Below the pieces are notes generated by a model. That model saw only the letters and a list, made by a program, of their open reading frames with translations, was not told the DNA's origin and did not search any database. A DNA stretch of 64,000 bases from an uncultured Gammaproteobacteria bacterium (GTDB lineage Bacteria > Patescibacteriota > Microgenomatia > UBA10105 > UBA927): NCBI GenBank assembly GCA_964394685.1, contig CAYMYO010000001.1, positions 128,132 to 192,131 on the forward strand. The letters run 5' to 3'. This document shows positions 1 to 64,000 of this stretch, piece by piece. Positions within the stretch are counted from its first letter, which is position 1. Each line of letters opens with the position of its first letter. A program made the position numbers and the translations under genes.

Positions 1-8
1 GCCTCGTC

Positions 9-2261
9 ATGCTTCTATTTACCTCCTCACGCATTTCATTTGGAGTCTACTTGCTCGTCATGACTGTTATGCTTTGGTGGCAGAATAAAAAGATATGGAT
101 TATCCCGATGATTATAGCGAGTTTTGTGGCGATGAGTTTGGTAAGCGGCGCATCCGAACGGTTTTATAAAACATTCAGGACCAGTGACGTTGTTGTTGAT
201 TTATCTACTGGCCGCCCCATTGGAACACTGGATAAACTTGAGGGATATCAAGCAACACTTGCTCAAAGCGAGTCACCGGCAGAGGAAAATTTGCCGACAG
301 GAAGTGAATATATAAATCTTGGATCAGTGAGCACTGATCAAATTAAAACAGTTTCTCTCTACCAAGCAAGAAATGTTTCTGGAGCGTCTGGAGAGATTGC
401 AACGATTTCCGGCAGCTTCCTCATTCAAAAAGCTCTTGTCTATGATATTTCCATTACTACCAGATTTCAGGGTCAATGGCCGCGGGCAATAGAAGCATTT
501 AAACGAAATATTTTTCTTGGAAGCGGATATTCATCTCTTTCTGTTGCAGTGGACGGGGATTATCATCGCATGTTTGGGGAAACCGGAATTATTGGTGCCA
601 TCGCTTTTTTGGGAATATTTGCTGCATCTTTTTTTATTTTTGCCAAGCGTATTGGAACACTTTCAACACTTGACCGGTCGTTTGTCATAGGTGTGTACGC
701 GGGTATGGTAGGACTTATTATTAACGCGGTTCTTATTGACGTATTTGAAGCGTCAAAAGTTGCCTATACCCTTTGGATTTTGCAAGGAGTCGTGTTGGCC
801 ATTCTTGTATCAAGGAAGCCATTTACGCTCCATTATGCTCACTATCTATGGAAATTGGCGACAAATAAGTGGGCGTACGTATGTTATTTGTTTTTAGCAG
901 TAACACTTATTTGGGGAAAAGCATACCAACTTTATTTTTTAGGAGATGATTTTACATGGCTTAAATGGGCTGCTCAAAGTAGTGTTTCAGACATCGGAAC
1001 GTTTTTTACCAACTCACAGGGATTTTTCTATCGTCCCATTCCAAAGTTATGGTATTTTCTTTTATTTTCTATTTTTTGGCTTAAACCTTTTGCATATCAT
1101 CTTATGTCGATAGGGTTATTACTTGGAACCACATGGCTTATATATATTGTATTTCATCAGGTATCTGTCAGAAAACCAATAGCATGGATTGGTGCGTTAG
1201 CATTTGCATCTTTATCAGTTCACCATGAAAATATTTATTGGATATCCGGTCAAAGCAGTATGTTATCCGGATTTTTTCTCCTTGCTTCAGTTGTCACTCT
1301 GGGTCAACCGTTATCATATGTGTTAGTCGCCCTTTCCATGTTATCTTATGACGGCATGGTGATAGCTCCGCTTGTACTTTTTGTTATTTCCTTGGTATAT
1401 GCAAAAAATAAGAAATTAAGTGTTGTATATTTACTATTTATTCCACTCTATTGGCTTCTTCGAAATTACGCGGGAGCGCTCGCATCAAGCGGGGATTATG
1501 GATATAAACTTTCAACGTTTGTCGTCAACACAATTGGCAACGTTACTGGATACACAGTATCAATATTTTTAGGTCCAGCGGTTGTTGAAAAATGGAACGC
1601 ATTTCGAGTACTGCTGAGGCCCCATCTGTGGGAAGTTACTATTGCAGGTATTCTTGCGATGGTCGGGTTATTCTTTTTATATCGCGGGTTTCGAAAAAAT
1701 ATTCCTATTGGAAATAAACTGCTTGTTTGGTTTTTGTGCTATCTCATTACTCTTGCTGCATACGCACCGCTTGGAGGAATGGCGGAACGGTATCTGTATA
1801 TTCCTTCAATATTTTTTATCATCGGATTTGTTCTACTTATCGATCGTTTGTGGAAAATCATTTCAATTATTGGAAAGTGCGTTGTCATTATCCTGACAGC
1901 TGGATTATTGTATATAAACATTGTTGATACCCAGCGAGTGGGGAACGATTGGATAAAAGCAAGCAGTGTTGTTGAACAAACGCTTCGTATTATTAAAAAG
2001 GAAGCATTTCCAGCGCTTTCTATAAAACAATTCTTTATCGCGGATATTCCAATTCGATATGGACGCGCATGGATATTTCCAACCGGTATGACAGATGCTT
2101 TATGGCATATCTATAGGCAAAGCCCTTATTCGGTAACTCCGGTATCTTCCATTGAAGAAGGATATTCGATGCAAGTTAAAACTGGTGATAGAGAGATATT
2201 TATATTTGATAATTTAGTTCTTAAACGAGGAATTAAGATTGATAAACCAGTTGAAAAATAA
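9..2261 (+). CDS. Large polytopic membrane protein: Wzy/O-antigen-ligase-like N-terminal half fused to a GT-C (PMT/ArnT-like) glycosyltransferase-like C-terminal half. Possibly 5'-truncated by the window edge.
   Basis: 750-aa ORF with more than 12 predicted hydrophobic helices. It has an FLGDDFTW-type acidic loop motif as in GT-C enzymes. The frame is open back to position 1 with no in-frame stop upstream, so the true start may lie outside the window. Confidence 0.45.
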   Translation: MLLFTSSRISFGVYLLVMTVMLWWQNKKIWIIPMIIASFVAMSLVSGASERFYKTFRTSDVVVDLSTGRPIGTLDKLEGYQATLAQSESPAEENLPTGSEYINLGSVSTDQIKTVSLYQARNVSGASGEIATISGSFLIQKALVYDISITTRFQGQWPRAIEAFKRNIFLGSGYSSLSVAVDGDYHRMFGETGIIGAIAFLGIFAASFFIFAKRIGTLSTLDRSFVIGVYAGMVGLIINAVLIDVFEASKVAYTLWILQGVVLAILVSRKPFTLHYAHYLWKLATNKWAYVCYLFLAVTLIWGKAYQLYFLGDDFTWLKWAAQSSVSDIGTFFTNSQGFFYRPIPKLWYFLLFSIFWLKPFAYHLMSIGLLLGTTWLIYIVFHQVSVRKPIAWIGALAFASLSVHHENIYWISGQSSMLSGFFLLASVVTLGQPLSYVLVALSMLSYDGMVIAPLVLFVISLVYAKNKKLSVVYLLFIPLYWLLRNYAGALASSGDYGYKLSTFVVNTIGNVTGYTVSIFLGPAVVEKWNAFRVLLRPHLWEVTIAGILAMVGLFFLYRGFRKNIPIGNKLLVWFLCYLITLAAYAPLGGMAERYLYIPSIFFIIGFVLLIDRLWKIISIIGKCVVIILTAGLLYINIVDTQRVGNDWIKASSVVEQTLRIIKKEAFPALSIKQFFIADIPIRYGRAWIFPTGMTDALWHIYRQSPYSVTPVSSIEEGYSMQVKTGDREIFIFDNLVLKRGIKIDKPVEK

Positions 2262-3705
2262 TTTTATGAGAAAGAAATATTTTTTAGTTATCATATTTTT
2301 TATTATCGCGATTGTGAGTATCATTCTTCGCATGTACAAGATAACAGCGCCCGTTGCCGACTGGCACAGTTGGAGGCAAGCAGATACAGCGGCTGTTGCA
2401 AGAAACTATATGAGATTTGGTATCGATCCATTACGGCCTCGCTATGATGATTTGTCTAATATCCAATCAGGGCATGATAATCCCCAAGGGTATCGAATGG
2501 TTGAGTTTCCGTTGTATCAAGTCGTCGGAGCATATATTGGAAATATGTTTTCAACAATTCCAATCGAAGTTATTTTACGGGTTCTTACGGCTATTGCATC
2601 AACAATTACCGGACTTGCGCTTGGAATAGTAATCCTTCGGAGAATCGGAACGGTGGCTGGAATTGCAACCTTTTTTGTGTATGCAATTCTTCCGTACAGC
2701 ATGTATTACGGAAGAACAATATTGCCTGATCCGCACGCTGTCATGTTGGCAGTTGGGAGCGTACTGTGTGTTGATATCGGAATGACAGCGCAAAAAAGAA
2801 AGTGGGTGTACATCATACTGGGAACTGTCATGGCGGCATTAGCAATGCTGGTCAAACCCGTTGCAGGATTTTTACTTCTTCCAATAATTGGCATAGTTCT
2901 ACCCAATAGAAAAAACATTCTATCATCGCTTGGAATATTATTTTTTTATGGAGCTATCGCAATTGTTCCTTTTCTTTTATGGAGACAATGGATTTTGAAG
3001 TACCCGGAAGGAATTGCCGTATACACGTGGTTATTTAACGCAAATAATATCCGTTTTAAAGGCGCGTGGTTTAACTGGCTTTTCGCTGAAAGGATCGCTA
3101 AACTCATACTTGGTTATTGGGGAATGATTCTATTGGGATTCGGACTTGTCGCACCAGTGAAAAAAGAACATAAAGGAATACTTTTTTGGTTTGTTATCGG
3201 ATCTCTCGCGTACATGACTATTTTAGCAGCGGGTAACGTTCAGCATGACTATTATCAGATTTTGATTCTCCCAACAATAACTGCAGTTGTAGGAACCGGT
3301 ATTGGGTGGATGATGACGCAAAAAGGAAACAGAATTGCATTATATCTGACAACTATTGTCAGCGTCATATTTATGTGCATGTTTTCCTGGTATACAATTC
3401 GCACGTATTATTGGATTAACCGTCCGGAGATTGTTGAAGCAGGGAACATGGCAAATACACTTCTTCCAAAAGATGCAAAAGTGATAGTTCCGTATAACGG
3501 GGACACAACATTTTTATATCAAACAGGCCGTCAGGGATGGCCATTGGGATTTGATATTGATAAAAAAATCAAAATGGGGGCAACACACTATGTAACTGTA
3601 TCTCCAACAGATGCAGATCTTGAAACCAGAGACTTAGCGAAAATGTATACAGTACTAGTTCGCAATGACAAGTATGCAATTATTGATTTAACGAAAAAAC
3701 AATGA
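2239..3705 (+). CDS. GT-C family membrane glycosyltransferase (PMT_2/ArnT-like, GT39/GT83-type).
   Basis: 488 aa and polytopic. The N-terminal loop motif ...ADWHSWRQADTAAVARNY... is typical of ArnT/PMT-like polyprenyl-phosphate-sugar-dependent transferases. The start could instead be at 2266 (MRKKYF). Confidence 0.55.
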   Translation: MINQLKNNFMRKKYFLVIIFFIIAIVSIILRMYKITAPVADWHSWRQADTAAVARNYMRFGIDPLRPRYDDLSNIQSGHDNPQGYRMVEFPLYQVVGAYIGNMFSTIPIEVILRVLTAIASTITGLALGIVILRRIGTVAGIATFFVYAILPYSMYYGRTILPDPHAVMLAVGSVLCVDIGMTAQKRKWVYIILGTVMAALAMLVKPVAGFLLLPIIGIVLPNRKNILSSLGILFFYGAIAIVPFLLWRQWILKYPEGIAVYTWLFNANNIRFKGAWFNWLFAERIAKLILGYWGMILLGFGLVAPVKKEHKGILFWFVIGSLAYMTILAAGNVQHDYYQILILPTITAVVGTGIGWMMTQKGNRIALYLTTIVSVIFMCMFSWYTIRTYYWINRPEIVEAGNMANTLLPKDAKVIVPYNGDTTFLYQTGRQGWPLGFDIDKKIKMGATHYVTVSPTDADLETRDLAKMYTVLVRNDKYAIIDLTKKQ

Positions 3706-4895
3706 ACATTCTTTTTATAAGCGCAGTACTTCCATATCCACTCCATTCCGGAGGGCAAATCCGGATGTATCAACTGCTGAAACGATTATCCAAAAAACAT
3801 TCAATCACCCTTCTTTCGTTTATTCGAAATGAAAAGGAGAAAGAATATCTGAAAGACCTATCATTTTTAACTCGTGTGGAAACGGTTTATCGCGGGAAAG
3901 CTCTTCAATTAAAATACCTTCTCGGCGCTTTAGGAAATTATTCCTGGTTATTGTCTTCATACAACAATAAGGAAATGAGAGAACGTATCAAGTATCACAT
4001 ATCCCCGCCTGCCGGACGGGCAGGAAGTATCAAGTATGATTTGATTCATATCGAACCGTTTTATGTCTATCCATCACTTCCAAAACTTCCTATTCCACTG
4101 GTGATTGGTGAGCACAATGTTGAATATTCTATTTATGAACAATATGTACGAAAATTTCCTTTATCGTTTCTTCGACCATTTTTGTTTTTTGATGTTGTGA
4201 AAACACGAATTTGGGAAGAAACTGTTTGGAAAAAAACACAAACATTGCTTTCTGTTTCAGAAGCTGATCGTGAGGTCATGGCTAAGATTCGAACAAAACC
4301 AATTACCGTTATTCCCAATGGTGTTGATTGCGATTTTTATAGATATTCAAAAAAAACAATTACCGCGAGCTCACTTCGATGTTTATTTATCGGAGATTTT
4401 GCATGGATGCCGAATAGGGAAGCTGTGTCAACACTCCTTAAATCTATATGGCCAACTATTCTGGCAGTTTATCCTAAGGCAACGCTTACAGTTGTTGGAA
4501 AACAATTTCCGAAAGCGCTTGCACAGTATGTAAATACATCTGTAACGCTGGTAGAGCATGTTCCTGACATACGAACGATGTATGGCGCACATTCGATTCT
4601 TCTTGCTCCTATGGGAATCGGAGGTGGGACAAAATTTAAACTTTTAGAAGCAATGGCTTCTGGACTTGTTGTTATAACAACAAAAGAGGGGAGAATGGGG
4701 CTTTCAATGAAGCCTGAACAAGATTTATTCGAAGCTCGAACAAATGAAGCGTATCTTGAGAAAATACAAGAATTATGTGCTCATTCAGAAAAAGTATCTT
4801 CTATGACTAGGCATGCTCGGAATATCATCGAAGAACAATACAATTGGGATACAATAGCCCAGTTGCAAGATACAGTATGGAGGTCAACCGTATGA
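3702..4895 (+). CDS. Glycosyltransferase family 4 (GT-B).
   Basis: N-terminal MNILFISAVLPYP..GGQ motif, and a C-terminal ...KLLEAMASGLVVITT.. EX7E-like region. ATGA overlap with the upstream stop. Confidence 0.8.
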   Translation: MNILFISAVLPYPLHSGGQIRMYQLLKRLSKKHSITLLSFIRNEKEKEYLKDLSFLTRVETVYRGKALQLKYLLGALGNYSWLLSSYNNKEMRERIKYHISPPAGRAGSIKYDLIHIEPFYVYPSLPKLPIPLVIGEHNVEYSIYEQYVRKFPLSFLRPFLFFDVVKTRIWEETVWKKTQTLLSVSEADREVMAKIRTKPITVIPNGVDCDFYRYSKKTITASSLRCLFIGDFAWMPNREAVSTLLKSIWPTILAVYPKATLTVVGKQFPKALAQYVNTSVTLVEHVPDIRTMYGAHSILLAPMGIGGGTKFKLLEAMASGLVVITTKEGRMGLSMKPEQDLFEARTNEAYLEKIQELCAHSEKVSSMTRHARNIIEEQYNWDTIAQLQDTVWRSTV

Positions 4896-5770
4896 AGTCG
4901 ATTGATATATCTGTTGTTATTTTAAATTTTAATACTCTCGAGCTTACAAAACGTTGCTTAGAAAGTTTGAAGCGGTCAAAGTTAGGATCATGCACCATGG
5001 AGATTATTGTCTGCGACAACGCTTCAACGGATGGAACTATGGAGATGATCAAAAAAGAATTTCCGGATGTAGTACGTATTCAAAACAACGGGAATATCGG
5101 ATTTGCAGCTGGAAACAATTCAGGAATAAAACAAGCGAAAGGAAGATATGTTCTCCTTCTTAACTCTGATACGGAAGTTGAACCAAATGTTTTGAAATCC
5201 ATGATTGCTTTCATGGACGTTCATCCAAAAACAGGTGCAGCTACATGTAAACTTCAGCTATTAGATGGAACTATGGATCCGGCGTGCCATCGTGGTCTTC
5301 CAACACCATGGAATGCATTTACGTATTATGCAAGATTAGAAAAACTATTTCCAAAAGTAAAACTCCTTAGCGGTTATCATCAGTTATATAAAGATCTATC
5401 TACTATTCATGAAGTTGAAAGCATTAGCGGCGCGTTTTTTCTGGTACGGCGCGAAGTGATTGAATCTGTTGGCGTGCTTGATGAAGACTACTTTATGTAC
5501 GGAGAGGATATTGATTGGGCATATAGAATAAAAGTTGCAGGTTGGCAGATATGGTTTAATCCAAACGTTACTACGTTACATAAAAAGAAACAAAGTGGAC
5601 GGTCTCATAGCAATCGCGAGCGCAGGATTAAAACTCAAACGCTATTTATCACCTATAATAAATTGTTTTATACAAAACATTATGAAAAGAAATATCCATG
5701 GTTTATTACGTGGATTGTATATCGAGCGTTTGATCTGCAACTAGTTCTGTTAAAACTTTTTGGAATATAA
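4892..5770 (+). CDS. Glycosyltransferase family 2 (GT-A).
   Basis: ISVVILNFN...CDNASTDGT...DxD-like LNSDTEV motifs. GGAGG Shine-Dalgarno 8 nt upstream of the ATG at 4892. ATGA overlap with the upstream gene. Confidence 0.8.
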   Translation: MKSIDISVVILNFNTLELTKRCLESLKRSKLGSCTMEIIVCDNASTDGTMEMIKKEFPDVVRIQNNGNIGFAAGNNSGIKQAKGRYVLLLNSDTEVEPNVLKSMIAFMDVHPKTGAATCKLQLLDGTMDPACHRGLPTPWNAFTYYARLEKLFPKVKLLSGYHQLYKDLSTIHEVESISGAFFLVRREVIESVGVLDEDYFMYGEDIDWAYRIKVAGWQIWFNPNVTTLHKKKQSGRSHSNRERRIKTQTLFITYNKLFYTKHYEKKYPWFITWIVYRAFDLQLVLLKLFGI

Positions 5771-5775
5771 CACAT

Positions 5776-6867
5776 ATGCGAATTGGCATTGATGCACGGC
5801 TTATCAATGAAACGGGAGTTGGACGGTATATCCGTAATTTACTTGCGGAATTAGCCCTTCTTGATACACCTCACACGTTTGTTGTGTTTTTGCTCCCTGA
5901 TGCCTATGATACGTTTCATCTGCCAGCTGGCAGATGGGAGAAGCGAATTGCTAATGTCCATTGGCATACGCTTAAAGAACAACTGGTTATGCCGAAGTTA
6001 TTTAACAAAGCACAAGTAGATCTTGTTCATATTCCATATTTCAATGTTCCTCTATTTATTCCAAAGCCATATATTGTGACAATTCACGATTTAACAGTAC
6101 TACACTACCAGACGGGAAAAGCTACCACACTGCCATATATATTATATGTTCTAAAATGGATTGGATATTATTTGGTTCTTCGTATTGGACTTGCAAGAGC
6201 AAAACACATCATTGCCGTGTCAAAGACAGTTCGTGATGATTTACAACAAAGTCTTGGAGTGCCGAAAGACAAGATAACCGTTACGTACGAAGGAGTAGAT
6301 AAAAGTATCAAGTATGAAAATACGAAATTAAAAATTCATCAACCGTATTTATTATATGTCGGGAATGCATACCCACATAAAAATGTTGAAATGCTCATTC
6401 GAGCTTTTGATACGTTTAAAAAAATACCAGAAGGAAAAGATTTCCACTTAGTACTTATCGGATCAGATACCATGTTTTATAAAAGGCTCCATAGGCTTGT
6501 TGAAACGCTACCATCAAAAGTCGCAATTCAGTTTATGGGGACAATTTCGGATGAAGATCTTGTCCATGCATATACGTATGCGCACGCGCTTGTCTTTCCT
6601 TCACTTTCTGAAGGATTTGGACTGCCGGCTCTTGAAGCTCTGTCTCTCGGATGCCCTGTTATTTGTTCTGATATTCCAATATTTCATGAGATATTAGGAA
6701 GCTCTGCGACCTATTTTAATCCGAAGTCCGTAGACTCACTTGTATCTGTTTTACGCAGCGTGTCGAAAAAAATGGAAATGCCAGATGTAAACGTATTAAA
6801 ACGATATTCATGGAATAAAATGGCAGCGCAAACACTCGCGATATATGAACGTAGCACTGGTGTATGA
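5776..6867 (+). CDS. Glycosyltransferase family 4.
   Basis: C-terminal FPSLSEGFGLPALEALSLGCPVICSDIP motif, the GT4 E-X7-E region. Confidence 0.8.
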   Translation: MRIGIDARLINETGVGRYIRNLLAELALLDTPHTFVVFLLPDAYDTFHLPAGRWEKRIANVHWHTLKEQLVMPKLFNKAQVDLVHIPYFNVPLFIPKPYIVTIHDLTVLHYQTGKATTLPYILYVLKWIGYYLVLRIGLARAKHIIAVSKTVRDDLQQSLGVPKDKITVTYEGVDKSIKYENTKLKIHQPYLLYVGNAYPHKNVEMLIRAFDTFKKIPEGKDFHLVLIGSDTMFYKRLHRLVETLPSKVAIQFMGTISDEDLVHAYTYAHALVFPSLSEGFGLPALEALSLGCPVICSDIPIFHEILGSSATYFNPKSVDSLVSVLRSVSKKMEMPDVNVLKRYSWNKMAAQTLAIYERSTGV

Positions 6868-7936
6868 TCGGGTAAATAAGATTGGTGGAGCAGAACGAGT
6901 ACTTCTCGCACTTCACGAACTATTTCCTGATGCGCCTCTTTATACAGCCGTGTATGATCCCAAAAGAGCTTCATGGGCAGAGGTTTTTCAAGTCAAGCCA
7001 ACATGGATGAACTCGATACCACTTGCCAAATCTAATCATGAATTTTTTCCCTGGTTAACTCCGTTTGCGTTTGAATCCATTGATTTTGATGATTTTGATC
7101 TGGTGATATCAATAACTAGCGCGGAGGCCAAATCCATCATCACAAAACCAAAAACAAAACACATCTGTTATTGTCTGACACCCACGAGGTATTTATGGAG
7201 CGGTTTTAACTTTTATACAAACAAAACAGATCTTTCCTCATTTTTTTTGAAGCTTTTCGCGCCAATGCTTCGGAAATGGGATCTTGTTGCATCGACACGC
7301 CCTGATTATATGATTGCCATTTCCCAGCGTGTTGCAAAACGGGTGAAGCAATATTACAAACGATCTGTTGATTCGGTTATTTATCCGCCGGTTCAAACTG
7401 ATTTTTTTATTCCCGCTCTTAAATCACGAAATGATTATTATCTCTATGTATCACGTCTCGTTTCATATAAAAGGCCTGATATTGTTATTGACGCATTTAA
7501 TAAAAACGGACATCCACTTGTTGTCGTTGGCACCGGGAGTCAAAAACAACGTCTTATGGAACAAGCAAAGGGAAATATTACGTTTACTGGACCCATTGTT
7601 ACTGATATTGAACTGCGTACGTATTATCAGCACTGCCGCGCATTAGTATTTGCTGGTGACGAAGATTTCGGTATTGTTGCTGCTGAGGCGCAAAGTTGTG
7701 GAAAACCAGTGATAGCATATAAACAGAGTGGAATTTCTGAAATTGTTATAGACGGCAAAACAGGAATATTGTTTGATAAGCAAACTGCTTCGTCATTGCA
7801 GTCGGTTGTTGAAAAAGAACGGACAATGACATTTGATAGCAGCGTGTGTCGAACGCAAGGAGTCCGTTTTGATGAGCATCGTTTTAAAGAAGAATTTCGA
7901 ACATTTATAAAAACCGTGTATAATACTTCTTTATGA
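6845..7936 (+). CDS. Glycosyltransferase family 4.
   Basis: Canonical GT4 N-terminus MNVALVYDRVNKIGGAERV, and GDEDFGIVAAEAQSCGKPVIA. 23-bp overlap with the upstream gene. Confidence 0.8.
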   Translation: MNVALVYDRVNKIGGAERVLLALHELFPDAPLYTAVYDPKRASWAEVFQVKPTWMNSIPLAKSNHEFFPWLTPFAFESIDFDDFDLVISITSAEAKSIITKPKTKHICYCLTPTRYLWSGFNFYTNKTDLSSFFLKLFAPMLRKWDLVASTRPDYMIAISQRVAKRVKQYYKRSVDSVIYPPVQTDFFIPALKSRNDYYLYVSRLVSYKRPDIVIDAFNKNGHPLVVVGTGSQKQRLMEQAKGNITFTGPIVTDIELRTYYQHCRALVFAGDEDFGIVAAEAQSCGKPVIAYKQSGISEIVIDGKTGILFDKQTASSLQSVVEKERTMTFDSSVCRTQGVRFDEHRFKEEFRTFIKTVYNTSL

Positions 7937-9015
7937 AGGTAATCATATTTGCTGGAGGTGTTGGATCACGACTTTGGCCACTTTCTCGAAAAAAATCTCC
8001 GAAGCAATTCGAAAAGATCATCGGAGACAAATCAACGCTTCAACTAGCTGCTTTCAGACTTCAACCTGATTTTAAATGGCAGGATATCTATGTAGCCACG
8101 AATTCAAGCTACGCAGATATTGTGCATGAGCAACTTCCTCAATTACATCCAAATCACGTCATAGGAGAACCAGTTATGCGGGATGTCGGTCCTGCAGTTG
8201 GATTGGCAGCAGCCATTTTAGCTCGTGAAAATCCACTTGAGCCAATGGTTATTCTCTGGAGCGATCATCTGGTTAAAAAAGACGCACTGTTTAGAAAAAT
8301 TCTTCTTTCAGCGGGATCACTGGTTGAAAAAGAACAAGATAGGATAGTCTTTGTTGCTCAAAAAGCCCGTTTCGCGAGTGAAAATTTAGGGTGGATAAAC
8401 TTCGGAAAAGAAGTAAAAAATAGTGACGGAACTACATTTCATTCATTTGTAGATTTTCAATATAGACCGGACGGGGTAACGGCGAAACAATATTTTGAAA
8501 GTGGCCATCATGCGTGGAATTTAGGATATTTTGTCACAACACCTAAGTTTTTATTATCGTTATATGAAACATTTGTCCCGAATGTATATAAGGGAATATC
8601 GCAAATTGCAGAAACCTGGCATACTGATGCGTTTAATAAAACCCTTGAGGATGTATACCCAACACTTGAAAAAATTAGTTTTGATAACGCAATATTGGAA
8701 AAGTTAAACCCCGCGAATGCGTATGTCGTGTCGGAAAATATCGAATGGAGTGATATTGGTGCGTGGGAAGCGCTTAAAGAAGCGCTCGAGGAGTCAAAAA
8801 ATAAGAATGTGACGCAGGGAAGAGTGTTATTGCAAGACACAGAAGATTCACTTGTGTATAACTACGGAAAACAACTCGTTGTTGCCATCGATGGAAGCGA
8901 GCTTCTTGTTGTCAATACTGATGATGTCATCATGATATGTAAAAAAACATCTGTGCCAAAAATTAAAAAACTTGTTGAAAGTTTTAATGGAACAGAACAT
9001 GAAAAACTTACCTGA
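7933..9015 (+). CDS. manC: Mannose-1-phosphate guanylyltransferase (GDP-mannose pyrophosphorylase, ManC-type, no PMI domain).
   Basis: MKVIIFAGGVGSRLWPLSRKKSPKQF nucleotidyltransferase signature. 360-aa length. ATGA overlap with the upstream gene. Confidence 0.75.
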   Translation: MKVIIFAGGVGSRLWPLSRKKSPKQFEKIIGDKSTLQLAAFRLQPDFKWQDIYVATNSSYADIVHEQLPQLHPNHVIGEPVMRDVGPAVGLAAAILARENPLEPMVILWSDHLVKKDALFRKILLSAGSLVEKEQDRIVFVAQKARFASENLGWINFGKEVKNSDGTTFHSFVDFQYRPDGVTAKQYFESGHHAWNLGYFVTTPKFLLSLYETFVPNVYKGISQIAETWHTDAFNKTLEDVYPTLEKISFDNAILEKLNPANAYVVSENIEWSDIGAWEALKEALEESKNKNVTQGRVLLQDTEDSLVYNYGKQLVVAIDGSELLVVNTDDVIMICKKTSVPKIKKLVESFNGTEHEKLT

Positions 9016-9658
9016 ACCCATGTGGTATGCGTTTACAAAGAGGTGTGTTGATATTTTAGGTGGACTGACCATCAGTCTTGTGTTTCTCCCGGTTTCTCTT
9101 GTTACAGCCATTGCCATCATCCTTGATAGTCCCGGACCTATTTTTGCAGACACCCCAGAGCGGGTTGGTAAGGGGGGAAAATTATTTAAACTGTATAAAT
9201 TCCGTTCAATGATCGTAAACGCCCATTCTATGCTTCGATGTGATCCAACAATGAAGAAATTGTATGAAGAGTACCGGCATAATAGTTATAAATTGAAAAA
9301 AGATCCACGAGTAACACGTGTCGGTCGGTTTATCAGAAAACACTCGATTGATGAAATCCCACAATTATTAAACGTGCTATGGGGAGATATGAGTTTAGTT
9401 GGTCCACGGCCATACTACCCCGATGAACTCAGGGAGCAGCAAAAAAAATATCCTCATACAAAAGAACTCGTAAAAATCGTGTTGTCTGCTAAACCAGGAG
9501 TTACCGGTTATTGGCAAGTGTCAGGAAGAAGTGAAGTAAATTTCGATAAACGAATTCAAATGGACGCGGAATACGTCATACGACGATCATTACTTTTTGA
9601 TATTATCATTATGCTTAAAAGCCCTTGGGCTATGATTTCAGGAATTGGTGCCGTATAA
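8999..9658 (+). CDS. Polyprenyl-phosphate sugar-1-phosphate transferase (bacterial sugar transferase, WbaP/CpsE C-terminal-domain type).
   Basis: One N-terminal TM helix, then [27 protein letters not shown]...[21 protein letters not shown], the hallmark of the Bac_transf family. The ORF opens at 8972; the start is placed at 8999 (MKNLPEP). Confidence 0.8.
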
Positions 9659-9668
9659 TATCTACGAC

Positions 9669-11645
9669 ATGCCGCAAGAACTCAAAAAAATTATCATTAA
9701 TACAACAGTAACTCCAAAATCTGTAGAAAAAACTAATAAAAGATTCCCGTGGAAGTTTGTTATTATTCCACTTGTCATTATCCTCATCGTTTTTGTTGTC
9801 ATTGGCGTTATGCTCCTTCCTCTTCGAGGTGTTATAGCTAAATCGAAGGATCTTTCAACGTCCGCCCGCGTTACGATGGATGCAGTTAAATCGCAGGATC
9901 TTGAAAAAACAAAAGCAGGGCTTACCGAAACAAGGAGCAAGCTGGTGGAGCTAGAAACTGAATATAAAAAGGTATTACCTTTGAAGGTAATACCTTTTCT
10001 TGGAGCGTATATAATTGATGGAGAGCACGTCATCAAAGCCGGTTTTGCAGGCCTTACTGCAGGAGACAAAGCCATTGAGGCTATTGAACCCAATGCAGAT
10101 TTATTGGGACTTAAAGGAACAAAAAAAACGACGTTTCTTGAAGGAAGCGCAGAGGACAGGTTGCAGTTTGCAGTCAAAACCATGAGTGTTCTTATTCCAA
10201 AGATTAACGAAATGGCAACGAGTGTTGATACACTTCGGAAGGAAATATCCCAAATTGACCCAAAAAGATATCCAGAAAAAATTGGGAAAACTGTTATTCG
10301 TTCAAAACTCATATCAGGCATCGCAGTTATTGAAGAAACAGCAAACTTATTTGTGAATGCTCAACCGCTTCTTGTCAATCTTCCGTCGCTTCTTGGCGAG
10401 CCGAAAGAAAAGCGCTATCTAGTATTATTTCAAAACGATAAAGAACTTCGTTCAACAGGAGGCTTTATCACTGCATATGCGCAGTTTCGTATGGTGCGGG
10501 GCAAACCAGTGCTTGAAAAAGCAGATGATATTTACGCACTTGATGCGTCCATAGCAAAAAAATTTACCGCTCCACGGGAGATTCTCACTTTTCACAAGGG
10601 CGTATATAATCTCAATATCCGCGACAGCAATCTCTCACCTGACTACAAACTTTCAATGCAGAAGTTTGAAGAAATGTACACATATGCAAGTGGAAAGGAA
10701 AAAATTGACGGAATTATCGCAGTTGATACCCATGTTCTTGTTGAGGCATTAAAAATTTTAGGTCCGATGTACATTTACGGCAGAGAATTTAGTGCGGTTA
10801 TTGATAAACGGTGCGATTGTCCAAAGGCGGTATATGAACTGGAAGATTATTCTACAAGACCTGTTAATTATGTAAGGACCGCACGAAAAGATATTATAGG
10901 AGTCCTTCTCCAGCAAATTCTTCGTATGGCTTTGGGAGTATCCCCGTCAAAATATTGGGGAAATCTGTTCCAAATGCTCATTGCTGAGATTAATCAAAAA
11001 CATATCGTAGCCTATTTTCATGATGACGCGACTCAGAAAGCAGCAGAGAGTTTTAATTTGGCTGGTCGGATTATGACCGCAAGCGAATCCGCAGCGGTAC
11101 TTAAATATAAAGAGAATGACGGATGGGATTATCTGCATATAAATAACAGCAATATGGCTGGTGCTAAATCCAATATGTTTGTGTCAAGCAAGGTAATGAA
11201 AGATACAACAGTTAATGGTGATGGAACAATCACAACAAAGTTAACAATTGATTATAAAAATCCGTATCCGGGTTCTGACTGCGGACTGGAAAGCGGCGGA
11301 CTCTGCTTAAACGCACCGCTTCGTAATTGGGTGCGTGTGTATGCGCCGGTTGGAAGCAAGCTAACTGATAATAAAGGAGCAATATCTCCAAAAGACGGAA
11401 AGCCAACGAGCTTGGAAACATATGATAGTCTCGGAAAAACTGTATTTGAAGGATTTCTTATTGTTAATCCGATGGGGACGGCAAAATTAGAACTCACGTA
11501 TATAAGTCCTGTAAAACTACAAGGAACATATAAGTTACTTATTCAAAAACAACCAGGAACAAATGATGAAGAATATGCCATTAAACTCAATGGGAAAGAA
11601 CGAAAACGAGCACCACTGGTTACTGATACGGAATATATTTTCTAA
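9669..11645 (+). CDS. Hypothetical membrane-anchored, mostly extracytoplasmic protein (~660 aa).
   Basis: Single N-terminal TM helix (FVIIPLVIILIVFVVIGVMLL), then a coiled-coil-like stretch and a large soluble domain that includes a CDCPKAVYELEDY motif. No family is confidently recognised. The ORF opens at 9645. Confidence 0.5.
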   Translation: MPQELKKIIINTTVTPKSVEKTNKRFPWKFVIIPLVIILIVFVVIGVMLLPLRGVIAKSKDLSTSARVTMDAVKSQDLEKTKAGLTETRSKLVELETEYKKVLPLKVIPFLGAYIIDGEHVIKAGFAGLTAGDKAIEAIEPNADLLGLKGTKKTTFLEGSAEDRLQFAVKTMSVLIPKINEMATSVDTLRKEISQIDPKRYPEKIGKTVIRSKLISGIAVIEETANLFVNAQPLLVNLPSLLGEPKEKRYLVLFQNDKELRSTGGFITAYAQFRMVRGKPVLEKADDIYALDASIAKKFTAPREILTFHKGVYNLNIRDSNLSPDYKLSMQKFEEMYTYASGKEKIDGIIAVDTHVLVEALKILGPMYIYGREFSAVIDKRCDCPKAVYELEDYSTRPVNYVRTARKDIIGVLLQQILRMALGVSPSKYWGNLFQMLIAEINQKHIVAYFHDDATQKAAESFNLAGRIMTASESAAVLKYKENDGWDYLHINNSNMAGAKSNMFVSSKVMKDTTVNGDGTITTKLTIDYKNPYPGSDCGLESGGLCLNAPLRNWVRVYAPVGSKLTDNKGAISPKDGKPTSLETYDSLGKTVFEGFLIVNPMGTAKLELTYISPVKLQGTYKLLIQKQPGTNDEEYAIKLNGKERKRAPLVTDTEYIF

Positions 11646-11648
11646 CGC

Positions 11649-12206
11649 ATGAATCATCTTTCGGTGTATCGGGTAACAGCATTTATTTTAAGACGTTCCA
11701 ATATCGGAGAAACGGATAAAATTCTTACGATATTCTCAAAAAACATCGGTAAACTCCGCGTGATAGCCAAAGGTATAAGAAAAATTTCAAGCCGTCGTGG
11801 TCCGCATGTTGATTTATTTAATGAGGTGTCCATGATGCTCCACCATGGGAAAACAATGGATATTGTTACTGAAGTAACAACAATACAAACATATAGAACC
11901 GGTTTTTCCTCATGGGTTCGGATGCGGGCGGCATATTTAGTTGTAGAGATTTTGGATAAACTCGTGCCGGAACACGTTGAGCATCAGGATATCTATAATA
12001 AGCTTCATGAAACGTTTGGAGCAATTGTAACCATTCAGGAGCAGGAGATAGATACGGTTTTACTATCCTTTTGCAACGAGGTGCTTTCGATGTTGGGATT
12101 TTTGTCTTCTGATAAGAGGTTTTCAACATTAGCGACTGCGATAGCATTTGTCGAGCGTATCGCCGAACGGAAAATAAAAACAGCAAAATTTTTTCTTACA
12201 ATTTGA
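11649..12206 (+). CDS. recO: DNA repair protein RecO.
   Basis: N-terminal OB-fold signature ...YRVTAFILRRSNIGETDKILTIFSKNIGKLRVIAKGIRK. Confidence 0.7.
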   Translation: MNHLSVYRVTAFILRRSNIGETDKILTIFSKNIGKLRVIAKGIRKISSRRGPHVDLFNEVSMMLHHGKTMDIVTEVTTIQTYRTGFSSWVRMRAAYLVVEILDKLVPEHVEHQDIYNKLHETFGAIVTIQEQEIDTVLLSFCNEVLSMLGFLSSDKRFSTLATAIAFVERIAERKIKTAKFFLTI

Positions 12207-12218
12207 TACAATACGTAT

Positions 12219-13526
12219 ATGAGCGTCCTTGATAAAATTATTTCTCTAACCAAACGCCGTGGGTTTGTATTTCCAACCAGTGATATCTATGGTGGTATTG
12301 CAGGATTTTATGATCTCGGACCAACCGGTGTACTTTTTGCTAAACACATCAAAGATTTGTGGTGGAAAGATTTGGTGCAATCACGAGATGATGTGGTCGG
12401 ACTTGATTCGAGCATCATCCTCAATCCAAAAACATGGGAAGCGTCTGGGCATGTATCAGCATTTACAGACCCCTTAGTTGAATGCAAATTGTGTCATGAG
12501 CGGCTACGGGCTGATCAGGAAGATGAAATTGCAGATCATGTCAAAAAACATTCCTCGCGGGGAGAAACGAATATCGTTTGGACTGAACCTAGACAATTTA
12601 ATCTTCTATTTAAGACGTATGTAGGGCCTGTTGAGGATTCGAAAAGTATCGCGTACCTTCGAGGTGAAACATGTCAAGGAATTTATTGTAATTTTGTAAG
12701 TGTCATGGCTTCAACTAGGGTGAAAATCCCTTTTGGTATTGCGCAGATTGGAAAAGCGTTCAGAAATGAAGTAACACCGGGAAAATTTCTTTTTCGGCTT
12801 CGCGAATTTGAACAGATGGAACTGGAGTATTTTGTGCGTCCGTTAGAGGCCGAAAAAGCATTTGTCTACTGGAAAGAAGAGCGTATGAAATGGCATCTGT
12901 CTCTTGGTTTATCCAAAGATAAATTGCGATTCCGTCAACACGAAGCCACTGAGCGAGCACACTATGCAGCTGATTCTTGGGATATTGAGTATGATTTTCC
13001 GGACTGGGGTTTTAAAGAGCTTGAGGGAATAGCAAACCGTACGGATTATGATCTAAAAACGCATGGAAAATGGAGTGGGAAGGACCTTTCAGTTATTGAT
13101 CCGGATACGAATGAGAGATATATCCCATATGTTATTGAACCGTCGGTTGGCGTCTCGAGACTTATGCTCGCGCTTTTTATAGATAGCTTTGTGAAAGAAG
13201 AAAAACGGACAGTACTCAAGCTCAAACCAGCTCTCGCTCCGTATCGTGTAGCGGTATTTCCGCTTTTAGCCAATAAACCGGAGTTAATAGCAAAAGCCCA
13301 GTTGATATACCATGCTATGAAAAAGCTATATAGCGCGACATGGGATGATCGTGGAAATATTGGAAAACGGTATCTGGCTCAAGATGAAATTGGAACGCCG
13401 TGGTGTGTGACCGTTGATTTTACGACTCTTGTTGATGATACAGTAACGATTCGGAACCGTGATACGACAAAACAAGACCGTATTTCTATTTCAAAGGTAT
13501 CTGCATATATAGATATGCATATATAG
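12219..13526 (+). CDS. glyQS: Glycine--tRNA ligase, dimeric (GlyQS/eukaryote-like) type.
   Basis: N-terminus MSVLDKIISLTKRRGFVFPTSDIYGGIAGFYDLGPTGV. Class II motifs FRNE and GIANRTDYDL. A possible extended -10 TGATACAAT lies just upstream (12203-12211). Confidence 0.85.
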   Translation: MSVLDKIISLTKRRGFVFPTSDIYGGIAGFYDLGPTGVLFAKHIKDLWWKDLVQSRDDVVGLDSSIILNPKTWEASGHVSAFTDPLVECKLCHERLRADQEDEIADHVKKHSSRGETNIVWTEPRQFNLLFKTYVGPVEDSKSIAYLRGETCQGIYCNFVSVMASTRVKIPFGIAQIGKAFRNEVTPGKFLFRLREFEQMELEYFVRPLEAEKAFVYWKEERMKWHLSLGLSKDKLRFRQHEATERAHYAADSWDIEYDFPDWGFKELEGIANRTDYDLKTHGKWSGKDLSVIDPDTNERYIPYVIEPSVGVSRLMLALFIDSFVKEEKRTVLKLKPALAPYRVAVFPLLANKPELIAKAQLIYHAMKKLYSATWDDRGNIGKRYLAQDEIGTPWCVTVDFTTLVDDTVTIRNRDTTKQDRISISKVSAYIDMHI

Positions 13527-13536
13527 AAAGGAACAT

Positions 13537-13992
13537 ATGAATAAAAAATTATTACCAATTATTCTGGGTGTTATTGGGATTGGAGCTATTGTAGTAGGGT
13601 TTGTCGTACTCAAAAAACCTTCAACAAAACCGCAAGAGCCTATTGTTGAAGAAGAGCAGTTGGTTGAGGCAGATAGTTCAATAGTTGCAAGTGTCGTTTG
13701 GAGCAAAGTCAAAGACAACACTATTGTTCTTTCTATTTCAGGATTAAAGAGCGGATATGCGAAAGTTGCGTATGAAGTGAGCTATGAAACGCAGGGGGTG
13801 GTACAAGGAGTGACCACAAAGCCACTGGATATTGCTGGAAAAGATTCATTTACGAGGGATGATATCTATCTCGGAACCTGTTCGAAAAACGTATGCCGTC
13901 CTCATACAGGAGTCAAAAAGGTGTCTTTAGTTCTTGAATTTATTGACACATCCGGCAAAAAAAGCCAATTGACCAAAGATTTTGATCTGTAA
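13537..13992 (+). CDS. Hypothetical small membrane-anchored/secreted protein.
   Basis: N-terminal signal/TM helix (LLPIILGVIGIGAIVVGFVVL) then a soluble ~120-aa domain. No recognised family. Confidence 0.4.
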   Translation: MNKKLLPIILGVIGIGAIVVGFVVLKKPSTKPQEPIVEEEQLVEADSSIVASVVWSKVKDNTIVLSISGLKSGYAKVAYEVSYETQGVVQGVTTKPLDIAGKDSFTRDDIYLGTCSKNVCRPHTGVKKVSLVLEFIDTSGKKSQLTKDFDL

Positions 13993-14040
13993 GTTCTCTG
14001 TTTAATTCTTCGTGAAATACCCCTTGACAACCCGTGAAAA

Positions 14041-14080
14041 ATGGGGGAATATGGATATAGATGGGAAGAAATGGTAATAT
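14041..14080 (+). promoter_or_regulatory. Candidate MraZ operator/promoter: four ATGG(G) direct repeats at exact 10-bp phasing. The last repeat overlaps an extended -10-like TGGTAATAT. A TTGACA hexamer lies further upstream at 14025-14030.
   Basis: ATGGGggaat/ATGGatatag/ATGGGaagaa/ATGGtaatat sit at 14041, 14051, 14061 and 14071, directly 5' of the mraZ start at 14087. MraZ is known to bind phased (G)TGGG repeats in its own promoter. Confidence 0.45.
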
Positions 14081-14086
14081 ACGGGT

Positions 14087-14470
14087 ATGAAACTTTTCCT
14101 TGGGGAATACGATCACATACTTGACGAACGGGGCCGGGTAACGCTTCCAAGAAAGATCAGGGTTGAGTTAGGAGAAAGGGAATTAGTATTGACAAAAGGG
14201 TTTGACAAGTGCATTTTTGGATTTGATTTGGCAGCATGGGAGAAAGAAGCAACAAAGCAGCTCGAAACACCTGTGACAACAGAAGAGGGAAGAAAACTAC
14301 GAAGGTACGTGTTTGGAGCGGCAGAAAAGGTTGAGACAGATAAATTAGGTCGAGTTGTGATGCCTACCCACCTCAAGGAATACGCTGGGATTGATGATGA
14401 AGTAAAGATTATCGGAGCAGGCGATCATTTTGAAATTTGGAACAAAAAGGATTGGGATACGCATGAGTAA
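14087..14470 (+). CDS. mraZ: Transcriptional regulator MraZ.
   Basis: MKLFLGEYDHILDERGRVTLPRKIR and a second DXXXR-like repeat. First gene of the dcw cluster. Confidence 0.85.
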   Translation: MKLFLGEYDHILDERGRVTLPRKIRVELGERELVLTKGFDKCIFGFDLAAWEKEATKQLETPVTTEEGRKLRRYVFGAAEKVETDKLGRVVMPTHLKEYAGIDDEVKIIGAGDHFEIWNKKDWDTHE

Positions 14471-15314
14471 CTATCACACGCCTGTTCTTGTTGACGAAGT
14501 GATGAGCGAATTGCAAGTGACGGCTGGAAAACGCTTTATTGATGCGACATTGGGCGGAGGTGGACACACAAAGAAAATGCTTGAGCTGGGAGCTGAGGTA
14601 TTGGCAATTGATGAGGATATTGATTCAATAGAAGAAAATGCAAAACTAATTGGTCCACACTGCAGAATTGTACAAGGAAATTTCCGAGATATTGAAACAA
14701 TAGCTAAGAACAACAATTGGACGAATGTTGACGGAATATTGTTTGACTTGGGAGTTTCCAGCCATCAACTTGATACACAGGCTAGGGGATTTTCCTATCG
14801 ATTTGATGAATCAGCTTTAGATATGCGGTTTGGTGATACAAGTAAACCAAGCGCATATACAACAGTGAATGATAGTTCGTATGATGAGCTATTTAACATT
14901 TTTGCAACATTTGGCGAAGTTGAGCGGGCTGGAGTTATTGCCAAAGAGATCCTATTGACTCGAAAAACAAGTCCAATTGCGACAGTTGGACAGTTGAGAA
15001 AATGTATTGAAAGAGCTGTCGGAACAGGAAATCGAGATACTGTCGGTCGTATATTTCAAGCAATACGAATTGTAGTAAATAACGAACTGGCGTCATTACA
15101 AGCAGGACTTACTGGGGCGATGAAGGTAGTGAAAGTCGGAGGAAGAATTGCTGTTATTAGCTTTCATTCTCTGGAAGACCGTATTGTTAAGCGATTTTTT
15201 CTCAATAACAAGGTAAACGTTATTGATAAGAAACCGATTATTCCAGGCGCGTTGGAACAACAAGAAAATCGAAGATCCAGAAGTGCAAAATTAAGAATAG
15301 CAGAGAAAGTGTAA
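14463..15314 (+). CDS. rsmH: 16S rRNA (cytosine1402-N4)-methyltransferase RsmH (MraW).
   Basis: MSNYHTPVLVDEVM...DATLGGGGHT...DLGVSSHQLD. The ORF is open from 14430; the start is placed at the ATG at 14463, which overlaps the mraZ stop. Confidence 0.85.
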   Translation: MSNYHTPVLVDEVMSELQVTAGKRFIDATLGGGGHTKKMLELGAEVLAIDEDIDSIEENAKLIGPHCRIVQGNFRDIETIAKNNNWTNVDGILFDLGVSSHQLDTQARGFSYRFDESALDMRFGDTSKPSAYTTVNDSSYDELFNIFATFGEVERAGVIAKEILLTRKTSPIATVGQLRKCIERAVGTGNRDTVGRIFQAIRIVVNNELASLQAGLTGAMKVVKVGGRIAVISFHSLEDRIVKRFFLNNKVNVIDKKPIIPGALEQQENRRSRSAKLRIAEKV

Positions 15315-15318
15315 GCAT

Positions 15319-15603
15319 ATGAAAAAAATAATTATTACGCTCAGTGCTATTACCATATGTCTTCTTGTGGCTCAGATTGTATATTCAAGTATGTTAGTGG
15401 GAGACGGAAAAGCAATTCGACGTATTGATCAAAGAATTACTGAAATGAAAGGAACAACTGCGTTGTTAGCTGAACAGGTAGCTTCCGCTTCATCGCTTCT
15501 TGTAGTTCACAATAAAGCCCTTTCTATGGGATTTACAGAAAAACCAAAAGTTATGACCATCCACAAAGATCAGTTTGTAGCGAGCCTCGTTCCTGTACAA
15601 TAG
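15319..15603 (+). CDS. ftsL: FtsL-like small bitopic cell-division protein.
   Basis: 94 aa with an N-terminal TM helix then a coiled-coil-like segment. It sits between rsmH and ftsI as in canonical dcw clusters. GGAG-like RBS upstream. Confidence 0.5.
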   Translation: MKKIIITLSAITICLLVAQIVYSSMLVGDGKAIRRIDQRITEMKGTTALLAEQVASASSLLVVHNKALSMGFTEKPKVMTIHKDQFVASLVPVQ

Positions 15604-15607
15604 GGAT

Positions 15608-17284
15608 ATGTGGCGAATTTGGTTCGTCTTTTCACTATTTATACTCCTCGTGTTTGGTATTATTGCTCGCCTTTTTTATTGGCAAATTATTTCAGGCTAT
15701 CATTTGAAGGCTGAGGCAACGGCACAATATAAACTTGAATTAACACTTCCGGCTGAAAGGGGAAGTATTATTACCAGTGATGGCTATCCCATTGTCATGA
15801 ATAAATCAGCATCTCTTGTGTATGCCGAGCCAAAAAATATAGAAAACCACAAGGTATTTTCCGAACTGGTCTCACAAGCGTTACACATTGATGTTGCAAG
15901 CGTGGCTGCGATGATTTCTGATTCTTCACGCATGTGGTCTCCAATTCTTCATAAAGTAGATGAAGAAAAGATTCAAGAGTTAAAATCACTTACTATCAAA
16001 GGATTAGGATTTGAAAAAGAACCAAAACGATATTATCCGGAAGGGTCCATGGCAGCACAACTATTGGGATTTGTCGGACTTGATCAAAACGGATACGATG
16101 TGGGGTATTTCGGTCTTGAGGGTTACTACAACCGGGAATTACAGGGAAAAGCAGGAAGTGTCACGATTGAAAAGGATGTCACCGGAGCCCCAATTCTTGT
16201 TGGAGAATCTATTAGAATTGAGTCGGAGAATGGAAGCACGATGGTTTTGTGGCTTGACCGGACAATCCAAAACATTGTTGAAAAAAAACTTATAGAAGGA
16301 ATACAAAAATATGGAGCAAAAGAAGGATCAGTCGTCGTTATGGATCCAAGCACGGGTGGAATTCTTGCGATGGCGTCGTATCCTTCGTACCATCCGGGAC
16401 AGTACCAACTGTTTGATCGCGAACTGTATAAAAATCCAATTGTTGCGTCTCAATATGAGCCGGGATCGACCTTTAAAGCGCTTGTTATGGGAGCAGCCAT
16501 TGATAAGGGGCTCATTAAAGCGACAACTATTTTTGATGAAAAAGGACCAGTTGAGGTTTCTGATTACACGATTAGAACCTGGAATAACGAATATCACGGT
16601 CCAATTACTATGACTCAGGTGCTCGAGCATTCATCAAATGTGGGTATGGTGCACGTTGGAAAATTACTGGGAATTGATGCATTCGTTAAATTTATCAAAG
16701 ATGTTGGGTTCGGTATACCAACAAAAATAGACTTGGAAGATGAAAGTTCTCCGGAAATGCGCGCTGATCGCGATTGGAAAGAAATAGATCTCGCAACAGC
16801 CTCTTTTGGTCAGGGAATTGCCGTTACTCCTCTTCAAATGGTACGAGCGACCTCTGCTATTGCCAACGGCGGATGGCTGATGGAGCCGCATATGGTAAAA
16901 AAGATGCAAAATACAAAAGGAAGAACAATGGAAATAAAACCAAAAAAAGTCAGACAAATATTTAGCGGTGCGACTGCTCAAATAGTTACAGAAATGATGA
17001 CAGCGGCTGTTGATAATGGAGAAGCTAAATGGGCGAAGCCGAAAGGGTATCGGATTGCAGGAAAAACAGGAACTGCGCAAATTCCAGTTGCCGGTCATTA
17101 TGATGAAAAAAAGACAATCGCGTCATTTGTTGGATTTGCGCCTGCTGATAAACCACGGTTTACCATGCTCGTCACTCTCCGGGAACCAAGCTCGTCCCAG
17201 TGGGGTTCCGAGACAGCAGCACCTCTTTTTTTCAATATCGCCAAAGACATTTTTCTCTACTTGGGCATCCCCGCACAATTATAA
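15608..17284 (+). CDS. ftsI: Penicillin-binding protein (class B, FtsI/PBP2-type transpeptidase).
   Basis: N-terminal TM helix, then the active-site motifs STFK (YEPGSTFKAL), SSN (HSSNVGM) and KTGT (GKTGTAQ). Confidence 0.85.
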   Translation: MWRIWFVFSLFILLVFGIIARLFYWQIISGYHLKAEATAQYKLELTLPAERGSIITSDGYPIVMNKSASLVYAEPKNIENHKVFSELVSQALHIDVASVAAMISDSSRMWSPILHKVDEEKIQELKSLTIKGLGFEKEPKRYYPEGSMAAQLLGFVGLDQNGYDVGYFGLEGYYNRELQGKAGSVTIEKDVTGAPILVGESIRIESENGSTMVLWLDRTIQNIVEKKLIEGIQKYGAKEGSVVVMDPSTGGILAMASYPSYHPGQYQLFDRELYKNPIVASQYEPGSTFKALVMGAAIDKGLIKATTIFDEKGPVEVSDYTIRTWNNEYHGPITMTQVLEHSSNVGMVHVGKLLGIDAFVKFIKDVGFGIPTKIDLEDESSPEMRADRDWKEIDLATASFGQGIAVTPLQMVRATSAIANGGWLMEPHMVKKMQNTKGRTMEIKPKKVRQIFSGATAQIVTEMMTAAVDNGEAKWAKPKGYRIAGKTGTAQIPVAGHYDEKKTIASFVGFAPADKPRFTMLVTLREPSSSQWGSETAAPLFFNIAKDIFLYLGIPAQL

Positions 17285-17358
17285 CTTGTAAATTACTCAT
17301 GCGGTCGCATATCAAAAACACAGATATAGTTTTATTTTTTACATTATCATAACAATAT

Positions 17359-17856
17359 TTGTGGTATTATTATGTCATTATGGTTTTAGACAATTACACA
17401 ACTTTTATCGAAGAAATATTAAAGAAAATAAGTGAACTGGGAATTGATGTATCGGATCTCGATATGGATCATATCGGACATCAAGCATCTTCAAATGAAG
17501 ATTACGACAATCTAAAAACAGAGTTTGATAAAATCGGTACATTAGTTTCTGAAAAAATTGTTGGAGGTCGAAGAGTGGGAATATATAAATTGAAAAACCC
17601 ATTGAAATATAAACAATATGTAAATGAAGCAATTGAACTCGTTGCTCCAAAAGAAGGGCAGATATGCCCATCAGCATTAGAACATGTTGAATTTGTTTTT
17701 AAAGAAACGTTTGACTCTTTTATGAAGAGATACCCAAATGTTTCTTGGGATACATCAAAAGTAAATCAGCCAATGTTTCCGATGATTAATCTTAAAATAA
17801 GTGATACAACACAAGTCAAATTCCACTACACACCAGTGTTAGAGATTATAAAATAG
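17359..17856 (+). CDS. Hypothetical protein, VOC/YecM-like fold. The true start is possibly 17383.
   Basis: ~160 aa with ...GIDVSDLDMDHIGHQASSNEDYDNL..., which resembles YecM/VOC-family proteins. It is inserted between ftsI and murE and preceded by an AT-rich 75-bp spacer. Confidence 0.35.
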   Translation: MWYYYVIMVLDNYTTFIEEILKKISELGIDVSDLDMDHIGHQASSNEDYDNLKTEFDKIGTLVSEKIVGGRRVGIYKLKNPLKYKQYVNEAIELVAPKEGQICPSALEHVEFVFKETFDSFMKRYPNVSWDTSKVNQPMFPMINLKISDTTQVKFHYTPVLEIIK

Positions 17857-17910
17857 TTCGTTTTAGCCTCAAAGCGGTAAAATATTTCCTGTTTTTGGTA
17901 TAATCAATGG

Positions 17911-19089
17911 ATGATGAGATGGCTGAAGGGCCTGTATCATTTTGTTGTTGCCGTTTGCTCGGCACTCTATTTTCGCTTCCCGGGGTCTCAACTTACGGTC
18001 ATCGGCGTAACAGGCACTGACGGAAAGACCACTACTACAACTCTAATTTACGAAATTCTCAAGGCTGCCGGATATAAAACATCAATGATTACCTCTGTTC
18101 AGGCGGTTATCGCAGACCGAAGGTACGATACAGGGTTTCACGTAACGACCCCAAATGCCTTCTGGGTGCAGAAATACCTTCGGGAGGCTCTCAATCATGG
18201 CGATACGCATGTAGTGTTAGAAGTGACATCACACGCGCTCTCACAATCTCGTGTCTGGGGAGTAAAATTTTCTATTGGAGTTTTAACAAATATCACCAAT
18301 GAACATCTTGATTGGCATAAAACATATGAAAATTATCGAAATACCAAAGTAAAACTGTTACTTCAAAGTGAAAATGTTGTTCTTAACCGGGATGAAGCAG
18401 ATTTGTATGCGTGGGCAGCTCCGCTTTTACGCCATAAAAATCTTGTAACATACGGCATATACCGCCAGGCAAAAATTACTCCAGGGGTATACCCATTCAA
18501 AACAAATCTTCCCGGTGAATTTAATAAGTATAACTGTTTAGCAGCTATCGCTGCATCATCTGTTCTTAATATTCCCAGACAAAAGATTTTATCAGCAGTG
18601 AAAGGTTTTAAAGGAGTGTCAGGACGCATGGAAATTGTTATATCGAAGCCATATACCGTCATTGTTGATTTTGCTCATACACCAAACGCAATAACTCAGG
18701 CGTTAAAGACGGTACGTGAGCAAACAAAGGGAAGACTCATACATGTATTTGGAAGTGCTGGACTTCGGGATGCAACGAAACGTCCATATATGGGAAAAGC
18801 ATCGGCTGAATATGCTGATGAGATCATTTTGACAGAAGAAGATTATCGGACAGAGGATGTCCGGATGATCATAGAAGAGATTGCATCAGGTATACCAGTA
18901 TATAAAAAGATTCATAAGATTCCAAGCAGAAAAGACGCCATCGCTTACGCATTAACACTTGCACAAAAAGGAGATGTTGTCATGATAACCGGTAAGGGCC
19001 ATGAAAAGAGCCTCTGTCGTGGCACTATTGAATATCCCTGGAGTGATCAAGAAATGGTGAAAAAGATTTTAAAAAAGAAGTCTTTATGA
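17911..19089 (+). CDS. murE: Mur ligase, MurE-like (UDP-MurNAc-L-Ala-D-Glu--diamino acid ligase), short form lacking the N-terminal domain.
   Basis: VIGVTGTDGKTTTTTLIYEIL P-loop and a Mur ligase central/C-terminal domain. Position after ftsI. Extended -10 TGGTATAAT at 17893-17901. Confidence 0.6.
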   Translation: MMRWLKGLYHFVVAVCSALYFRFPGSQLTVIGVTGTDGKTTTTTLIYEILKAAGYKTSMITSVQAVIADRRYDTGFHVTTPNAFWVQKYLREALNHGDTHVVLEVTSHALSQSRVWGVKFSIGVLTNITNEHLDWHKTYENYRNTKVKLLLQSENVVLNRDEADLYAWAAPLLRHKNLVTYGIYRQAKITPGVYPFKTNLPGEFNKYNCLAAIAASSVLNIPRQKILSAVKGFKGVSGRMEIVISKPYTVIVDFAHTPNAITQALKTVREQTKGRLIHVFGSAGLRDATKRPYMGKASAEYADEIILTEEDYRTEDVRMIIEEIASGIPVYKKIHKIPSRKDAIAYALTLAQKGDVVMITGKGHEKSLCRGTIEYPWSDQEMVKKILKKKSL

Positions 19090-19736
19090 TTCAAAAAAAG
19101 AACAATATTTATTTCTCTTCACTTCTAGAACAGTTTCCACATATCACACACGGATTTACAACAAAGAAGCAAGGCAACATGCTACATGAGTCAACAAGAA
19201 AAGATTTTTTTGCTTCTATTGGCGTTGCATATACGGACGTTGTTTTACAAGAGCAAGTGCATGGAATAGCTATTCATGTGGTTTCACCAGTAGATCGCGG
19301 AAAAACCATACCTGGTATTGATGGGCTTGTATATCAAAAAAAAGAAGATACACCCATTTTGTTATGTGTACATGTGGGAGACTGTGTACCGCTTTTGTTC
19401 GCTGACCAGACAAAAAAAATCATTGGGGTTGCGCATTCTGGTTGGAAAGGCACAGAGAAACATATTGCAAGAGAGATGGTGAAAACATTTCAAATATTAG
19501 GTTCGTCCCCAGATGATATAGTGATTGCTTTTGGACCATTTATTTGCCGCGATTGCTATCCTGTTGATCTGTGGAAGAATATTTTCTCTGATTTATTGGA
19601 ACAATCGATACAAAAAGATCATATCGATTATGACAAGACACTTTGTACATTCGAGAAGAAAGAACTTTTTTATTCATGGAGGAGAAAAAATGAACCTTTT
19701 GGTGAAATAATGGGGTATATTGGATATACGGGATAA
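19086..19736 (+). CDS. pgeF: Peptidoglycan editing factor PgeF / YfiH (DUF152) family.
   Basis: ...HITHGFTTKKQGNM...CVHVGDCVPLLFADQTKKIIGVAHSGWKGT..., the conserved His/Cys/His of the YfiH family. ATGA overlap with murE. Confidence 0.75.
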   Translation: MIQKKNNIYFSSLLEQFPHITHGFTTKKQGNMLHESTRKDFFASIGVAYTDVVLQEQVHGIAIHVVSPVDRGKTIPGIDGLVYQKKEDTPILLCVHVGDCVPLLFADQTKKIIGVAHSGWKGTEKHIAREMVKTFQILGSSPDDIVIAFGPFICRDCYPVDLWKNIFSDLLEQSIQKDHIDYDKTLCTFEKKELFYSWRRKNEPFGEIMGYIGYTG

Positions 19737-19737
19737 T

Positions 19738-21156
19738 ATGAAAACAACGAAATATAAACATATTCACTTCGTAGGGATTAAAGGCGTAGCAATGACGGCC
19801 TTAGCGTTGTATTTTAAAGACCAAGGAATTACGGTAACAGGTTCTGATGTTGAAGGAGTATTTCCAACGCAACATGTGTTAGATAAGGCACGCATTTCCA
19901 TATCTATCGGTTTTTCAGCAGTTACAATTGAAAAACAGAAAAACCTTGATCTTGTCATTTATACCGGAGCACACGGTGGGAAAGACAATGTAGAAGTGGT
20001 AACTGCAGTCAAACGAAGAATTCCTGTTATGTCTCATGGACAAGCGCTTGGTATGGTCATGGAAGGGAAAAGACAAATTTCAGTTGCCGGAAGTCACGGA
20101 AAGACAACAACCAGCTCTATGCTTGCCTGCATTTTTACCCAAGCCTTCATAGATCCGTCTTATGCAATCGGATGCGGAACCATACTTGGACTTGGAAATC
20201 CGGGTCATAACGGAAGCGGGAATGTATTTATCGCTGAAGCGGATGAGTATATGACTGACCCGGGACATGATACAAAACCTCGGTTTCTTTGGCAGCATCC
20301 CGAGTTATTGGTTGTAACCAATATTGATTACGATCATCCGGATGTATATGCGAATTTAGAAGAGGTGCAACAAGCGTTTCTAACGCTTCAAAAACAAATG
20401 ACAGGAAGAAAAACTACAATAGTTAATCATGATGATGTACCAAGCAAGGTTTTATGTCAAAAGGGTATCCACACAGTGACCTATGGATATTCTCCTGGCT
20501 CAGAGTATCAGATCACTCACGTTTCTTTTGAAGAAGGACGGACATTTTTCACTGTTTGCGTCCGAGGGACAACAATCGGTGAATTTATTTTGGTAGTTCC
20601 GGGAAAACATAATATTCTCAATGCGCTTGCGGCACTCGTTGCCGCTTGTGAATTTGGATTGTCCTTAGAAGTTATTAAAAAAGGATTGATGCAATTTCAA
20701 GGCGCAAAAAGGAGATTAGAACTACTGTATACAAACAAGGATATTCGAATCTATGATGATTATGCTCATCATCCCCACGAAATTATTGCTTCTCTTGATG
20801 CGCTTCGCTCGTGGTATCCCAAAAACCGTGTTATTACTATTTTTCAACCGCACACCTATTCACGAACAGCGTCGCTACTATCAGAATTTGCAAAAAGTTT
20901 TTCAAAAAGCGACATCGTTTGTATAGCGGATATCTATGCTTCAGCACGAGAAACAGTGAGAACCGATATACACAGTGCTAAGCTTGTTGAAGAAATTGCA
21001 AAAAATCACACGAATGTTCAATATGTTAAAAATTTATCAGGAGCGCTATCGTATTTAAAAATATATCTATCACCGGGTGATATCATTGTTTGTATGGGAG
21101 CTGGTGATATTTACGAATGGGGATATGCAATTTCCTCTTATGTTAAAAGTATATGA
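19738..21156 (+). CDS. murC: UDP-N-acetylmuramate--L-alanine ligase.
   Basis: HIHFVGIKGVAMTALALYFKDQGITVTGSD, then a Mur ligase domain GSHGKTTTSSML. The ORF is open from 19720; the start is placed at 19738. Confidence 0.85.
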   Translation: MKTTKYKHIHFVGIKGVAMTALALYFKDQGITVTGSDVEGVFPTQHVLDKARISISIGFSAVTIEKQKNLDLVIYTGAHGGKDNVEVVTAVKRRIPVMSHGQALGMVMEGKRQISVAGSHGKTTTSSMLACIFTQAFIDPSYAIGCGTILGLGNPGHNGSGNVFIAEADEYMTDPGHDTKPRFLWQHPELLVVTNIDYDHPDVYANLEEVQQAFLTLQKQMTGRKTTIVNHDDVPSKVLCQKGIHTVTYGYSPGSEYQITHVSFEEGRTFFTVCVRGTTIGEFILVVPGKHNILNALAALVAACEFGLSLEVIKKGLMQFQGAKRRLELLYTNKDIRIYDDYAHHPHEIIASLDALRSWYPKNRVITIFQPHTYSRTASLLSEFAKSFSKSDIVCIADIYASARETVRTDIHSAKLVEEIAKNHTNVQYVKNLSGALSYLKIYLSPGDIIVCMGAGDIYEWGYAISSYVKSI

Positions 21157-22106
21157 AACATGAGTTAAAAAAACTACAGGATAAATTTGGTACAAAAATA
21201 CGAGAACAGATAATGCTTGCTCCATTGACAACATTTAACATTGGCGGTCCGGCTGATTATTTTTTTGAAGCCCGTACCCAAGATGATCTCGTACAGGCAG
21301 TCATATTAGCCAGAGAATTGCATCTCCCATTTTTTATCCTCGGAGGCGGATCGAATATCCTTGTTGGCGACAAAGGATTCCGGGGACTGGTCATTCGAAA
21401 TGTCACACATGCGATCTTAATAAAGGGGGCCAAAGGTGCAATCACAGGAGGTATTAAAACAGGAAGTGTGTATGTAGAAGCGGATTCCGGCGTGCCATTT
21501 AATTTACTTGTCAGGTTTACCATTGAAGAGGGGTTACAGGGACTAGAAATGCATTTAGGACTTCCCGGATCAGTTGGAGGTGCTGTTTATATGAATTCTA
21601 AGTGGATGAATCCTCCATCTTATGTTGGAGACGTTCTTTTTCAAGCCCGAATATTAACACAAGAAAACGAAATTCAGATTGTTCCAAAAGAACATGTTCA
21701 CCAGTCAAAAGGCCTCATTCTTTCAGTTGTTTTTGAACTTCAGCGCAGAGATAATAATATCTTGTGGGAAACAGCAAATAAGAGTATTGAATATAGAAAA
21801 AACACACAACCGCAGGGCGTGAAAACTGCCGGATGCGTATTTAAAAATATTACGTCAGCTGACGCACTCATTGCACAAACACCTGAGTATACGACAAGCT
21901 CCGGATATTTGATTGATCATGCGGGATGCAAAGATATGGTAGTTGGAGGCGCAAAAGTATCGGCTACCCATGCAAATTTTATCGTCAATACGGGAAATGC
22001 AACTGCTTTGGATGTGTTACAATTAATAAGTCTTATTGGGAAGCGTGTACAGAGTCAATTTGGAGTCACTTTAAAAGAAGAAGTAATCAAAATAGGAGAA
22101 TTTTAA
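21153..22106 (+). CDS. murB: UDP-N-acetylenolpyruvoylglucosamine reductase.
   Basis: FAD-binding N-terminal domain (TTFNIGGPADYFFEA), then the MurB C-terminal domain. ATGA overlaps on both sides. Confidence 0.8.
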   Translation: MKHELKKLQDKFGTKIREQIMLAPLTTFNIGGPADYFFEARTQDDLVQAVILARELHLPFFILGGGSNILVGDKGFRGLVIRNVTHAILIKGAKGAITGGIKTGSVYVEADSGVPFNLLVRFTIEEGLQGLEMHLGLPGSVGGAVYMNSKWMNPPSYVGDVLFQARILTQENEIQIVPKEHVHQSKGLILSVVFELQRRDNNILWETANKSIEYRKNTQPQGVKTAGCVFKNITSADALIAQTPEYTTSSGYLIDHAGCKDMVVGGAKVSATHANFIVNTGNATALDVLQLISLIGKRVQSQFGVTLKEEVIKIGEF

Positions 22107-23446
22107 TGGAAAAATTTGTCATTAACGGTCCAGCTGTTCTTCATGGCGACGTTACGATCGCCGGAGCCAAAAACGTAGCACTCAAAGCAATTGTAGCATC
22201 ACTTTTAACAGACGATGAGATAGTCCTTCACAATATGCCGCAGATTCGAGATGTCCATCTCATGCTCGATGTAGTGAAAAGCCTGGGAGTGAAAGTAACA
22301 ATAGAAGGAAATACCATGCGTATTAAAGACGGAAATACAAAGGATACTATCGTACCACTTGAAGTCGGTGCGCGGCTTCGCACATCATCCATGGTTTTAG
22401 GACCTATGCTGTCCCGCTATGGAAGTGCAACGATTCCTAATCCTGGAGGGTGTCGTATAGGAGCGCGGCCAATAGACAGGCATATCGAAGGATTAAAAGC
22501 TATGGGAGCAACCATTGATTATGATTCAAAAGACGGATATTTTCATGCACACGCTGAGCATCTTCATGGAGCAGAAATTAATTTTTTGAAAAATACCCAC
22601 ACAGGAACGGAAACATTGCTTCTCGCTGCAGTGTTAGCTGACGGTACAACAGTTCTAAAAAATGCTGCTGAAGAAATAGAAATTGACGATTTAATTTCAC
22701 TTCTTAATGCTATGGGAGCAAACATCACACGCAGCGGAAATAGAGAAATAACTATTGTTGGAGTGTCAAAACTACATGGAACAGAATATTCGATCATGTC
22801 AGATCGCAATGAAGAAGCAACATTTGCGATAGCAGCGCTTGCAACAAAAGGTGATATTACAGTGCATCATTCCGAGCGGCGAAACATGAAGATTTTTTTA
22901 GAAGCCTTTGAAAAAGCAGGAGGCATATATAAAATGATTGATGACACGACAACACAATATTTTTACGATAAACCGATTCAATCGGTTAATATTGTCACTG
23001 GTATTCATCCTGGATTTATGACGGACTGGCAAGCGCCATGGGCGCTTCTCATGACGCAGGCAGAAGGCATATCAACAATTCATGAAACAGTATTTGAAAA
23101 TAGATTTTTTTATGTTGAGGAGCTACGGAAAATGGGTGCAGATATATCGTATCTTGATCCAACCGTTACCAATCCGGAAACATTTTATAATTTTAACTGG
23201 GAAGACAGGATAAACGGAAATCATCAGGCAATAAGAATTACCGGTCCGATGAAACTTCATAATGCAATACTCTCCATGAATGATTTACGGGCCGGAGCCA
23301 CGGTCGTGCTTGCGGCAATCATCGCAACCGGTCAAAGTTTTATTTATGGAGTGGAACAAATTGATCGAGGGTATGAACACATTGATACACGTCTCCAAGC
23401 GCTCGGTGCATCCATTGAGCGGATTGAAGAAGACGTGGTGATATAA
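22106..23446 (+). CDS. murA: UDP-N-acetylglucosamine 1-carboxyvinyltransferase.
   Basis: MEKFVINGPAVLHGDVTIAGAKNVALKAIVASLL.. and a C-terminal RAGATVVLAAI. The start ATG at 22106 overlaps the murB stop. Confidence 0.85.
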   Translation: MEKFVINGPAVLHGDVTIAGAKNVALKAIVASLLTDDEIVLHNMPQIRDVHLMLDVVKSLGVKVTIEGNTMRIKDGNTKDTIVPLEVGARLRTSSMVLGPMLSRYGSATIPNPGGCRIGARPIDRHIEGLKAMGATIDYDSKDGYFHAHAEHLHGAEINFLKNTHTGTETLLLAAVLADGTTVLKNAAEEIEIDDLISLLNAMGANITRSGNREITIVGVSKLHGTEYSIMSDRNEEATFAIAALATKGDITVHHSERRNMKIFLEAFEKAGGIYKMIDDTTTQYFYDKPIQSVNIVTGIHPGFMTDWQAPWALLMTQAEGISTIHETVFENRFFYVEELRKMGADISYLDPTVTNPETFYNFNWEDRINGNHQAIRITGPMKLHNAILSMNDLRAGATVVLAAIIATGQSFIYGVEQIDRGYEHIDTRLQALGASIERIEEDVVI

Positions 23447-23456
23447 AGGAGGATAT

Positions 23457-24770
23457 ATGAAACAAGATATTACAGTAGTACTGTTAACCGGAGGAACATC
23501 AACCCGTTTTTGGCCGCTTCTAGATAAAACCACTTTTGTATTCCAAGGAAAACCATTTTTGTATTGGCATTATCAACAATTAGTGAACGCAGGTATTAAA
23601 AAATGCATTGTTGTAACGAACGAGAATACTAATGATTCTATCCGTTTAGTTACTGTTCCGGAAGGATTGACTGTTGAATATGTTATTCAGAAAGGTCAGG
23701 GGATGGGACAAGCTGTCGCTGCGCTTGAAAGTATACTACACGATGAGTCCATTCTGGTACTTAATGCTTCAGATTATTATAAAGATGAATTTATTACTTC
23801 ATTTATCGCATATATAAAAAACGATATGATTCTTGGTGCGGTTCGGGTAAACAAGTATTTTCCAGGCGGATATTTAAAAATAAATTCAGAGAATAGTGTT
23901 GAGGAGATAATAGAAAAACCTGAAATTGGAAAGGAACCAAGCGATATCGTGCGTATTGTAGCAGATTATTTCCCAAATTGCAGGAAGATTATTGATGCGG
24001 TGAGGCAATCCGGTTTAGATCCCGTATCAGGATATGAGAATGCAATCAATAATGTAATTCGGGACGATGTTGTTTGCAAAGCAAAAATTACAGAATTGTC
24101 ATCATGGAAATATCTTAAATATCCATGGGATGTGTTAGCCATGAAAGACGAATTTTTTTCTCATATGACTGGACAACAGATTCATAAAAGCGTGACGATT
24201 AAATCTAATGTTGTAATCGAGGGAGCAGTTATTATTGAAGAAGGTGTGAAAATTTTTGAAGGAACAAAAATAGTCGGTCCTGTATATATCGGTAAAAACA
24301 CCATTATTGGAAATAATAATATTATAAGGCACAGCTATATTGGTGCATATGTCGTTACCGGATTTAGTTCTGATATTACGAGAAGTTATATTGGTGATGA
24401 TTGTTGGTTTCATACCAATTATATCGGAGATAGCGTCATCGGAAATAATGTCAGTATGGGTTCCGGATCTGTATGTGCAAATTTACGTCTTGATGACGGG
24501 GAAATATCAAGTGTCGTTAAGGAGGAGAAAATCGGGACAGGAAAAAATAAATTAGGAGCGATTATTGGAAACAACGTTCGCATTGGAGTTAATTCCAGTA
24601 TTATGCCAGGAGTAAAAATCGGTCAAAATTCCTTTATCGGTGCTGGTATTGTTGTCGATTCAGATCTTGAGGAAGATAAATTTATATTTTTGAAAAACGG
24701 AGTTCCTACAACGGTTGATAACACGAAAAAAGCAACTGCTTCTCGTGAGGAGTTTCGAAAAGCACTATGA
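23457..24770 (+). CDS. Sugar-phosphate nucleotidyltransferase with a C-terminal left-handed beta-helix (hexapeptide-repeat) domain (GlmU-like/GMPP-like architecture).
   Basis: VVLLTGGTSTRFWPL nucleotidyltransferase motif (compare manC GGVGSRLWPL). Repeated [LIV]G.... hexapeptide repeats run through the C-terminal 200 aa. Strong AAGGAGG RBS. Confidence 0.6.
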   Translation: MKQDITVVLLTGGTSTRFWPLLDKTTFVFQGKPFLYWHYQQLVNAGIKKCIVVTNENTNDSIRLVTVPEGLTVEYVIQKGQGMGQAVAALESILHDESILVLNASDYYKDEFITSFIAYIKNDMILGAVRVNKYFPGGYLKINSENSVEEIIEKPEIGKEPSDIVRIVADYFPNCRKIIDAVRQSGLDPVSGYENAINNVIRDDVVCKAKITELSSWKYLKYPWDVLAMKDEFFSHMTGQQIHKSVTIKSNVVIEGAVIIEEGVKIFEGTKIVGPVYIGKNTIIGNNNIIRHSYIGAYVVTGFSSDITRSYIGDDCWFHTNYIGDSVIGNNVSMGSGSVCANLRLDDGEISSVVKEEKIGTGKNKLGAIIGNNVRIGVNSSIMPGVKIGQNSFIGAGIVVDSDLEEDKFIFLKNGVPTTVDNTKKATASREEFRKAL

Positions 24771-25816
24771 AACGACCACACGTTCTCATTTTAGAGGGTG
24801 GAAGATCAGTTGAATATGAAGTTTCTCTTCGTTCCTCATTGGGTATTCAACACGCATTACGGATTTCCGGATTTTCTGTTGGGGTTATACGGATTGAGCG
24901 GAACGGTTCGTGGGGTGATGTAACCGGTGATTGGCCGGTGACCAATCGGAAGTTTGTTTTATCTGGAGATCCGCATGCATATGATTCTTTTGGAAAAGAT
25001 CTCGTTGTTTTCCCAGTGCTGCATGGTCCGTATGGAGAAGATGGAACTATACAGGGATTATTCGAGCTTGCTGATATTCCGTATGTTGGGTGCGGTGTTC
25101 TGGCATCAGCAATTGGCATGCATAAAGGATGCCAAAAAGAATTATTTACTCATCACGGGCTTCAGGTAGCTCCGTGGATTTCGATAAAAAGACATGAGTG
25201 GAATAAAGACCAAAAAGAAATGACCGATCATATAACGTTGTTTGTAAAACAACGATTTCCATTGTTTGTTAAACCTATTCGTACTGGTTCAAGTGTCGGT
25301 ATTTCAAGTGTGTCTGATAAAAAAACATTACATTACGCGATAGATAATGCGTTTCAATATGATGATGAAATTATTGTTGAGCAAAGTATGAGCCCGCTTC
25401 GGGAAATTGAGGTTGCTGTCCTTGGAACGACGAAGCCAGAAGCATCAGTTATCGGAGAAATAATTCCTGACCGTGAATTTTATGATTATGCAGCAAAATA
25501 TAGTCCTGATAGCAAAACAATGTTGCATATCGATCCTGATGATATTTCTAAAGTGATAAAAGATGAAATACGGTCTCAGGCGATTCAGGCGTTTGCGATT
25601 CTTGGTGGATCCGGACTTTCTCGTGTCGATTTTTTCTTATCAGGAAACAGAATTATTATTAACGAGATAAATACAATGCCCGGGTTTACGTCTATTAGTA
25701 TGTATCCAAAATTATGGGAAGCGAGTGGAATTCCATTTGCAGATCTTTGTACACGCCTTATAACAGTGGGAAAAGAAGTATGGGAATCAAAGCAGCAGAT
25801 CAAAACAACCTTATGA
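24767..25816 (+). CDS. ddl: D-alanine--D-alanine ligase.
   Basis: ...FPVLHGPYGEDGTIQGLFELADIPYVGCGVLASAIGMHK... ATP-grasp domain. ATGA overlap with the upstream gene. Confidence 0.85.
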   Translation: MKRPHVLILEGGRSVEYEVSLRSSLGIQHALRISGFSVGVIRIERNGSWGDVTGDWPVTNRKFVLSGDPHAYDSFGKDLVVFPVLHGPYGEDGTIQGLFELADIPYVGCGVLASAIGMHKGCQKELFTHHGLQVAPWISIKRHEWNKDQKEMTDHITLFVKQRFPLFVKPIRTGSSVGISSVSDKKTLHYAIDNAFQYDDEIIVEQSMSPLREIEVAVLGTTKPEASVIGEIIPDREFYDYAAKYSPDSKTMLHIDPDDISKVIKDEIRSQAIQAFAILGGSGLSRVDFFLSGNRIIINEINTMPGFTSISMYPKLWEASGIPFADLCTRLITVGKEVWESKQQIKTTL

Positions 25817-27201
25817 AAAATAATATTTTTCTGCTTATTCTTCGTTGGGCAGCAAAAAGAAAACTTTTTCGACTTCGACCAAAAATTATTGCAGTGACAG
25901 GAAGTATCGGTAAATCAACATTTTTGACACTTCTTGATGGTATTGTGCATGATAAATTTAAGACGAGAACAACAAAGAAGGGGAACAGTGAAACAGGTCT
26001 ACCGCTTGAAATATTAGGTATTCGTGATGAACTGACTGATTATCGAGCTTTGACGTGGATACGGGTACTTGTCCATGCGATAACTATCGGACTATTTGGA
26101 GATGATGATTCGTATGAAGTATTAATTGCAGAATTTGGTATTGATAGTCCATACCCTCCAAAAAACATGTCGTATCTCTTAACCCTTATTCCGCATCCGG
26201 ATGTCGCAGTTGTGTTGTCTGTTAGTTCTGTTCATACAGAACAATTTGCTGAAGGACTATCACCAAGTGATCAGCTTGATGAGTCAGTCCTTCTTGAACG
26301 TATCGCAAAAGAAAAAATGTTACTTGCTCAAGCAATTACAAAAAACGGAACAGCTATCATTCAAAGCGATAATCCACTACTCATGAAGGAAGCGTCACAC
26401 ATAAATGGGTCTGTGGTCACGGTTGGAAGTAAAACAGATGCAACATTTCATATCAAAAAAATGACTGCGACTATCCAAAACGGTTCTTCCATAGTATTTT
26501 TGTATGACAAGAACGAATACCATATGATATTTCCTTATATCGTGTTGTTTCCAGAAAGTGCGTCAACAATTGTGTCTGTTGTCGCGGCAGCATCAGTTTT
26601 GAACTTCTCAATAAAAGAAATCATTGATAGTATACAAACGATTTCCCGTCTTCCATCGGGACGGTTTTCTATTCTTGAGGGAATAAAAGATACAACGATT
26701 ATTGACAGTAGCTACAACGCATCCCCAGAATCGGTAAAAGCAGCACTGCTCTTTTTAAAAACCGCAATTCAGAAAAAAGGAAGACGGATTGCGGTACTCG
26801 GAGATATGCGGGAGCTTGGTCCAATTGCCAAAAAGAAACATCAAGAAATTGCACGGATTGCAGCAGATGCTGTTGATCATATTGTTTGTGTTGGACCAAT
26901 GATGCGGGCGTTTGTTGTACCGGAACTTCTTCGTCTCGGTTTTGATGAAAAACACATTGATGTGTTTGAAACTGCAGAAGGGGTTGGTGCATCCATTGCT
27001 TCATACGTACGGCCTGATGATGTGATTTTGGTGAAGGGATCACAAAACACCATTTTTTTGGAAACCGTTGTGAAAGAGTTGTTGCGAAAGAAAACAGATG
27101 ATCATTTTCTTTGTAGACAATCATCGTATTGGGACACAGTGAGAAAAAATTTTTTTTCGACACATCCAAACAAACTTTATGAAGCAAAAACGTATAGCTA
27201 A
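25813..27201 (+). CDS. murF: Mur ligase, MurF-like (UDP-MurNAc-tripeptide--D-Ala-D-Ala ligase), short N-terminus.
   Basis: KIIAVTGSIGKST P-loop, DNP..., and a C-terminal Mur_ligase_C domain. It is the only Mur ligase left after murC/D/E are assigned. The ORF is open from 25714; the ATG at 25813 overlaps the ddl stop. Confidence 0.6.
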   Translation: MKNNIFLLILRWAAKRKLFRLRPKIIAVTGSIGKSTFLTLLDGIVHDKFKTRTTKKGNSETGLPLEILGIRDELTDYRALTWIRVLVHAITIGLFGDDDSYEVLIAEFGIDSPYPPKNMSYLLTLIPHPDVAVVLSVSSVHTEQFAEGLSPSDQLDESVLLERIAKEKMLLAQAITKNGTAIIQSDNPLLMKEASHINGSVVTVGSKTDATFHIKKMTATIQNGSSIVFLYDKNEYHMIFPYIVLFPESASTIVSVVAAASVLNFSIKEIIDSIQTISRLPSGRFSILEGIKDTTIIDSSYNASPESVKAALLFLKTAIQKKGRRIAVLGDMRELGPIAKKKHQEIARIAADAVDHIVCVGPMMRAFVVPELLRLGFDEKHIDVFETAEGVGASIASYVRPDDVILVKGSQNTIFLETVVKELLRKKTDDHFLCRQSSYWDTVRKNFFSTHPNKLYEAKTYS

Positions 27202-27847
27202 TTTTACTGGACAGTTTTGTACGGTATCCACACTCCCTGTCGGACAACTAGAAACAAATTGTTATGTTGTTGCGTTTGATGGAATTGGATACGTCATCGA
27301 TTCGGGAGATGATGGCACATATATTGCTGAGGTGCTTCAAAAGATGAACGTTACTCCCCGCGCTATACTGTTAACACACGGGCATTTTGATCACGCACTT
27401 GCTGCTTTTGAAGTTAGTGTGGCATTTGATATTCCGACCCTCGTGAGTAAATTTGATATGCCTATCTTACATCGAATGCAGGAAACCGCACAGTATTTTT
27501 TAGGGTATCCAGTCACAGATCCGATACCGCAATCTATTCGTTATTTTGAAGAATCAAAAAATCTTGAAACTCAATGGCATCTTCAGGTTATAAGTACCCC
27601 TGGTCATACGCCTGGGAGCGTATCTTTTGTCTTTGATGGGTATCCAATGGTTTTTACCGGGGACACGTTGTTTGCAGACGGGTTGGTTGGCGATACAAGT
27701 CATGCCTATAGTGATGCGAAACAGCTTCAAATGTCTCTCCGAACACTTTCTTTGCTTCCTGATAAAATGATCGTGTTTCCGGGGCATGGTGAGGAAACGA
27801 ATATCAAGGAAGTAAAAAGTCAGCTTTCGGAAAAAGGCTTTCTATAG
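27179..27847 (+). CDS. MBL-fold metallo-hydrolase (glyoxalase II-like).
   Basis: LLTHGHFDHALAAF metal-binding motif, plus TPGHTPGS and GD(T)LF. Confidence 0.7.
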   Translation: MKQKRIANFTGQFCTVSTLPVGQLETNCYVVAFDGIGYVIDSGDDGTYIAEVLQKMNVTPRAILLTHGHFDHALAAFEVSVAFDIPTLVSKFDMPILHRMQETAQYFLGYPVTDPIPQSIRYFEESKNLETQWHLQVISTPGHTPGSVSFVFDGYPMVFTGDTLFADGLVGDTSHAYSDAKQLQMSLRTLSLLPDKMIVFPGHGEETNIKEVKSQLSEKGFL

Positions 27848-27900
27848 AGATAATACTTGTGTCAACCCTATTTGGAAGGGTATACTTAAAAGGTATATCT

Positions 27901-28266
27901 ATGAAGACAGAACAAAGAACTCATAAAGACTCATTTAAAGATGCGTTTGCAGGTCTCCTGTGGTCTTTTAAGACCCAACCGAATTTTCGAGTTCATCTTC
28001 TTCTTGCGGCTGTTGCAATATTTCTTTCCTGGTTGTTTCAAATAACTCTCGTTGAATTTGCAATCATCATATTCACCATTATCCTAGGGTTAACAGCTGA
28101 AATGATCAATACGTCTATTGAATCCATGACTGATCTTATTACAACTGAATACAGGGAAAGCGCAAAGATTGCGAAAGATGTAGCAGCGGGAATGATGCTG
28201 ACCGTTGCAATGGGCGCCGTACTGGTTGCACTCGTTATATTCATTCCGCATATTTTCATTCCATAA
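27901..28266 (+). CDS. dgkA: Diacylglycerol kinase/undecaprenol kinase DgkA family.
   Basis: Three TM helices and an E..N.S(A)IE-type motif (AEMINTSIESMTD). The ORF is open from 27859; the start is placed at the ATG at 27901, with AAAGG 9 nt upstream. Confidence 0.7.
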   Translation: MKTEQRTHKDSFKDAFAGLLWSFKTQPNFRVHLLLAAVAIFLSWLFQITLVEFAIIIFTIILGLTAEMINTSIESMTDLITTEYRESAKIAKDVAAGMMLTVAMGAVLVALVIFIPHIFIP

Positions 28267-28269
28267 CCT

Positions 28270-29316
28270 ATGGTTTTTTTACTTGGAATATTACTATTTT
28301 CATATTTTGTGCACAGCATATTATATATTCCGTTTATTAAACTTCTCTATACATGGAAATTTCAACGATTGAAGCAAATTACTCGTGATGCGTTTAATAA
28401 AAGAACTCCAATATTCGATAAATTTCATCAAATGAAAGCAGGTACGCCCGTAGGCGGTGGACTGCTTATTATTGTTTTAACGACTCTTTTCTTTCCTCTC
28501 ACCATTTTAACAATGAAATACTTTTGGATTCCGATTACCTCTGTGTATCCGATGTTTCATGAAATAAAAATACTTCTTTTTACATTCATTTCATTTGGCT
28601 TACTAGGTCTTCTTGATGATGCGAAAAAAACATTTGCATGGAAATCAGATGTTTTTGGCTTACGGGTGCGACATAAGCTTATTCTTGAAGTTATTCTTGC
28701 AGTGATCATCAGTTATTGGCTGGCGAGCGACTTAAAAATCGGTATTTTTTACCTTCCCCTTATTGGGGTTATCGAAATGGGATGGTGGTTTATCCCATTT
28801 GCGACATTTGTCATCATCGCGTTTTCAAACGCATTTAACATTACCGATGGACTCGATGGTCTTTCAGCAGGAGTACTCATGATTGCTCTTGCGGCATTTT
28901 GGATCGTTTCGGCATCGATTCTTGATACGCCAATGTCAATATTTATCGCATTATGGCTTGGAGGAATTTTGTCGTTTTTATACTTTAATGTGTACCCAGC
29001 ACGTATCTTTTTAGGAGACGTCGGCGCATTATCTTTCGGCGCGACACTTGCAGTAGTAGGACTTATTTTAGGGAAAGCTCCGGCACTCGTTATCATCGGT
29101 TTTGTATTTATTATTGAAGTTGCATCTTCAGGAATTCAATTATTATGGAAAAAGCTATTTCATAAAAAGCTATTTACCGCCGCTCCATTTCATTTATATT
29201 TACAGCAAATCGGATGGGAAGAACCAAAAATAGTTATGCGCGCATGGATACTTTCAATCGTTTTTGCCATCATCGGTCTGTTTATAGCGCTCATAACCAA
29301 ATACCCTCTCAAGTAA
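28270..29316 (+). CDS. mraY: Phospho-N-acetylmuramoyl-pentapeptide transferase.
   Basis: Polytopic. NAFNITDGLDGL and ...FLGDVGALSFGA... signature motifs. Confidence 0.85.
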   Translation: MVFLLGILLFSYFVHSILYIPFIKLLYTWKFQRLKQITRDAFNKRTPIFDKFHQMKAGTPVGGGLLIIVLTTLFFPLTILTMKYFWIPITSVYPMFHEIKILLFTFISFGLLGLLDDAKKTFAWKSDVFGLRVRHKLILEVILAVIISYWLASDLKIGIFYLPLIGVIEMGWWFIPFATFVIIAFSNAFNITDGLDGLSAGVLMIALAAFWIVSASILDTPMSIFIALWLGGILSFLYFNVYPARIFLGDVGALSFGATLAVVGLILGKAPALVIIGFVFIIEVASSGIQLLWKKLFHKKLFTAAPFHLYLQQIGWEEPKIVMRAWILSIVFAIIGLFIALITKYPLK

Positions 29317-29324
29317 TTGACACT

Positions 29325-30119
29325 ATGAATAATTTTCCCATAGGGATTATTGATTCTGGATCTGGTGGGCTCTCTGTCTGGAAAGAAATTACAGCGTTAC
29401 TACCCAATGAATCCACAATATATATTGGAGATCATGCGTATCTGCCATACAGTGAAAAGTCAACGGTATTTATACGGCATCGTGTAGCAAAATTAATTCA
29501 ATTTCTTATAAAAAAACAGGTTAAGCTTATTGTCATTGCGTGTAATACGGCAACAGTTGCCGGAATTGACTGGTATAGATTGCAATTCCCGACGGTTCCA
29601 ATCATTGGTGTTGTCCCAGTGGTTAAAACTGCAGCAGCGATGACAAAAACAAATACAATGTGCATACTTTCTACAAAATACACAGCAGGTAGCAGGTATC
29701 AAAAAAAACTTATCAAACAATTTGCTTCACATGCCACTGTTATTGAGATAGGCAGCTCACGTTTAGTTAAATATATTGAATCAACAGAAGATACGAAAAT
29801 GGAAATAATCAAAGAACTTCAAGTAATTCTTAAGCCAATACTACATAGTAACATTGATGTATTGGTGTTGGGGTGCACTCACTTTCCATTTATTCAAGAA
29901 GAAATCCGACAAGTTATTGGTACTCGTATTGCCCTCCTTGATTCAGGACCGGCAGTAGCCAGACAGGTAAAACGAATAGTAGCGAATGATGATGATATCA
30001 CACATAGTCTGAATGCCCCTCATGTATTGTATACAACTGGTGATACGAAAGACGTATCTGCTATTTATAAGAAACTTCTCAACAGTGCCGTAGTTGTTCT
30101 CACGGCACCAATTGCATAA
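29325..30119 (+). CDS. murI: Glutamate racemase.
   Basis: IGIIDSGSGGLSV and VIACNTAT motifs plus LGCTHFP. The ORF is open from 29214; the ATG at 29325 follows the mraY stop. Confidence 0.8.
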   Translation: MNNFPIGIIDSGSGGLSVWKEITALLPNESTIYIGDHAYLPYSEKSTVFIRHRVAKLIQFLIKKQVKLIVIACNTATVAGIDWYRLQFPTVPIIGVVPVVKTAAAMTKTNTMCILSTKYTAGSRYQKKLIKQFASHATVIEIGSSRLVKYIESTEDTKMEIIKELQVILKPILHSNIDVLVLGCTHFPFIQEEIRQVIGTRIALLDSGPAVARQVKRIVANDDDITHSLNAPHVLYTTGDTKDVSAIYKKLLNSAVVVLTAPIA

Positions 30120-30128
30120 AATAAGACT

Positions 30129-31514
30129 ATGTCGAGATTTTCAGGGAAAACAATTGCTATTGTCGGACTGTCCATTGAGGGGCGGGATACATTAGAATAT
30201 TTCCGTCAGAAGGATTGTACGCTTGTCTGTGTTGATCAACATGAAACAAAACAGCTTCAGGAACTGTCTGATACCTATGCCAAGGGTTCAATATCATTTT
30301 ACTTCGGAGATGACTACCTTCGGCATCTTACGAACGCAGATATTATTGTTTGTACCCCAGGAATGTCCCCGAGAACAAAAGCGCTCGTTACAGCCAAACA
30401 ACAAGGAGTTGAAGTTACCAGCGCGACGCAATTATTTTTTGAGTTATGCAAAGCTCCTATTATTGGCGTTACCGGAACAAAAGGAAAGGGAACAACAAGT
30501 ACGCTTATTTATGAAATGCTTAAAAAGAAATTTACGCGTGTCTATCTTGGTGGCAATGTGGGGAAACCGCTGCTTTCACAGATTGATACGATGACAGCTT
30601 CTGATTGGGTTGTGCTTGAGTTATCTTCTTTTCAACTTGAACATCTAAGTATAAGTCCACACATTGCTGTTGTTCTTCGGATTACCCAAGATCATTTAGC
30701 TAATTTTGACAAAAACGCAACAAATTTTCATCCTACGAGGGAAGCGTATGTAGAAGCCAAATCTCATATCGTTCGATACCAAAAATCAAACGATATCGTA
30801 ATTGTGAACGGAAATGATGAAACCGCAAAAAGTTTTGTTTCTTTAACTCCTGCGAGAATTTTTAGATTTAACCGTTACCAATCAGATGCAGATAGTTATG
30901 TAGATAACCACACAGTGTTTACTCATATTGGAAATGAAGTAAAACAAATTTGTACAAAAGAGCAAATTCATTTAAAGGGAGACCATAACCTCGAAAATAT
31001 TGCTGCAGCAACCTTAGCTGCACTCTCAGCCGGAGTGCCTTACGAAGATATTGTTGTTACGGCCAAGGATTTTCAGGGACTTGAACACCGGTTAGAATTT
31101 GTGCGGACTGTTCACGGGGTTTCCTACTACAACGATACTTTCTCAACCGTGCCGGAAACCACCATTGCCGCTATTGAATCATTTGATGAACCGAAGATTT
31201 TTATTCTCGGAGGTTCGGAAAAAATGTCTGATTTTACTGATATGGGAAAGAAAATTGCATCATCAAATGTGATTGGAGTAGTTGTTATTGGTCTAATGAC
31301 CGAGCGCATAACAACAGCTCTTCACGAAGCATCGTATAAAGGACAAATGATTACAGGGTGTACGAATATGCATGAGATTGTTGAAAAAGCATCATCAATC
31401 GCTTCTCCTGGATCGGTAGTACTCCTTAGTCCTGCGTGTGCTTCATTTGATATGTTTCATAACTATAAAGAACGAGGAACATTATTTAAACATGAAGTTC
31501 ACTCTCTTTCATAA
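30129..31514 (+). CDS. murD: UDP-N-acetylmuramoylalanine--D-glutamate ligase.
   Basis: N-terminal Rossmann-like GKTIAIVGLSIEGRD, then GVTGTKGKGTTSTLI P-loop. Confidence 0.85.
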   Translation: MSRFSGKTIAIVGLSIEGRDTLEYFRQKDCTLVCVDQHETKQLQELSDTYAKGSISFYFGDDYLRHLTNADIIVCTPGMSPRTKALVTAKQQGVEVTSATQLFFELCKAPIIGVTGTKGKGTTSTLIYEMLKKKFTRVYLGGNVGKPLLSQIDTMTASDWVVLELSSFQLEHLSISPHIAVVLRITQDHLANFDKNATNFHPTREAYVEAKSHIVRYQKSNDIVIVNGNDETAKSFVSLTPARIFRFNRYQSDADSYVDNHTVFTHIGNEVKQICTKEQIHLKGDHNLENIAAATLAALSAGVPYEDIVVTAKDFQGLEHRLEFVRTVHGVSYYNDTFSTVPETTIAAIESFDEPKIFILGGSEKMSDFTDMGKKIASSNVIGVVVIGLMTERITTALHEASYKGQMITGCTNMHEIVEKASSIASPGSVVLLSPACASFDMFHNYKERGTLFKHEVHSLS

Positions 31515-32586
31515 ATTAAACAAGCCTGATTATTGGCTTATCGGTACGATCGTGCCCCTGAGTTTTTTTGGACTTCTTATGGTATATAACTCCTCTGTTG
31601 CAATGGCAATACGGGATTTTGGGAATCAATATTATTATCTGCAGGAGCAAACGAAATGGTTAGTTTTGGGACTTATTATTTTTGTTATCTTTTCTTTTAT
31701 TGATTACAGGGTTTGGAAAAAAATCGCATTTCCGGTCATGATAGGAACCATTGTTCTTTTATGTATAGTACTTATTCCGGGAGTCGGCATTAAAGCGCTT
31801 GGAGCAAAACGCTGGATCAATTTGGGCTTTTTTGTTCTTCAACCGGCGGAATTTACCAAACTTGCTCTTATTATGTATTTATCGGCGTGGTTAACAGGAG
31901 CAAAAAAACAAAAGCTTTTTTCATTCCTTCTGCTTCTCGGTGTATTTGTTGGTCTTATCATGTTGGAACCCGATTTAGGGACAGCCATGATTATTACCTT
32001 GACTTCCCTGGCAATGTTCTTTTATAGCGGAGCGCCGCTTCAACTGTTTCTTCTCATTTTCCCCATTGTCGGTGTTGTAGCAACAGCTTTAGCAGTATTT
32101 TCTCCCTATCGATTTAGAAGGTTGTTGACATTTTTTAATCCCGAGAGCGATCCGTTAGGTGCATCCTATCACATCAGACAAGCAATTATTGCTATTGGCT
32201 CAGGAGGACTATTTGGATTAGGGCTTGGACAATCCCGTCAAAAATACGAATATCTGCCGGAGGCAAATACGGATTCAATATTCGCGATCATTGCAGAGGA
32301 ACTTGGATTTATCGGTTCTGTAGCCCTTATTTCAATATATCTTTTTATTTTATGGAGAGGATTTCGAATAGCACGGCGTATTGAAGATCCGTTTGGGAGA
32401 AATCTTGCTCTCGGAATCACAACTTGGATTGGAATTCAAATGCTTATTAATGTTTCTGCTATGGTGGCCTTAATTCCTTTAACAGGTGTCCCTCTTCCGT
32501 TTATATCGTATGGAGGGTCAAGTCTTATTATTATACTTGCAGCCTGTGGCATACTTGCCAATATTAGTCGTTTCGTACGAAAATAG
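31492..32586 (+). CDS. ftsW: SEDS-family peptidoglycan glycosyltransferase FtsW.
   Basis: FtsW/RodA family, 10 TM helices, ...GAKRWINLGFFVLQPAEFTKL... The start at 31492 overlaps the murD 3' end. Confidence 0.8.
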   Translation: MKFTLFHKLNKPDYWLIGTIVPLSFFGLLMVYNSSVAMAIRDFGNQYYYLQEQTKWLVLGLIIFVIFSFIDYRVWKKIAFPVMIGTIVLLCIVLIPGVGIKALGAKRWINLGFFVLQPAEFTKLALIMYLSAWLTGAKKQKLFSFLLLLGVFVGLIMLEPDLGTAMIITLTSLAMFFYSGAPLQLFLLIFPIVGVVATALAVFSPYRFRRLLTFFNPESDPLGASYHIRQAIIAIGSGGLFGLGLGQSRQKYEYLPEANTDSIFAIIAEELGFIGSVALISIYLFILWRGFRIARRIEDPFGRNLALGITTWIGIQMLINVSAMVALIPLTGVPLPFISYGGSSLIIILAACGILANISRFVRK

Positions 32587-32590
32587 ACAT

Positions 32591-33670
32591 ATGGAGAGAA
32601 AAATAAAAATTTGTATTACCGGGGGACATCTCACACCGGCTCTTGCTGTTATTGATGAAATACAAAAAGTTCATCTTGATTGGGAGATCATGTTTATTGG
32701 GAGAATACAGGAATATAACGAAATAACTAAACGGCGAATCAAATTTTTTCCGATAGAAGCCGGAAAATTACAAAGAGATATTTCGGTTCAAACAATTATT
32801 TCCTTTGTAAAGATACCTTTTGGATTTATGCAATCGTTCTTCTGTGTTTTGAAAGAACGTCCCACCTGCATTCTTTCATTTGGTGGCTATATCAGTCTAC
32901 CGGTTGCTTTTTGCGGATGGTTATTTGGAATTCCGGTTATGACGCATGAACAAACCCATGTTCTTGGACTGGCAAATCGCCTTATGCTTCCGTTTGTGGA
33001 CGTATGTTTTTTATCGTACGAAGATACGAAATTCGTTTCAAAAGAAAAATCTAAATATACCGGTTTACCGATGCGACATGAAATTACGCATCCGTCAAAA
33101 ACGTTTTCCTTTTCAATTCCATCACACCTTCCAATTATATATATTACCGGAGGATCAACAGGAGCAGTGTCAATGAATGAGATATTGTTCCCAATTATTC
33201 AATCGCTTGCCGAAGGTGCTGTTGTCATTCATCAGACAGGAATACATTCTTTCGAGAAGGCAAAAATAGTTAAATTTGCGTTGCCCAAAAAATTCCGTTC
33301 GCGATATATTCCTCTTTCATATATTAGTGGTATTGATATCGGTTGGATCATGCATCACATGTCTTTGATTGTTGGAAGATCCGGAGGCAACACTGTTGCT
33401 GAAACAGCAATGGTGAATAAACCGGCAGTATTTATTCCTCTCCCTTGGTCTGCTCAACAGGAACAAGAGCAAAACGCGCGTTGGTATGAAAAAATTGGCA
33501 AAGCCTTTGTAGTAAATCAAGACAAAGATACAAGAGAGGATATACTAAAGAATATCAAATTATTTCTTCAAAAAAAACGAAAAAATATACCTATGACGGA
33601 ATTTATACATGACGGAACTGCAACTATCATAAAGCATATTGAACTTCTTGTAGCACATAATGAAAAGTAA
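32591..33670 (+). CDS. murG: Undecaprenyl-PP-MurNAc-pentapeptide UDP-GlcNAc transferase.
   Basis: MERKIKICITGGHLTPALAV (GGTGGH-like) and ...VGRSGGNTVAE... The ORF is open from 32486; the start is placed at 32591. Confidence 0.8.
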   Translation: MERKIKICITGGHLTPALAVIDEIQKVHLDWEIMFIGRIQEYNEITKRRIKFFPIEAGKLQRDISVQTIISFVKIPFGFMQSFFCVLKERPTCILSFGGYISLPVAFCGWLFGIPVMTHEQTHVLGLANRLMLPFVDVCFLSYEDTKFVSKEKSKYTGLPMRHEITHPSKTFSFSIPSHLPIIYITGGSTGAVSMNEILFPIIQSLAEGAVVIHQTGIHSFEKAKIVKFALPKKFRSRYIPLSYISGIDIGWIMHHMSLIVGRSGGNTVAETAMVNKPAVFIPLPWSAQQEQEQNARWYEKIGKAFVVNQDKDTREDILKNIKLFLQKKRKNIPMTEFIHDGTATIIKHIELLVAHNEK

Positions 33671-34352
33671 CCGTCGTTTTGTCGTAATTAGAATACTTCT
33701 CCTTTTGGTAAGTATCAGTGTATTAATTGGTGTCATAATTTTTTTTAAAATTGGAATCAACTTATTTCAAGTAAAAAATATTTTAGTGACAGGGGATTCG
33801 GCACAGCTTGAAATTAAGGAGTCGCTATTCGTAAATAACTTATTATTTTTCCCATCTGAGTCAGTTGTTCAAAAATTGAAACTCGATAATCCTTTGGTTA
33901 AGACGATCGAAATTAAAAAGAAATTTCCTTCAACGTTAGAATTTGTTATTTATAAAAGAACACCAATCGCTGAAATAGTAACCGATGGTATACATTTAGG
34001 AATTGATGAGGAATGTGTTATTACGGAGGCTGCTTTAAATAACTTTTTGCCAGTCATTACGATTACTATTCCGCTTGCCCGAATTGGAGCAACAGTGAAA
34101 CATCCAATGATTGTTCAAGCGATAGCTCTTATTAATAAGACTAAGGGATTTATCCAATGGTCATCAATCGAAACCTTTGAAACACAGTCAATACGGGCAA
34201 GATCCGGACAAACAGATATATTAATTACTCAATCAAGTGATTTGAATCAGATACGCGATACTTTACAAACGTTACTTGATGGGTTTAGAATAAAAGGAAC
34301 TATGCCAAAATCGATAGATCTTCGATTTGGTAAACCAGTAGTTCAATTTTAA
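33660..34352 (+). CDS. ftsQ: Cell division protein FtsQ/DivIB.
   Basis: N-terminal TM helix then POTRA-like and beta domains. Position between murG and ftsA. Confidence 0.6.
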   Translation: MKSNRRFVVIRILLLLVSISVLIGVIIFFKIGINLFQVKNILVTGDSAQLEIKESLFVNNLLFFPSESVVQKLKLDNPLVKTIEIKKKFPSTLEFVIYKRTPIAEIVTDGIHLGIDEECVITEAALNNFLPVITITIPLARIGATVKHPMIVQAIALINKTKGFIQWSSIETFETQSIRARSGQTDILITQSSDLNQIRDTLQTLLDGFRIKGTMPKSIDLRFGKPVVQF

Positions 34353-34354
34353 CT

Positions 34355-35668
34355 ATGGCACGAGATCGAATTGTAACAGGAATAGATATTGGAACTTCAA
34401 AAATAACTACCCTCATTGCCAGCGTTAATGATGATAGTTCAATTCGAGTAATAGGTGTGAGCACTGTTGCCAGCCGCGGGCTTCGCAAAGGGCAGATAGT
34501 AAATATAGAAGAAGCCACATCAGTTATTTCACAATCATTGGAAGCGGCTGAGCGAATGGCGGGCACATCAGTAGCAAGTGCCTATCTATTAACAGGAGGC
34601 AATCACATTGCATCGCTTAACTCTCATGGGGTGGTCGCTGTTGCTGAACCGGATAAAGAAATTACGGATAATGATGTAAAACGAGTCATTGATGCAGCAA
34701 AAGCAATCTCACTTCCTTCTTCTCGCGAGATTCTCCATATTATTCCAAGAGGATATCTTGTTGATGGACAAGAAGGAATTGTAGACCCTGTAAATATGAC
34801 CGGTGTTCGATTGGAAGTTGATACACATCTCATTACCGGAGGATCAATTGCGATTAGAAATCTCTATAAATGTGTTGAAGAATTGGGTGTAGAAGTAGAG
34901 TCTGTTATTTTTGGCGGTCTTGCGTCTTCCTATGCAACTTTATCAGACACAGAGAAAGAATTAGGAGTAGTACTTGTTGATATTGGTGGAGGGACAACAG
35001 ATGTAGCCATCTATGTAGATGGGGCAGTGTCCTACTCCTCTGTTATTCCAGTTGGTGCAATTAATATTACGAAAGATCTCGCAGCGGGCTTGAGAATTTC
35101 ACTCGAAAGCGCTGAAAAAATTAAGCTAGCCTTAGGACAAGTACCCAAAAATCCAGTGCTATCGGAAGACGAAATATTAGACAAAAATGGAAAAAACCTG
35201 CCTGCCGGCAGGCAGGGTGATGAAATAGACGTATCAGATTTAATGCTTCCTGAAGAAATGAAAACCATTTCTAGAAAAACACTTGTTGAAGGAATCGTAA
35301 AACCACGGTTAAATGAAATTTTTTCACTTGTTGGACTTGAAATCAAAAAAAGCGGATTTGGCGGCATGACGCCATCAGGAATTGTTCTCACTGGCGGTGG
35401 AGCTTTATCAGTTGGAGCAGTAGAATCAGCGCGAAGAAACCTGGCTATGTCAGTTCATGTTGGAATTCCAAAAAATATTTCAGGGCTTATTGATGAAATA
35501 ACAACACCAGCATACGCAGCAAGTGTAGGACTGCTCCTTTATGGAATAAAAGCGGATAGACATATCAGCACTCCCCTGTTTGGTAATATTGGTAAGATTG
35601 GAGATAGATTTGCTGTGAAGGGTATTGCAGGGAAGGTGATAAATCTGATAAAGTCATTCTTACCCTAG
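34355..35668 (+). CDS. ftsA: Cell division protein FtsA.
   Basis: Actin-like ATPase, MARDRIVTGIDIGTSKITTLIAS... and VDIGGGTTDVAIY. It carries the perfect 20-bp palindrome at 35197-35216, which encodes LPAGRQ. Confidence 0.9.
   Translation: MARDRIVTGIDIGTSKITTLIASVNDDSSIRVIGVSTVASRGLRKGQIVNIEEATSVISQSLEAAERMAGTSVASAYLLTGGNHIASLNSHGVVAVAEPDKEITDNDVKRVIDAAKAISLPSSREILHIIPRGYLVDGQEGIVDPVNMTGVRLEVDTHLITGGSIAIRNLYKCVEELGVEVESVIFGGLASSYATLSDTEKELGVVLVDIGGGTTDVAIYVDGAVSYSSVIPVGAINITKDLAAGLRISLESAEKIKLALGQVPKNPVLSEDEILDKNGKNLPAGRQGDEIDVSDLMLPEEMKTISRKTLVEGIVKPRLNEIFSLVGLEIKKSGFGGMTPSGIVLTGGGALSVGAVESARRNLAMSVHVGIPKNISGLIDEITTPAYAASVGLLLYGIKADRHISTPLFGNIGKIGDRFAVKGIAGKVINLIKSFLP
35197..35216. repeat. 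Perfect 20-bp GC-rich palindrome CCTGCCTGCCGGCAGGCAGG (copy A), inside ftsA.
   Basis: Exact reverse-complement symmetry. It encodes LPAGRQ in the ftsA frame. GC-rich in a ~38% GC context. Confidence 0.9.
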
Positions 35669-35683
35669 AAATAATTACTTCTG

Positions 35684-35703
35684 CCTACCTGCCGGCAGGC
35701 AGG
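35684..35703. repeat. Palindrome copy B, CCTaCCTGCCGGCAGGCAGG (1 mismatch), in the ftsA-ftsZ intergenic spacer.
   Basis: 19/20 identity to copy A, which lies 487 bp upstream. The only strong hairpin in the 60-bp spacer. It is not followed by a U-tract. Confidence 0.85.
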
Positions 35704-35728
35704 TTCCTGTCCCTGAAGGAATACATAT

Positions 35729-36868
35729 ATGTTAATTAAGCCTGATATTGCACGGTTCGCAAAAATAAAAGTCGTTGGCCTCGGAGGCGGCGGAAGCAAT
35801 GCAGTAAACTCCATGATGCTCACAAACACCATTAAGGGTGTTGATTTTATTGCAGTGAACACTGACGCACAGGCGCTTCTCACAAATCAAGCACAAACAA
35901 AAGTACAAATCGGAGAAAATTTAACGCGCGGTCTTGGAGCCGGAGGTGATCCTGAAATAGGTCGACAAGCAGCTGAAGAATCAAGAGAAAAATTAAAAGA
36001 ATATTTACGGGATTGCGATATGGTTTTTATAACGTGCGGAGAAGGGGGTGGTACCGGCACCGGAGCAGCACCGATTATTGCTGAGATTGCCAAAGAACAG
36101 GGAGCACTCACTATTGCTGTGGTGACAAAACCGTTTCGATTTGAAGGAACGAGACGAATGATGACAGCTGAAGAAGGGATCATGAATTTAAAAAATAAAG
36201 TCGATACGCTTATTATTATTCCCAATCAACGGCTTTTGGAAGTTATCGATAAAAAAATGACGCTGATTGAGGCGTTCCGTGTAGCAGACTCAGTGCTTAC
36301 ACAGGGGGTTCAGGGAATTTCGGATCTTATTACCATGCCAGGGCTTATCAACGTTGACTTTGCAGACGTTCGAACGGTGATGACAAATGCCGGATCAGCC
36401 CTCATGGGAATGGGAACAGGAGTAGGGGAAAATAGAGCCGCAACGGCTGCCCGTACTGCGTTTACATCACCACTACTTGAATTATCTATTGAAGGAGCAA
36501 AAGGAGTACTCTTTAACATTATCGGTGGAAATGATTTGACCATGGCGGAAGTAGATGAAGCAGCAAAGCAAATAGCTGCACAAGTTGATCCTGATGCAAA
36601 TATTATTTTCGGAGCAACCATAGATGAATCAATGGTTGATCAAGTGAAAATAACGATTATCGCAACAGGATTTGATGAAACAAAAAGAAAACTTCGGGAG
36701 ATGACAGCCAATCGACAACAAACACAGACAACATTTGCGCAACCATTTATCCGTCAACCGGTTCAAACGCAAGCAAATGGTGATAAAACAGTGCTTCCTG
36801 TTGCTGAGGATATCCCACCAGAAGAAGACGAATTCGACATTCCCGCATTTCTTCGTCAAAGGAATTAA
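35729..36868 (+). CDS. ftsZ: Cell division protein FtsZ.
   Basis: KIKVVGLGGGGSNAVNSM and GGGTGTGAAPIIA tubulin signatures. Confidence 0.95.
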   Translation: MLIKPDIARFAKIKVVGLGGGGSNAVNSMMLTNTIKGVDFIAVNTDAQALLTNQAQTKVQIGENLTRGLGAGGDPEIGRQAAEESREKLKEYLRDCDMVFITCGEGGGTGTGAAPIIAEIAKEQGALTIAVVTKPFRFEGTRRMMTAEEGIMNLKNKVDTLIIIPNQRLLEVIDKKMTLIEAFRVADSVLTQGVQGISDLITMPGLINVDFADVRTVMTNAGSALMGMGTGVGENRAATAARTAFTSPLLELSIEGAKGVLFNIIGGNDLTMAEVDEAAKQIAAQVDPDANIIFGATIDESMVDQVKITIIATGFDETKRKLREMTANRQQTQTTFAQPFIRQPVQTQANGDKTVLPVAEDIPPEEDEFDIPAFLRQRN

Positions 36869-36871
36869 TGT

Positions 36872-37417
36872 ATGAAAAATAAAAAAAAAGACAATTTTTT
36901 ACAGGTTGCACAATTGGGACAACCACTGTTACGCAAACAGGCGAAAGAAATTCAAAAAATTACTCCAGATATTCAGCAATTAGCTGGAGATTTAATAGCA
37001 ACACTTATGGATGTGAATGGTGTTGGTATTGCAGCGCCACAAGTGTATGAATCAGTAAGACTTTTCATACTAGCTTCCCACCCAAATCCTCGGTATCCGA
37101 ATGCACCGAATATGAAACCAACTGCAGTAATTAATCCAAAAATCCTTTCTTTTTCAAAAGAAACAGCAAAAGACTGGGAAGGTTGCTTGAGCGTACCTGG
37201 TATACGTGCTCTTGTTCCAAGATCAACAATAATTACAACTGAATATACGACAATATCAGGGAAAATTGTGAAAAAAAGATATAAGGATTTTATCGCTCGG
37301 ATATTCCAACATGAATATGATCATTTAGAAGGGAAAGTATTTTTAGACAGAATCGAAAGTACAAAAGATATTATTACAGATAAAGAGTATTTGAAAATAA
37401 TTGCAAAAAAAGCCTAG
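36872..37417 (+). CDS. def: Peptide deformylase.
   Basis: GVGIAAPQV, EGCLSVPG and HEYDHLEG motifs. Confidence 0.9.
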   Translation: MKNKKKDNFLQVAQLGQPLLRKQAKEIQKITPDIQQLAGDLIATLMDVNGVGIAAPQVYESVRLFILASHPNPRYPNAPNMKPTAVINPKILSFSKETAKDWEGCLSVPGIRALVPRSTIITTEYTTISGKIVKKRYKDFIARIFQHEYDHLEGKVFLDRIESTKDIITDKEYLKIIAKKA

Positions 37418-37431
37418 GATTTCTTCTAGCA

Positions 37432-37494
37432 TTTCAATTGGTTTCCTTGGGGAAGATTGAAGCTAAACGATAGCCCTGTCCTATAAATCCCCGC
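37432..37494. repeat. Copy 1 of a ~63-bp imperfect direct repeat (with partner at 40932-40994).
   Basis: Its 49-nt core ccttggGgaagattgaagctaaACgataGccctgtcCtataaatCcccgc matches the partner with 6 mismatches, all transitions. Weaker similarity extends ~16 bp upstream. It lies immediately 3' of the def stop on the plus strand and the GT2 stop on the minus strand. Confidence 0.6.
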
Positions 37495-38325
37495 TTAAAT
37501 ACTTCTTGAATACGGTCCAAATGAACGAATTACGTAATCCCATAAGGCAGAAAGTGCTCCATGTTCTTTTCTCCTATAATGTTCATATAATGTCTTAGGC
37601 AGCCTTACTAATTCATAAATTTTAACCTTAATTGGAGCCATCCGTTCAACAAATAACATATGGTTACGTGCGAGATAGTATTGATGTGCAGCAGAACCAA
37701 CTCCAACAATCGCCGTATGATAATGCGTTATCCCTTTACGTGGAGTGGCTATTATAGGGAATCCAGCATGATGAGCTCGAACTGAATAATCGGCATCTTC
37801 GTAGTACATAAAATAAGGTTCATAAAAATAACCAATTTTAGCTACAACATCTTTGTGAATTGATAAACATGAACCAGATATATACTCTGGATTATTTTGA
37901 ATTGAGCTATTTTTTTCATTAACTATTGTTGTCCATCGTTTTTTATCAAAAATACCACCAAAAGGTCCTATGATTGATGGACGCATATGCTTAAGTGTTT
38001 TATTTAAGTCAGTTAATGCTTGCTTTGATAAAGACAAATCTTGATTAAGAATAGTTATCCATAAAGCTCCATTTTCAAAAGCTATTCTCATTCCAACATT
38101 CACTCCTCCACCAAAGCCACAATTTTTCTCGTTATTGATGGTAGTAATGTTTTCCTTTTTTATTTTTAATGGGGTTTTTATATCATTATTAATAAGTAAA
38201 AACTTTTGTCTCTTAAGACTTTTAAGAAGCTTTGATAATACAATTATATTTGGTTTAAATATTGGAATAATAAAATAATGAATCATATATTTATTATTTG
38301 ATAGTAACGTTTCTATTTTTATCAA
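37495..38325 (-). CDS. Glycosyltransferase family 2.
   Basis: N-terminal GT-A domain (...KNCGFGGGVNVGM...) with a DxD-like YEDAD motif. Minus strand, in the repeat-flanked cassette. Confidence 0.65.
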   Translation of the reverse strand: MIKIETLLSNNKYMIHYFIIPIFKPNIIVLSKLLKSLKRQKFLLINNDIKTPLKIKKENITTINNEKNCGFGGGVNVGMRIAFENGALWITILNQDLSLSKQALTDLNKTLKHMRPSIIGPFGGIFDKKRWTTIVNEKNSSIQNNPEYISGSCLSIHKDVVAKIGYFYEPYFMYYEDADYSVRAHHAGFPIIATPRKGITHYHTAIVGVGSAAHQYYLARNHMLFVERMAPIKVKIYELVRLPKTLYEHYRRKEHGALSALWDYVIRSFGPYSRSI

Positions 38326-38335
38326 GACCTGATTT

Positions 38336-39505
38336 CTATTTCATCATGTCTTCTATATATTTTTCTAATCTTATAGTTGCACTATCCCATGTCCAATAAG
38401 GTAAAATGGAATTTCTTGATTGTTTCGCGATTTTACCGTATAAAGAATGATCAGTTAGTAATATATTTACGGCTTTTGCAAGACTTCGTTCGTCTCTTTC
38501 AACCAATAAGCCATTTATTCCATCTGTCACAATATCTCTGTATCCACCTTCTTTAACAGCAATAACAGGTGTTCCGCATGCCATAGCTTCGAGTGCAGAT
38601 AACCCAAGAGTTTCTAGATGAGCGCCGCAAATAACAATTTTTGCTTTATTATATAAACTGACCATATCTTCATCAGGTACTCTAGATACAATCTTTAATG
38701 TAACCTTCTTACTTAAAGCATACTGTTCTAAATAGACTTTTCGATCTAAATTGATACCACCACTCGATATGATTAATTTTGGTCTTCCCTTTGTTTTTAA
38801 TAACGCAAGGGAGTCTATAATGAATTCGTGCCCTTTGTGAATAGATAAATTTCCGACGCTAAAGACATAATCCTCTTTACTTACTCCAAGATGTCTAAAT
38901 AGCTTCATATCAACACCAAGATGACAAATGGACGCATATACACCGTAAGCACGATAAACGGATTCCTTAGATGAGTACGAGTTAACCAAGATTTTATCCA
39001 TCTTTCTTGCGTTCTTAAGATCATTTTGTTTTCTCCAATTGTCCGACAGCCTAAGCAATATTGTTTGAATGCTACATCCTTTTTCTTTTAATGGGTTAAG
39101 GTTGTATTCATAATAAATTCTCCACGGTTCTTGGCAATAATATATAGACTTACATTTCAAATAATGACTTAGAAATGGAGTTTGAATATATGTATCGTGA
39201 GATACAAACACTAAATCATACTTTCGTTTGTTTATATCGTCAGCTATTTTTCTATGGATACTTTGAAGTTTTATAAATAAGTTATAATCCTCCTCTAAGC
39301 GTAACAGTGGTCCACCTTTTATAACAGATAATTTATTGACGTTATAAACGTATTTTTTTTTGAAGTAACTATTTTGAATTGTTGCATCACTTAATGTGTA
39401 GAGATCTAAGTTATATTTTAAAGTTAATCTCTTTGAAAATTCCTCTATCGTTTTTAGTCCACCTCCAGGTGGCAGATTATGATAAAACGCAATTTTTTTC
39501 TGCAT
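38336..39505 (-). CDS. Glycosyltransferase family 4.
   Basis: C-terminal ...GLSALEAMACGTPVIAVKEGG... motif. Minus strand. Confidence 0.8.
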   Translation of the reverse strand: MQKKIAFYHNLPPGGGLKTIEEFSKRLTLKYNLDLYTLSDATIQNSYFKKKYVYNVNKLSVIKGGPLLRLEEDYNLFIKLQSIHRKIADDINKRKYDLVFVSHDTYIQTPFLSHYLKCKSIYYCQEPWRIYYEYNLNPLKEKGCSIQTILLRLSDNWRKQNDLKNARKMDKILVNSYSSKESVYRAYGVYASICHLGVDMKLFRHLGVSKEDYVFSVGNLSIHKGHEFIIDSLALLKTKGRPKLIISSGGINLDRKVYLEQYALSKKVTLKIVSRVPDEDMVSLYNKAKIVICGAHLETLGLSALEAMACGTPVIAVKEGGYRDIVTDGINGLLVERDERSLAKAVNILLTDHSLYGKIAKQSRNSILPYWTWDSATIRLEKYIEDMMK

Positions 39506-39524
39506 AAATGATGTTAGGAATCGA

Positions 39525-40772
39525 TTACGATAATATCGTACGTCTATTTTCTAAGAAATATGCAATTCCCAGTATAGTAAATAATAGAAATTCACTAACT
39601 ACCGTTATATAACTTGAAGCTATATATCCATATTTTGGTATAAATAATAGATTTAAAATAAAATTCAATATTAAGGAAACGCTAAGACCAATGATAATTA
39701 TGGAAATTTTCTTATTTATTAAGAAATAGTAATATATAATATTATCGATACAAAGGAGTGGAACAGTAAAGATAAGAATTCTAAGGCTGCTAGCACTGTT
39801 TACAAATTCTTTTCCAGCAAAAATATTTACAACAATTGGAGCGAAGATATAGCCCATAATCACCACTATAAGTGAAAATATAATTGAAATCCAAAGCGAG
39901 CTCCGTAATAGATAATTAAATTGTGTTTTATTATTCTTTGAGCTAGCTAATAGTGGATACACACTTGCCATATAGAATGCCCAAAGTATAATGATATTTT
40001 CAAATAGTTTATATGAGAAGCTATATATTCCCACATCTGAGGCTGACTTCATTACCGACAGCATAAGGGTATCAACCTTAAAGCTTAAAGTTGCCAATAA
40101 CGATGCCACACCAATAGGGAAGGATACTTTAATTATCTTCTTAATTAAATCCAACGATGGAACAGTGGATAAGTGAAAATATGTTGGCGTTAAATATATG
40201 TTCAATAATGTGTTAACTATATTTCCAATTAAAACAGATAAAATAATTGCGTTTAACCCCAAATGCAACAAAATTACTATAATAATTGCAAGTATAGTTA
40301 CAATTCGATTAATTACGTCTAACAATGCTACCAGATCAAGCTTAACTTGCGCCTGAAGTACAGAGGCTCCATAACCATTTATCTGCCCAACTCCTACAGC
40401 AATAGAACCAATAAGAATTGTCATTTTAATTGTTTGTGAGTATGGAAAAAAGATTAATACTATAAGTGATAACAAGACTGAAATAATCGTAAAGATTACT
40501 TTCAGGGAAAAATAGGTGGATTTAAGTTTATCTGACGTTACAGAATTACCAGATAAATCTCGAACGAGAGTAAGTTGAAGTCCAAAATCAGCAAATATAC
40601 CAAAAAAAGCCAGATATGCGAAAACAAGATTATATACACCATATTGGGCAACACCTAAATATCTAGTTAAAAGACCTACCATCAGCAAACCAAGGACGAC
40701 AGTTGTAGCTTTTGCGAATATTTGGCTAGATGTATTAATGAATATCCGTCTGAATATCTGATTTTTTTCCAT
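39525..40772 (-). CDS. wzx: Polysaccharide/O-unit flippase, MOP superfamily (Wzx-like).
   Basis: 415 aa with ~12 TM helices and the N-terminal ...FAKATTVVLGLLMVGLLTRYLG... typical of polysaccharide biosynthesis (Polysacc_synt) flippases. Minus strand. Confidence 0.7.
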   Translation of the reverse strand: MEKNQIFRRIFINTSSQIFAKATTVVLGLLMVGLLTRYLGVAQYGVYNLVFAYLAFFGIFADFGLQLTLVRDLSGNSVTSDKLKSTYFSLKVIFTIISVLLSLIVLIFFPYSQTIKMTILIGSIAVGVGQINGYGASVLQAQVKLDLVALLDVINRIVTILAIIIVILLHLGLNAIILSVLIGNIVNTLLNIYLTPTYFHLSTVPSLDLIKKIIKVSFPIGVASLLATLSFKVDTLMLSVMKSASDVGIYSFSYKLFENIIILWAFYMASVYPLLASSKNNKTQFNYLLRSSLWISIIFSLIVVIMGYIFAPIVVNIFAGKEFVNSASSLRILIFTVPLLCIDNIIYYYFLINKKISIIIIGLSVSLILNFILNLLFIPKYGYIASSYITVVSEFLLFTILGIAYFLENRRTILS

Positions 40773-40931
40773 GTTAATGTGCTTAGAGTATCATATTTTT
40801 CAGCTGGATGGTATTAATTGCTATAAATTACTTTAAAGAAAGTGAATTGGATTTATTGCCAATTACTTCAATCAATTTGCTTCAGACGTAATTCTCTGTT
40901 ATCTTTTAGGTGAAGGCTTAAAAATGTATTG

Positions 40932-40994
40932 ATTCTCATTGATTGCCTTGGAGAAGATTGAAGCTAAGTGATAACCCTGTCTTATAAATTCCCG
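40932..40994. repeat. Copy 2 of the ~63-bp imperfect direct repeat (with partner at 37432-37494).
   Basis: Core ccttggAgaagattgaagctaaGTgataAccctgtcTtataaatTcccgc. It lies 3' of the minus-strand GT87 gene and 5' of the minus-strand wzx-GT4-GT2 cassette. Confidence 0.6.
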
Positions 40995-41020
40995 CATTCT
41001 TACGACAAAGAAATTAACAT

Positions 41021-42142
41021 TTACAAAAAAATTCCGCTTCTTCTCAGATTCCTTTTTATGGCAAGCAGCCATAAAATGAATGCTCCGATAAAGGGATGGG
41101 AGAACATCAGCATATGGGAATTTGTGAATGCTTCGGGAGTACGAATGTGAAATGACGTTAATGCGTATACAAGAACAAGCAATAATTTTTCTATCGTACT
41201 TGTTGTTGTGGCCCATAAGACAATCAAAAGCGGAATAAGAATAACGTAATGGTGAAACCATGAAAAACTGGAAAGAAACAGGAGAACTGAGAATATTAAT
41301 CCGAAATACGATAAGGATTTATTTTTTGATTTAAGAAATAAAAATAGCGAAGTAGTTGTAAAAATAAGTCTCAACAATAAACGGATGTCTGAGGAAAAGT
41401 GTAAACGCAATAAAAAACTATTGAGCGATTGATCAAAGTAGGCTCTCTCTCCTCCTTGAAGAAAAAGATTTCCGCCGATTACGCCGAAATACGAAGTTAC
41501 GATGGCAGGCGTAAAAATCAATAGTGTCAATCCCAGACCAACAAGAATAGTGATGACAAAACTCAGAATCGTTTTCCATTTCTTTTCCTTTATAAAAAAG
41601 AGAATGAGGAAACACGGAAAAATTTTGATAAGCGTTGCTATTCCAAGAAGAATCCCTGGCAACACGTCCCTGTTTTTTCGGAAAAAGTAAAAAGACGCGG
41701 TCAGCAGCAAAAGAATAACAAGATTGATCTGCCCGAGTGTCAGCGTAAATTTTACCGGAAAATATTGTATAAAACAACTTGAAAGAAGTAAAAATGTAGT
41801 TAACTTTTTTGTTTTCGTAAAAAGCATTCCGGTTAGGAGCCAGACAGCGATAAACAGACTGGCGAGAGAAGACAAAAGGAAAACAAAAGCAGTGATTGTT
41901 TTGGGAAAAAATGTCAACATGAGAAAGAAAGGCAAGCTTGTTGGCGGATAATTAAATGGAATTTGAGAGATATGTGGTTCATACACCTTTCCATGAACTA
42001 AAGCGGTTTTGGCGGCATTGATATAAACGCTCAAATCAACAAAATTATCCGAAAGATAAACAAAATATAGCTTATAAAGTTGCTGACCTAAGGCAGTAAC
42101 AAATATCAGAAAAAGAAAAATGTTAACGAAATTTTTCTTCAT
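41021..42142 (-). CDS. GT-C-like integral membrane glycosyltransferase, DUF2029/GT87-like.
   Basis: 373 aa, ~11 TM helices, with an N-terminal ...DLSVYINAAKTALVHGKVYEP..FNYPPTSLPFF... motif characteristic of DUF2029/GT87 mannosyltransferase-like proteins. Confidence 0.5.
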   Translation of the reverse strand: MKKNFVNIFLFLIFVTALGQQLYKLYFVYLSDNFVDLSVYINAAKTALVHGKVYEPHISQIPFNYPPTSLPFFLMLTFFPKTITAFVFLLSSLASLFIAVWLLTGMLFTKTKKLTTFLLLSSCFIQYFPVKFTLTLGQINLVILLLLTASFYFFRKNRDVLPGILLGIATLIKIFPCFLILFFIKEKKWKTILSFVITILVGLGLTLLIFTPAIVTSYFGVIGGNLFLQGGERAYFDQSLNSFLLRLHFSSDIRLLLRLIFTTTSLFLFLKSKNKSLSYFGLIFSVLLFLSSFSWFHHYVILIPLLIVLWATTTSTIEKLLLVLVYALTSFHIRTPEAFTNSHMLMFSHPFIGAFILWLLAIKRNLRRSGIFL

Positions 42143-42203
42143 AGTGTCTCTCTTTTTTATGATATCATAAGAACAACTAAATACAGTTTTTTATTGTAAA
42201 AAT

Positions 42204-43172
42204 ATGACAATTAACAAAATATGCCAGGTAAAACTCAAGCCGACTGCACCGTTTCATTTTGATGCAACGTTTCATAAGCCAGCTCATTTTGCTTCAGGAG
42301 ATAATTATTGGGAATCCGGTGCTCGATGGCAGACATTTCGTTTTTTGGAGAAAAATCTAGGCGTGGTGTTTAGAAATACTGGTTCTGTTGATAAGCCTTT
42401 TATAGAAGTTGAGATCTATAGCAGTAAAACATTGTCCAAAGAATTCGTCGATACATTTATCAACGAGATTAGATATAGATATAATCTTGACCTTGATCTT
42501 AATGATTTTTATAAGCGTTTCTTTAAAGATAAGATACTGGGTCCAGTAATCAAGAAAATTCGTGGAATGCGGCCTGGTCATCAGGATTCGCTTTATGAAT
42601 ACTTAATGATTGGTATTCTGTTACAAAATTGCACTGTTCGCAGGTCAATACAGATGATGCAGTCTCTTTTCGAAAAATACGGCACATTATTGGAATTTGC
42701 TGGAAAAAAACTGTGGTGTTTTTGGGAGCCGGGACATCTGAAAAATATTACAGAGGATGAGCTACGCGCATTAAAGCTAGGGTACCGTGCAAAATCTATT
42801 AAAAAGGTTGATGATTACTTTTCACAAGGTCTTATCAATGAAATGGACCTGCGGAAAAAAGATAAGGATACTCAGATGAAAGAGTTGTTAAAACTTTACG
42901 GTGTTGGACCAGCAACAGTTTGGTACCTATTGTTTGATGTATTTCATCATTTCGATTTTTTCAACCATATTTCTCCGTGGGAGCAAAAAATATATTCGAA
43001 ATTATTTTTTGGTAAAGATCCGGATAAACCAGTTCCCGTTGAAAAACTTCTAAAATATTTTGAGAAGTTTGGCGATTATAAGCAATTGGCTGTGCATTAT
43101 ATTTGGGAAGACTTGTGGTGGAAGCGGAAGAATGAACAAATACCGTGGCTAGAAAAATTAATTAGAACGTAA
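42204..43172 (+). CDS. HhH-GPD superfamily DNA glycosylase (AlkA/Ogg-like).
   Basis: ...DSLYEYLMIGILLQNCTVRRSIQMMQSLFEKYG... (start of the HhH-GPD domain) and the helix-hairpin-helix LLKLYGVGPATVWYLLF followed by acidic residues. Confidence 0.5.
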   Translation: MTINKICQVKLKPTAPFHFDATFHKPAHFASGDNYWESGARWQTFRFLEKNLGVVFRNTGSVDKPFIEVEIYSSKTLSKEFVDTFINEIRYRYNLDLDLNDFYKRFFKDKILGPVIKKIRGMRPGHQDSLYEYLMIGILLQNCTVRRSIQMMQSLFEKYGTLLEFAGKKLWCFWEPGHLKNITEDELRALKLGYRAKSIKKVDDYFSQGLINEMDLRKKDKDTQMKELLKLYGVGPATVWYLLFDVFHHFDFFNHISPWEQKIYSKLFFGKDPDKPVPVEKLLKYFEKFGDYKQLAVHYIWEDLWWKRKNEQIPWLEKLIRT

Positions 43173-43221
43173 ACCGATATTCATGATATGTAAACGCACA
43201 CTGTGATACGATATTTCATAT

Positions 43222-43668
43222 ATGGTATTTCTTCAAAAGAAGATTTCTTGGTTAATCCTTACTATATTTTTTGTTTTTGATAATGTGTTTTCGTATTACG
43301 CAGTTACTAAATTGCATGGTCGTGAGGCCAACTTGCTTATTGCACCATATGTAGAGAAGTGGCCGATTTTATATTTTTTTTGTATTCCCGCTCAGATACT
43401 CATTATTTGGATTATTGTTCGTGGAATTCGGAACGTAGCGATGAAACTATTTTACTTTAAAAATAAACTGTTATTAGAAACAATTATTCTTCAGTCTCTG
43501 GTGATTTATTGGGCAGTTGCTAATTCTTCTATGAATTTTGCCTTCATGATAGGGTATCGGCAATCTATTCAACGTTGGCATGTGCTAACCATTATTGGAA
43601 TATTATGTGCAATTATTAACTTTTTCTATTGTATAATTGGTATATGCAAAAAGAACAAACATGGATAA
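43222..43668 (+). CDS. Hypothetical small polytopic membrane protein.
   Basis: 148 aa with four hydrophobic helices. No recognised family. Overlaps the next ORF by ~40 bp. Confidence 0.35.
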   Translation: MVFLQKKISWLILTIFFVFDNVFSYYAVTKLHGREANLLIAPYVEKWPILYFFCIPAQILIIWIIVRGIRNVAMKLFYFKNKLLLETIILQSLVIYWAVANSSMNFAFMIGYRQSIQRWHVLTIIGILCAIINFFYCIIGICKKNKHG

Positions 43669-45101
43669 ATAAAAATAGTTTTGTTTTGCTTCTTATCTGG
43701 TGTTTTGTGTTGACTATCCTTTACAGCACACTATCTATTCTTCGCCATATGCATTTTCAGTCCGGAGGATTTGATCTCGGGCTCTATGATCAGGCTGTAT
43801 GGAAATTCGGACATTTGCAAGGTGCATATAACACTGTGAAGCAACGGATTATCTTTGGCGACCATTTTGTTTTGACGCTTCCTTTATTTGGACTTCTTTA
43901 TTATATCTGGGATGATGTACGGCTACTCCTTATTATGCAGGCAGGAGCAATTGTGTTTTCAGCAATTCCCATGTTTCTTATTGCCAAACGAAGATTAAAT
44001 TCCAAAATTGCAGCGCTTTGTATTGCAGTTATCTATAGTCTGTTTTATGGAATCCAATACGGCGTGTATTTTGATTTCCACCCCATTCTTATTGGTGTAG
44101 CTATTCTTTCGTATCTTGCATACTTTTGGGAATCAGAGAAAAAGACGTTGTTTTGGATCACGTTGGTAATTGCTCTTGCAACACAAGAGAATATGGGAAT
44201 AGCTGTTACTGGACTTGCTGCTATCTTTTTTTTCCGAAAAAAACATTGGAAACAGGCAATTATCGTCGGAACTATTGGGCTTTTCTATAGTTTTATTTCA
44301 ATGAAAATTATTTCACGATTTTCACCAGTTGGTTATGAGTATGTACCACAATTGCCTACAACGGTGCGTGATGCGTTTTTACGATTGTTTGATAGTGAAG
44401 AAAAAAGACTGGTATGGCTGTATAGTTATTCGCAATTATCATTTGTGCCGCTTCTTTCTCCGGGAAGTCTGATAGCAGTCTTCATGGATGTATCCCAGTA
44501 TTTTGTAACAGGTCCTGAATTTAGCCGTATGTGGAGCCCGTTTATGCATCACAGGGCTATCCTGGCACCATTTCTTGTTTTGGGAACGATTGATGTACTT
44601 TCATATTTCAAAACTAAAATAAAATATATAACAATTATATCGCTTATACTGTTGATGATATCGCTTGGAACGCAATATTATTTTCATTTCCCCCTAAATA
44701 AACTCGTAAAAGCTGACTATTGGAAAGAAGAAGCGTGGATGAATGACACTCGTGCTATGGTTTTATCGATTCCAAAAGAATTCAGCATTGCCACTCAGCA
44801 AAATTTAGTTCCGCATCTAACGCACAGAAATGAAATATATCTTATTTATCCCAGAGAGCATAATATTACAGAATCTCCCTGCGGACAAACTCTTTGTTGG
44901 TGGTTGGATTTCGGTGGGAAACCAGAATATTTAGTAGTTGATACCAGACCAAATCAGTGGCTCACGCAAATATTGGAAACAAATGAAAATTGGAATGCAG
45001 CAATAACTAATATGGAACGAGTGGGTAGAATAGTGCTTGTTCGGCAAATTGGTTTTATGAAATTATTTAAAATTAATTATGATAAAGGTAACGTGTATTG
45101 A
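43629..45101 (+). CDS. DUF2079-like integral membrane protein (putative GT-C-like transferase).
   Basis: ~490 aa with an N-terminal ...RHMHFQSGGFDLGLYDQAVWKF... motif typical of DUF2079 family proteins. Many TM helices, then a C-terminal soluble domain. Confidence 0.45.
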   Translation: MYNWYMQKEQTWINKNSFVLLLIWCFVLTILYSTLSILRHMHFQSGGFDLGLYDQAVWKFGHLQGAYNTVKQRIIFGDHFVLTLPLFGLLYYIWDDVRLLLIMQAGAIVFSAIPMFLIAKRRLNSKIAALCIAVIYSLFYGIQYGVYFDFHPILIGVAILSYLAYFWESEKKTLFWITLVIALATQENMGIAVTGLAAIFFFRKKHWKQAIIVGTIGLFYSFISMKIISRFSPVGYEYVPQLPTTVRDAFLRLFDSEEKRLVWLYSYSQLSFVPLLSPGSLIAVFMDVSQYFVTGPEFSRMWSPFMHHRAILAPFLVLGTIDVLSYFKTKIKYITIISLILLMISLGTQYYFHFPLNKLVKADYWKEEAWMNDTRAMVLSIPKEFSIATQQNLVPHLTHRNEIYLIYPREHNITESPCGQTLCWWLDFGGKPEYLVVDTRPNQWLTQILETNENWNAAITNMERVGRIVLVRQIGFMKLFKINYDKGNVY

Positions 45102-45118
45102 TATAATATCTTCTAGAT

Positions 45119-47947
45119 ATGTCTACCTCACTTAAAATCACTAATTTTCAGGAAAAAATAGACCTAGCGAAAAAAGAGCATGAGGTATTAACGTTTTGGG
45201 ATGAAACGAAAGCGTTTGAGATGTCAGTATCCAGTAGACCCGAATACAAACGATATGTATTTTATGACGGACCTCCATTTGCTACAGGCCTTCCGCATTA
45301 CGGACATATTCTTGCGTCAACGGTTAAGGACGTATTTCCGCGGTACTTTACCATGAAAGGGTATCGAGTTGAACGGGTATGGGGTTGGGATTGTCATGGG
45401 CTTCCTATTGAAAATATCATCGAAAAGGAACTCAATTTGAAAGGCGGAAAAAAAGGGATTGAAGCGTTGGGAATTGATATATTTAATGCGGCATGTCGCG
45501 CTGCGATACTACGATTTGATCGCGAATGGGAAAAAGTCATACGGAGAATTGGCCGATGGGTTGACTTTACTCATTCCTACAAAACCATGGATATGAAATA
45601 TATGGAGTCTGTCTGGTGGGCGTTTAAAACACTTTTTGAAAAAGGACTTGTGTATGAGGGGCGGAAAGTTATTTTGTATTGTCCCAGATGCGCAACACCA
45701 TTATCCAATTTTGAAATTGCGATGGACAACAGTTACAAAGACATTGACGAACCATCAACAACGTATAAATTTAAAGCTTCGGATGCAAAAGACACTTATT
45801 TTCTTGCCTGGTCTACGACCCCATGGAATAAGCTGGTCACAACAGCTCTTGCAGTTAATCCGAATTTTACGTATGTCTATGTAAAACAAGGAAATGAAAC
45901 ATATGTATTGGCTGAGACAAGACTTTCGATGCTTATTGATTCACCATGCGAGATCGTAAAAAAAGTTCAGGGATCAGAACTTCACGGCATGAAGTATGAA
46001 GCGCTCTATGATTTTTATCCAAACCGAACAAAGGACGAGCAGGCCTTTATTGTTGTCGCTGATGAATACGTTACGGCAACAGAAGGAACAGGTATTGTCA
46101 CTCTTGCTGTGTATGGAGAAGAAGATTACCGGGTTATGAAAAAACATCACATTCAACTAGCTGAGCATGTTGATATGGAAGGAAAACTGAAAAAAGAGGT
46201 TACGCCATGGCAAGGAATGTATATAGTAAAAGCTAATCCTCTTATCGATGAAGATCTTAAAAAACGTGGTCTTCTATATAAAGAGGAACACATAACGCAC
46301 AGTGTTCCTACGTGTTACCGATGTGAAACACGACTTTATTATGCGCCAATTCCAGCTTGGTTTATTGATGTGCAAAAGATGAAATCAGATCTTATCGCAC
46401 AAAACAAGCATATTCATTGGTATCCGGAGTATTTAAAAGAAGGAAGATTCGGAAAGGGGCTTGAACAAGCGCCTGATTGGAACATTTCAAGAAGCAGATA
46501 TTGGGGAACACCGATGCCAGTATGGAAAAATCAGGAATCGATACGTATGATTGAATCGATAGAAGAGTTAAGGAAATGGGCAGTAGATATTGATAAAGTG
46601 TCAAAGCTTACAGACATCCATAGGGAATATTTGGATGATATTGAAGTATGGGTTGACGATGCAAAGACAATCAAGGGGAGAAGAATTCCTGAAGTTTTTG
46701 ATTGTTGGGTGGAATCCGGCAGTATGCCGTATGCATCCATTCACTATCCATTTGAAAACAAGGAAAAATTTGAGTCCACGCACCCGGCGCAATTTATTTC
46801 TGAATATATCGCGCAAACCCGCGCATGGTTTTATACGCTTCACGTGATGTCAGTTGGTTTATTTGGAACCCATACATTTGAACATGCGGTAACGTCAGGA
46901 ACAATACTTGCTGAAAACGGGGATAAAATGAGTAAATCAAAACGCAATTTTCCAGATCCATCGCTTGTGTTTGAAAAATACGGCGTGGATGCCTTGCGAT
47001 TTTATCTTATGAATTCTGTTGTCATGAAAGCAGAAAATATTAATTTTTCAGAAGACGGTGTCAAGGAAGTGTATCAGAAAATTATTAGTATTTTATGGAA
47101 TGTTTGCACCTTTTATAAACTGTATGTTCCCGGTAAAGTTATTGTTGAACCTAAATCAAAACACGTATTAGATAGATGGATAGTCAGTCGAACAAATTCT
47201 CTTATTATTGCGGTGACAACGGCATTAGATGCATATGATACGGTTTTCGCATGTCACGAAATAAGTAATTTTATTAGTGATTTGTCAACATGGTATGTTC
47301 GAAGAAGTCGTGATCGAATAAAATCTGATGCGATAACTCAGCAAACATTAGGATGGGTATTAACAACTCTTTCTAGAGTCATGGCCCCAATTACACCATT
47401 TATCAGCGAACTTATTTATCAAAACGTCGTAGGTGAAGGAAAGTCTGTTCATCTTGCATTATGGCCGAAAGCAAATGGAGTAAGTGATGCCGGTCTTGAA
47501 CATGATATGGTGTTTGTCCGGCAGCTTGTTGAACAAATTCATGCCGTAAGAAAAGAAAAGGGCATCCCTGTCAAACAACCGCTTTCAAAAGTAACTATAT
47601 ATTCTAAAAAAAATAATATTTCTCCGGAATTCGAAGTATTGATCCTGGAGGAAGTAAACATCAAAGCAGTTGTTTGGGGGGCTAGTGAAAAAGAATTACG
47701 AATAGAACTTGATACGACAATAACGCCGGAATTGAAGGCTGAAGGAGACGTGCGGGAACTGATTCGGGCGGTGCAGAATGTACGTAAGACTCAAAAGCTT
47801 GGAATTACACAGCACATTCCAACACTGCAAATACCAAATATGTACAAACATCTAACAGAAACGCAAATTACGCATATTCAAAAGATAACGCTTTCAGATA
47901 CAATTGTATGGAACGACACCCTCGCTATTACGACTGGTCAACAATAA
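45119..47947 (+). CDS. ileS: Isoleucine--tRNA ligase, type 2 (eukaryote/archaea-like).
   Basis: Class I HIGH region FYDGPPFATGLPHYGHIL, KMSKS (DKMSKSKRNFPDP) and a large editing domain. The N-terminus matches type-2 IleS; the C-terminus lacks a Zn-finger. Confidence 0.75.
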   Translation: MSTSLKITNFQEKIDLAKKEHEVLTFWDETKAFEMSVSSRPEYKRYVFYDGPPFATGLPHYGHILASTVKDVFPRYFTMKGYRVERVWGWDCHGLPIENIIEKELNLKGGKKGIEALGIDIFNAACRAAILRFDREWEKVIRRIGRWVDFTHSYKTMDMKYMESVWWAFKTLFEKGLVYEGRKVILYCPRCATPLSNFEIAMDNSYKDIDEPSTTYKFKASDAKDTYFLAWSTTPWNKLVTTALAVNPNFTYVYVKQGNETYVLAETRLSMLIDSPCEIVKKVQGSELHGMKYEALYDFYPNRTKDEQAFIVVADEYVTATEGTGIVTLAVYGEEDYRVMKKHHIQLAEHVDMEGKLKKEVTPWQGMYIVKANPLIDEDLKKRGLLYKEEHITHSVPTCYRCETRLYYAPIPAWFIDVQKMKSDLIAQNKHIHWYPEYLKEGRFGKGLEQAPDWNISRSRYWGTPMPVWKNQESIRMIESIEELRKWAVDIDKVSKLTDIHREYLDDIEVWVDDAKTIKGRRIPEVFDCWVESGSMPYASIHYPFENKEKFESTHPAQFISEYIAQTRAWFYTLHVMSVGLFGTHTFEHAVTSGTILAENGDKMSKSKRNFPDPSLVFEKYGVDALRFYLMNSVVMKAENINFSEDGVKEVYQKIISILWNVCTFYKLYVPGKVIVEPKSKHVLDRWIVSRTNSLIIAVTTALDAYDTVFACHEISNFISDLSTWYVRRSRDRIKSDAITQQTLGWVLTTLSRVMAPITPFISELIYQNVVGEGKSVHLALWPKANGVSDAGLEHDMVFVRQLVEQIHAVRKEKGIPVKQPLSKVTIYSKKNNISPEFEVLILEEVNIKAVVWGASEKELRIELDTTITPELKAEGDVRELIRAVQNVRKTQKLGITQHIPTLQIPNMYKHLTETQITHIQKITLSDTIVWNDTLAITTGQQ

Positions 47948-48960
47948 TAGTGTTATTGTTGTTGACTGTTTTTGGATTATTTATTCTACTGACCGTTAAT
48001 TCTGCTCTTTTTTATCAGCAACTGCTTTATAGCGGTATCGGTCTCGTTCTTCTATTGGTTATTTCAAAAATAGATCCGATACTCCTTACCTGGTTTGTCC
48101 CTTTTGGGTATATCGGCAGTATTCTTTTTTTAGCTCTTTCCTATATTGGTCCCGCAATCCGCGGAGCGCATCGCTGGATTCTGATTGGTCAACAACAAAT
48201 TCAACCATCGGAAATAGTGAAACCCGTACTTTTGCTTGTATTTGCATATCTCATTACGAAATTTCCTCCAAAAAAACTGCCCGAGATACTATTCCATTCA
48301 ATTATTTTTTTCATTCCATTCTTTCTTGTTTTTCGGCAGCCGGATTTAGGTACAAGTTTAGTATATGTTGCCATGTGGGGAGCAATGATGATCATGGGAG
48401 GATTTCCGCTCGTTCTTTTTTTTGGCGGAATCGGAACGACAGTAGCAGGGCTTCCGATACTATGGAATCTGTTGGCTTCCTATCAAAAATCGAGAATTAT
48501 TACGTTTCTTGATCCCATGCTTGATCCGCAAGGGGCAGGATATAACGCAATCCAAGCAGTTATTGCAATAGGAAGCGGCCAATGGTTCGGGCGGGGATTG
48601 GGATTGGGAACACAAAGTCATTTACGGTTTTTACCTGAATATTATACTGATTTTATGTTTGCTACTCTTGTAGAAGAATTAGGGTTTGTTGGAGGAGCGA
48701 TACTCCTTGTTCTTTATACCATATTATTATGGAATATCATAAAACCGCTGATTAAGAACACCATTGTGGGAAGATTACCGGTCATTTATACGATAGGTGT
48801 TTTTACGATGCTTCTTACTCAAATTGCGATAAATAGCGGGATGAACATGGGAATTCTCCCTATTACTGGTATTACACTGCCGCTCGTGTCGTATGGAGGC
48901 AGTTCACTTCTATCCATAGCTCTGAGTTTTGGAATACTCCGGGCAATTGCATTTGAATAA
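47908..48960 (+). CDS. rodA: SEDS-family protein, RodA-like (second FtsW/RodA paralog).
   Basis: FtsW_RodA_SpoVE family. ...RWILIGQQQIQPSEIVKPVLLLVFAYL... and a C-terminal GGSSLLSIALSFGIL. 40-bp overlap with ileS. Confidence 0.7.
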   Translation: MERHPRYYDWSTIIVLLLLTVFGLFILLTVNSALFYQQLLYSGIGLVLLLVISKIDPILLTWFVPFGYIGSILFLALSYIGPAIRGAHRWILIGQQQIQPSEIVKPVLLLVFAYLITKFPPKKLPEILFHSIIFFIPFFLVFRQPDLGTSLVYVAMWGAMMIMGGFPLVLFFGGIGTTVAGLPILWNLLASYQKSRIITFLDPMLDPQGAGYNAIQAVIAIGSGQWFGRGLGLGTQSHLRFLPEYYTDFMFATLVEELGFVGGAILLVLYTILLWNIIKPLIKNTIVGRLPVIYTIGVFTMLLTQIAINSGMNMGILPITGITLPLVSYGGSSLLSIALSFGILRAIAFE

Positions 48961-48982
48961 CGCCCCTGATACAATACCAAGC

Positions 48983-49291
48983 ATGTTTGCAACAGTTGTC
49001 ATAGCAGGAAAACAGTATGTTGTCGCTCCGGGCGATATAATTATCGTGGATCATATCGATGGAATTGTCGGCGATGCAAAGGTTTTTGATACCGTGCTTT
49101 TGTATAACGACGGTAAAAAAACAGAGGTAGGTATGCCAACAGTTAAGAGTGTGAAAGTTACCGCAAAAATTACTTCCCAAGAAAAAGGCGAAAAACTTCA
49201 TGTTAGGCGGTATAAACACAAAGTTCGATATCGGAAATCAACTGGATTTCGTGCACATGAAACCACATTACTTATTGAAAAAATTGGTTAA
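48983..49291 (+). CDS. rplU: 50S ribosomal protein L21.
   Basis: MFATVVIAGKQYVVAPGDIIIVD..., a ~100-aa basic protein. The ORF is open from 48929; the start is placed at 48983. Confidence 0.85.
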   Translation: MFATVVIAGKQYVVAPGDIIIVDHIDGIVGDAKVFDTVLLYNDGKKTEVGMPTVKSVKVTAKITSQEKGEKLHVRRYKHKVRYRKSTGFRAHETTLLIEKIG

Positions 49292-49294
49292 TCC

Positions 49295-50452
49295 ATGACG
49301 CCTCGTTTATATTTTTTAGGAAGAACCCCTGAGCTTTCTATTGCTGAACTTTCCTCATTTGTATCTTCCGTTATCTCTATTCAGCCAGATATTGTTCAAA
49401 TAGATGGTCCATGTATTGCGAATGGATCGACTCTCAGTGATGTAGATAGCATAAACCTGTTGGGCGGAGTGGTAAAAATCGCAGAGATACTTGAGCATAC
49501 TGACACTCTTGATTCGACGCGCCTCATTACTCATTTGAAACAATCAAAAAATAAAAAGGCATTTGCAATTAGCGGCTATGGCGTCGATAGAAAAACTATA
49601 ACAACATTGGATCAAGAGATAAAAGATCTCTTCAGTTCGTCACATATTGCATCTCGATTTTTACTCCCACACAACGGAAGCGTTGTTTCATCAGTAGCTA
49701 TCGTAAAAGAGCACATTGAAGAGCTTGTAATTGTTAAGGATGCATCCGGATATATCATCGGCAAAACAACAGCAATTCAACCATTTGAGCAATGGAACCA
49801 GCGTGATTATGAGCGTCCGTTTTCGGATCCCAAAGCTGGTATGCTTCCTCCGAAAGTTGCACGCATGGCGGTAAATATGGGACTGGGATCAGACAGTGTT
49901 GGAAAAACTCTGTTAGATCCATTTTGCGGCATGGGTACAATTTGTGCTGAAGCAGCCATTCGGGGGGTGAATGCAATTGGAAGTGATATTGATTACAAGT
50001 CTGTTGAAAAAGCGAAAAAAAACATGTCGTGGCTGCTTTCTCGATATAAACTTGCCTCATCAGTACGGATATTTCAGGCTGATGCAACGCACATAGATGA
50101 ACATATTGATAAAAGTTCAATTGATACCATAGTAACGGAACCACTGCTCGGTCCTACAAAGCTGGGAGAGGAAAGCATTCATGACGCCCGTGAAATACAA
50201 AATATAGTTAAAGGCCTCGAAAAATTATATATAGGATGTTTTCGATCTTGGACGAATATACTTAAAAATAACGGAGTTGTGGTCATTGCTCTGCCATCGT
50301 TTACCATGGGTAAAACTGTCTATAGTGTGAAAAAAGTTGTTGACACGTGTGAAACGCTTGGGTATACTAAGTTGCTTGGACCAATAACGTACGGAAGGCC
50401 GCAAGCAGTAGTACGAAGAAATTTTTATTTATTTAAATATGGCACACGTTAA
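49295..50452 (+). CDS. Class I SAM-dependent methyltransferase, putative RNA methylase (UPF0020/THUMP-like).
   Basis: Motif I ...LLDPFCGMGTICAEAAIRGVNAIGSDID... and an N-terminal ~170-aa THUMP-like region. It is inserted between rplU and rpmA, where Firmicutes encode the Prp protease. Confidence 0.5.
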   Translation: MTPRLYFLGRTPELSIAELSSFVSSVISIQPDIVQIDGPCIANGSTLSDVDSINLLGGVVKIAEILEHTDTLDSTRLITHLKQSKNKKAFAISGYGVDRKTITTLDQEIKDLFSSSHIASRFLLPHNGSVVSSVAIVKEHIEELVIVKDASGYIIGKTTAIQPFEQWNQRDYERPFSDPKAGMLPPKVARMAVNMGLGSDSVGKTLLDPFCGMGTICAEAAIRGVNAIGSDIDYKSVEKAKKNMSWLLSRYKLASSVRIFQADATHIDEHIDKSSIDTIVTEPLLGPTKLGEESIHDAREIQNIVKGLEKLYIGCFRSWTNILKNNGVVVIALPSFTMGKTVYSVKKVVDTCETLGYTKLLGPITYGRPQAVVRRNFYLFKYGTR

Positions 50453-50729
50453 AGCAGGAGGAGTAGCAAAAGGAAATAAAGATTCAGTTTCAAAGCGGTT
50501 AGGCGTGAAAGTATACGGCGCACAGTTTGCAAAAGCAGGAAGCATCATCATTCGTCAAAAAGGTACAAAAGTGTATCCGGGACTCAATGTCGCGATGGGA
50601 AAAGACTTCACCATTTCTTCTCGTATAGCTGGAATTGTGCAATTTGGCGTAAAACAAGGTAAAAAAATGGTATCTGTCATGCCTACCGGCAGACAGGTCT
50701 TGCCCGCGCAAAGAGGTGGCAATGGCTGA
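50439..50729 (+). CDS. rpmA: 50S ribosomal protein L27, with no N-terminal propeptide and a 16-aa C-terminal extension.
   Basis: MAHVKAGGVAKGNKDSVSKRLGVKVYGAQ... The C-terminal tail ...MPTGRQVLPAQRGGNG is partly encoded by a degenerate copy of the 20-bp palindrome at 50678-50697. Confidence 0.85.
   Translation: MAHVKAGGVAKGNKDSVSKRLGVKVYGAQFAKAGSIIIRQKGTKVYPGLNVAMGKDFTISSRIAGIVQFGVKQGKKMVSVMPTGRQVLPAQRGGNG
50678..50697. repeat. Degenerate palindrome copy D, CaTGCCTaCCGGCAGaCAGG (17/20), at the 3' end of rpmA.
   Basis: Encodes MPTGRQ in the L27 C-terminal extension. Confidence 0.5.
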
Positions 50730-51534
50730 CACACAACAAGTTCTGCATTTAGATATTGATCTTATCCAACCAAATCCTCTCCAACCGCGCGGACTTATTG
50801 CCCCGGAGGCTCTTGCGGATTTGGTATCTTCTATTAAAGAACATGGAATTATTGAGCCTCTCGTTGTTGCTAAAACTCCTGCCGGATATCAAATCATTGC
50901 CGGAGAACGCAGGTGGCGGGCAGCGCGGCTTGCAGGACTTCCTACAGTACCAATTGTGATCAGAGAAACAACGGCGAAGGGAATGCTGGAGCTAGCACTT
51001 GTTGAAAACGTACAACGTGAAGATCTTAATCCGATAGAACGGGCGCAAGCCTTTCAGAGACTCATTGAAGAATTCGGACTCACTGTTACCGAAATAGCGA
51101 AACGTATTGGTAAAAGCGAATCGTATGTATCCAATACGATGCGTTTACTTGGTATTCCTGATGCAATCAAGGACGGACTCGTATCAGGAGCCATTTCAGA
51201 AGGTCACGCACGGGCAATAGCAGGGCTCACCGACGTGAAACTCATGGTAGAGGCATATAAAACTATTCTTTCGGAAAATGCTTCTGTACGACGCGCCGAA
51301 GACCTTGCGCGGCGACTTAAAGCGCAAACCGGTGGATCGCAGCATGCAACAAAAGTTGAGAGAATTCATAGCGACGAACTTGATGGTATGGCAAAAGATA
51401 TGGCGCAAGCGGTTAATGGATTGGTTAAAATTACACAATCAAAAGTTGAAGCGCGTGTAGTATTTGTGATCCGAGGGAATCTTGAAATGACAAGCGTCAT
51501 TCTCAAGAAAATGAAACAGAAACTTTCCGGTTAA
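50716..51534 (+). CDS. parB: Chromosome partitioning protein ParB/Spo0J.
   Basis: ...IEPLVV...GERRWRAARLAGL..PVVI ParB box, and an HTH (GLTVTEIAKRIGKSESYVSN). Confidence 0.85.
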   Translation: MAMADTQQVLHLDIDLIQPNPLQPRGLIAPEALADLVSSIKEHGIIEPLVVAKTPAGYQIIAGERRWRAARLAGLPTVPIVIRETTAKGMLELALVENVQREDLNPIERAQAFQRLIEEFGLTVTEIAKRIGKSESYVSNTMRLLGIPDAIKDGLVSGAISEGHARAIAGLTDVKLMVEAYKTILSENASVRRAEDLARRLKAQTGGSQHATKVERIHSDELDGMAKDMAQAVNGLVKITQSKVEARVVFVIRGNLEMTSVILKKMKQKLSG

Positions 51535-52094
51535 ATTCCATACTCTACACTTGGAATAACCCAAAATTTATTTATTGGCCAATAGCGAAATAGCGCTTGT
51601 CCAATAATATCCGTAAGTGGTACTGGACCAAACTCCCGTGAATCAGAACTATGCGGTCTATTGTCTCCGACGCAAAAATATGTACCATCAGGAACTGTTA
51701 TTGATACATTTTCTTTAAGAAATGCACCTGGGGATGTGACAATAGTTGGTCCGATATACGCTTCTTCCAATTTCGTACCGTTTATATAAAACGTACTGTT
51801 TTTTAAGAGAACTTCGTCACCAGGAAGACCAATAACCCTTTTGATATAATCAATTTCTTTATTTCTAGGAGATTCAAAAATGACAATGTCGCCCCGCTTC
51901 GGTTTATTGAGTTTATACACGATTTTATTTGTGATGAGAAGTTCCTTGTCATAAAACGTTGGAAACATGGATTGCCCGTTAATTTCCTGCGGAGAAAAGA
52001 GGAATAAATACACCATGACGAGCATGGCCATAAACACGACGATTCCCTGGAAGAAGTCGAAAATTGAACTGATCGTTTTTTTAATTTTATCCAT
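51531..52094 (-). CDS. lepB: Signal peptidase I.
   Basis: GQSMFPTF (Ser box), KRVIGLPGDEV and GDNRPHSSDSREFGPVP (box E). The start is placed at the ATG at 52094, with a GGGAGAA RBS upstream. Convergent with parB. Confidence 0.8.
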   Translation of the reverse strand: MDKIKKTISSIFDFFQGIVVFMAMLVMVYLFLFSPQEINGQSMFPTFYDKELLITNKIVYKLNKPKRGDIVIFESPRNKEIDYIKRVIGLPGDEVLLKNSTFYINGTKLEEAYIGPTIVTSPGAFLKENVSITVPDGTYFCVGDNRPHSSDSREFGPVPLTDIIGQALFRYWPINKFWVIPSVEYGI

Positions 52095-52151
52095 AATTCT
52101 CCCTGTTCCTATGATATAATACAAACGTTTTCGATACAACTGAAATAGTAA

Positions 52152-52224
52152 GGGCGTATAGCTCAGCTGGTAGAGCGTTTCATTGACATTGAAAAGGTCT
52201 CAGGTTCAAGTCCTGATACGCCCA
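52152..52224 (+). tRNA. tRNA-Val (anticodon GAC).
   Basis: Cloverleaf folded by hand: acceptor GGGCGTA/TACGCCC, D-arm GCTC-AGCTGGTA-GAGC, anticodon arm TTTCA-TTGACAT-TGAAA, 5-nt variable loop, T-arm TCAGG-TTCAAGT-CCTGA, discriminator A. CCA is not encoded. Confidence 0.85.
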
Positions 52225-52463
52225 CAAGGAAATTTTACCGAGTTGCGATACTACTATTAAAATGCAACTGACATGAATAAAGTATTGTCCATTCCAACTG
52301 CGATATCTATCATTTTAATTCAGGACAAAAACAATTACGTACATATACGAAATATGTTTTTTGTAGCCCTTATCCGAGGAAAAGGAATTCTCGATGGATG
52401 GATCGGTATTAAGGCGCATTTTTATTTCGCGCAATCGATATCTCGGGCGTACTGGGAGGCGAT

Positions 52464-53534
52464 ATGGTCATAGGTGTTGATGCAGGAGCTATTTGTGAAA
52501 CAGATGACCGGCTGAAAGTCGGCGTGTATCGCGTGACGCTTGAGCTACTGAAACACCTTTCCCGAATTGATTCTGTCAATACATATCGGTTGTACAGTTT
52601 CGCTCCTATTCCCTCAGACATCATGAAAAATTTCGGCACTAACATGGTTAATATCTGTCTTTCGCCATCGTTTGGTTATATGAAATTTCGTTTACCATTG
52701 AAACTCACGGTAGAACCCGTCGATATTTTTTTGGGCGTAGCGCAAGCAATTCCGAATGGCGCTAAAAACGCAATTGGTTTTATTTATGACCTAGGTTTTT
52801 TGCATCACCCTGAAGTCTATGGGGCGCAGGCACACGTACTTGCCAAGCAAACAGAAACGCTTGTTGCGAAATCAGCGCATATCGTGACGATATCAAAGAC
52901 GACAAAAGATGATATCATAAAAACGTATAACGTATCTCCTTCGAACATAACGGTGTTGTATCCGGGAATAAGTGATGTCTTTAGAAAAAATAAAGAGATA
53001 ATACATCACCCGGTTCCGTATTTTTTGATGGTCGGACTCATAAAACCAAGTAAAAATATCCCTCTTGCAATTTGTGCATTTTCACAATTTCTGAAATCTA
53101 CAAAAAAACACTACGATCTTATTATTATCGGCGGAAATACCGGTGTTGATACACAGTCAACCGATAGGGTTCATATTCTTGGACGTCTTCCTGATAGGGA
53201 AGTGGCAAAATGGTATAAAGGAGCTACAGCACTACTAAGTCTTTCGAAAACTGAGGGTTTTTGTCTTCCGGCTGCAGAAAGTTTAGCTAGCGGATGTCCA
53301 GTGATTTATGTTAACGGCGGAGCGCTTCAGGAAATAGTCGGAAATGCTGGTATTGGCGTAAACAATCAAGAGGGGATAGTCCATGGCATGTTGAGATTAT
53401 CGGGTGGTACAATACGAAATGAATACGTAAAAAGATGTATTGATCGGTCTAAATTGTATTCATGGAATAAATTTTCCCGTGTCATCCTGAACTCCTGCCT
53501 TGCCGGCAGGCAGGTGTTTCAGGATCCATTATAA
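52464..53534 (+). CDS. Glycosyltransferase family 4.
   Basis: ...LSKTEGFCLPAAESLASGCPVIYVNGG... GGGAGG RBS 5 nt upstream. Its 3' end ...NSCLAGRQVFQDPL is encoded by the palindrome copy at 53494-53514. Confidence 0.75.
   Translation: MVIGVDAGAICETDDRLKVGVYRVTLELLKHLSRIDSVNTYRLYSFAPIPSDIMKNFGTNMVNICLSPSFGYMKFRLPLKLTVEPVDIFLGVAQAIPNGAKNAIGFIYDLGFLHHPEVYGAQAHVLAKQTETLVAKSAHIVTISKTTKDDIIKTYNVSPSNITVLYPGISDVFRKNKEIIHHPVPYFLMVGLIKPSKNIPLAICAFSQFLKSTKKHYDLIIIGGNTGVDTQSTDRVHILGRLPDREVAKWYKGATALLSLSKTEGFCLPAAESLASGCPVIYVNGGALQEIVGNAGIGVNNQEGIVHGMLRLSGGTIRNEYVKRCIDRSKLYSWNKFSRVILNSCLAGRQVFQDPL
53494..53514. repeat. Palindrome copy C, CCTGCCtTGCCGGCAGGCAGG (1-nt insertion), at the 3' end of the GT4 gene 52464-53534.
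   Basis: Encodes CLAGRQ in the GT4 frame. Confidence 0.8.
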
Positions 53535-53550
53535 TCGTTATAAAATGCGA

Positions 53551-53581
53551 GATGCTGATCCGCCAGCTGGCGGACAGCATG
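53551..53581. repeat. 31-nt interrupted palindrome/hairpin GATGCTGATCCGCCAGCTGGCGGACAGCATG between the GT4 and GT2 genes.
   Basis: 6-bp outer stem, 2x2 internal loop, 5-bp inner stem and AGCU loop. The core CCGCCAGCTGGCGG is related to CTGCCAGCTGGCAG at 60103-60116. Confidence 0.6.
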
Positions 53582-53598
53582 ACAATAAATAAAAATTT

Positions 53599-54345
53599 AT
53601 GATATCTGCAGTAATTTTAATTCATAACAATGAGGATTCAATTCAAAAAACACTAGAAAGTGTTTCATGGTGTGATGAACGGATTGTTGTTGATGATAAT
53701 TCGACGGATAAAACAAGAGAGATAGCAAAAAATGTAGGAGCCATTGTGTATCAGCATGCACTGAATGATAACTTTGCAGAACAAAGGAATTTTGGATTGG
53801 AAAAAGCAAAGGAAAAATGGATTCTGTTCGTAGATTCGGATGAGATAGTGAATTCCAACCTTCGAGACGAGATGCTGAAATTAATTCAGCATGACAAGGG
53901 GATTCAGGGGTATTATATAAAACGGAAGGATATATTGTTTGGTAGGGAACTACGATATGGAGAGACAGCACATGTTAAGTTGTTACGACTTGCAAAGAAA
54001 AACGCGGGCAAATGGGCAAGAGCCGTTCATGAAACATGGAACGTAAATGGACCGGTCGCCTCTTTAACCACTCCCCTTTTACATTACCCGCATTCGACAA
54101 TCTCAGAATTTCTCACTCAAATTAATCGGTATACTTCACTCAACGCCCGTGAGTTTTATTATGAAGGGAAACGTGTTTCCGCGTGGCAAATAATTGTGTA
54201 TCCAAAAGCAAAATTTATTCAAAACTATATCGTAAGACTTGGATTTCTTGATGGAGCAGCGGGATTCGTTGTTGCTATGATGATGAGCTTCCATTCATTT
54301 TTGACTCGCGGTAAGCTATGGGAGTTGCAGCAAAAGAAAATCTAA
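53599..54345 (+). CDS. Glycosyltransferase family 2.
   Basis: MISAVILIHNNEDSIQKTLESV...VVDDNSTDKT...FVDSDE (DxD). Confidence 0.75.
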   Translation: MISAVILIHNNEDSIQKTLESVSWCDERIVVDDNSTDKTREIAKNVGAIVYQHALNDNFAEQRNFGLEKAKEKWILFVDSDEIVNSNLRDEMLKLIQHDKGIQGYYIKRKDILFGRELRYGETAHVKLLRLAKKNAGKWARAVHETWNVNGPVASLTTPLLHYPHSTISEFLTQINRYTSLNAREFYYEGKRVSAWQIIVYPKAKFIQNYIVRLGFLDGAAGFVVAMMMSFHSFLTRGKLWELQQKKI

Positions 54346-54346
54346 T

Positions 54347-55387
54347 ATGTGGGAGATGCTATTATTTATTAGTCTTCTTACAGGTCAGCTCGGAAGAATT
54401 CAAATTACGTCCGACGTAGCATTTTATTTCCACGACGTTGTTATTTTATTATATCTTCTTTTTCATTTCAAAAAAATTAAAATTTCTTTTTTAAAACCAT
54501 TGATCCTTGCTTTTGGTGCTTATCTCTTGTTTCGCGCAGGATCACTTGTAGATCTTCTGTATGTACTTCGATTGTTTATGTATATATCAGTTATTTCGAT
54601 TGTTCTGCAATCAATAAAGTCTCAACTGTATTGGTTCCATTGGCTATACTTTTTAGGTGTCGGTTATGCTCTTTTGGGTTTTATTCAAATTCTTTTATAT
54701 CCGAATCTTCGTAATCTTTCATATCTTGGGTGGGACCCGCATTACTACCGTTTATTTTCCACGTTATTTGACCCAAATTTTGTAGGCGGTATCATTGTTG
54801 TTTGTTTCTTTCTCGGGTTGTATATGTTTACTATAACTAAATCGAAATTACAGGTAGTTATATCGCAGGTCATACTTATTATTGCACTCCTGTTTACATA
54901 CTCTCGAAGCAGTTTCATCGCTTTCATTACTGGACTCATTGTTTATATTGTCGTTACAAAAAAATGGAGATATATACTATTTCTTGCTTTGATTCCTCTT
55001 GTCATTTTCTTTTTTCCTTCTCTCGGAGGAATATCCACAGACATCGGGCGTATGTGGTCGGTGACAGCAAGAATCACAAATTGGCAGGAGGGGAGTCGAC
55101 TTTTTTTGCAGTCCCCCATTATCGGAAACGGATTTTCCATGAGGAGAATTGATAACAGTGTACTGTTTATTCTTGTTACGACCGGTGTTATCGGGTTTGT
55201 CGCATTTGCAAACGTGGGAATTTATTTGATTCGATCAAATTTTATTATTAAAAAACAACTTCTCAAAGCAGTATATTTTTCAATTCTAGCAGTTCTTTTC
55301 ATTCACAGCATGTTTGTGAATAGCTTATTCTATCCACAAATTCTTATCTGGTTTTGGATTTTTATCGGAGCTATTTCCCGTAGTTGA
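54347..55387 (+). CDS. O-antigen ligase/polymerase-like (Wzy_C) membrane protein.
   Basis: 346 aa with ~10 TM helices and a central YSRSSF-type motif (YSRSSFIAFITGL), as in Wzy_C/O-antigen ligase family proteins. Confidence 0.5.
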   Translation: MWEMLLFISLLTGQLGRIQITSDVAFYFHDVVILLYLLFHFKKIKISFLKPLILAFGAYLLFRAGSLVDLLYVLRLFMYISVISIVLQSIKSQLYWFHWLYFLGVGYALLGFIQILLYPNLRNLSYLGWDPHYYRLFSTLFDPNFVGGIIVVCFFLGLYMFTITKSKLQVVISQVILIIALLFTYSRSSFIAFITGLIVYIVVTKKWRYILFLALIPLVIFFFPSLGGISTDIGRMWSVTARITNWQEGSRLFLQSPIIGNGFSMRRIDNSVLFILVTTGVIGFVAFANVGIYLIRSNFIIKKQLLKAVYFSILAVLFIHSMFVNSLFYPQILIWFWIFIGAISRS

Positions 55388-56081
55388 TTTTCCGCTCAAC
55401 GGTTATTTGGTTTCCTGCGGTATCGCTAGCAATTACTTTAATGGTGGAATCACCATCAAGTACATTGAGATCATGGGAAAATGATCCATCATTTCTCACA
55501 ATGGCAAGCCGGTCATTGACAGTAACTGTATTTGCCTCATCGTTGGTTTTTCCCGTAACAGTGATGGTATTTTGTTCCTGTCTGATTTGTTGATTATCCG
55601 GAGGGTAGGATATTTCAAGCGTTGGTTTGGATTTTTTGCTGACAACAGTAAATACTTCTGACAACGCGCTCACGTTTTTCTTATCATCAGTTTGCTTGGC
55701 GCTAATGGTATTAGATCCCTCAATGAGCTTGACTGAATTGATTTTAAACGACCCGTCTTTATCAACTGTTGTTTTTTCCGTATCCGTATCATTGATATAG
55801 ACAATGACTGTCATTCCCGGCTGGCCTTTGCCGCTAACAGCGATTGTCGCGCTGTTGGTTGCAATCGGTAGCGGATCGAACTCAGGAGGCAATATAAGTT
55901 GCTGGGTTACTTGCTGTTGCGGGGTTCCTCGTAATTTATCAACCAGCAAGCTAAAACCAACAAGAATTTTAATGCCAAAAACGCCAAGAAAGATAAAAAT
56001 AGCGATAATACCGATAATAGAAAAAGCTATTTTTTTTTCCTGGCGCTTTTCTTCGAATCTTCTTAGTCTTGAGTATTGCAT
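55371..56081 (-). CDS. Membrane-anchored protein with two tandem bacterial Ig-like (Big-like) repeats.
   Basis: N-terminal TM helix (IIGIIAIFIFLGVFGIKILVGF), then two ~80-aa repeats each with a ...TVTGKT../..VSGKGQPG.. ... DGSF... pattern. Confidence 0.45.
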   Translation of the reverse strand: MQYSRLRRFEEKRQEKKIAFSIIGIIAIFIFLGVFGIKILVGFSLLVDKLRGTPQQQVTQQLILPPEFDPLPIATNSATIAVSGKGQPGMTVIVYINDTDTEKTTVDKDGSFKINSVKLIEGSNTISAKQTDDKKNVSALSEVFTVVSKKSKPTLEISYPPDNQQIRQEQNTITVTGKTNDEANTVTVNDRLAIVRNDGSFSHDLNVLDGDSTIKVIASDTAGNQITVERKINYGK

Positions 56082-56090
56082 ATATCTAAG

Positions 56091-56161
56091 AGCCTCCTGT
56101 CAGAATTGAACTGACATCTACGGTTTACGATACCGCTGCTCTACCGTTGAGCTAAGGAGGC
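56091..56161 (-). tRNA. tRNA-Thr (anticodon CGU).
   Basis: The reverse complement folds as acceptor GCCTCCT/AGGAGGC, D-arm GCTC-AACGGTA-GAGC, anticodon arm GCGGT-ATCGTAA-ACCGT (one G.U pair), 4-nt variable loop, T-arm GTCAG-TTCAATT-CTGAC. CCA is not encoded. Confidence 0.8.
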
Positions 56162-56315
56162 AGTCGCTAAACCTATTTTACCAAATTCCAGCAAGGTGCG
56201 CTTGAGTATATCTACAAAACTGCTCGAACTTATTTTACCAAAAATTACTGAAAAATGTTAGCTCCGGAGAAATTTTCATCGTTTTATGTGAGACTCTGAT
56301 ACAATCTGTCTACTA

Positions 56316-57104
56316 ATGAAAATTATCATTACTGCGGATCTTCATTACGGGGTTGGTAACAACCAAAAAATAGTCGCAAACTTTGCTAAAAGAATTATAA
56401 AAACAAAGGTCGATGTTCTTCTTCTGGTCGGTGATACGTTTGCTTTTCATCAGCACCTTCTGTTGGAATGTTTAACATTATTTGCTCCATTTAAAGGTGA
56501 TAAACTTTTTGTGGCAGGAAACCATGACTTGTGGACACTGGGGAAAGACTCATTGAAAATTTATGAGAAAGTATTGTCGCGGATAACCAAACAATGTGGT
56601 TTTCATTATCTTGACCAAAAACCATTTATAAAAGGAACGGTTGGTTTTGTGGGCAGTATTGGTTGGTATGATTACTCATTCAAAGATCCGGACAAGCCGA
56701 TTCCCCAAGACTATTATGTGCAGAAGAACTGGCCCGGAGTTGTTTCCTGGAATGATAAGCTCTATGTGCATCTAGGAATGAGTGATGAGGCTTTTACAAA
56801 AAGGATTAACCATAGGTTCAAGCGGCATTTAACACTGGTGAGCAAACAGGTAAAAGCAATTATTTGTGCTGTTCACCACGTACCTTTTAGGCAACTTCTA
56901 AGGACAAACCATACATCGACAGATAAATTTTTAGCCGCTTTTTCCGGCAGTGAAGAAACGGGAAATATCATCAAGGCTTTTCCGAAAGTCAAATATGTCT
57001 TTTGTGGTCATACGCACCAAAGAAAGAAAGCTATTATTAGCAATATAACAGCAGTGAATATCGGTAGCGACTATCTGCGGAAGCGATTTGACGTCATCGA
57101 ATAA
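56316..57104 (+). CDS. Metallophosphoesterase (calcineurin-like).
   Basis: MKIIITADLHYG (motif I), LLVGDTF (II), GNHD (III), ...GHTH... Confidence 0.7.
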   Translation: MKIIITADLHYGVGNNQKIVANFAKRIIKTKVDVLLLVGDTFAFHQHLLLECLTLFAPFKGDKLFVAGNHDLWTLGKDSLKIYEKVLSRITKQCGFHYLDQKPFIKGTVGFVGSIGWYDYSFKDPDKPIPQDYYVQKNWPGVVSWNDKLYVHLGMSDEAFTKRINHRFKRHLTLVSKQVKAIICAVHHVPFRQLLRTNHTSTDKFLAAFSGSEETGNIIKAFPKVKYVFCGHTHQRKKAIISNITAVNIGSDYLRKRFDVIE

Positions 57105-57116
57105 CAGTTCCAGTGT

Positions 57117-57488
57117 TTATCGTGCGTCTTGTGCACGGTGGATTTCTTGTTCGCTCATACCGAAATGGTGTCCGATTTCATGCAGCACTGTTTCCCTTAT
57201 CTGGGCCTTTACCGCACCCGGATTGCCGCCGAATTGCGCCAGGATCGGCCCGGCGTATATGACGATTTTGTCAGGTAGCACCCCGCTGTAGTTTGCCCGC
57301 CTCGTTTTTGCTACGCCCCGATACAGACCATAGAGGATTGTGTCGGCTCCGGCACCGACGCTTTGGAGGTCGTCTTGGCTTGGCCATGCTTCCACCACAA
57401 CCCCCACATTATCCAGCTGCCGGGCAAACTCCTTCGGTATACTTTCCAGTACTTCAGAAACGAGCGCTTCAAACTCCTCACGCGTCAT
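57117..57488 (-). CDS. Zincin-like metallopeptidase family protein (PF06262/Zincin_1-like).
   Basis: MTREEFEALVSEVLESIPKEFARQLDNVGVVVE...TVLHEIGHHFG (HExxH). The gene is GC-rich (~55%) compared with the ~38% background. Confidence 0.7.
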   Translation of the reverse strand: MTREEFEALVSEVLESIPKEFARQLDNVGVVVEAWPSQDDLQSVGAGADTILYGLYRGVAKTRRANYSGVLPDKIVIYAGPILAQFGGNPGAVKAQIRETVLHEIGHHFGMSEQEIHRAQDAR

Positions 57489-57696
57489 TCCTGTATCGGT
57501 TTTTATAGCTTTTCCTCCACAATTTCTCCCTCCACAATCTTGCTCTTGCTTGCCATAAACTCCGCCGAAGGGTCAAAATCAGGCGAGTGAGATTTCTTTT
57601 TAGGCAGATGTTGTTTTCTGGAGATTTTTCTAAATAGATAAAAAAGCACCAGCGGAACCAAGGGGACCAGTATCTTTCTAATCAGGGTAAATAGGA

Positions 57697-60468
57697 TCAT
57701 TGTGGTCGCAACTTATTCAGAATTTCTCCCAGTTTTTTCATTTCTTCTCCGTATCTTCCCCAATCTCCCTCCTTTTGGGCACGGATGGCGGCATCGTAGG
57801 TCTCGGCGGCCTGTTTGCTGAGATTATCCGAAGGAGCTATTACACTTGCCGGCTTGGCTTGTTGGCCGGTGCCGGTGCCAAAGAGTCTAGCTAGCCCTGC
57901 CTCCAATGTCTCCTCCATAACTATCTTGTTTTCGTAGGCGACAATAACGCGTTTGAGCTCGGGGATTTTACCTGTATCTGCCTTCAGATAGAGCGGCCGA
58001 ACATAAAGGAGCGACTCCTCAATTGGGATAACCAAAAGCGATCCTTGAATGACTTGTGACCCGCCCTGATCCCATAAAGAAATTTGACGGCTGACTTCTG
58101 CGTCTTGATTGATCCGGCTAATGACTTGTTTAGGACCGAACACCAATGTATCCTTGGGGAAGCGGTAGACAACTAGTTTGCCGTACTGCTGCCCGTCATT
58201 TCTGGCTACCATCCAAGCAGAAAGATTGTCTTTGGCTCTTGGTGTAAACGGCAGCATCAGAATATATTCCTCGGTTTTCTCGCCCGGAAGCTTCATAATC
58301 ATGTGGCGGGGTGTCATTGCGGGCACCTTGCTGTCAGCTTGCTGTTCACCTTCTTGGGCGATGGCCGGTATTTCCCACAGGTCTTCTTTGTTGTAAAAGA
58401 TTTGCGGATCATCCATATGGTATGTGGTATAGACAGCAGTTTGCAGGGAAAAGATGTCTTCTGGATAGCGCAGGTGCGGCACAAGATTTTTGGGCAGGTC
58501 GGAAAGCGGACGGAACATGTTGGGGAACATTTTGGTGTAGGTTTTGATAATCGGATCTTCGGAATCAGCTTGATACAAATTCACCGATCCGTCATATGCG
58601 TCCACCACTGCCTTGACTGAGTTTCTGATGTAATTAATCCTTCGACTTCGCTCAGGACTACCGTTTAGTGGTAATGGCTGGGAATACGGGTATCGGTCGG
58701 TTGAAGTATACGCATCGACGATCCAATAGAGTTTGCCTTCGGCAACCACGAGATATGGGTCCCGATCGTATGTCAAAAATGGCGCAACTTTCGCCACTCT
58801 CTCTTTTATATTCCGGTTGTAGAGAATACGGCTTTCGCCGGTTATATCGCCGGATAAAAACATTTTGAGTGAGGCAAAACGAAATGCATAGAGGAGCCTA
58901 CGCACGAGCGAATTGAGTTCCACGCCACCTTTTCCTGCATAGGTGGTGTACACATTCTCTTCCCCTTTGGGATAATCAAATTCTTTCGATTTGGTTTTGG
59001 TAATGACATAGTCGTTGAGAATCTCACCGTAGTAAATTTCCGGTCTGGTTATAGCGAGTTCTTTCACTTCCGATTTGGGGGGCAAATCTTTGACAAAAAG
59101 GACCGGCAAGCCTTCCGGAGTCACCTGATTTACCGGTCCGGCGGCAATGCCATAGCCGTGGGTAAATGTCAATCGTTCGTTAATCCATGCTTTGTTAGGA
59201 AGACTGTCGGAAGCCAGTTCCCTTGGGGAAAGCATAACCTGTCGTACTTCTCCATCTATGGTATAGCGGTCGTTATCCACGTTTGCAAACTCGTAGTAGG
59301 TTCTAATCTCTTGTATTTGCGAAAAAGTGGAAAGCAGCGGCGCTCTGTCCCAAAGCCTGACATTTTTAATAGTAAGATTATTGGCGGCAATGTCAACGCT
59401 TGTAATGGGTTTATCCGCGGCGATTTCCCGTTCTTCAATTTTATCCAGTCCATATGCCTTACGGGTAGCTTCGATATTATGGGTAATAAACGGCGTCTCT
59501 TTGGTAAGTTCATTGGGAGCAACGACTAATTTTTGAAAGACGCTTGGGACTATGCCGGAAACAAGTCCTACCACAACAGTGAGGGAGATCGCGCCCACGA
59601 GTGGTGAAATGTTTCCACTTATGCCATAAAACAGGGCCAGAATGGCGGAAATCCCATAGACAAAAACGGAAATTTTTATGATCGGGATCATTACGTTTGC
59701 ATCAGTAAACGCCGCGCCAAATACTGGCCCGCTTTGGGCGGTGAGGAGGTTATAGAGCGAAAGATAGGTACTGAGGGAGACCGTGGCAAGAAAAAGCGCT
59801 AAAAGGATGCCGATATGCAATCTGGCGTGTTGGTCCGCTTGCACTGAGCTTGTCGAATGTGTATTTGTATGTTTTACTAATTTAATGGGTAATTTGAACT
59901 TCCCCAAAAGAGCAGAGAGATTTAGGCTGCCGCGAAGAAAATAGATAGCACCGCTTATCATAAGCGACAATAAAACAAGAAATCGCAGGAGGCCCAAGCC
60001 CAGAGTGTAGACTGGAAGGGAAAATACGTAAAAGCTTATATCACGGCCAAACAGTGGATCGGTTTGGCCAAAGGGGGTGGCGGATAAGAATTTTAAGACA
60101 TCCTGCCAGCTGGCAGCCGCGACAAGGCCGATAAAAAAAGATACGGCTAGACAAATAGCAATACCAAATTTTTTAACTATCCGATCATTCAGACTCAAAG
60201 GTTGGCCAATGAGAGCTTCGGGGATAGCCAACATCCAGGGAATTTTTGAACGCATTGCAACCAGAAAGTTCGTCAGAAGAAAGGCGGCGGCAAAAAAGCC
60301 AACGGTAAGACCAAGAATGACTTTTGTACTGAGTGATTTGATGAAGATATCAGTAAAGCCAACTTCAGAAAACCACCACCAGTCAGTAACAAACGCAACA
60401 ATACTCGAGAAAAAGATAAAAAACGCAGCTACTATACCTATGAATGCCCAGGAAAATATTTTATTCAT
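57697..60468 (-). CDS. UPF0182 family large membrane protein.
   Basis: ~920 aa. N-terminal polytopic region with a ...FVTDWWWFSEVGF... motif, then a large extracytoplasmic domain (COG1615-like). The ORF is open to 60534; the start is placed at 60468 (MNKIFSW) to avoid overlapping the divergent ATPase gene. GC ~50%. Confidence 0.6.
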   Translation of the reverse strand: MNKIFSWAFIGIVAAFFIFFSSIVAFVTDWWWFSEVGFTDIFIKSLSTKVILGLTVGFFAAAFLLTNFLVAMRSKIPWMLAIPEALIGQPLSLNDRIVKKFGIAICLAVSFFIGLVAAASWQDVLKFLSATPFGQTDPLFGRDISFYVFSLPVYTLGLGLLRFLVLLSLMISGAIYFLRGSLNLSALLGKFKLPIKLVKHTNTHSTSSVQADQHARLHIGILLALFLATVSLSTYLSLYNLLTAQSGPVFGAAFTDANVMIPIIKISVFVYGISAILALFYGISGNISPLVGAISLTVVVGLVSGIVPSVFQKLVVAPNELTKETPFITHNIEATRKAYGLDKIEEREIAADKPITSVDIAANNLTIKNVRLWDRAPLLSTFSQIQEIRTYYEFANVDNDRYTIDGEVRQVMLSPRELASDSLPNKAWINERLTFTHGYGIAAGPVNQVTPEGLPVLFVKDLPPKSEVKELAITRPEIYYGEILNDYVITKTKSKEFDYPKGEENVYTTYAGKGGVELNSLVRRLLYAFRFASLKMFLSGDITGESRILYNRNIKERVAKVAPFLTYDRDPYLVVAEGKLYWIVDAYTSTDRYPYSQPLPLNGSPERSRRINYIRNSVKAVVDAYDGSVNLYQADSEDPIIKTYTKMFPNMFRPLSDLPKNLVPHLRYPEDIFSLQTAVYTTYHMDDPQIFYNKEDLWEIPAIAQEGEQQADSKVPAMTPRHMIMKLPGEKTEEYILMLPFTPRAKDNLSAWMVARNDGQQYGKLVVYRFPKDTLVFGPKQVISRINQDAEVSRQISLWDQGGSQVIQGSLLVIPIEESLLYVRPLYLKADTGKIPELKRVIVAYENKIVMEETLEAGLARLFGTGTGQQAKPASVIAPSDNLSKQAAETYDAAIRAQKEGDWGRYGEEMKKLGEILNKLRPQ

Positions 60469-60525
60469 TAGACTATATCTTTTATACCAAAATGTTATGC
60501 AAAATGATAGCATTAGTTTATCTAT

Positions 60526-63000
60526 ATGAAACAAAACGTCGGATTGTCAGACAAACAAGCGCAGAAACTGCTCACTCAATATGGGTTTAACGAAATTGTT
60601 TGTAAACCAAGGCAAACACCTCTGCAGATTTTCCTCACCCAATTTACAAGTCTACTTGTGGTCTTGTTGATTATTGCTTCTGTCGCTTCGTTGTTTTTGG
60701 GAGATCTGTTGGATGGAATTTTTATTCTTCTTATCGTCATTCTCAACGGTATATTGGGTTTTATCCAAGAATACAAAGCCGAAAAAACTATTGCGGCGTT
60801 AAAGCAAATGACCGTTGCCACGGTACGGGTTATACGAGGCGGGACAGAACAAAAAATAGACAGCAAGCTTTTGGTTCCCGGTGACCTCGTCATGCTTGAG
60901 GAAGGCGATAAAATCCCAGCTGATTGTGAGCTTCTGGAAAGCCTGCATTTGGAGGCAAACGAAGCGTCGCTTACTGGCGAATCGATGGCTGTCGAAAAGA
61001 ACACTTATGAAGAAGAGAAAAAACATGTATTTTTAGGCACTATAGTCGCCAAGGGGAGAGCCAAAGCATGTGTCACTGCCACCGGAATGCAGACCCGCTT
61101 TGGTCAGATTGCCGCATCTTTATCCCAGATCAAGGAGGAGGAAACACCGCTGCAAAAAAAACTGGATGTTTTAGGTAAACAGTTGGGAATCTTGGCACTG
61201 GGGGCAAGCGGCACCGTATTTATTATCGGTTTTTTTGCCAAACATCCATTGATTGAGATGATGTTAACAAGTATAAGCCTGGCTGTGGCCGCGGTACCGG
61301 AGGGGTTGCCGGCAGTTATCACCATTACCCTAGCCGTTGGAATGCAGCGCATGGCAAGGGAAAAAGCAATTCTTAGGAAACTATCGTCGATTGAAGCACT
61401 GGGGAGTGCCACAGTTATTGCCACAGACAAGACCGGCACACTGACCAAGAATGAAATGCGGGTAACAAAAGTATGGGGGGATGCAGACAAGATTTTAACC
61501 GCTGGAGTTATTTGCAATAACGCCAGTTTAATATTTAAACATGATCACGGCACCTACGACGTTTTGGGAGATACTACCGAGGGGGCGCTGCTACTTTTAG
61601 CCTCAGATAAGGGTCTAAAGTCCGAGCAAGTTAAACAAAACGGCACGCTCCTTGAGGAATTTGCTTTTGACCCCGTACTGAAAATGATGACCGTTGTATG
61701 GGAAAGCAATAAGCAAAAAACTATCTACACCAAAGGGGCTCCGGAATCTGTTTTAAAAAGTTGTACCTTGGATGCGCAGTCGAGACAGAATGTTGAAAAA
61801 GAATTCCGTGAGTATGCAAAAGAAGGTTTGCGTGTTATTGCGCTGGCATATAAAAACGTAACGCACACGCCAAAAACCTGCCAGGAAGCTGAACGGGATT
61901 TGACATTTATCGGATTTGTGGGGATTGCCGACCCGCCTCGCGAAGAAGTGAAAGATGCCATTGCTGTCGCCGAAGCCGCAGGCATCAGAACCATTATGAT
62001 TACTGGCGATAATGAACTGACGGCCAATGCCATTGGCACAAAAATCGGCCTGATTAAGCAAAATGATGAGATTATTACCGGTAGTCAATTTGCAAAGCTT
62101 TCTGATGAAGAAGCACTCGGTCGACTTAATAATATTCGTATTTTTGCCCGGACTACTCCTGACCAGAAACTACGTATTGTGCAACTCCTGCAAAAAATGG
62201 GTCACATTGTTGCCGTGACTGGAGACGGGGTGAATGACGCCCTGGCTCTTAAAGAATCAAATGTTGGTGTCGCTATGGGGATCACGGGAACAGATGTGGC
62301 CAAGGAAGCCGCCGATATGATCATTACCGATGATAATTATGCGACACTCGTGAGTGCTGTTGAAGAAGGCAGGACGATTTTTGACAATATCAAATCAGCC
62401 GTAAAATATTTAGTCGGATGCAATGTGGGTGAAGTTGTCGCAGTACTCATCGGTATGCTTTTGGGCTGGCCGCTTATTTTGACTCCTCTACAGCTTTTGT
62501 ATATCAACCTTGTCACCGACGGATTGCCGGCAATTGCCCTGGCGGTAACGCCAAAATATGACGGCATTATGAAGAGAAAACCGCGAACAACCAAAAGTAT
62601 TTTTAGTTCGCTTGATGGTGCCTGGTTTTTGGAGGTGAGTATATTGACCGCCGTTACTACGTTGATTGCCTTTTGGATTGGACAAAGATTCGGTAATCTG
62701 GAACTGGCCCGGGCAATGGCATTCACTACCATCATCCTCGTCCAGCATTTTATTTTACTCGATGTTTGGACACGAGATAGCTCTATTTTAAAGAAGAATA
62801 TCTTTGCCGATAAAATTTTTCTCGTGGCATTTTTCGGACCACTTATGTTGCAACCGCTCCTTATTTACATCCCACTTCTGTCCGGCATCTTTAAGATCAC
62901 CCAGGTGTCGCTTATTCAATTAGTACTCGTTGTAGCTCTTTCGGCAATACTCCTTGTGTCATCAGAAATCCGAAAGGCCGTATTTTTACGCCGCGGATAA
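60526..63000 (+). CDS. Cation-transporting P-type ATPase (P2-type, Ca2+-ATPase-like).
   Basis: DKTGTLT phosphorylation motif (ATDKTGTLTKNEM), TGES, TGDGVNDALAL, and an MKQNVGLSDKQAQKLLTQYGFNE N-terminus typical of PMCA/SERCA-like pumps. Confidence 0.85.
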   Translation: MKQNVGLSDKQAQKLLTQYGFNEIVCKPRQTPLQIFLTQFTSLLVVLLIIASVASLFLGDLLDGIFILLIVILNGILGFIQEYKAEKTIAALKQMTVATVRVIRGGTEQKIDSKLLVPGDLVMLEEGDKIPADCELLESLHLEANEASLTGESMAVEKNTYEEEKKHVFLGTIVAKGRAKACVTATGMQTRFGQIAASLSQIKEEETPLQKKLDVLGKQLGILALGASGTVFIIGFFAKHPLIEMMLTSISLAVAAVPEGLPAVITITLAVGMQRMAREKAILRKLSSIEALGSATVIATDKTGTLTKNEMRVTKVWGDADKILTAGVICNNASLIFKHDHGTYDVLGDTTEGALLLLASDKGLKSEQVKQNGTLLEEFAFDPVLKMMTVVWESNKQKTIYTKGAPESVLKSCTLDAQSRQNVEKEFREYAKEGLRVIALAYKNVTHTPKTCQEAERDLTFIGFVGIADPPREEVKDAIAVAEAAGIRTIMITGDNELTANAIGTKIGLIKQNDEIITGSQFAKLSDEEALGRLNNIRIFARTTPDQKLRIVQLLQKMGHIVAVTGDGVNDALALKESNVGVAMGITGTDVAKEAADMIITDDNYATLVSAVEEGRTIFDNIKSAVKYLVGCNVGEVVAVLIGMLLGWPLILTPLQLLYINLVTDGLPAIALAVTPKYDGIMKRKPRTTKSIFSSLDGAWFLEVSILTAVTTLIAFWIGQRFGNLELARAMAFTTIILVQHFILLDVWTRDSSILKKNIFADKIFLVAFFGPLMLQPLLIYIPLLSGIFKITQVSLIQLVLVVALSAILLVSSEIRKAVFLRRG

Positions 63001-63933
63001 CTTCAAAGTTAACAGATAAATAAGCGATAGTACTAACAAAAATACTCCAACCCGCTTCGGCACCACTTTTCCACTGTAGCGTCGTAAAACAAAAACAAAA
63101 CCAATTGTCGTCGCCATCAACCATGCCCAGTCTTCAACAGGTATGATTATTACAGGAGAAAAAATAGTCACCAGACCACCAACAAACAGCAGGTTATAGA
63201 TATTGCTGCCGATGATGTTTCCGATAGCAATCTTCTCCTGATCTTCTTTCTGGCTGAATATGGTAGTCAATAGTTCAGGTAACGAGGTAACAATCGCGGT
63301 CAAGGACAGCCCGAGAACAGTAGTGGAGTAGCCCGTGACTATTGATATACCTTCAACCGAAGAGACAAGTAAAACTCCTCCGATAATGATACCGATTAAT
63401 GAAAGTGCAAGCGATACAAACCCTCCAAGGGTAAACCGTCCCTTCTTATGATTATTAAACCTTGCTGCGTCCTCATGATCTCTGCCAAAAATTGCCCATT
63501 GGTACTCTAACACGGTAACGATCAGCGCTGACGTTAGGAGGAATAATCCGGATAGCAAAGGCGGGAACGCCATAAATTGCAGGAATACAAAAACTCCGGT
63601 TACGCCAAGAAGCAAAAGAGCGTTTCTTTGTGTCTTGGTTTTTCCGATACGCAGTTTTCCAACGAGAATAGCAGTGGGCAACACCATAAGAATATTGATA
63701 ATATTTGAACCGATGATGTTACCTAATGCTAAACCGATATCGTTTTTTATTACAGCAATCAATGAAACCGAAAGTTCCGGTAGCGATGTTCCCAATGCTA
63801 CAATAGTCATGCCAACAATCAGCGGAGAAATCCGAAAGGCCAGAGAAATATTTTTCGCTAATCTAACGAATGCCCGGGTAGACAGTAAAAGGAAAATAAC
63901 GCCCAAACAAAATTTCAAGAACAAATCCAACAT
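62986..63933 (-). CDS. Sodium/calcium exchanger family (CaCA, YrbG-like) membrane protein.
   Basis: Two alpha-repeat motifs: GTSLPELSVSL and GNIIGSNIxN in the N-terminal half, then TSLPELLTT and GNIIGSNIYN in the C-terminal half. Confidence 0.75.
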   Translation of the reverse strand: MLDLFLKFCLGVIFLLLSTRAFVRLAKNISLAFRISPLIVGMTIVALGTSLPELSVSLIAVIKNDIGLALGNIIGSNIINILMVLPTAILVGKLRIGKTKTQRNALLLLGVTGVFVFLQFMAFPPLLSGLFLLTSALIVTVLEYQWAIFGRDHEDAARFNNHKKGRFTLGGFVSLALSLIGIIIGGVLLVSSVEGISIVTGYSTTVLGLSLTAIVTSLPELLTTIFSQKEDQEKIAIGNIIGSNIYNLLFVGGLVTIFSPVIIIPVEDWAWLMATTIGFVFVLRRYSGKVVPKRVGVFLLVLSLIYLLTLKLSAA

Positions 63934-64000
63934 AAATCCATTATATGTTTTTCATAAGTATTTTGTAAATAAAAACGGCGAAAATTTCTCCGGTGGAAAG

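Follow-up and report, generated by a model that had tools for sequence, protein, structure and literature searches.

A GC-rich, perfect 20-bp palindrome (CCTGCCTGCCGGCAGGCAGG, here called P) is probably a member of a cosmopolitan family of ultra-short mobile palindromes, propagated either by an enzyme acting in trans or by template-switching. The best reading of P is as a selfish hairpin that is REP- and RPE-like in behaviour but lacks features that define REP, RPE, MITE and IS200 elements. Within the window (the whole 64-kb stretch of DNA that was analysed), its effects are added peptide segments in FtsA, L27 and two GT4 proteins, together with very stable RNA/DNA hairpins in the ftsA–ftsZ spacer and after GT4; these are side effects, and any function is putative.

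Copies of P in the window

The window represents a Microgenomates/Gottesmanbacteria-like (CPR) genome. Searching it for P, which forms a hairpin with a computed energy of −15.5 kcal/mol, recovered exact, 1-mismatch, +1-nt and 3-mismatch copies, whereas none of 100 dinucleotide-preserving shuffles of the window held any match at ≤3 mismatches. The original prediction of a recurring 20-mer family is thus borne out, and its gene assignments (FtsA, FtsZ, L27 and GT4) proved right. The relevant features are as follows.

~4003–4024: candidate copy in the first GT4 gene, P-like but strongly decayed (CCCGCCTGCCGGACGGGCAGG), encoding PPAGRAG; weak alone
34355–35668: FtsA gene, product containing KNLPAGRQGD
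35197–35216: exact P inside ftsA (window search)
35684–35703: P with one mismatch (19/20) in the ftsA–ftsZ spacer (window search)
35729–36868: FtsZ gene
50439–50729: L27 gene (rpmA), product containing MPTGRQV
50678–50697: P with three mismatches at the rpmA 3′ end (window search)
50679–50699: the decayed 21-nt P insertion ATGCCTACCGGCAGACAGGTC at the rpmA 3′ end, ~25 nt upstream of parB
52464–53534: GT4 gene, product containing SCLAGRQV
53481–53527: hairpin H1 (GTCATCCTGAAC..GTTTCAGGATC), which hosts a nested P and makes the last GT4 codons
53494–53514: P with one extra nucleotide (21 nt, extra T; CCTGCCTTGCCGGCAGGCAGG) in the C-terminal tail of GT4 (SCLAGRQV) (window search)

The tally is therefore three near-perfect and two decayed copies in 64 kb. 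The copy at ~4003–4024 is too degenerate for the search to recover, and it is plausible because its reading frame, giving PPAGRAG, matches that of the other copies and because it lies between the two units of an 11-bp direct repeat (GTATCAAGTAT, 3985–3995 and 4027–4037). Four of the five copies sit within ORFs, and the genic copies share one reading frame, x-P-A-G-R-x.

Filled and empty sites

Comparisons of filled and empty sites revealed clean additions of 20–21 bp. In three loci (L037, L106 and L083), duplicated tRNA 5′ fragments carry a clean 20-bp P insertion relative to the intact neighbouring tRNA, and the sister FtsA genes of L135 and L140 differ by a clean 21-nt indel. In Agriterribacter humi (L085), a tRNA-Arg(TCT)-like gene carries P in its D-loop. 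At the 3′ end of the L27 gene, the window has a 21-nt insertion relative to L240, L245 and L246, in which the empty site reads GTC followed directly by CTGCCCGCGTAA; L243 carries a 19/20 copy at this spot. The resulting L27 tail reads TGRQVLPA from the decayed P, and a TAA>CAA change at 50709–50711 adds QRGGNG.

Two further window copies lie in the loops of other hairpins. The copy at 53494–53514 is nested in the loop of H1, itself a cosmopolitan hairpin (folding energy −23.8 kcal/mol, z −4.2); removing its 21 nt joins GTCATCCTGAACT to TGTTTCAGGATCC and restores an uninterrupted H1, which is also present in L035 and L208. The spacer copy (35684–35703) occupies a hairpin loop as well; this hairpin, CTTC...CTGCC..GAAGG, is conserved and includes the ribosome-binding site of ftsZ. 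In relatives, this spacer either has no palindrome (L122–L124) or has decayed versions (L125–L128 and L202). The earlier suggestion that the two copies 487 bp apart act as a joint attenuator found no support: among relatives, some have a single copy, some a decayed copy and some no copy at all, and the sense strand lacks a terminator-like tail.

Hairpins already in place are favoured targets of P, in their loops or at their centres, and other P copies are among them (P is nested inside P in L042 and L018); A-tract/T-tract contexts and short stretches like P's own end (CCTGCC) are preferred too. The base at −1 is A in 41% of copies and T in 9%. No fixed target motif emerged from the flanks, in which no k-mer is dominant and the best 3-mers are only ~3-fold enriched. 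Target-site duplications, sought in the flanks and in the filled/empty pairs (tRNA fragments and FtsA), were not found. Flanking inverted repeats occur at 15 copies against 4 expected and flanking direct repeats at 21 against 7.5 expected, the latter being variable and offset. Orthologous sites show perfect, 1-mismatch and heavily decayed copies, an age spectrum typical of mobile DNA.

Placement relative to genes

ORFs of ≥150 aa hold only 18% of 125 P copies in their interior, compared with 69% of random positions; conversely, 82% of the 125 copies lie outside the interior of such ORFs across phyla, against 31% of random positions. Within long ORFs, P almost always reads LPAGRQ. Genic hosts elsewhere are FtsK, ScpB, GatB, an RmlB-like gene and a PMT gene, and the credible genic copies (FtsA, FtsK, ScpB, GatB and L27) sit in variable loops or tails. 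The same placement holds for the FtsA, L27 and GT4 copies of the window, as would be anticipated for inserted elements under the original prediction.

That prediction also described the insertion as in-frame. The genic copies are indeed in frame, but the 20 bp of the element are not divisible by 3, and the copies fixed in genes add a net 21 nt or are compensated in some other way; being in frame is therefore what selection passes rather than a property of the element. Frameshifting copies have evidently been purged, and the surviving copies are intergenic, at gene ends, or 21-nt in-frame LPAGRQ versions in variable loops or tails.

A role for P as an intrinsic terminator was considered and rejected, because a T-run adjoins 17% of copies and 22% of random positions. 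None of the window copies has a sense-strand terminator; a terminator's arrangement of GC-rich hairpin and T-run is present only on the antisense side of the copy in ftsA.

Distribution across phyla and phages

Among the matches listed, the exact 20-mer is present in more than 120 GTDB species-representative genomes, where chance predicts ~0.5. The carriers span about ten phyla, cultured Bacteroidota included (the isolates include Winogradskyella echinorum KCTC 22026, Flagellimonas yonaguniensis, Longitalea luteola, Aquiflexum lacus and Agriterribacter humi), and the flanks of P in these >120 genomes are mutually unrelated. Exact P was also found in 35 viral stretches. Most 8-kb loci hold a single copy; the phage contig L225 is multi-copy, with its P copies contained in larger intergenic repeats bordering structural genes (SU10 adaptor). 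P is thus not specific to any lineage. The identity of the 20-mer across phyla also counts against mobility: a trans factor would have to be very strongly conserved, or the mechanism would have to be independent of the host, and both are hypothetical.

Exact-protein look-ups with FtsA, FtsZ and GT2 returned only 100%-identical sibling Logan contigs, and hence no presence/absence polymorphism at the population level. A literature search for these sequences and peptides found nothing relevant, the only concept-level matches being REP, RPE and mitochondrial analogues.

Neighbouring genes and proposed routes of spread

P has no coding capacity and would therefore be non-autonomous. No mobilising gene, and no RAYT (Y1 HUH) gene, was found among the window proteins scanned. 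All-against-all clustering of ORFs from 155 loci revealed no transposase family, RAYT included; only GIY-YIG and ParB proteins recur beside P. A family of small GIY-YIG nucleases lies near P in 9 of 121 sequences in one search and 7 of 155 loci in another, mostly ≤150 nt away; L037, L106 and L118 are among the loci with such a protein beside P. A full-length parent transposon with P-like ends was also considered and rejected, given that the L225 repeats contain no transposase and the 155-locus clustering gave no transposase family.

We propose that members of the P family, 20–21-bp GC-rich perfect palindromes, would enter as discrete insertions and then decay. They may be moved by a structure- or hairpin-specific enzyme working in trans on single-stranded or cruciform DNA; HUH enzymes of the REP/RAYT or IS200 type are candidates for this role, as are the small GIY-YIG nucleases, which adjoin P unusually often. 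Alternatively, replication template-switching or break repair could copy an existing P. Phages and other mobile DNA might provide transport between phyla.

If this is true, a 20-bp non-coding sequence is kept identical across about ten phyla and phages, and edits essential proteins in-frame (FtsA, FtsK, ScpB, GatB and L27). Mobile DNA would then have a new minimum size, and the question would become which enzyme or replication process carries P over such distances. This reading would also explain recurrent LPAGRQ-type low-complexity inserts and spurious small ORFs in metagenome annotations. The mechanism should be experimentally accessible, because several P carriers are cultured Bacteroidota.

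Companion palindromes

Three further palindromes in the window resemble or accompany P.

5917–5936: P3 (CATCTGCCAGCTGGCAGATG), a 20-bp perfect palindrome in a GT4 gene, encoding HLPAGRW
53559–53574: P2 (TCCGCCAGCTGGCGGA), a second cosmopolitan palindrome, in the GT4–GT2 spacer, within an outer stem ATGCTG/CAGCAT
60099–60117: a P3-like copy (CATCCTGCCAGCTGGCAGC) in a UPF0182 gene on the minus strand, encoding AASWQD

The arms of P3 (CTGCCAGCTGGCAG) are P-like and its centre, AGCT, is P2-like. In the P2 search, CCGCCAGCTGGCGG was present in 8 of 121 unrelated sequences. The ATCCTGAA/ATGCTGAA hairpins are grouped as companions of P beside P2 and P3.

A broader proposal, which we hold only tentatively, is that P, P2, P3 and the ATCCTGAA/ATGCTGAA hairpins could together be undescribed cosmopolitan nano-elements, at 20–21 bp the smallest mobile DNAs known, with spread across bacterial phyla and phages by a host-independent or universally available mechanism, a preference for hairpin loops and A/T-tracts as targets, and either repeated re-occupation of the same hot spots in essential genes or a sequence-specific drive that keeps them identical. 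Should this hold, such elements would be a general, unrecognised source of peptide insertions in the proteins of uncultured bacteria.

Alternative explanations

The alternative that survives best is that P is a functional cis-element under selection, that is, a binding site for a conserved factor or a structured RNA/DNA signal, conserved in the manner of parS and tolerated or exploited within genes, for example at division and segregation loci. The ftsA copy (35197–35216) speaks for it. This copy encodes LPAGRQ in a hypervariable loop that solved FtsA structures lack, and amounts to an insertion of 21 nt (A+P) following an A-run. At the identical ftsA junction, P is 20/20 in the window, L202 and L250 and 19/20 in L251, despite saturation of four-fold sites among these lineages (identity 0.23–0.30; 0.58 between the window and L202). 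L135 and L136 likewise conserve P at the nucleotide level despite saturated synonymous sites. A 20/20 copy under such saturation needs hot-spot re-insertion, conversion or selection, and a model of insertion followed by neutral decay would not predict it. The nucleotide conservation lends some support to the suggestion, made in the original prediction, of a restriction-like or protein-binding site under selection. Conservation at the ftsA site also gives a concrete means of discriminating between re-insertion of a selfish element at a hot spot and a genuine cis-function close to genes for division and segregation.

Also in favour of a cis-element, the 20-mer is identical across phyla, its hosts include FtsA, FtsK and ScpB, and it lies ≤100 nt from parB in L001, L048, L230 and the window/L241/L243 lineage, where ~0.01–0.5 such cases are expected. 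However, P bears no resemblance to parS (TGTTNCACGTGAAACA), and no parS-like site at ≤3 mismatches was found in the window or the parB loci. Rfam 15 at the gathering threshold contains no P family (only two tRNAs of the window reach threshold), and terminator tails are not enriched. P is also present as a clean insert in dead tRNA fragments and within other hairpins' loops, has been free to decay at L27 and in the ftsA–ftsZ spacer, is patchy among close relatives with clean empty sites, and keeps no constant position relative to genes. On balance, we consider selection for a cis-function unlikely to account for P.

Less likely still is that P does not move, and that P-like palindromes are formed locally when replication goes wrong at seeds such as CCTGCC, through snap-back or template switching at CCGG or AGCT centres and CCTG/CAGG slippage, with intrastrand correction keeping them perfect. 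P is composed of (CCTG)2CC and its complement, and local duplications are common in its flanks. One arm is already contained in the native sequence, both at the L27 end (GTCCTGCC / GGCAGGAC) and, as CTGCC, in the spacer; pre-existing CCTGCC/CAGG microhomology, present at three window sites, also fits local palindrome formation. Such microhomology was rejected as a general requirement, because CCTGCC/GGCAGG is only ~2.6-fold enriched in the flanks of P. In-situ formation leaves unexplained the identical 20-mer in >120 unrelated genomes with unrelated flanks and the clean 20-bp insertions at tRNA sites without microhomology, and the empty sites of the tRNA and FtsA L135/L140 pairs contain no half-site already in place.

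Finally, although the majority of P carriers are MAGs, P is almost certainly no assembly, adapter or chimera sequence or chance recurrence, since it is found in cultured isolates and long-read chromosomes, essential genes keep their reading frame across it, relatives sequenced in independent projects have decayed copies at orthologous sites, and the shuffles gave no match.

Comparison with known elements

As a putative mobile hairpin, P can be set against several known systems. The original prediction likened it to Rickettsia palindromic elements (RPEs), which are about 100–150 bp and restricted to Rickettsia. The likeness in behaviour stands, on the evidence of the filled/empty comparisons and of copies that lie in variable loops or tails. 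Like RPEs, P is a palindromic repeat that has become fixed in-frame within essential ORFs (FtsA, L27 and GT4 here, and FtsK, ScpB and GatB elsewhere), where it adds peptide in surface or variable regions. The notion that the family is special to this type of genome does not stand: P is cosmopolitan (many phyla and phages). P insertions are also only 20–21 bp and elsewhere mostly intergenic. The distinction from RPEs drawn here is one of length and distribution.

IS200/IS605/PATE elements insert 3′ of a fixed 4–5-nt target and have two different subterminal hairpins. P shares with them hairpin-based recognition and insertion without target duplication (seen in the tRNA, FtsA and L27 comparisons), and an affinity for single-stranded or hairpin-forming DNA, as in IS200/IS605, would fit its loop targeting; unlike them, it has no fixed target and is a single 20-bp palindrome. 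Classification as a MITE (terminal inverted repeats, a target duplication of fixed length, >50 bp) was rejected because the filled/empty pairs contain no duplication.

REP/BIME sequences are repetitive extragenic palindromes, thought to be moved by RAYT HUH tyrosine transposases (Di Nocera et al. 2013, PMC3733652; RepRanger 2025, PMC12306157). P agrees with them in being a short (about 20–40 bp), GC-rich palindromic stem-loop repeat that is occasionally in-frame within genes and makes no target duplication; both are presumed to be moved in trans. P may also resemble REPs in high copy number within a genome and in a mostly extragenic location at gene ends or between genes: the 64-kb window has five copies and most 8-kb loci one, and 82% of copies across phyla lie outside ORF interiors, whereas four of the five in the window are within ORFs. 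REPs are also defined by an unpaired GTAG or CGTC tetranucleotide tag at one end (PMC3733652), whereas P is a perfect palindrome without one: GTAG adjoins 3 of 166 exact copies, and no 4-mer adjoins more than 8. Moreover, no RAYT was seen in the scanned window proteins or the 155 loci, the copy density of P per genome is apparently modest, and REP families are species- or genus-level, whereas the P 20-mer is common to about ten phyla and phages.

Like parS and DNA uptake sequences, P is one short palindrome shared by distant phyla and found in tolerant frames and regions within genes, and it shares proximity to parB with parS-type sites in several lineages. It differs from parS in sequence, in arising by insertion rather than point mutation, and in also occurring in pseudo-tRNAs, phage intergenic regions and hairpin loops.

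The mobile GC clusters and hairpin elements of fungal and sponge mitochondria are about 30–60 bp, and some classes make short target duplications (PMC4478555, PMC2800124). They differ from P in compartment, host, sequence and greater length, but are likewise GC-rich palindromic mini-elements of AT-rich genomes that nest in one another, have no dedicated enzyme known, and insert in intergenic regions and occasionally in-frame within genes.

A palindrome family in the window

The GC-rich 20-bp palindrome family described in the original prediction is real: four copies of CCTGCCTGCCGGCAGGCAGG (hereafter P) were recovered at 35197, 35684, 50678 and 53494, and 100 dinucleotide-preserving shuffles of the window contained no match at up to three mismatches. 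A fifth copy, near 4005, is too decayed to be within reach of the search.

Copies of P in the window
35197-35216: exact copy inside ftsA, encoding KNLPAGRQGD in FtsA
35684-35703: copy with one mismatch in the ftsA-ftsZ spacer
50678-50697: copy with three mismatches at the rpmA 3' end, encoding MPTGRQV in L27
53494-53514: 21-nt version, CCTGCCTTGCCGGCAGGCAGG, in a GT4 glycosyltransferase gene, encoding SCLAGRQV; found by fuzzy search
near 4005: decayed copy, CCCGCCTGCCGGACGGGCAGG, in another GT4 gene, encoding PPAGRAG in the same frame as the other copies; 11-bp direct repeat on either side

Pfam confirmed the identities of FtsA, FtsZ, L27, ParB and the GT4 glycosyltransferases, and the names attached to homologues place the window (~39% GC) in Microgenomates/Gottesmanbacteria, a Patescibacteria (CPR) lineage. 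The genic copies keep the reading frame, as first proposed, but because P is 20 bp long such copies must be 21-nt or otherwise compensated events, so that 'in-frame' describes the outcome of selection. P adds peptides to FtsA, L27 and two GT4 proteins, forms a hairpin of -15.5 kcal/mol within the ftsA mRNA and, in the ftsA-ftsZ spacer, occupies the loop of a conserved helix holding the ftsZ ribosome-binding site; two strong hairpins follow in succession 3' of GT4 (-23.8 and -22 kcal/mol; z -4.2 and -5.1). We regard these as effects of P, for which a functional role is only putative. Throughout the clade (relatives L122-L147), the spacer (35669-35728) keeps the helix TTCCTTC ... CTGCCCC ... GAAGGAA, which pairs the ftsZ Shine-Dalgarno region and might serve to control translation irrespective of P.

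P recurs across phyla and phages

P is no peculiarity of this genome. In an exact 20-mer scan of one genome per GTDB species (596 Gb), it occurred in at least 120 stretches against a chance expectation of about 0.5, mostly in contigs of 31-50% GC, where that expectation drops further. The family is considerably more general than was visible to the original prediction. Carriers among the matches listed include many Patescibacteria classes, Omnitrophota, Planctomycetota, Verrucomicrobiota, Elusimicrobia, Ignavibacteria, Thermodesulfovibrionales, Desulfobacterota, Bdellovibrionales, Chloroflexi and metagenome-assembled genomes (MAGs) labelled Gammaproteobacteria, together with Bacteroidota, some of them cultured (Winogradskyella echinorum, Flagellimonas yonaguniensis, Longitalea luteola, Flavivirga sp., Aquiflexum lacus, Agriterribacter humi and Aestuariivivens sediminis). 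IMG/VR added 35 stretches, with at least six copies on one phage contig. The flanks differ between loci and are unrelated.

P behaves as an insertion

Several comparisons of filled and empty sites are clean. Three loci (L037, L106 and L083) have a small GIY-YIG (pseudo)gene and an intact tRNA, preceded by a partial second copy of the tRNA gene's 5' part; the two tRNA sequences differ by exactly the 20 bp of P, without duplication; in a fourth (L030), 1 nt is replaced by 21. Most relatives end L27 with ...VSVLPA*, and the empty rpmA site, GTC followed by CTGCCCGCGTAA, is present in L240, L245 and L246, but in the window, L241 and L243 an extra 21 nt interrupt that bond. In L243 the insert agrees with P at 19/20 positions (CTGCCTGCTGGCAGGCAGGAC); the copies of the window and L241 are more decayed and have a derived G>A change in common. 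Sisters L135 and L140 (FtsA amino-acid identity 95%, four-fold-site identity 0.79) differ in the FtsA loop by a clean 21-nt indel, CCTGCTTGCCGGCAGGCAGGA between GAAAAATC and AAAAGC. The GT4 copy at 53494 is nested in the loop of another hairpin, and its excision restores GTCATCCTGAACT joined to TGTTTCAGGATCC; a gammaproteobacterial MAG (L035) and a viral contig (L208) have this sequence without interruption. In L042 and L018, P is nested in the centre of older P copies. Orthologous sites cover the full age spectrum: in the ftsA-ftsZ spacer, the window's copy matches P at 19/20 positions, L202 and L125-L128 have decayed versions, and L122-L124 have none.

Flank statistics were drawn from 123-166 exact copies. 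Target-site duplications, which the original prediction had raised, were absent beside these copies, as was any dominant flanking k-mer. The base at position -1 is an A for 41% of copies and a T for 9%, and an A...T pair brackets 27% of copies. Inverted repeats of at least 5 bp flank 15 copies (4 expected; maximum of 9 in 200 shuffles), and direct repeats flank 21 (7.5 expected), often within 7-9-nt tandem 'word' repeats.

Just 18% of 125 copies fall inside an ORF of 150 aa or more, whereas random positions in the same loci do so in 69% of cases. Credible long-ORF copies (in FtsK, ScpB, GatB, an RmlB-like dehydratase, a PMT-type transferase and a BNR protein) are nearly all in the LPAGRQ frame, the only one without cysteine. 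In the window, the insertion points fall in variable loops or termini: a hypervariable, lineage-expanded FtsA loop, which lies opposite a gap when aligned with solved FtsA structures; a C-terminal L27 extension missing from most relatives; and the variable C-terminal tail of GT4. The FtsA loop of other lineages holds further GC-rich repeat-derived inserts (L138, 1212-1385; L140, 3790-3933; for example, TSSFAKASSFTKVTADRSEDKTADE), making it a general sink for such elements. At 50709-50729, the rpmA stop TAA of relatives is CAA in the window; the resulting L27 is six residues longer (QRGGNG) and its ORF overlaps the parB start (ATG at about 50722).

Competing readings of P

We consider P to be probably a selfish insertion. 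The ftsA junction (GGAAAAAA, P, NNGATGA) complicates the simplest version: P matches at 20/20 positions in the window, L202 and L250 and at 19/20 in L251/L252, yet at four-fold degenerate sites of ftsA the window and L202 have an identity of only 0.58, and towards L250 and L251 these sites are saturated (0.23-0.30). The junction is clean and empty-looking in relatives nearer to the window than L250, and a second FtsA site has the same pattern (filled in L135 and L136, empty in their sisters L140 and L144). A single insertion followed by neutral decay does not predict this pattern. P may re-occupy these junctions as hot spots, which would agree with the patchy distribution of the copies and with how young they look. 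Alternatively, selection or conversion could hold the nucleotide sequence, in agreement with the closeness of P to parB and its occurrence in FtsA, FtsK and ScpB. A functional cis-site seems unlikely to us, and purely local palindrome formation more doubtful still. CCTGCC/CAGG, already present at three of the window's P sites, is compatible with a contribution from microhomology, but over all copies its enrichment is only 2.6-fold.

Candidate routes of mobilization

For a selfish insertion, we infer the mechanism: P inserts without duplication, favours hairpin loops and the centres of palindromes, and nests, all of which suggests that the DNA is single-stranded or extruded when it happens. One route would be a hairpin-specific enzyme working in trans, whether a REP/RAYT- or IS200-like one or a GIY-YIG nuclease that recognizes structure and makes the break; template switching or break repair could instead copy an existing P. 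The window's scanned proteins have cell-wall, division, glycosylation and transport functions and include no mobilizer. All-against-all ORF clustering over 155 P-bearing loci returned no recurrent transposase family, only structural proteins of phages, small GIY-YIG nucleases (in 7-9 loci, at a median distance of 0), 23S_rRNA_IVP proteins and ParB, whose gene has P less than 100 nt away in L001, L048 and L230 and, in the window's lineage, at its junction with rpmA. On the multi-copy phage contig, P sits in larger intergenic repeats around structural genes, without a transposase.

In L037 (2090-2480), L106 (3680-4061), L030 (3617-3787), L083 (4404-4562) and L085, small GIY-YIG (pseudo)genes are inserted in tRNA genes and preceded by a duplicate of the 5' tRNA fragment, a layout resembling that of a free-standing homing endonuclease. 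In L085, from the cultured A. humi, the GIY-YIG gene is followed by a tRNA-Arg(TCT)-like copy with P in its D-loop. Genes for 23S_rRNA_IVP (four-helix-bundle) proteins lie near P in L050 (3300-3800), L108 and L209; in L050, P is ~20 nt upstream of the gene, amid GAGTGATC tandem repeats.

Relation to known elements

We place P with REP/RPE-like miniature palindromic insertions, among which its size, perfect symmetry and identity across phyla are unusual. The suggested likeness to RPEs holds for insertion behaviour but not for length, P being far shorter than RPEs or MITEs; unlike REPs, whose superfamilies are defined by a GTAG/CGTC tag (PMC3733652), it has no such tag. Full-text literature searches gave nothing relevant on the sequences or their peptides, and the only analogues of the concept that they returned were REPs, RPEs and mitochondrial GC-cluster/hairpin elements. 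P is no terminator module (a T-run adjoins 17% of copies versus 22% of random positions, and the window's copies include no sense-strand terminator), matches no known RNA family and does not resemble parS.

Companion palindromes and other features

Among 14-mers common to at least four of 121 unrelated P-bearing sequences, an unbiased search found only P variants, a second palindrome family (TCCGCC-AGCT/AAA/TTT-GGCGGA) and two A/T-rich 14-mers (four loci each). The second family's core, CCGCCAGCTGGCGG, occurs in 8 of the 121, and 1.7 Mb of fetched DNA contains 27 TCCGCC-loop-GGCGGA hairpins.

Other palindromes in the window
53559-53574: second cosmopolitan palindrome, TCCGCCAGCTGGCGGA, exact family core; outer stem 53552-53581, within ATGCTG/CAGCAT
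5917-5936: third type, CTGCCAGCTGGCAG, P-like arms and AGCT centre, in a GT4 gene, encoding HLPAGRW
60099-60117: another copy of the third type, in a UPF0182 gene, encoding AASWQD
53872-53892: hairpin ATGCTGAAATTAATTCAGCAT, in-frame within a GT2 gene, encoding MLKLIQHD
9967-9998: 32-bp AT-rich near-perfect palindrome, AAAAGGTATTACCTTTGAAGGTAATACCTTTT, 15-bp arms, inside a DUF4012 gene

The GT2 hairpin has a sister, GTCATGCTGAACTTGATTCAGCAT, in a Saccharibacteria MAG (L032), which suggests that there are more cosmopolitan hairpin families. In a Bacteroidetes MAG (L112, 1890-2220), a P copy adjoins an array in which the 22-bp palindrome GGGACAGGTCGCGACCTGTCCC recurs about every 44 bp. Finally, a low-GC (0.30-0.34) minus-strand block of glycan genes (GT2, GT4, a Polysacc_synt flippase and GT87) at ~37500-42150 has no counterpart at this position in L202, a close relative with other genes after FtsZ, and may be a variable glycosylation island.

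Follow-up and report, generated by a model that had tools for sequence, protein, structure and literature searches.

The window, i.e., the whole stretch of 64,000 nucleotides analysed here, carries ftsZ as the last gene of its dcw cluster, and its nucleotide homology with all close relatives ends at the ftsZ stop codon (36868/36869). The conserved backbone restarts at a DUF2079 membrane protein gene, and the accessory interval between these points (Table 1) opens with def, a gene found right after ftsZ only in the window, L001 and the L084 lineage (L numbers designate the loci compared) and absent downstream of ftsZ in L002-L011, L090, L096, L097, L100, and L104. Pfam searches bear out the genes named in the original prediction: two glycosyltransferases (GT2 and GT4) and a Wzx/Polysacc_synt flippase lie on the minus strand between two repeat copies, and GT87 then follows. 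The GC content of GT2 is 0.29-0.33 versus 0.38-0.44 for the backbone, and no GT2 homologue was found across the other ~110 loci. The GT87 and HhH-GPD genes stand in swapped order in L090 and L098 and are absent from L096, L097, L100, and L104. As had been stated beforehand, the window encodes no integrase: tblastn at E ≤ 10 returned only noise for an integrase, for a remnant of one and for the inverted left end described below, and a motif screen for integrases was negative.

Table 1. Coordinates of ftsZ, the accessory interval and the two element copies in the window
Feature	Position	Strand	Basis
ftsZ, last dcw-cluster gene, putative target of the island family	35729..36868	+	Pfam Tubulin, FtsZ_C
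True ftsZ tail, ATT CCC GCA TTT CTT CGT CAA AGG AAT TAA (IPAFLRQRN*), putative attB type	36839..36868	+	
Shared core ATTCCCGC within true ftsZ tail	36839-36846	+	
def (peptide deformylase), first accessory gene past ftsZ	36872..37417	+	Pfam Pep_deformylase
Copy 1, truncated element	37431..37496	+	nhmmer profile positions 67-132, block coordinates
Copy 1 block 4 (ATTGGTTT)	37437-37444	+	block coordinates
Copy 1 block 5 (GAAGATTGAAGCTAA)	37452-37466	+	block coordinates
Copy 1 left half-site and core (CCTGTCCTATAAATCCCCGC)	37475-37494	+	block coordinates
GT2 glycosyltransferase, putative cargo	37495..38325	-	Pfam Glycos_transf_2
GT4 glycosyltransferase, putative cargo	38336..39505	-	Pfam Glycos_transf_1, E 3e-32
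Wzx-type flippase, putative cargo	39525..40772	-	Pfam Polysacc_synt, E 1.4e-24
Copy 2, full-length element, putative attR type	40871..41021	+	nhmmer E 1.7e-38, family alignment
Copy 2 promoter-like TTGCTT	40877-40882	+	block coordinates
Copy 2 block 2	40894-40907	+	block coordinates
Copy 2 block 3 (GAAGGCTTAAAAATGTATTGA)	40912-40932	+	block coordinates
Copy 2 block 4	40938-40945	+	block coordinates
Copy 2 block 5	40953-40967	+	block coordinates
Copy 2 core-type site	TGTCTTATAAAT 40978-40989, TCCCGC 40990-40995, ATTCTTACGACA 40996-41007	+	dyad 9/12
Displaced ftsZ tail, ATT CCC GCA TTC TTA CGA CAA AGA AAT TAA (IPAFLRQRN*)	40988..41017	+	
Remaining accessory interval	41021..43668	.	Pfam
GT87	41021-42142	-	Pfam
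HhH-GPD glycosylase	42204-43172	+	Pfam
148-aa membrane ORF	43222-43668	+	
DUF2079 membrane protein; conserved backbone restarts ~43661	43629..45101	+	

The repeats that bracket the three minus-strand genes are both in plus orientation, and a repeat search of the window delimits them at 37437-37494 and 40938-40995 (58 nt, 86% identity, 3501 spacing), while a 29-nt core pattern occurs in the 64 kb at these two sites only, shuffled sequences being expected to yield 0. The imperfect direct repeats of the original prediction are thus present; the interval given for the second copy was off by 1 nt, its position in register being 40933-40995. The transitions-only divergence that had been pointed out holds for the 49-nt core (37446-37494 versus 40947-40995; 6 differences, 6/6 transitions) and breaks down over the 64-nt full overlap of the two copies, which counts 9 transitions and 2 transversions. 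Since the transition fraction across the whole element family is 0.55 (395:328), it is a small-sample feature of the core and not a property of the element. Three points had been overlooked: copy 2 is longer than the repeat, it contains a copy of the ftsZ 3' end, and copy 1 is a fragment.

The repeat is part of a family of ~150-nt elements present in several contigs of Candidatus Gottesmanbacteria, a group of ultra-small groundwater bacteria. Using nhmmer, we recovered two copies in the window, three in L001, two each in L081, L082, and L096, further copies in L083-L088, L097, and L110, and none in L002-L080. As to the extra copies envisaged in the original prediction, the window holds only its two and related contigs hold more, which, wherever the context is visible, lie downstream of ftsZ, their orientation following that of ftsZ and not that of the neighbouring gene. 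The idea that the repeats are anchors specific to a polysaccharide cassette has to be abandoned, because the same element elsewhere bounds Fic, restriction-modification, radical SAM, ABC transporter, and other genes; Pfam scans of this cargo in L001, L081, L082, L085, and L086 found no integrase.

Full element copies terminate in a duplicate of the final nine codons and stop codon of ftsZ, and 8/10 of them encode IPAFLRQ(R/K)N*. The displaced tail of the window matches its own ftsZ tail at 25/30 positions and the real ftsZ tail of L081 at 26/30. Pairwise codon differences among tail copies are 190 synonymous versus 42 non-synonymous; read in the other two frames, ~10% are synonymous, and the observed fraction was reached by 0/2000 column shuffles. 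The 60 nt before the tail give 52:373 synonymous to non-synonymous differences, a non-coding pattern. An in-frame TAA precedes the displaced tail of the window, so that translation does not run into it from a longer ORF; such a TAA is present in 13/15 copies and speaks against a small ORF with the FtsZ peptide as its C-terminus. We also rejected the possibility that the first part of the element is a decayed FtsZ linker, as it is without a coding-type substitution pattern and the FtsZ C-termini of 18 relatives contain nothing like its RLKL..PVL. Gene conversion with the resident ftsZ and trans-acting antisense pairing with it were likewise discarded, tail copies showing no greater similarity to the tail of their own genome than to those of others. 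In L084, def is placed behind an element tail and not behind ftsZ, and this tail with def is homologous to the true ftsZ tail with def, the homology starting exactly at ATC.

The core site of the element has a 12-6-12 dyad symmetry, with a mean of 8.2/12 matches over 12 copies as compared with 3.3 ± 1.6 at random positions, 0.13% of which have ≥9 matches. Inspection by eye revealed neither attC-like nor dif-like motifs. A phage origin was dismissed, two element patterns being unmatched in viral contigs. Copy 1 of the window has neither the 5' arm nor a remainder of the ftsZ tail, and its end coincides exactly with the GT2 stop codon. In the nhmmer search both of its truncation points recurred in a second copy of L082 (5633-5699), the break after ATCCCCGC(A) being common to the two.

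Comparison of relatives indicates that the ftsZ-DUF2079 interval ranges from empty to 10-11 accessory genes in genomes whose FtsZ is 82-96% identical to that of the window, and that its gene content is wholly different even between genomes with FtsZ 94-96% identical, which confirms the polymorphism anticipated for this locus. The empty site is represented by L104 and its sister contigs, in which DUF2079 starts 62 nt past ftsZ. The state with the cassette gone and a single repeat left behind, also envisaged, was not found; in L084, def directly faces GT87, with a terminator-like hairpin and no element in between. It is the near-identical pair L090 and L093, and this comparison only, that brought the integrase family to light: their ftsZ genes have 0 mismatches over nt 1-1119 and remain identical up to nt 1121, the last 21 nt carry 6 mismatches, all synonymous, and directly after ATCCCCGCATT lies the strain junction, beyond which the downstream DNA is unrelated. 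In L093, which has the synonymous replacement tail, ftsZ is followed by element blocks in inverted orientation and by the N-terminal part of a tyrosine integrase. Members of this family lie 130-245 nt past ftsZ in L003, L107, L108/L109, and L110, so that the recombinase missing from the window was recovered at the same site in relatives. The protein carries a Phage_integrase domain (E 1e-30 to 1e-34) and is Xer-like and short (340 aa), without an obvious arm-binding domain. It is encoded in only a minority of ftsZ loci, inside the variable DNA.

A whole island is visible in L110, where the ftsZ tail ATCCCCGCATTCCTACGG.. is followed by an inverted-repeat left end, the integrase gene (10001-11023), seven ORFs, and an element (15335-15479) with the displaced tail ATCCCCGCATTCCTCAGG.., then by more genes and DUF2079; an identical 14-nt direct repeat, ATCCCCGCATTCCT, is common to both tails. 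The contig of L083 likewise has an integrase at one end and an element at the opposite end. Reverse-complemented, the left ends of integrase-bearing islands align with element blocks 3-5, the two being imperfect terminal inverted repeats. L087 and L096 have in common an element and a downstream HxlR operon.

Taken together, direct repeats duplicate the 3' end of the target at both junctions (window and L110), close relatives offer occupied and empty sites with the junction at the repeat, the 12-6-12 dyad supplies inverted half-sites around a short overlap, and a recombinase gene adjoins the target in relatives, if not in the window. We therefore consider it probable that the repeats are attR-type (integrase-distal) end scars of integrative islands that target the ftsZ tail in the Candidatus Gottesmanbacteria clade. 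The att-like reading of the original prediction survives in this form, as islands directed at the 3' end of ftsZ, without its cassette-specific anchors. The attachment site of such an island would consist of a ~120-nt conserved arm (blocks 1-6) and then a core, TGTCCTATAAAT-(C/T)CCCGC-ATTTTTGAGACA, with ftsZ coding sequence as its right half. The Xer-like tyrosine integrase, encoded at the other end of the island, would exchange strands between island and ftsZ tail in or next to ATYCCCGC. After insertion, ftsZ would end in a synonymous tail supplied by the island, so that FtsZ retains its C-terminal IPAFLRQRN peptide, and the old tail would now follow the conserved arm at the opposite end of the island. 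Arrays of island ends between blocks of accessory genes may then have arisen as insertions recurred and deletions followed.

Following this scheme, the window would be what is left after loss of the integrase and the left end, namely one full right end with its displaced tail, a fragment cut at both ends, and between them GT2-GT4-Wzx, which we interpret as the low-GC cargo of an integrase-less island remnant. The window holds scars only, no island was seen in a circular or excised state and, with the integrase missing here and present in relatives, the window is filed as a remnant and not as an intact member. Copy 1 does not fit a clean two-site product, having no 5' arm and neither a right half-site nor a tail remainder behind it; a deletion probably truncated it, and any order of insertions would likewise be a reconstruction. 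Because copy 1 is without a right half-site, the cargo is probably now fixed. Since def lies directly past the true ftsZ stop and elements lie beyond def in both the window and L001, def too is presumably cargo. The serotype-switch-like module of the original prediction finds no support.

One may wonder whether the elements are simply conserved stretches that allow gene blocks to be swapped, inserted or deleted by homologous recombination with DNA taken up from relatives, the arrangement of the window having come about without site-specific recombination. A cassette of L001 (13326-14565) is ~95% identical to its counterpart in L086 in a backbone of 74% identity and is bounded on both sides by block 3, not by the core, which fits homologous recombination equally well as integrase action; most arrays are without an integrase, and L090, in which GT87 and HhH-GPD are swapped relative to the window, is without the element. 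Such an explanation is nonetheless unlikely, as it accounts neither for an element ending in an ftsZ tail with coding-type substitutions, nor for a junction inside the ftsZ tail of otherwise identical strains with an integrase adjoining, nor for the complete island of L110, the dyad-symmetric core and the recurrent break. Homologous exchange could still be reshaping, as a secondary process, arrays already in place.

We regard it as very unlikely that the element serves as a promoter or regulatory region, present in duplicate, for the downstream gene. The family alignment shows conserved promoter-like hexamers (candidates TTGACT-N17-TACATT and TTGAAG-N19-TATAAA, the latter followed by a GC-rich discriminator), and the next gene is co-oriented and 3-200 nt away in ~8/13 copies, e.g., def in L084, an AlkD-like gene in L001, Fic in L081, and a dockerin protein in L086, to which the HxlR operon shared by L087 and L096 may be added. 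Yet five copies, among them the two of the window, point towards the 3' end of a convergent gene, the window copies fail a consensus promoter scan, and the ftsZ tail, the integrase linkage, and the strain junctions are left unexplained; an island end could carry an outward-reading promoter in addition. That the repeats form a structured RNA at the 3' end of minus-strand transcripts, tolerating transitions through G-U pairs, as had also been proposed from their position after stop codons of minus-strand genes and from the six out of six transitions, is hardly credible, given that single-sequence folds of either strand do not outperform shuffles (z +0.3 to +1.05), that RNAalifold on 10-12 copies finds 0 pairs on the plus strand and 8 weak ones, none compensatory, on the minus strand, that no Rfam match at E ≤ 10 and no covarying conserved stem, the marks of a known structured RNA or intrinsic terminator, were found, that the transition fraction is 0.55 family-wide, and that at most other loci a plus-strand gene lies upstream.

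The ftsZ-tail islands recall several known systems. Integration of e14 and phage 21 into Escherichia coli icd is the textbook case of insertion into the 3' end of a protein-coding gene by elements that carry a replacement 3' end. As in that case, a tyrosine integrase adjoins the target gene, the crossover would fall within the coding 3' end, the element supplies a largely synonymous end that leaves the host protein unchanged, and the original end, now displaced, persists at the other junction as a direct repeat. Unlike e14 and phage 21, the target is the codons of the FtsZ C-terminal peptide in a CPR/Patescibacteria lineage, the duplication is only ~30 nt, accessory and defence genes take the place of a phage as cargo, the site comes with a conserved arm of ~120 nt and with terminal inverted repeats of ~65 bp, and integrase-less remnant arrays are common. 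SCC elements (SCCmec and related) occupy the 3' end of rlmH/orfX in staphylococci and share with the present islands tandem or composite arrays of highly variable cargo downstream of one conserved gene, punctuated by direct repeats copying its last codons, with many units lacking their own recombinase; they differ in target gene and host phylum, in using large serine recombinases (Ccr) instead of an Xer-like tyrosine recombinase, and in a repeat much shorter than the conserved end seen here. The reported dusA-specific integrase islands also tie a dedicated tyrosine integrase family and diverse cargo to one conserved gene, and insert into the 5' end of dusA, whereas here the 3' end of ftsZ is used and a conserved peptide restored (PMC4482086). 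Like integron arrays and CALINs, unrelated gene blocks are separated by one recombination-site family at a fixed insertion point and most units are without a recombinase; unlike integrons, there is no IntI (the integron-integrase models give 73 and 47 bits, far short of their cut-offs of 265 and 435) and no foldable attC-like site, the blocks are multi-gene and in both orientations, and the integrase lies inside the mobile unit. Chromosomal XerC/XerD acting at dif (IMEX type) was discarded, as the recombinase scores 102, 111, and 135 bits against XerC, XerD, and XerA equivalog cut-offs of 335, 330, and 220 and is confined to a minority of ftsZ loci, inside variable DNA.

Mobile elements and routes of gene gain are poorly charted in CPR/Patescibacteria. 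Islands of this kind would explain a hypervariable accessory region at a fixed chromosomal point in these genomes and would identify the conserved FtsZ C-terminal peptide codons as an integration target, a use of which we found no description in the searchable literature. A second IPAFLRQRN*, the ~150-nt element, and the integrase family may serve as annotation markers for such islands, and the glycosyltransferase and flippase genes of the window would be horizontally acquired surface-modification cargo standing outside the cell-division operon. It is tempting, if speculative and on balance doubtful, to go further and see in the ftsZ tail of the Gottesmanbacteria clade a platform for gene capture, where element-ended blocks without an integrase might be moved, reordered and exchanged between lineages by the Xer-like integrase acting in trans, whichever island of the population provides it. 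Were this true, an integron-like system would be anchored in an essential cell-division gene of bacteria thought poor in mobile elements, and selection would account for the coding-type conservation seen in every tail copy, any copy being a possible working end of FtsZ.

The two repeats flanking the GT2-GT4-Wzx genes of this Candidatus Gottesmanbacteria genome (CPR/Microgenomates; FtsZ of the closest representative is 80% identical) were recovered by a repeat search of the window at 37437-37494 and 40938-40995 (58 nt, 86% identity), and a 29-nt core pattern occurs at two places only in the 64 kb, where none is expected by chance. The original prediction was right about this pair, about all six differences in its 49-nt core being transitions and about the gene content inside and beside the pair, which a Pfam domain search bears out (Table); only its second interval was off by one base. 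It missed that the second copy extends further: 40988-41031 matches 36839-36882, the true 3′ end of ftsZ (repeat search), and 40988-41017 read in frame, behind an in-frame TAA, gives the nine C-terminal residues of FtsZ, IPAFLRQRN, and the stop. The first copy keeps just the first eight tail bases (ATCCCCGC) and is cut off precisely where the stop codon of GT2 lies. Copy 2 (40871-41021) is an attR-type junction, in which the right end of an island is followed by the displaced ftsZ tail, while copy 1 (37431-37496) is the leftover right end of a neighbouring, def-containing unit without the 5′ arm and all beyond the core; the two enclose GT2-GT4-Wzx as cargo. We infer the order of these events and the deletion that gave copy 1. 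The GC content of the cassette is 0.29-0.33 vs 0.38-0.44 for the backbone. The plus strand holds nearly all long ORFs of the window (1-64000), and the four glycosyltransferase/flippase genes at 37495-42142 form one of its few minus-strand blocks, which fits inserted DNA.

Table. Features of the window, of the element and of related loci (L numbers, fetched loci or contigs of relatives); interval, ftsZ to DUF2079
Locus	Feature	Coordinates	Strand	Content or remark
Window	ftsW, murG, ftsQ, ftsA			upstream of repeats
Window	ftsZ	35729-36868		upstream of repeats
Window	def	36872-37417		upstream of repeats
Window	GT2	37495-38325	minus	Pfam
Window	GT4	38336-39505	minus	Pfam
Window	Wzx/Polysacc_synt	39525-40772	minus	Pfam
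Window	GT87	41021-42142	minus	Pfam
Window	interval			def, GT2, GT4, Wzx, GT87, HhH-GPD, 148-aa ORF
L104 and sister contigs	interval			empty; DUF2079 start 62 nt after ftsZ; FtsZ 82% identical to window
L090 group	interval			TMEM43, HhH-GPD, GT87
L100	interval			104-aa ORF, TMEM43
L096	interval			eleven genes, incl. radical SAM gene flanked by two elements
L097	interval			ten genes
Other loci	cargo			Fic and Bro-N proteins
Other loci	cargo			PD-(D/E)XK nuclease
Other loci	cargo			restriction-modification methylases, GmrSD/HNH
Other loci	cargo			DUF3800; dockerin protein; ABC transporter; AlkD-like gene
L107	ftsA, ftsZ, integrase
L108/L109	ftsZ, integrase			Phage_integrase, E 6e-30
L003	ftsZ, integrase
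L110 island	ftsZ	8652-9821		tail ATCCCCGCATTCCTACGGCAGAGGAATTAG
L110 island	left end			GACAGAACGCTCCAATCTCTCC...
L110 island	integrase	10001-11023
L110 island	seven small ORFs			after integrase
L110 island	element	15335-15479		tail ATCCCCGCATTCCTCAGGCAGCGGAATTGA
L110	beyond element			further genes, DUF2079
Element	part 1			promoter-like hexamers TTGACT-N17-TACATT
Element	part 2, block 3			GAAGACTTAAAAATGTATTGA
Element	part 3, block 4			ATTGGTTT
Element	part 4, block 5			GAAGATTGAAGCTAA
Element	part 5			eight variable bases
Element	part 6			CCTGTCCTATAAATCCCCGC
Element	part 7			remainder of ftsZ tail

Further copies of this element, gathered by blastn and nhmmer on the fetched loci plus one pattern scan of metagenome contigs, were found in L001, L081-L088, L096, L097 and L110, and blastn and nhmmer detected none in the remaining 79 ftsZ loci, which come from wider relatives. 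In all loci with visible surroundings (window, L001, L081, L086/L097, L096, L110), it has the orientation of ftsZ and follows that gene at a distance of at most a few kb. According to family alignments a full copy measures ~150 nt, and its conservation ends at the stop codon of the tail. IPAFLRQ(R/K)N plus the stop can be read from eight of the ten full copies; pairwise codon differences within the tail are 190 synonymous vs 42 non-synonymous, ~10% of differences are synonymous in its other two frames, none of 2000 column shuffles reached the observed synonymous fraction, and the 60 nt upstream gave a synonymous to non-synonymous ratio of 52:373. The substitution pattern is thus that of coding sequence in the tail but not in the arm; nothing resembling the arm was seen in the FtsZ linkers of 18 relatives. 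Local gene conversion with the resident ftsZ was considered and rejected, since the tail copies show no greater similarity to the resident ftsZ tail than to the ftsZ tails of other genomes. The other proposal of the original prediction, a structured 3′-end RNA on the minus strand, can be dismissed: Rfam gave no match to the repeat at E<=10, folds of both copies on both strands were no better than shuffles (z +0.3 to +1.05), and RNAalifold on 10-12 family members returned no pairs on the plus strand and eight weak pairs with zero compensatory changes on the minus strand. The transition-only pattern of the window pair is a sampling effect, since the family-wide share of transitions among the differences is only 55%.

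It is also worth noting that block 3, the most conserved block, carries a conserved mini-ORF, ATG TAT TGA (Met-Tyr-stop; window 40924-40932), in nearly all copies. Degenerate short pieces of the element lie in L106 (11520-11580, e.g., CTTCCTATAAATTCCCTTATTTCTAAGGCAGTGAAATTAA after a 106-aa ORF), L100 (5145-5183), L086 (4433-4484, 8515-8615) and L082 (613-652, 807-889), and scars seem commoner than intact copies.

The position of the junction emerges from several comparisons. L090 and L093, whose FtsZ proteins are identical, share ftsZ nt 1-1119 without mismatch, and differ over the final 21 nt (positions 1122-1140) by six mismatches, all synonymous, with unrelated DNA beyond; this places the break directly after ATCCCCGCATT, the incoming DNA supplying its own tail. 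Similarity of the shortened copies, window copy 1 and the second element copy of L082, is lost after ATCCCCGC(A), and the homology of the L084 tail and def with the true ftsZ tail and def begins exactly at ATC; both observations put a break within the few bases that hold the L090/L093 break. Around the junction we identified a 12-6-12 site, TGTCCTATAAAT-(C/T)CCCGC-ATTTTTGAGACA, a layout usual for the core sites of tyrosine recombinases, with a mean dyad symmetry of 8.2/12 in 12 copies vs 3.3 +/- 1.6 at random positions; its right half consists of FtsZ codons.

On the backbone (dcw cluster, ftsZ, DUF2079, ileS, rodA), the interval between ftsZ and DUF2079 is a hotspot. At the nucleotide level, homology of the window to L090, L100, L096 and L097, whose FtsZ is 94-96% identical to that of the window, ends at the ftsZ stop codon (36868/36869) and returns at ~43661, within DUF2079. 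As homology begins only there, the true start of DUF2079 (annotated at 43629-45101) is probably further downstream than the annotated TTG, which overlaps by 40 nt a 148-aa membrane ORF (43222-43668) without Pfam match. GT87 and HhH-GPD (window 41021-43172, L090 7559-9639) share 77-80% nucleotide identity in the same orientations and swapped order, with no element between them in L090. Some close relatives appear to have had the neighbouring ileS swapped for a distant type: that of the window (45119-47689) and that of L090 (11130-14069) share 35% protein identity and no nucleotide alignment, while FtsZ and DUF2079 are 95.5% and 79.5% identical and homology is back at window 47690; the L097 ileS is of the window type (85% identical).

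Past its swapped tail, L093 carries element blocks 3-5 in inverted, diverged form and then an ORF with matches to three models of integrase SAM-like N-terminal domains, none of which reaches the gathering score. Homologues of this fragment lie directly 3′ of ftsZ in several loci, and L083 has an integrase catalytic domain (E 1.9e-31) at one contig end and the element at the other. The family (at least 258 members of ~338 aa, the majority in Gottesmanbacteria and other Patescibacteria) is Xer-like, with Xer-type recombinases as nearest solved relatives, and scores below the XerA, XerC, XerD and integron-integrase cut-offs. The system is classed as neither an integron nor a dif/IMEX system. In the independent contigs L108 (918-1804) and L109 (371-1257), the integrase beside ftsZ is broken up into overlapping frames of 147 and 151 aa, either a frameshifted pseudogene or a common assembly error. 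L110 contains a complete island unit (Table), its two tails sharing 14 identical bases followed by synonymous differences. The left ends of integrase-bearing islands, reverse-complemented, align with element blocks 3-5, so that left ends and element are imperfect terminal inverted repeats of ~65 bp. The putative circular attP would join the element core to the island left end, ...CCTGTCCTATAAATCCCCGC + tail + GAYAGAACGCTCCAATCTC...

The window itself contains scars only. As originally predicted, no integrase is present in the 64 kb, nor did we find an integrase remnant or an inverted left end; since copy 1 also lacks the right half-site, the GT2-GT4-Wzx cassette is most likely immobile now. 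Probably, homologous recombination between elements contributes to the reshuffling of the arrays as well. A two-gene cassette of L001 (13326-14565) and L086 (4447-5680) is ~95% identical vs ~74% for the backbones, which indicates recent lateral exchange, and element block 3, not the core, lies at both its edges. An outward promoter may be part of the element; a co-oriented gene follows ~8/13 copies, and neither window copy.

In the Levyibacteriota locus L006, an inverted second DIPAFLRQRN plus stop (12841-12873, minus strand) lies 1.7 kb past ftsZ; compared with the real tail it has eight synonymous and no non-synonymous differences, and it shows no recognisable element arm; the ftsZ tail may be the target of different elements in other Microgenomates lineages. 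The e14 element integrates into the 3′ end of icd and replaces that end, and SCC composites form arrays at rlmH. The logic of the ftsZ islands, insertion into a gene 3′ end and its replacement, resembles the former and their array form the latter. As far as the literature searched reaches, no account of integration at ftsZ was found and, by analogy, the ftsZ islands would be kin of known 3′-end-replacing elements with an apparently new target.
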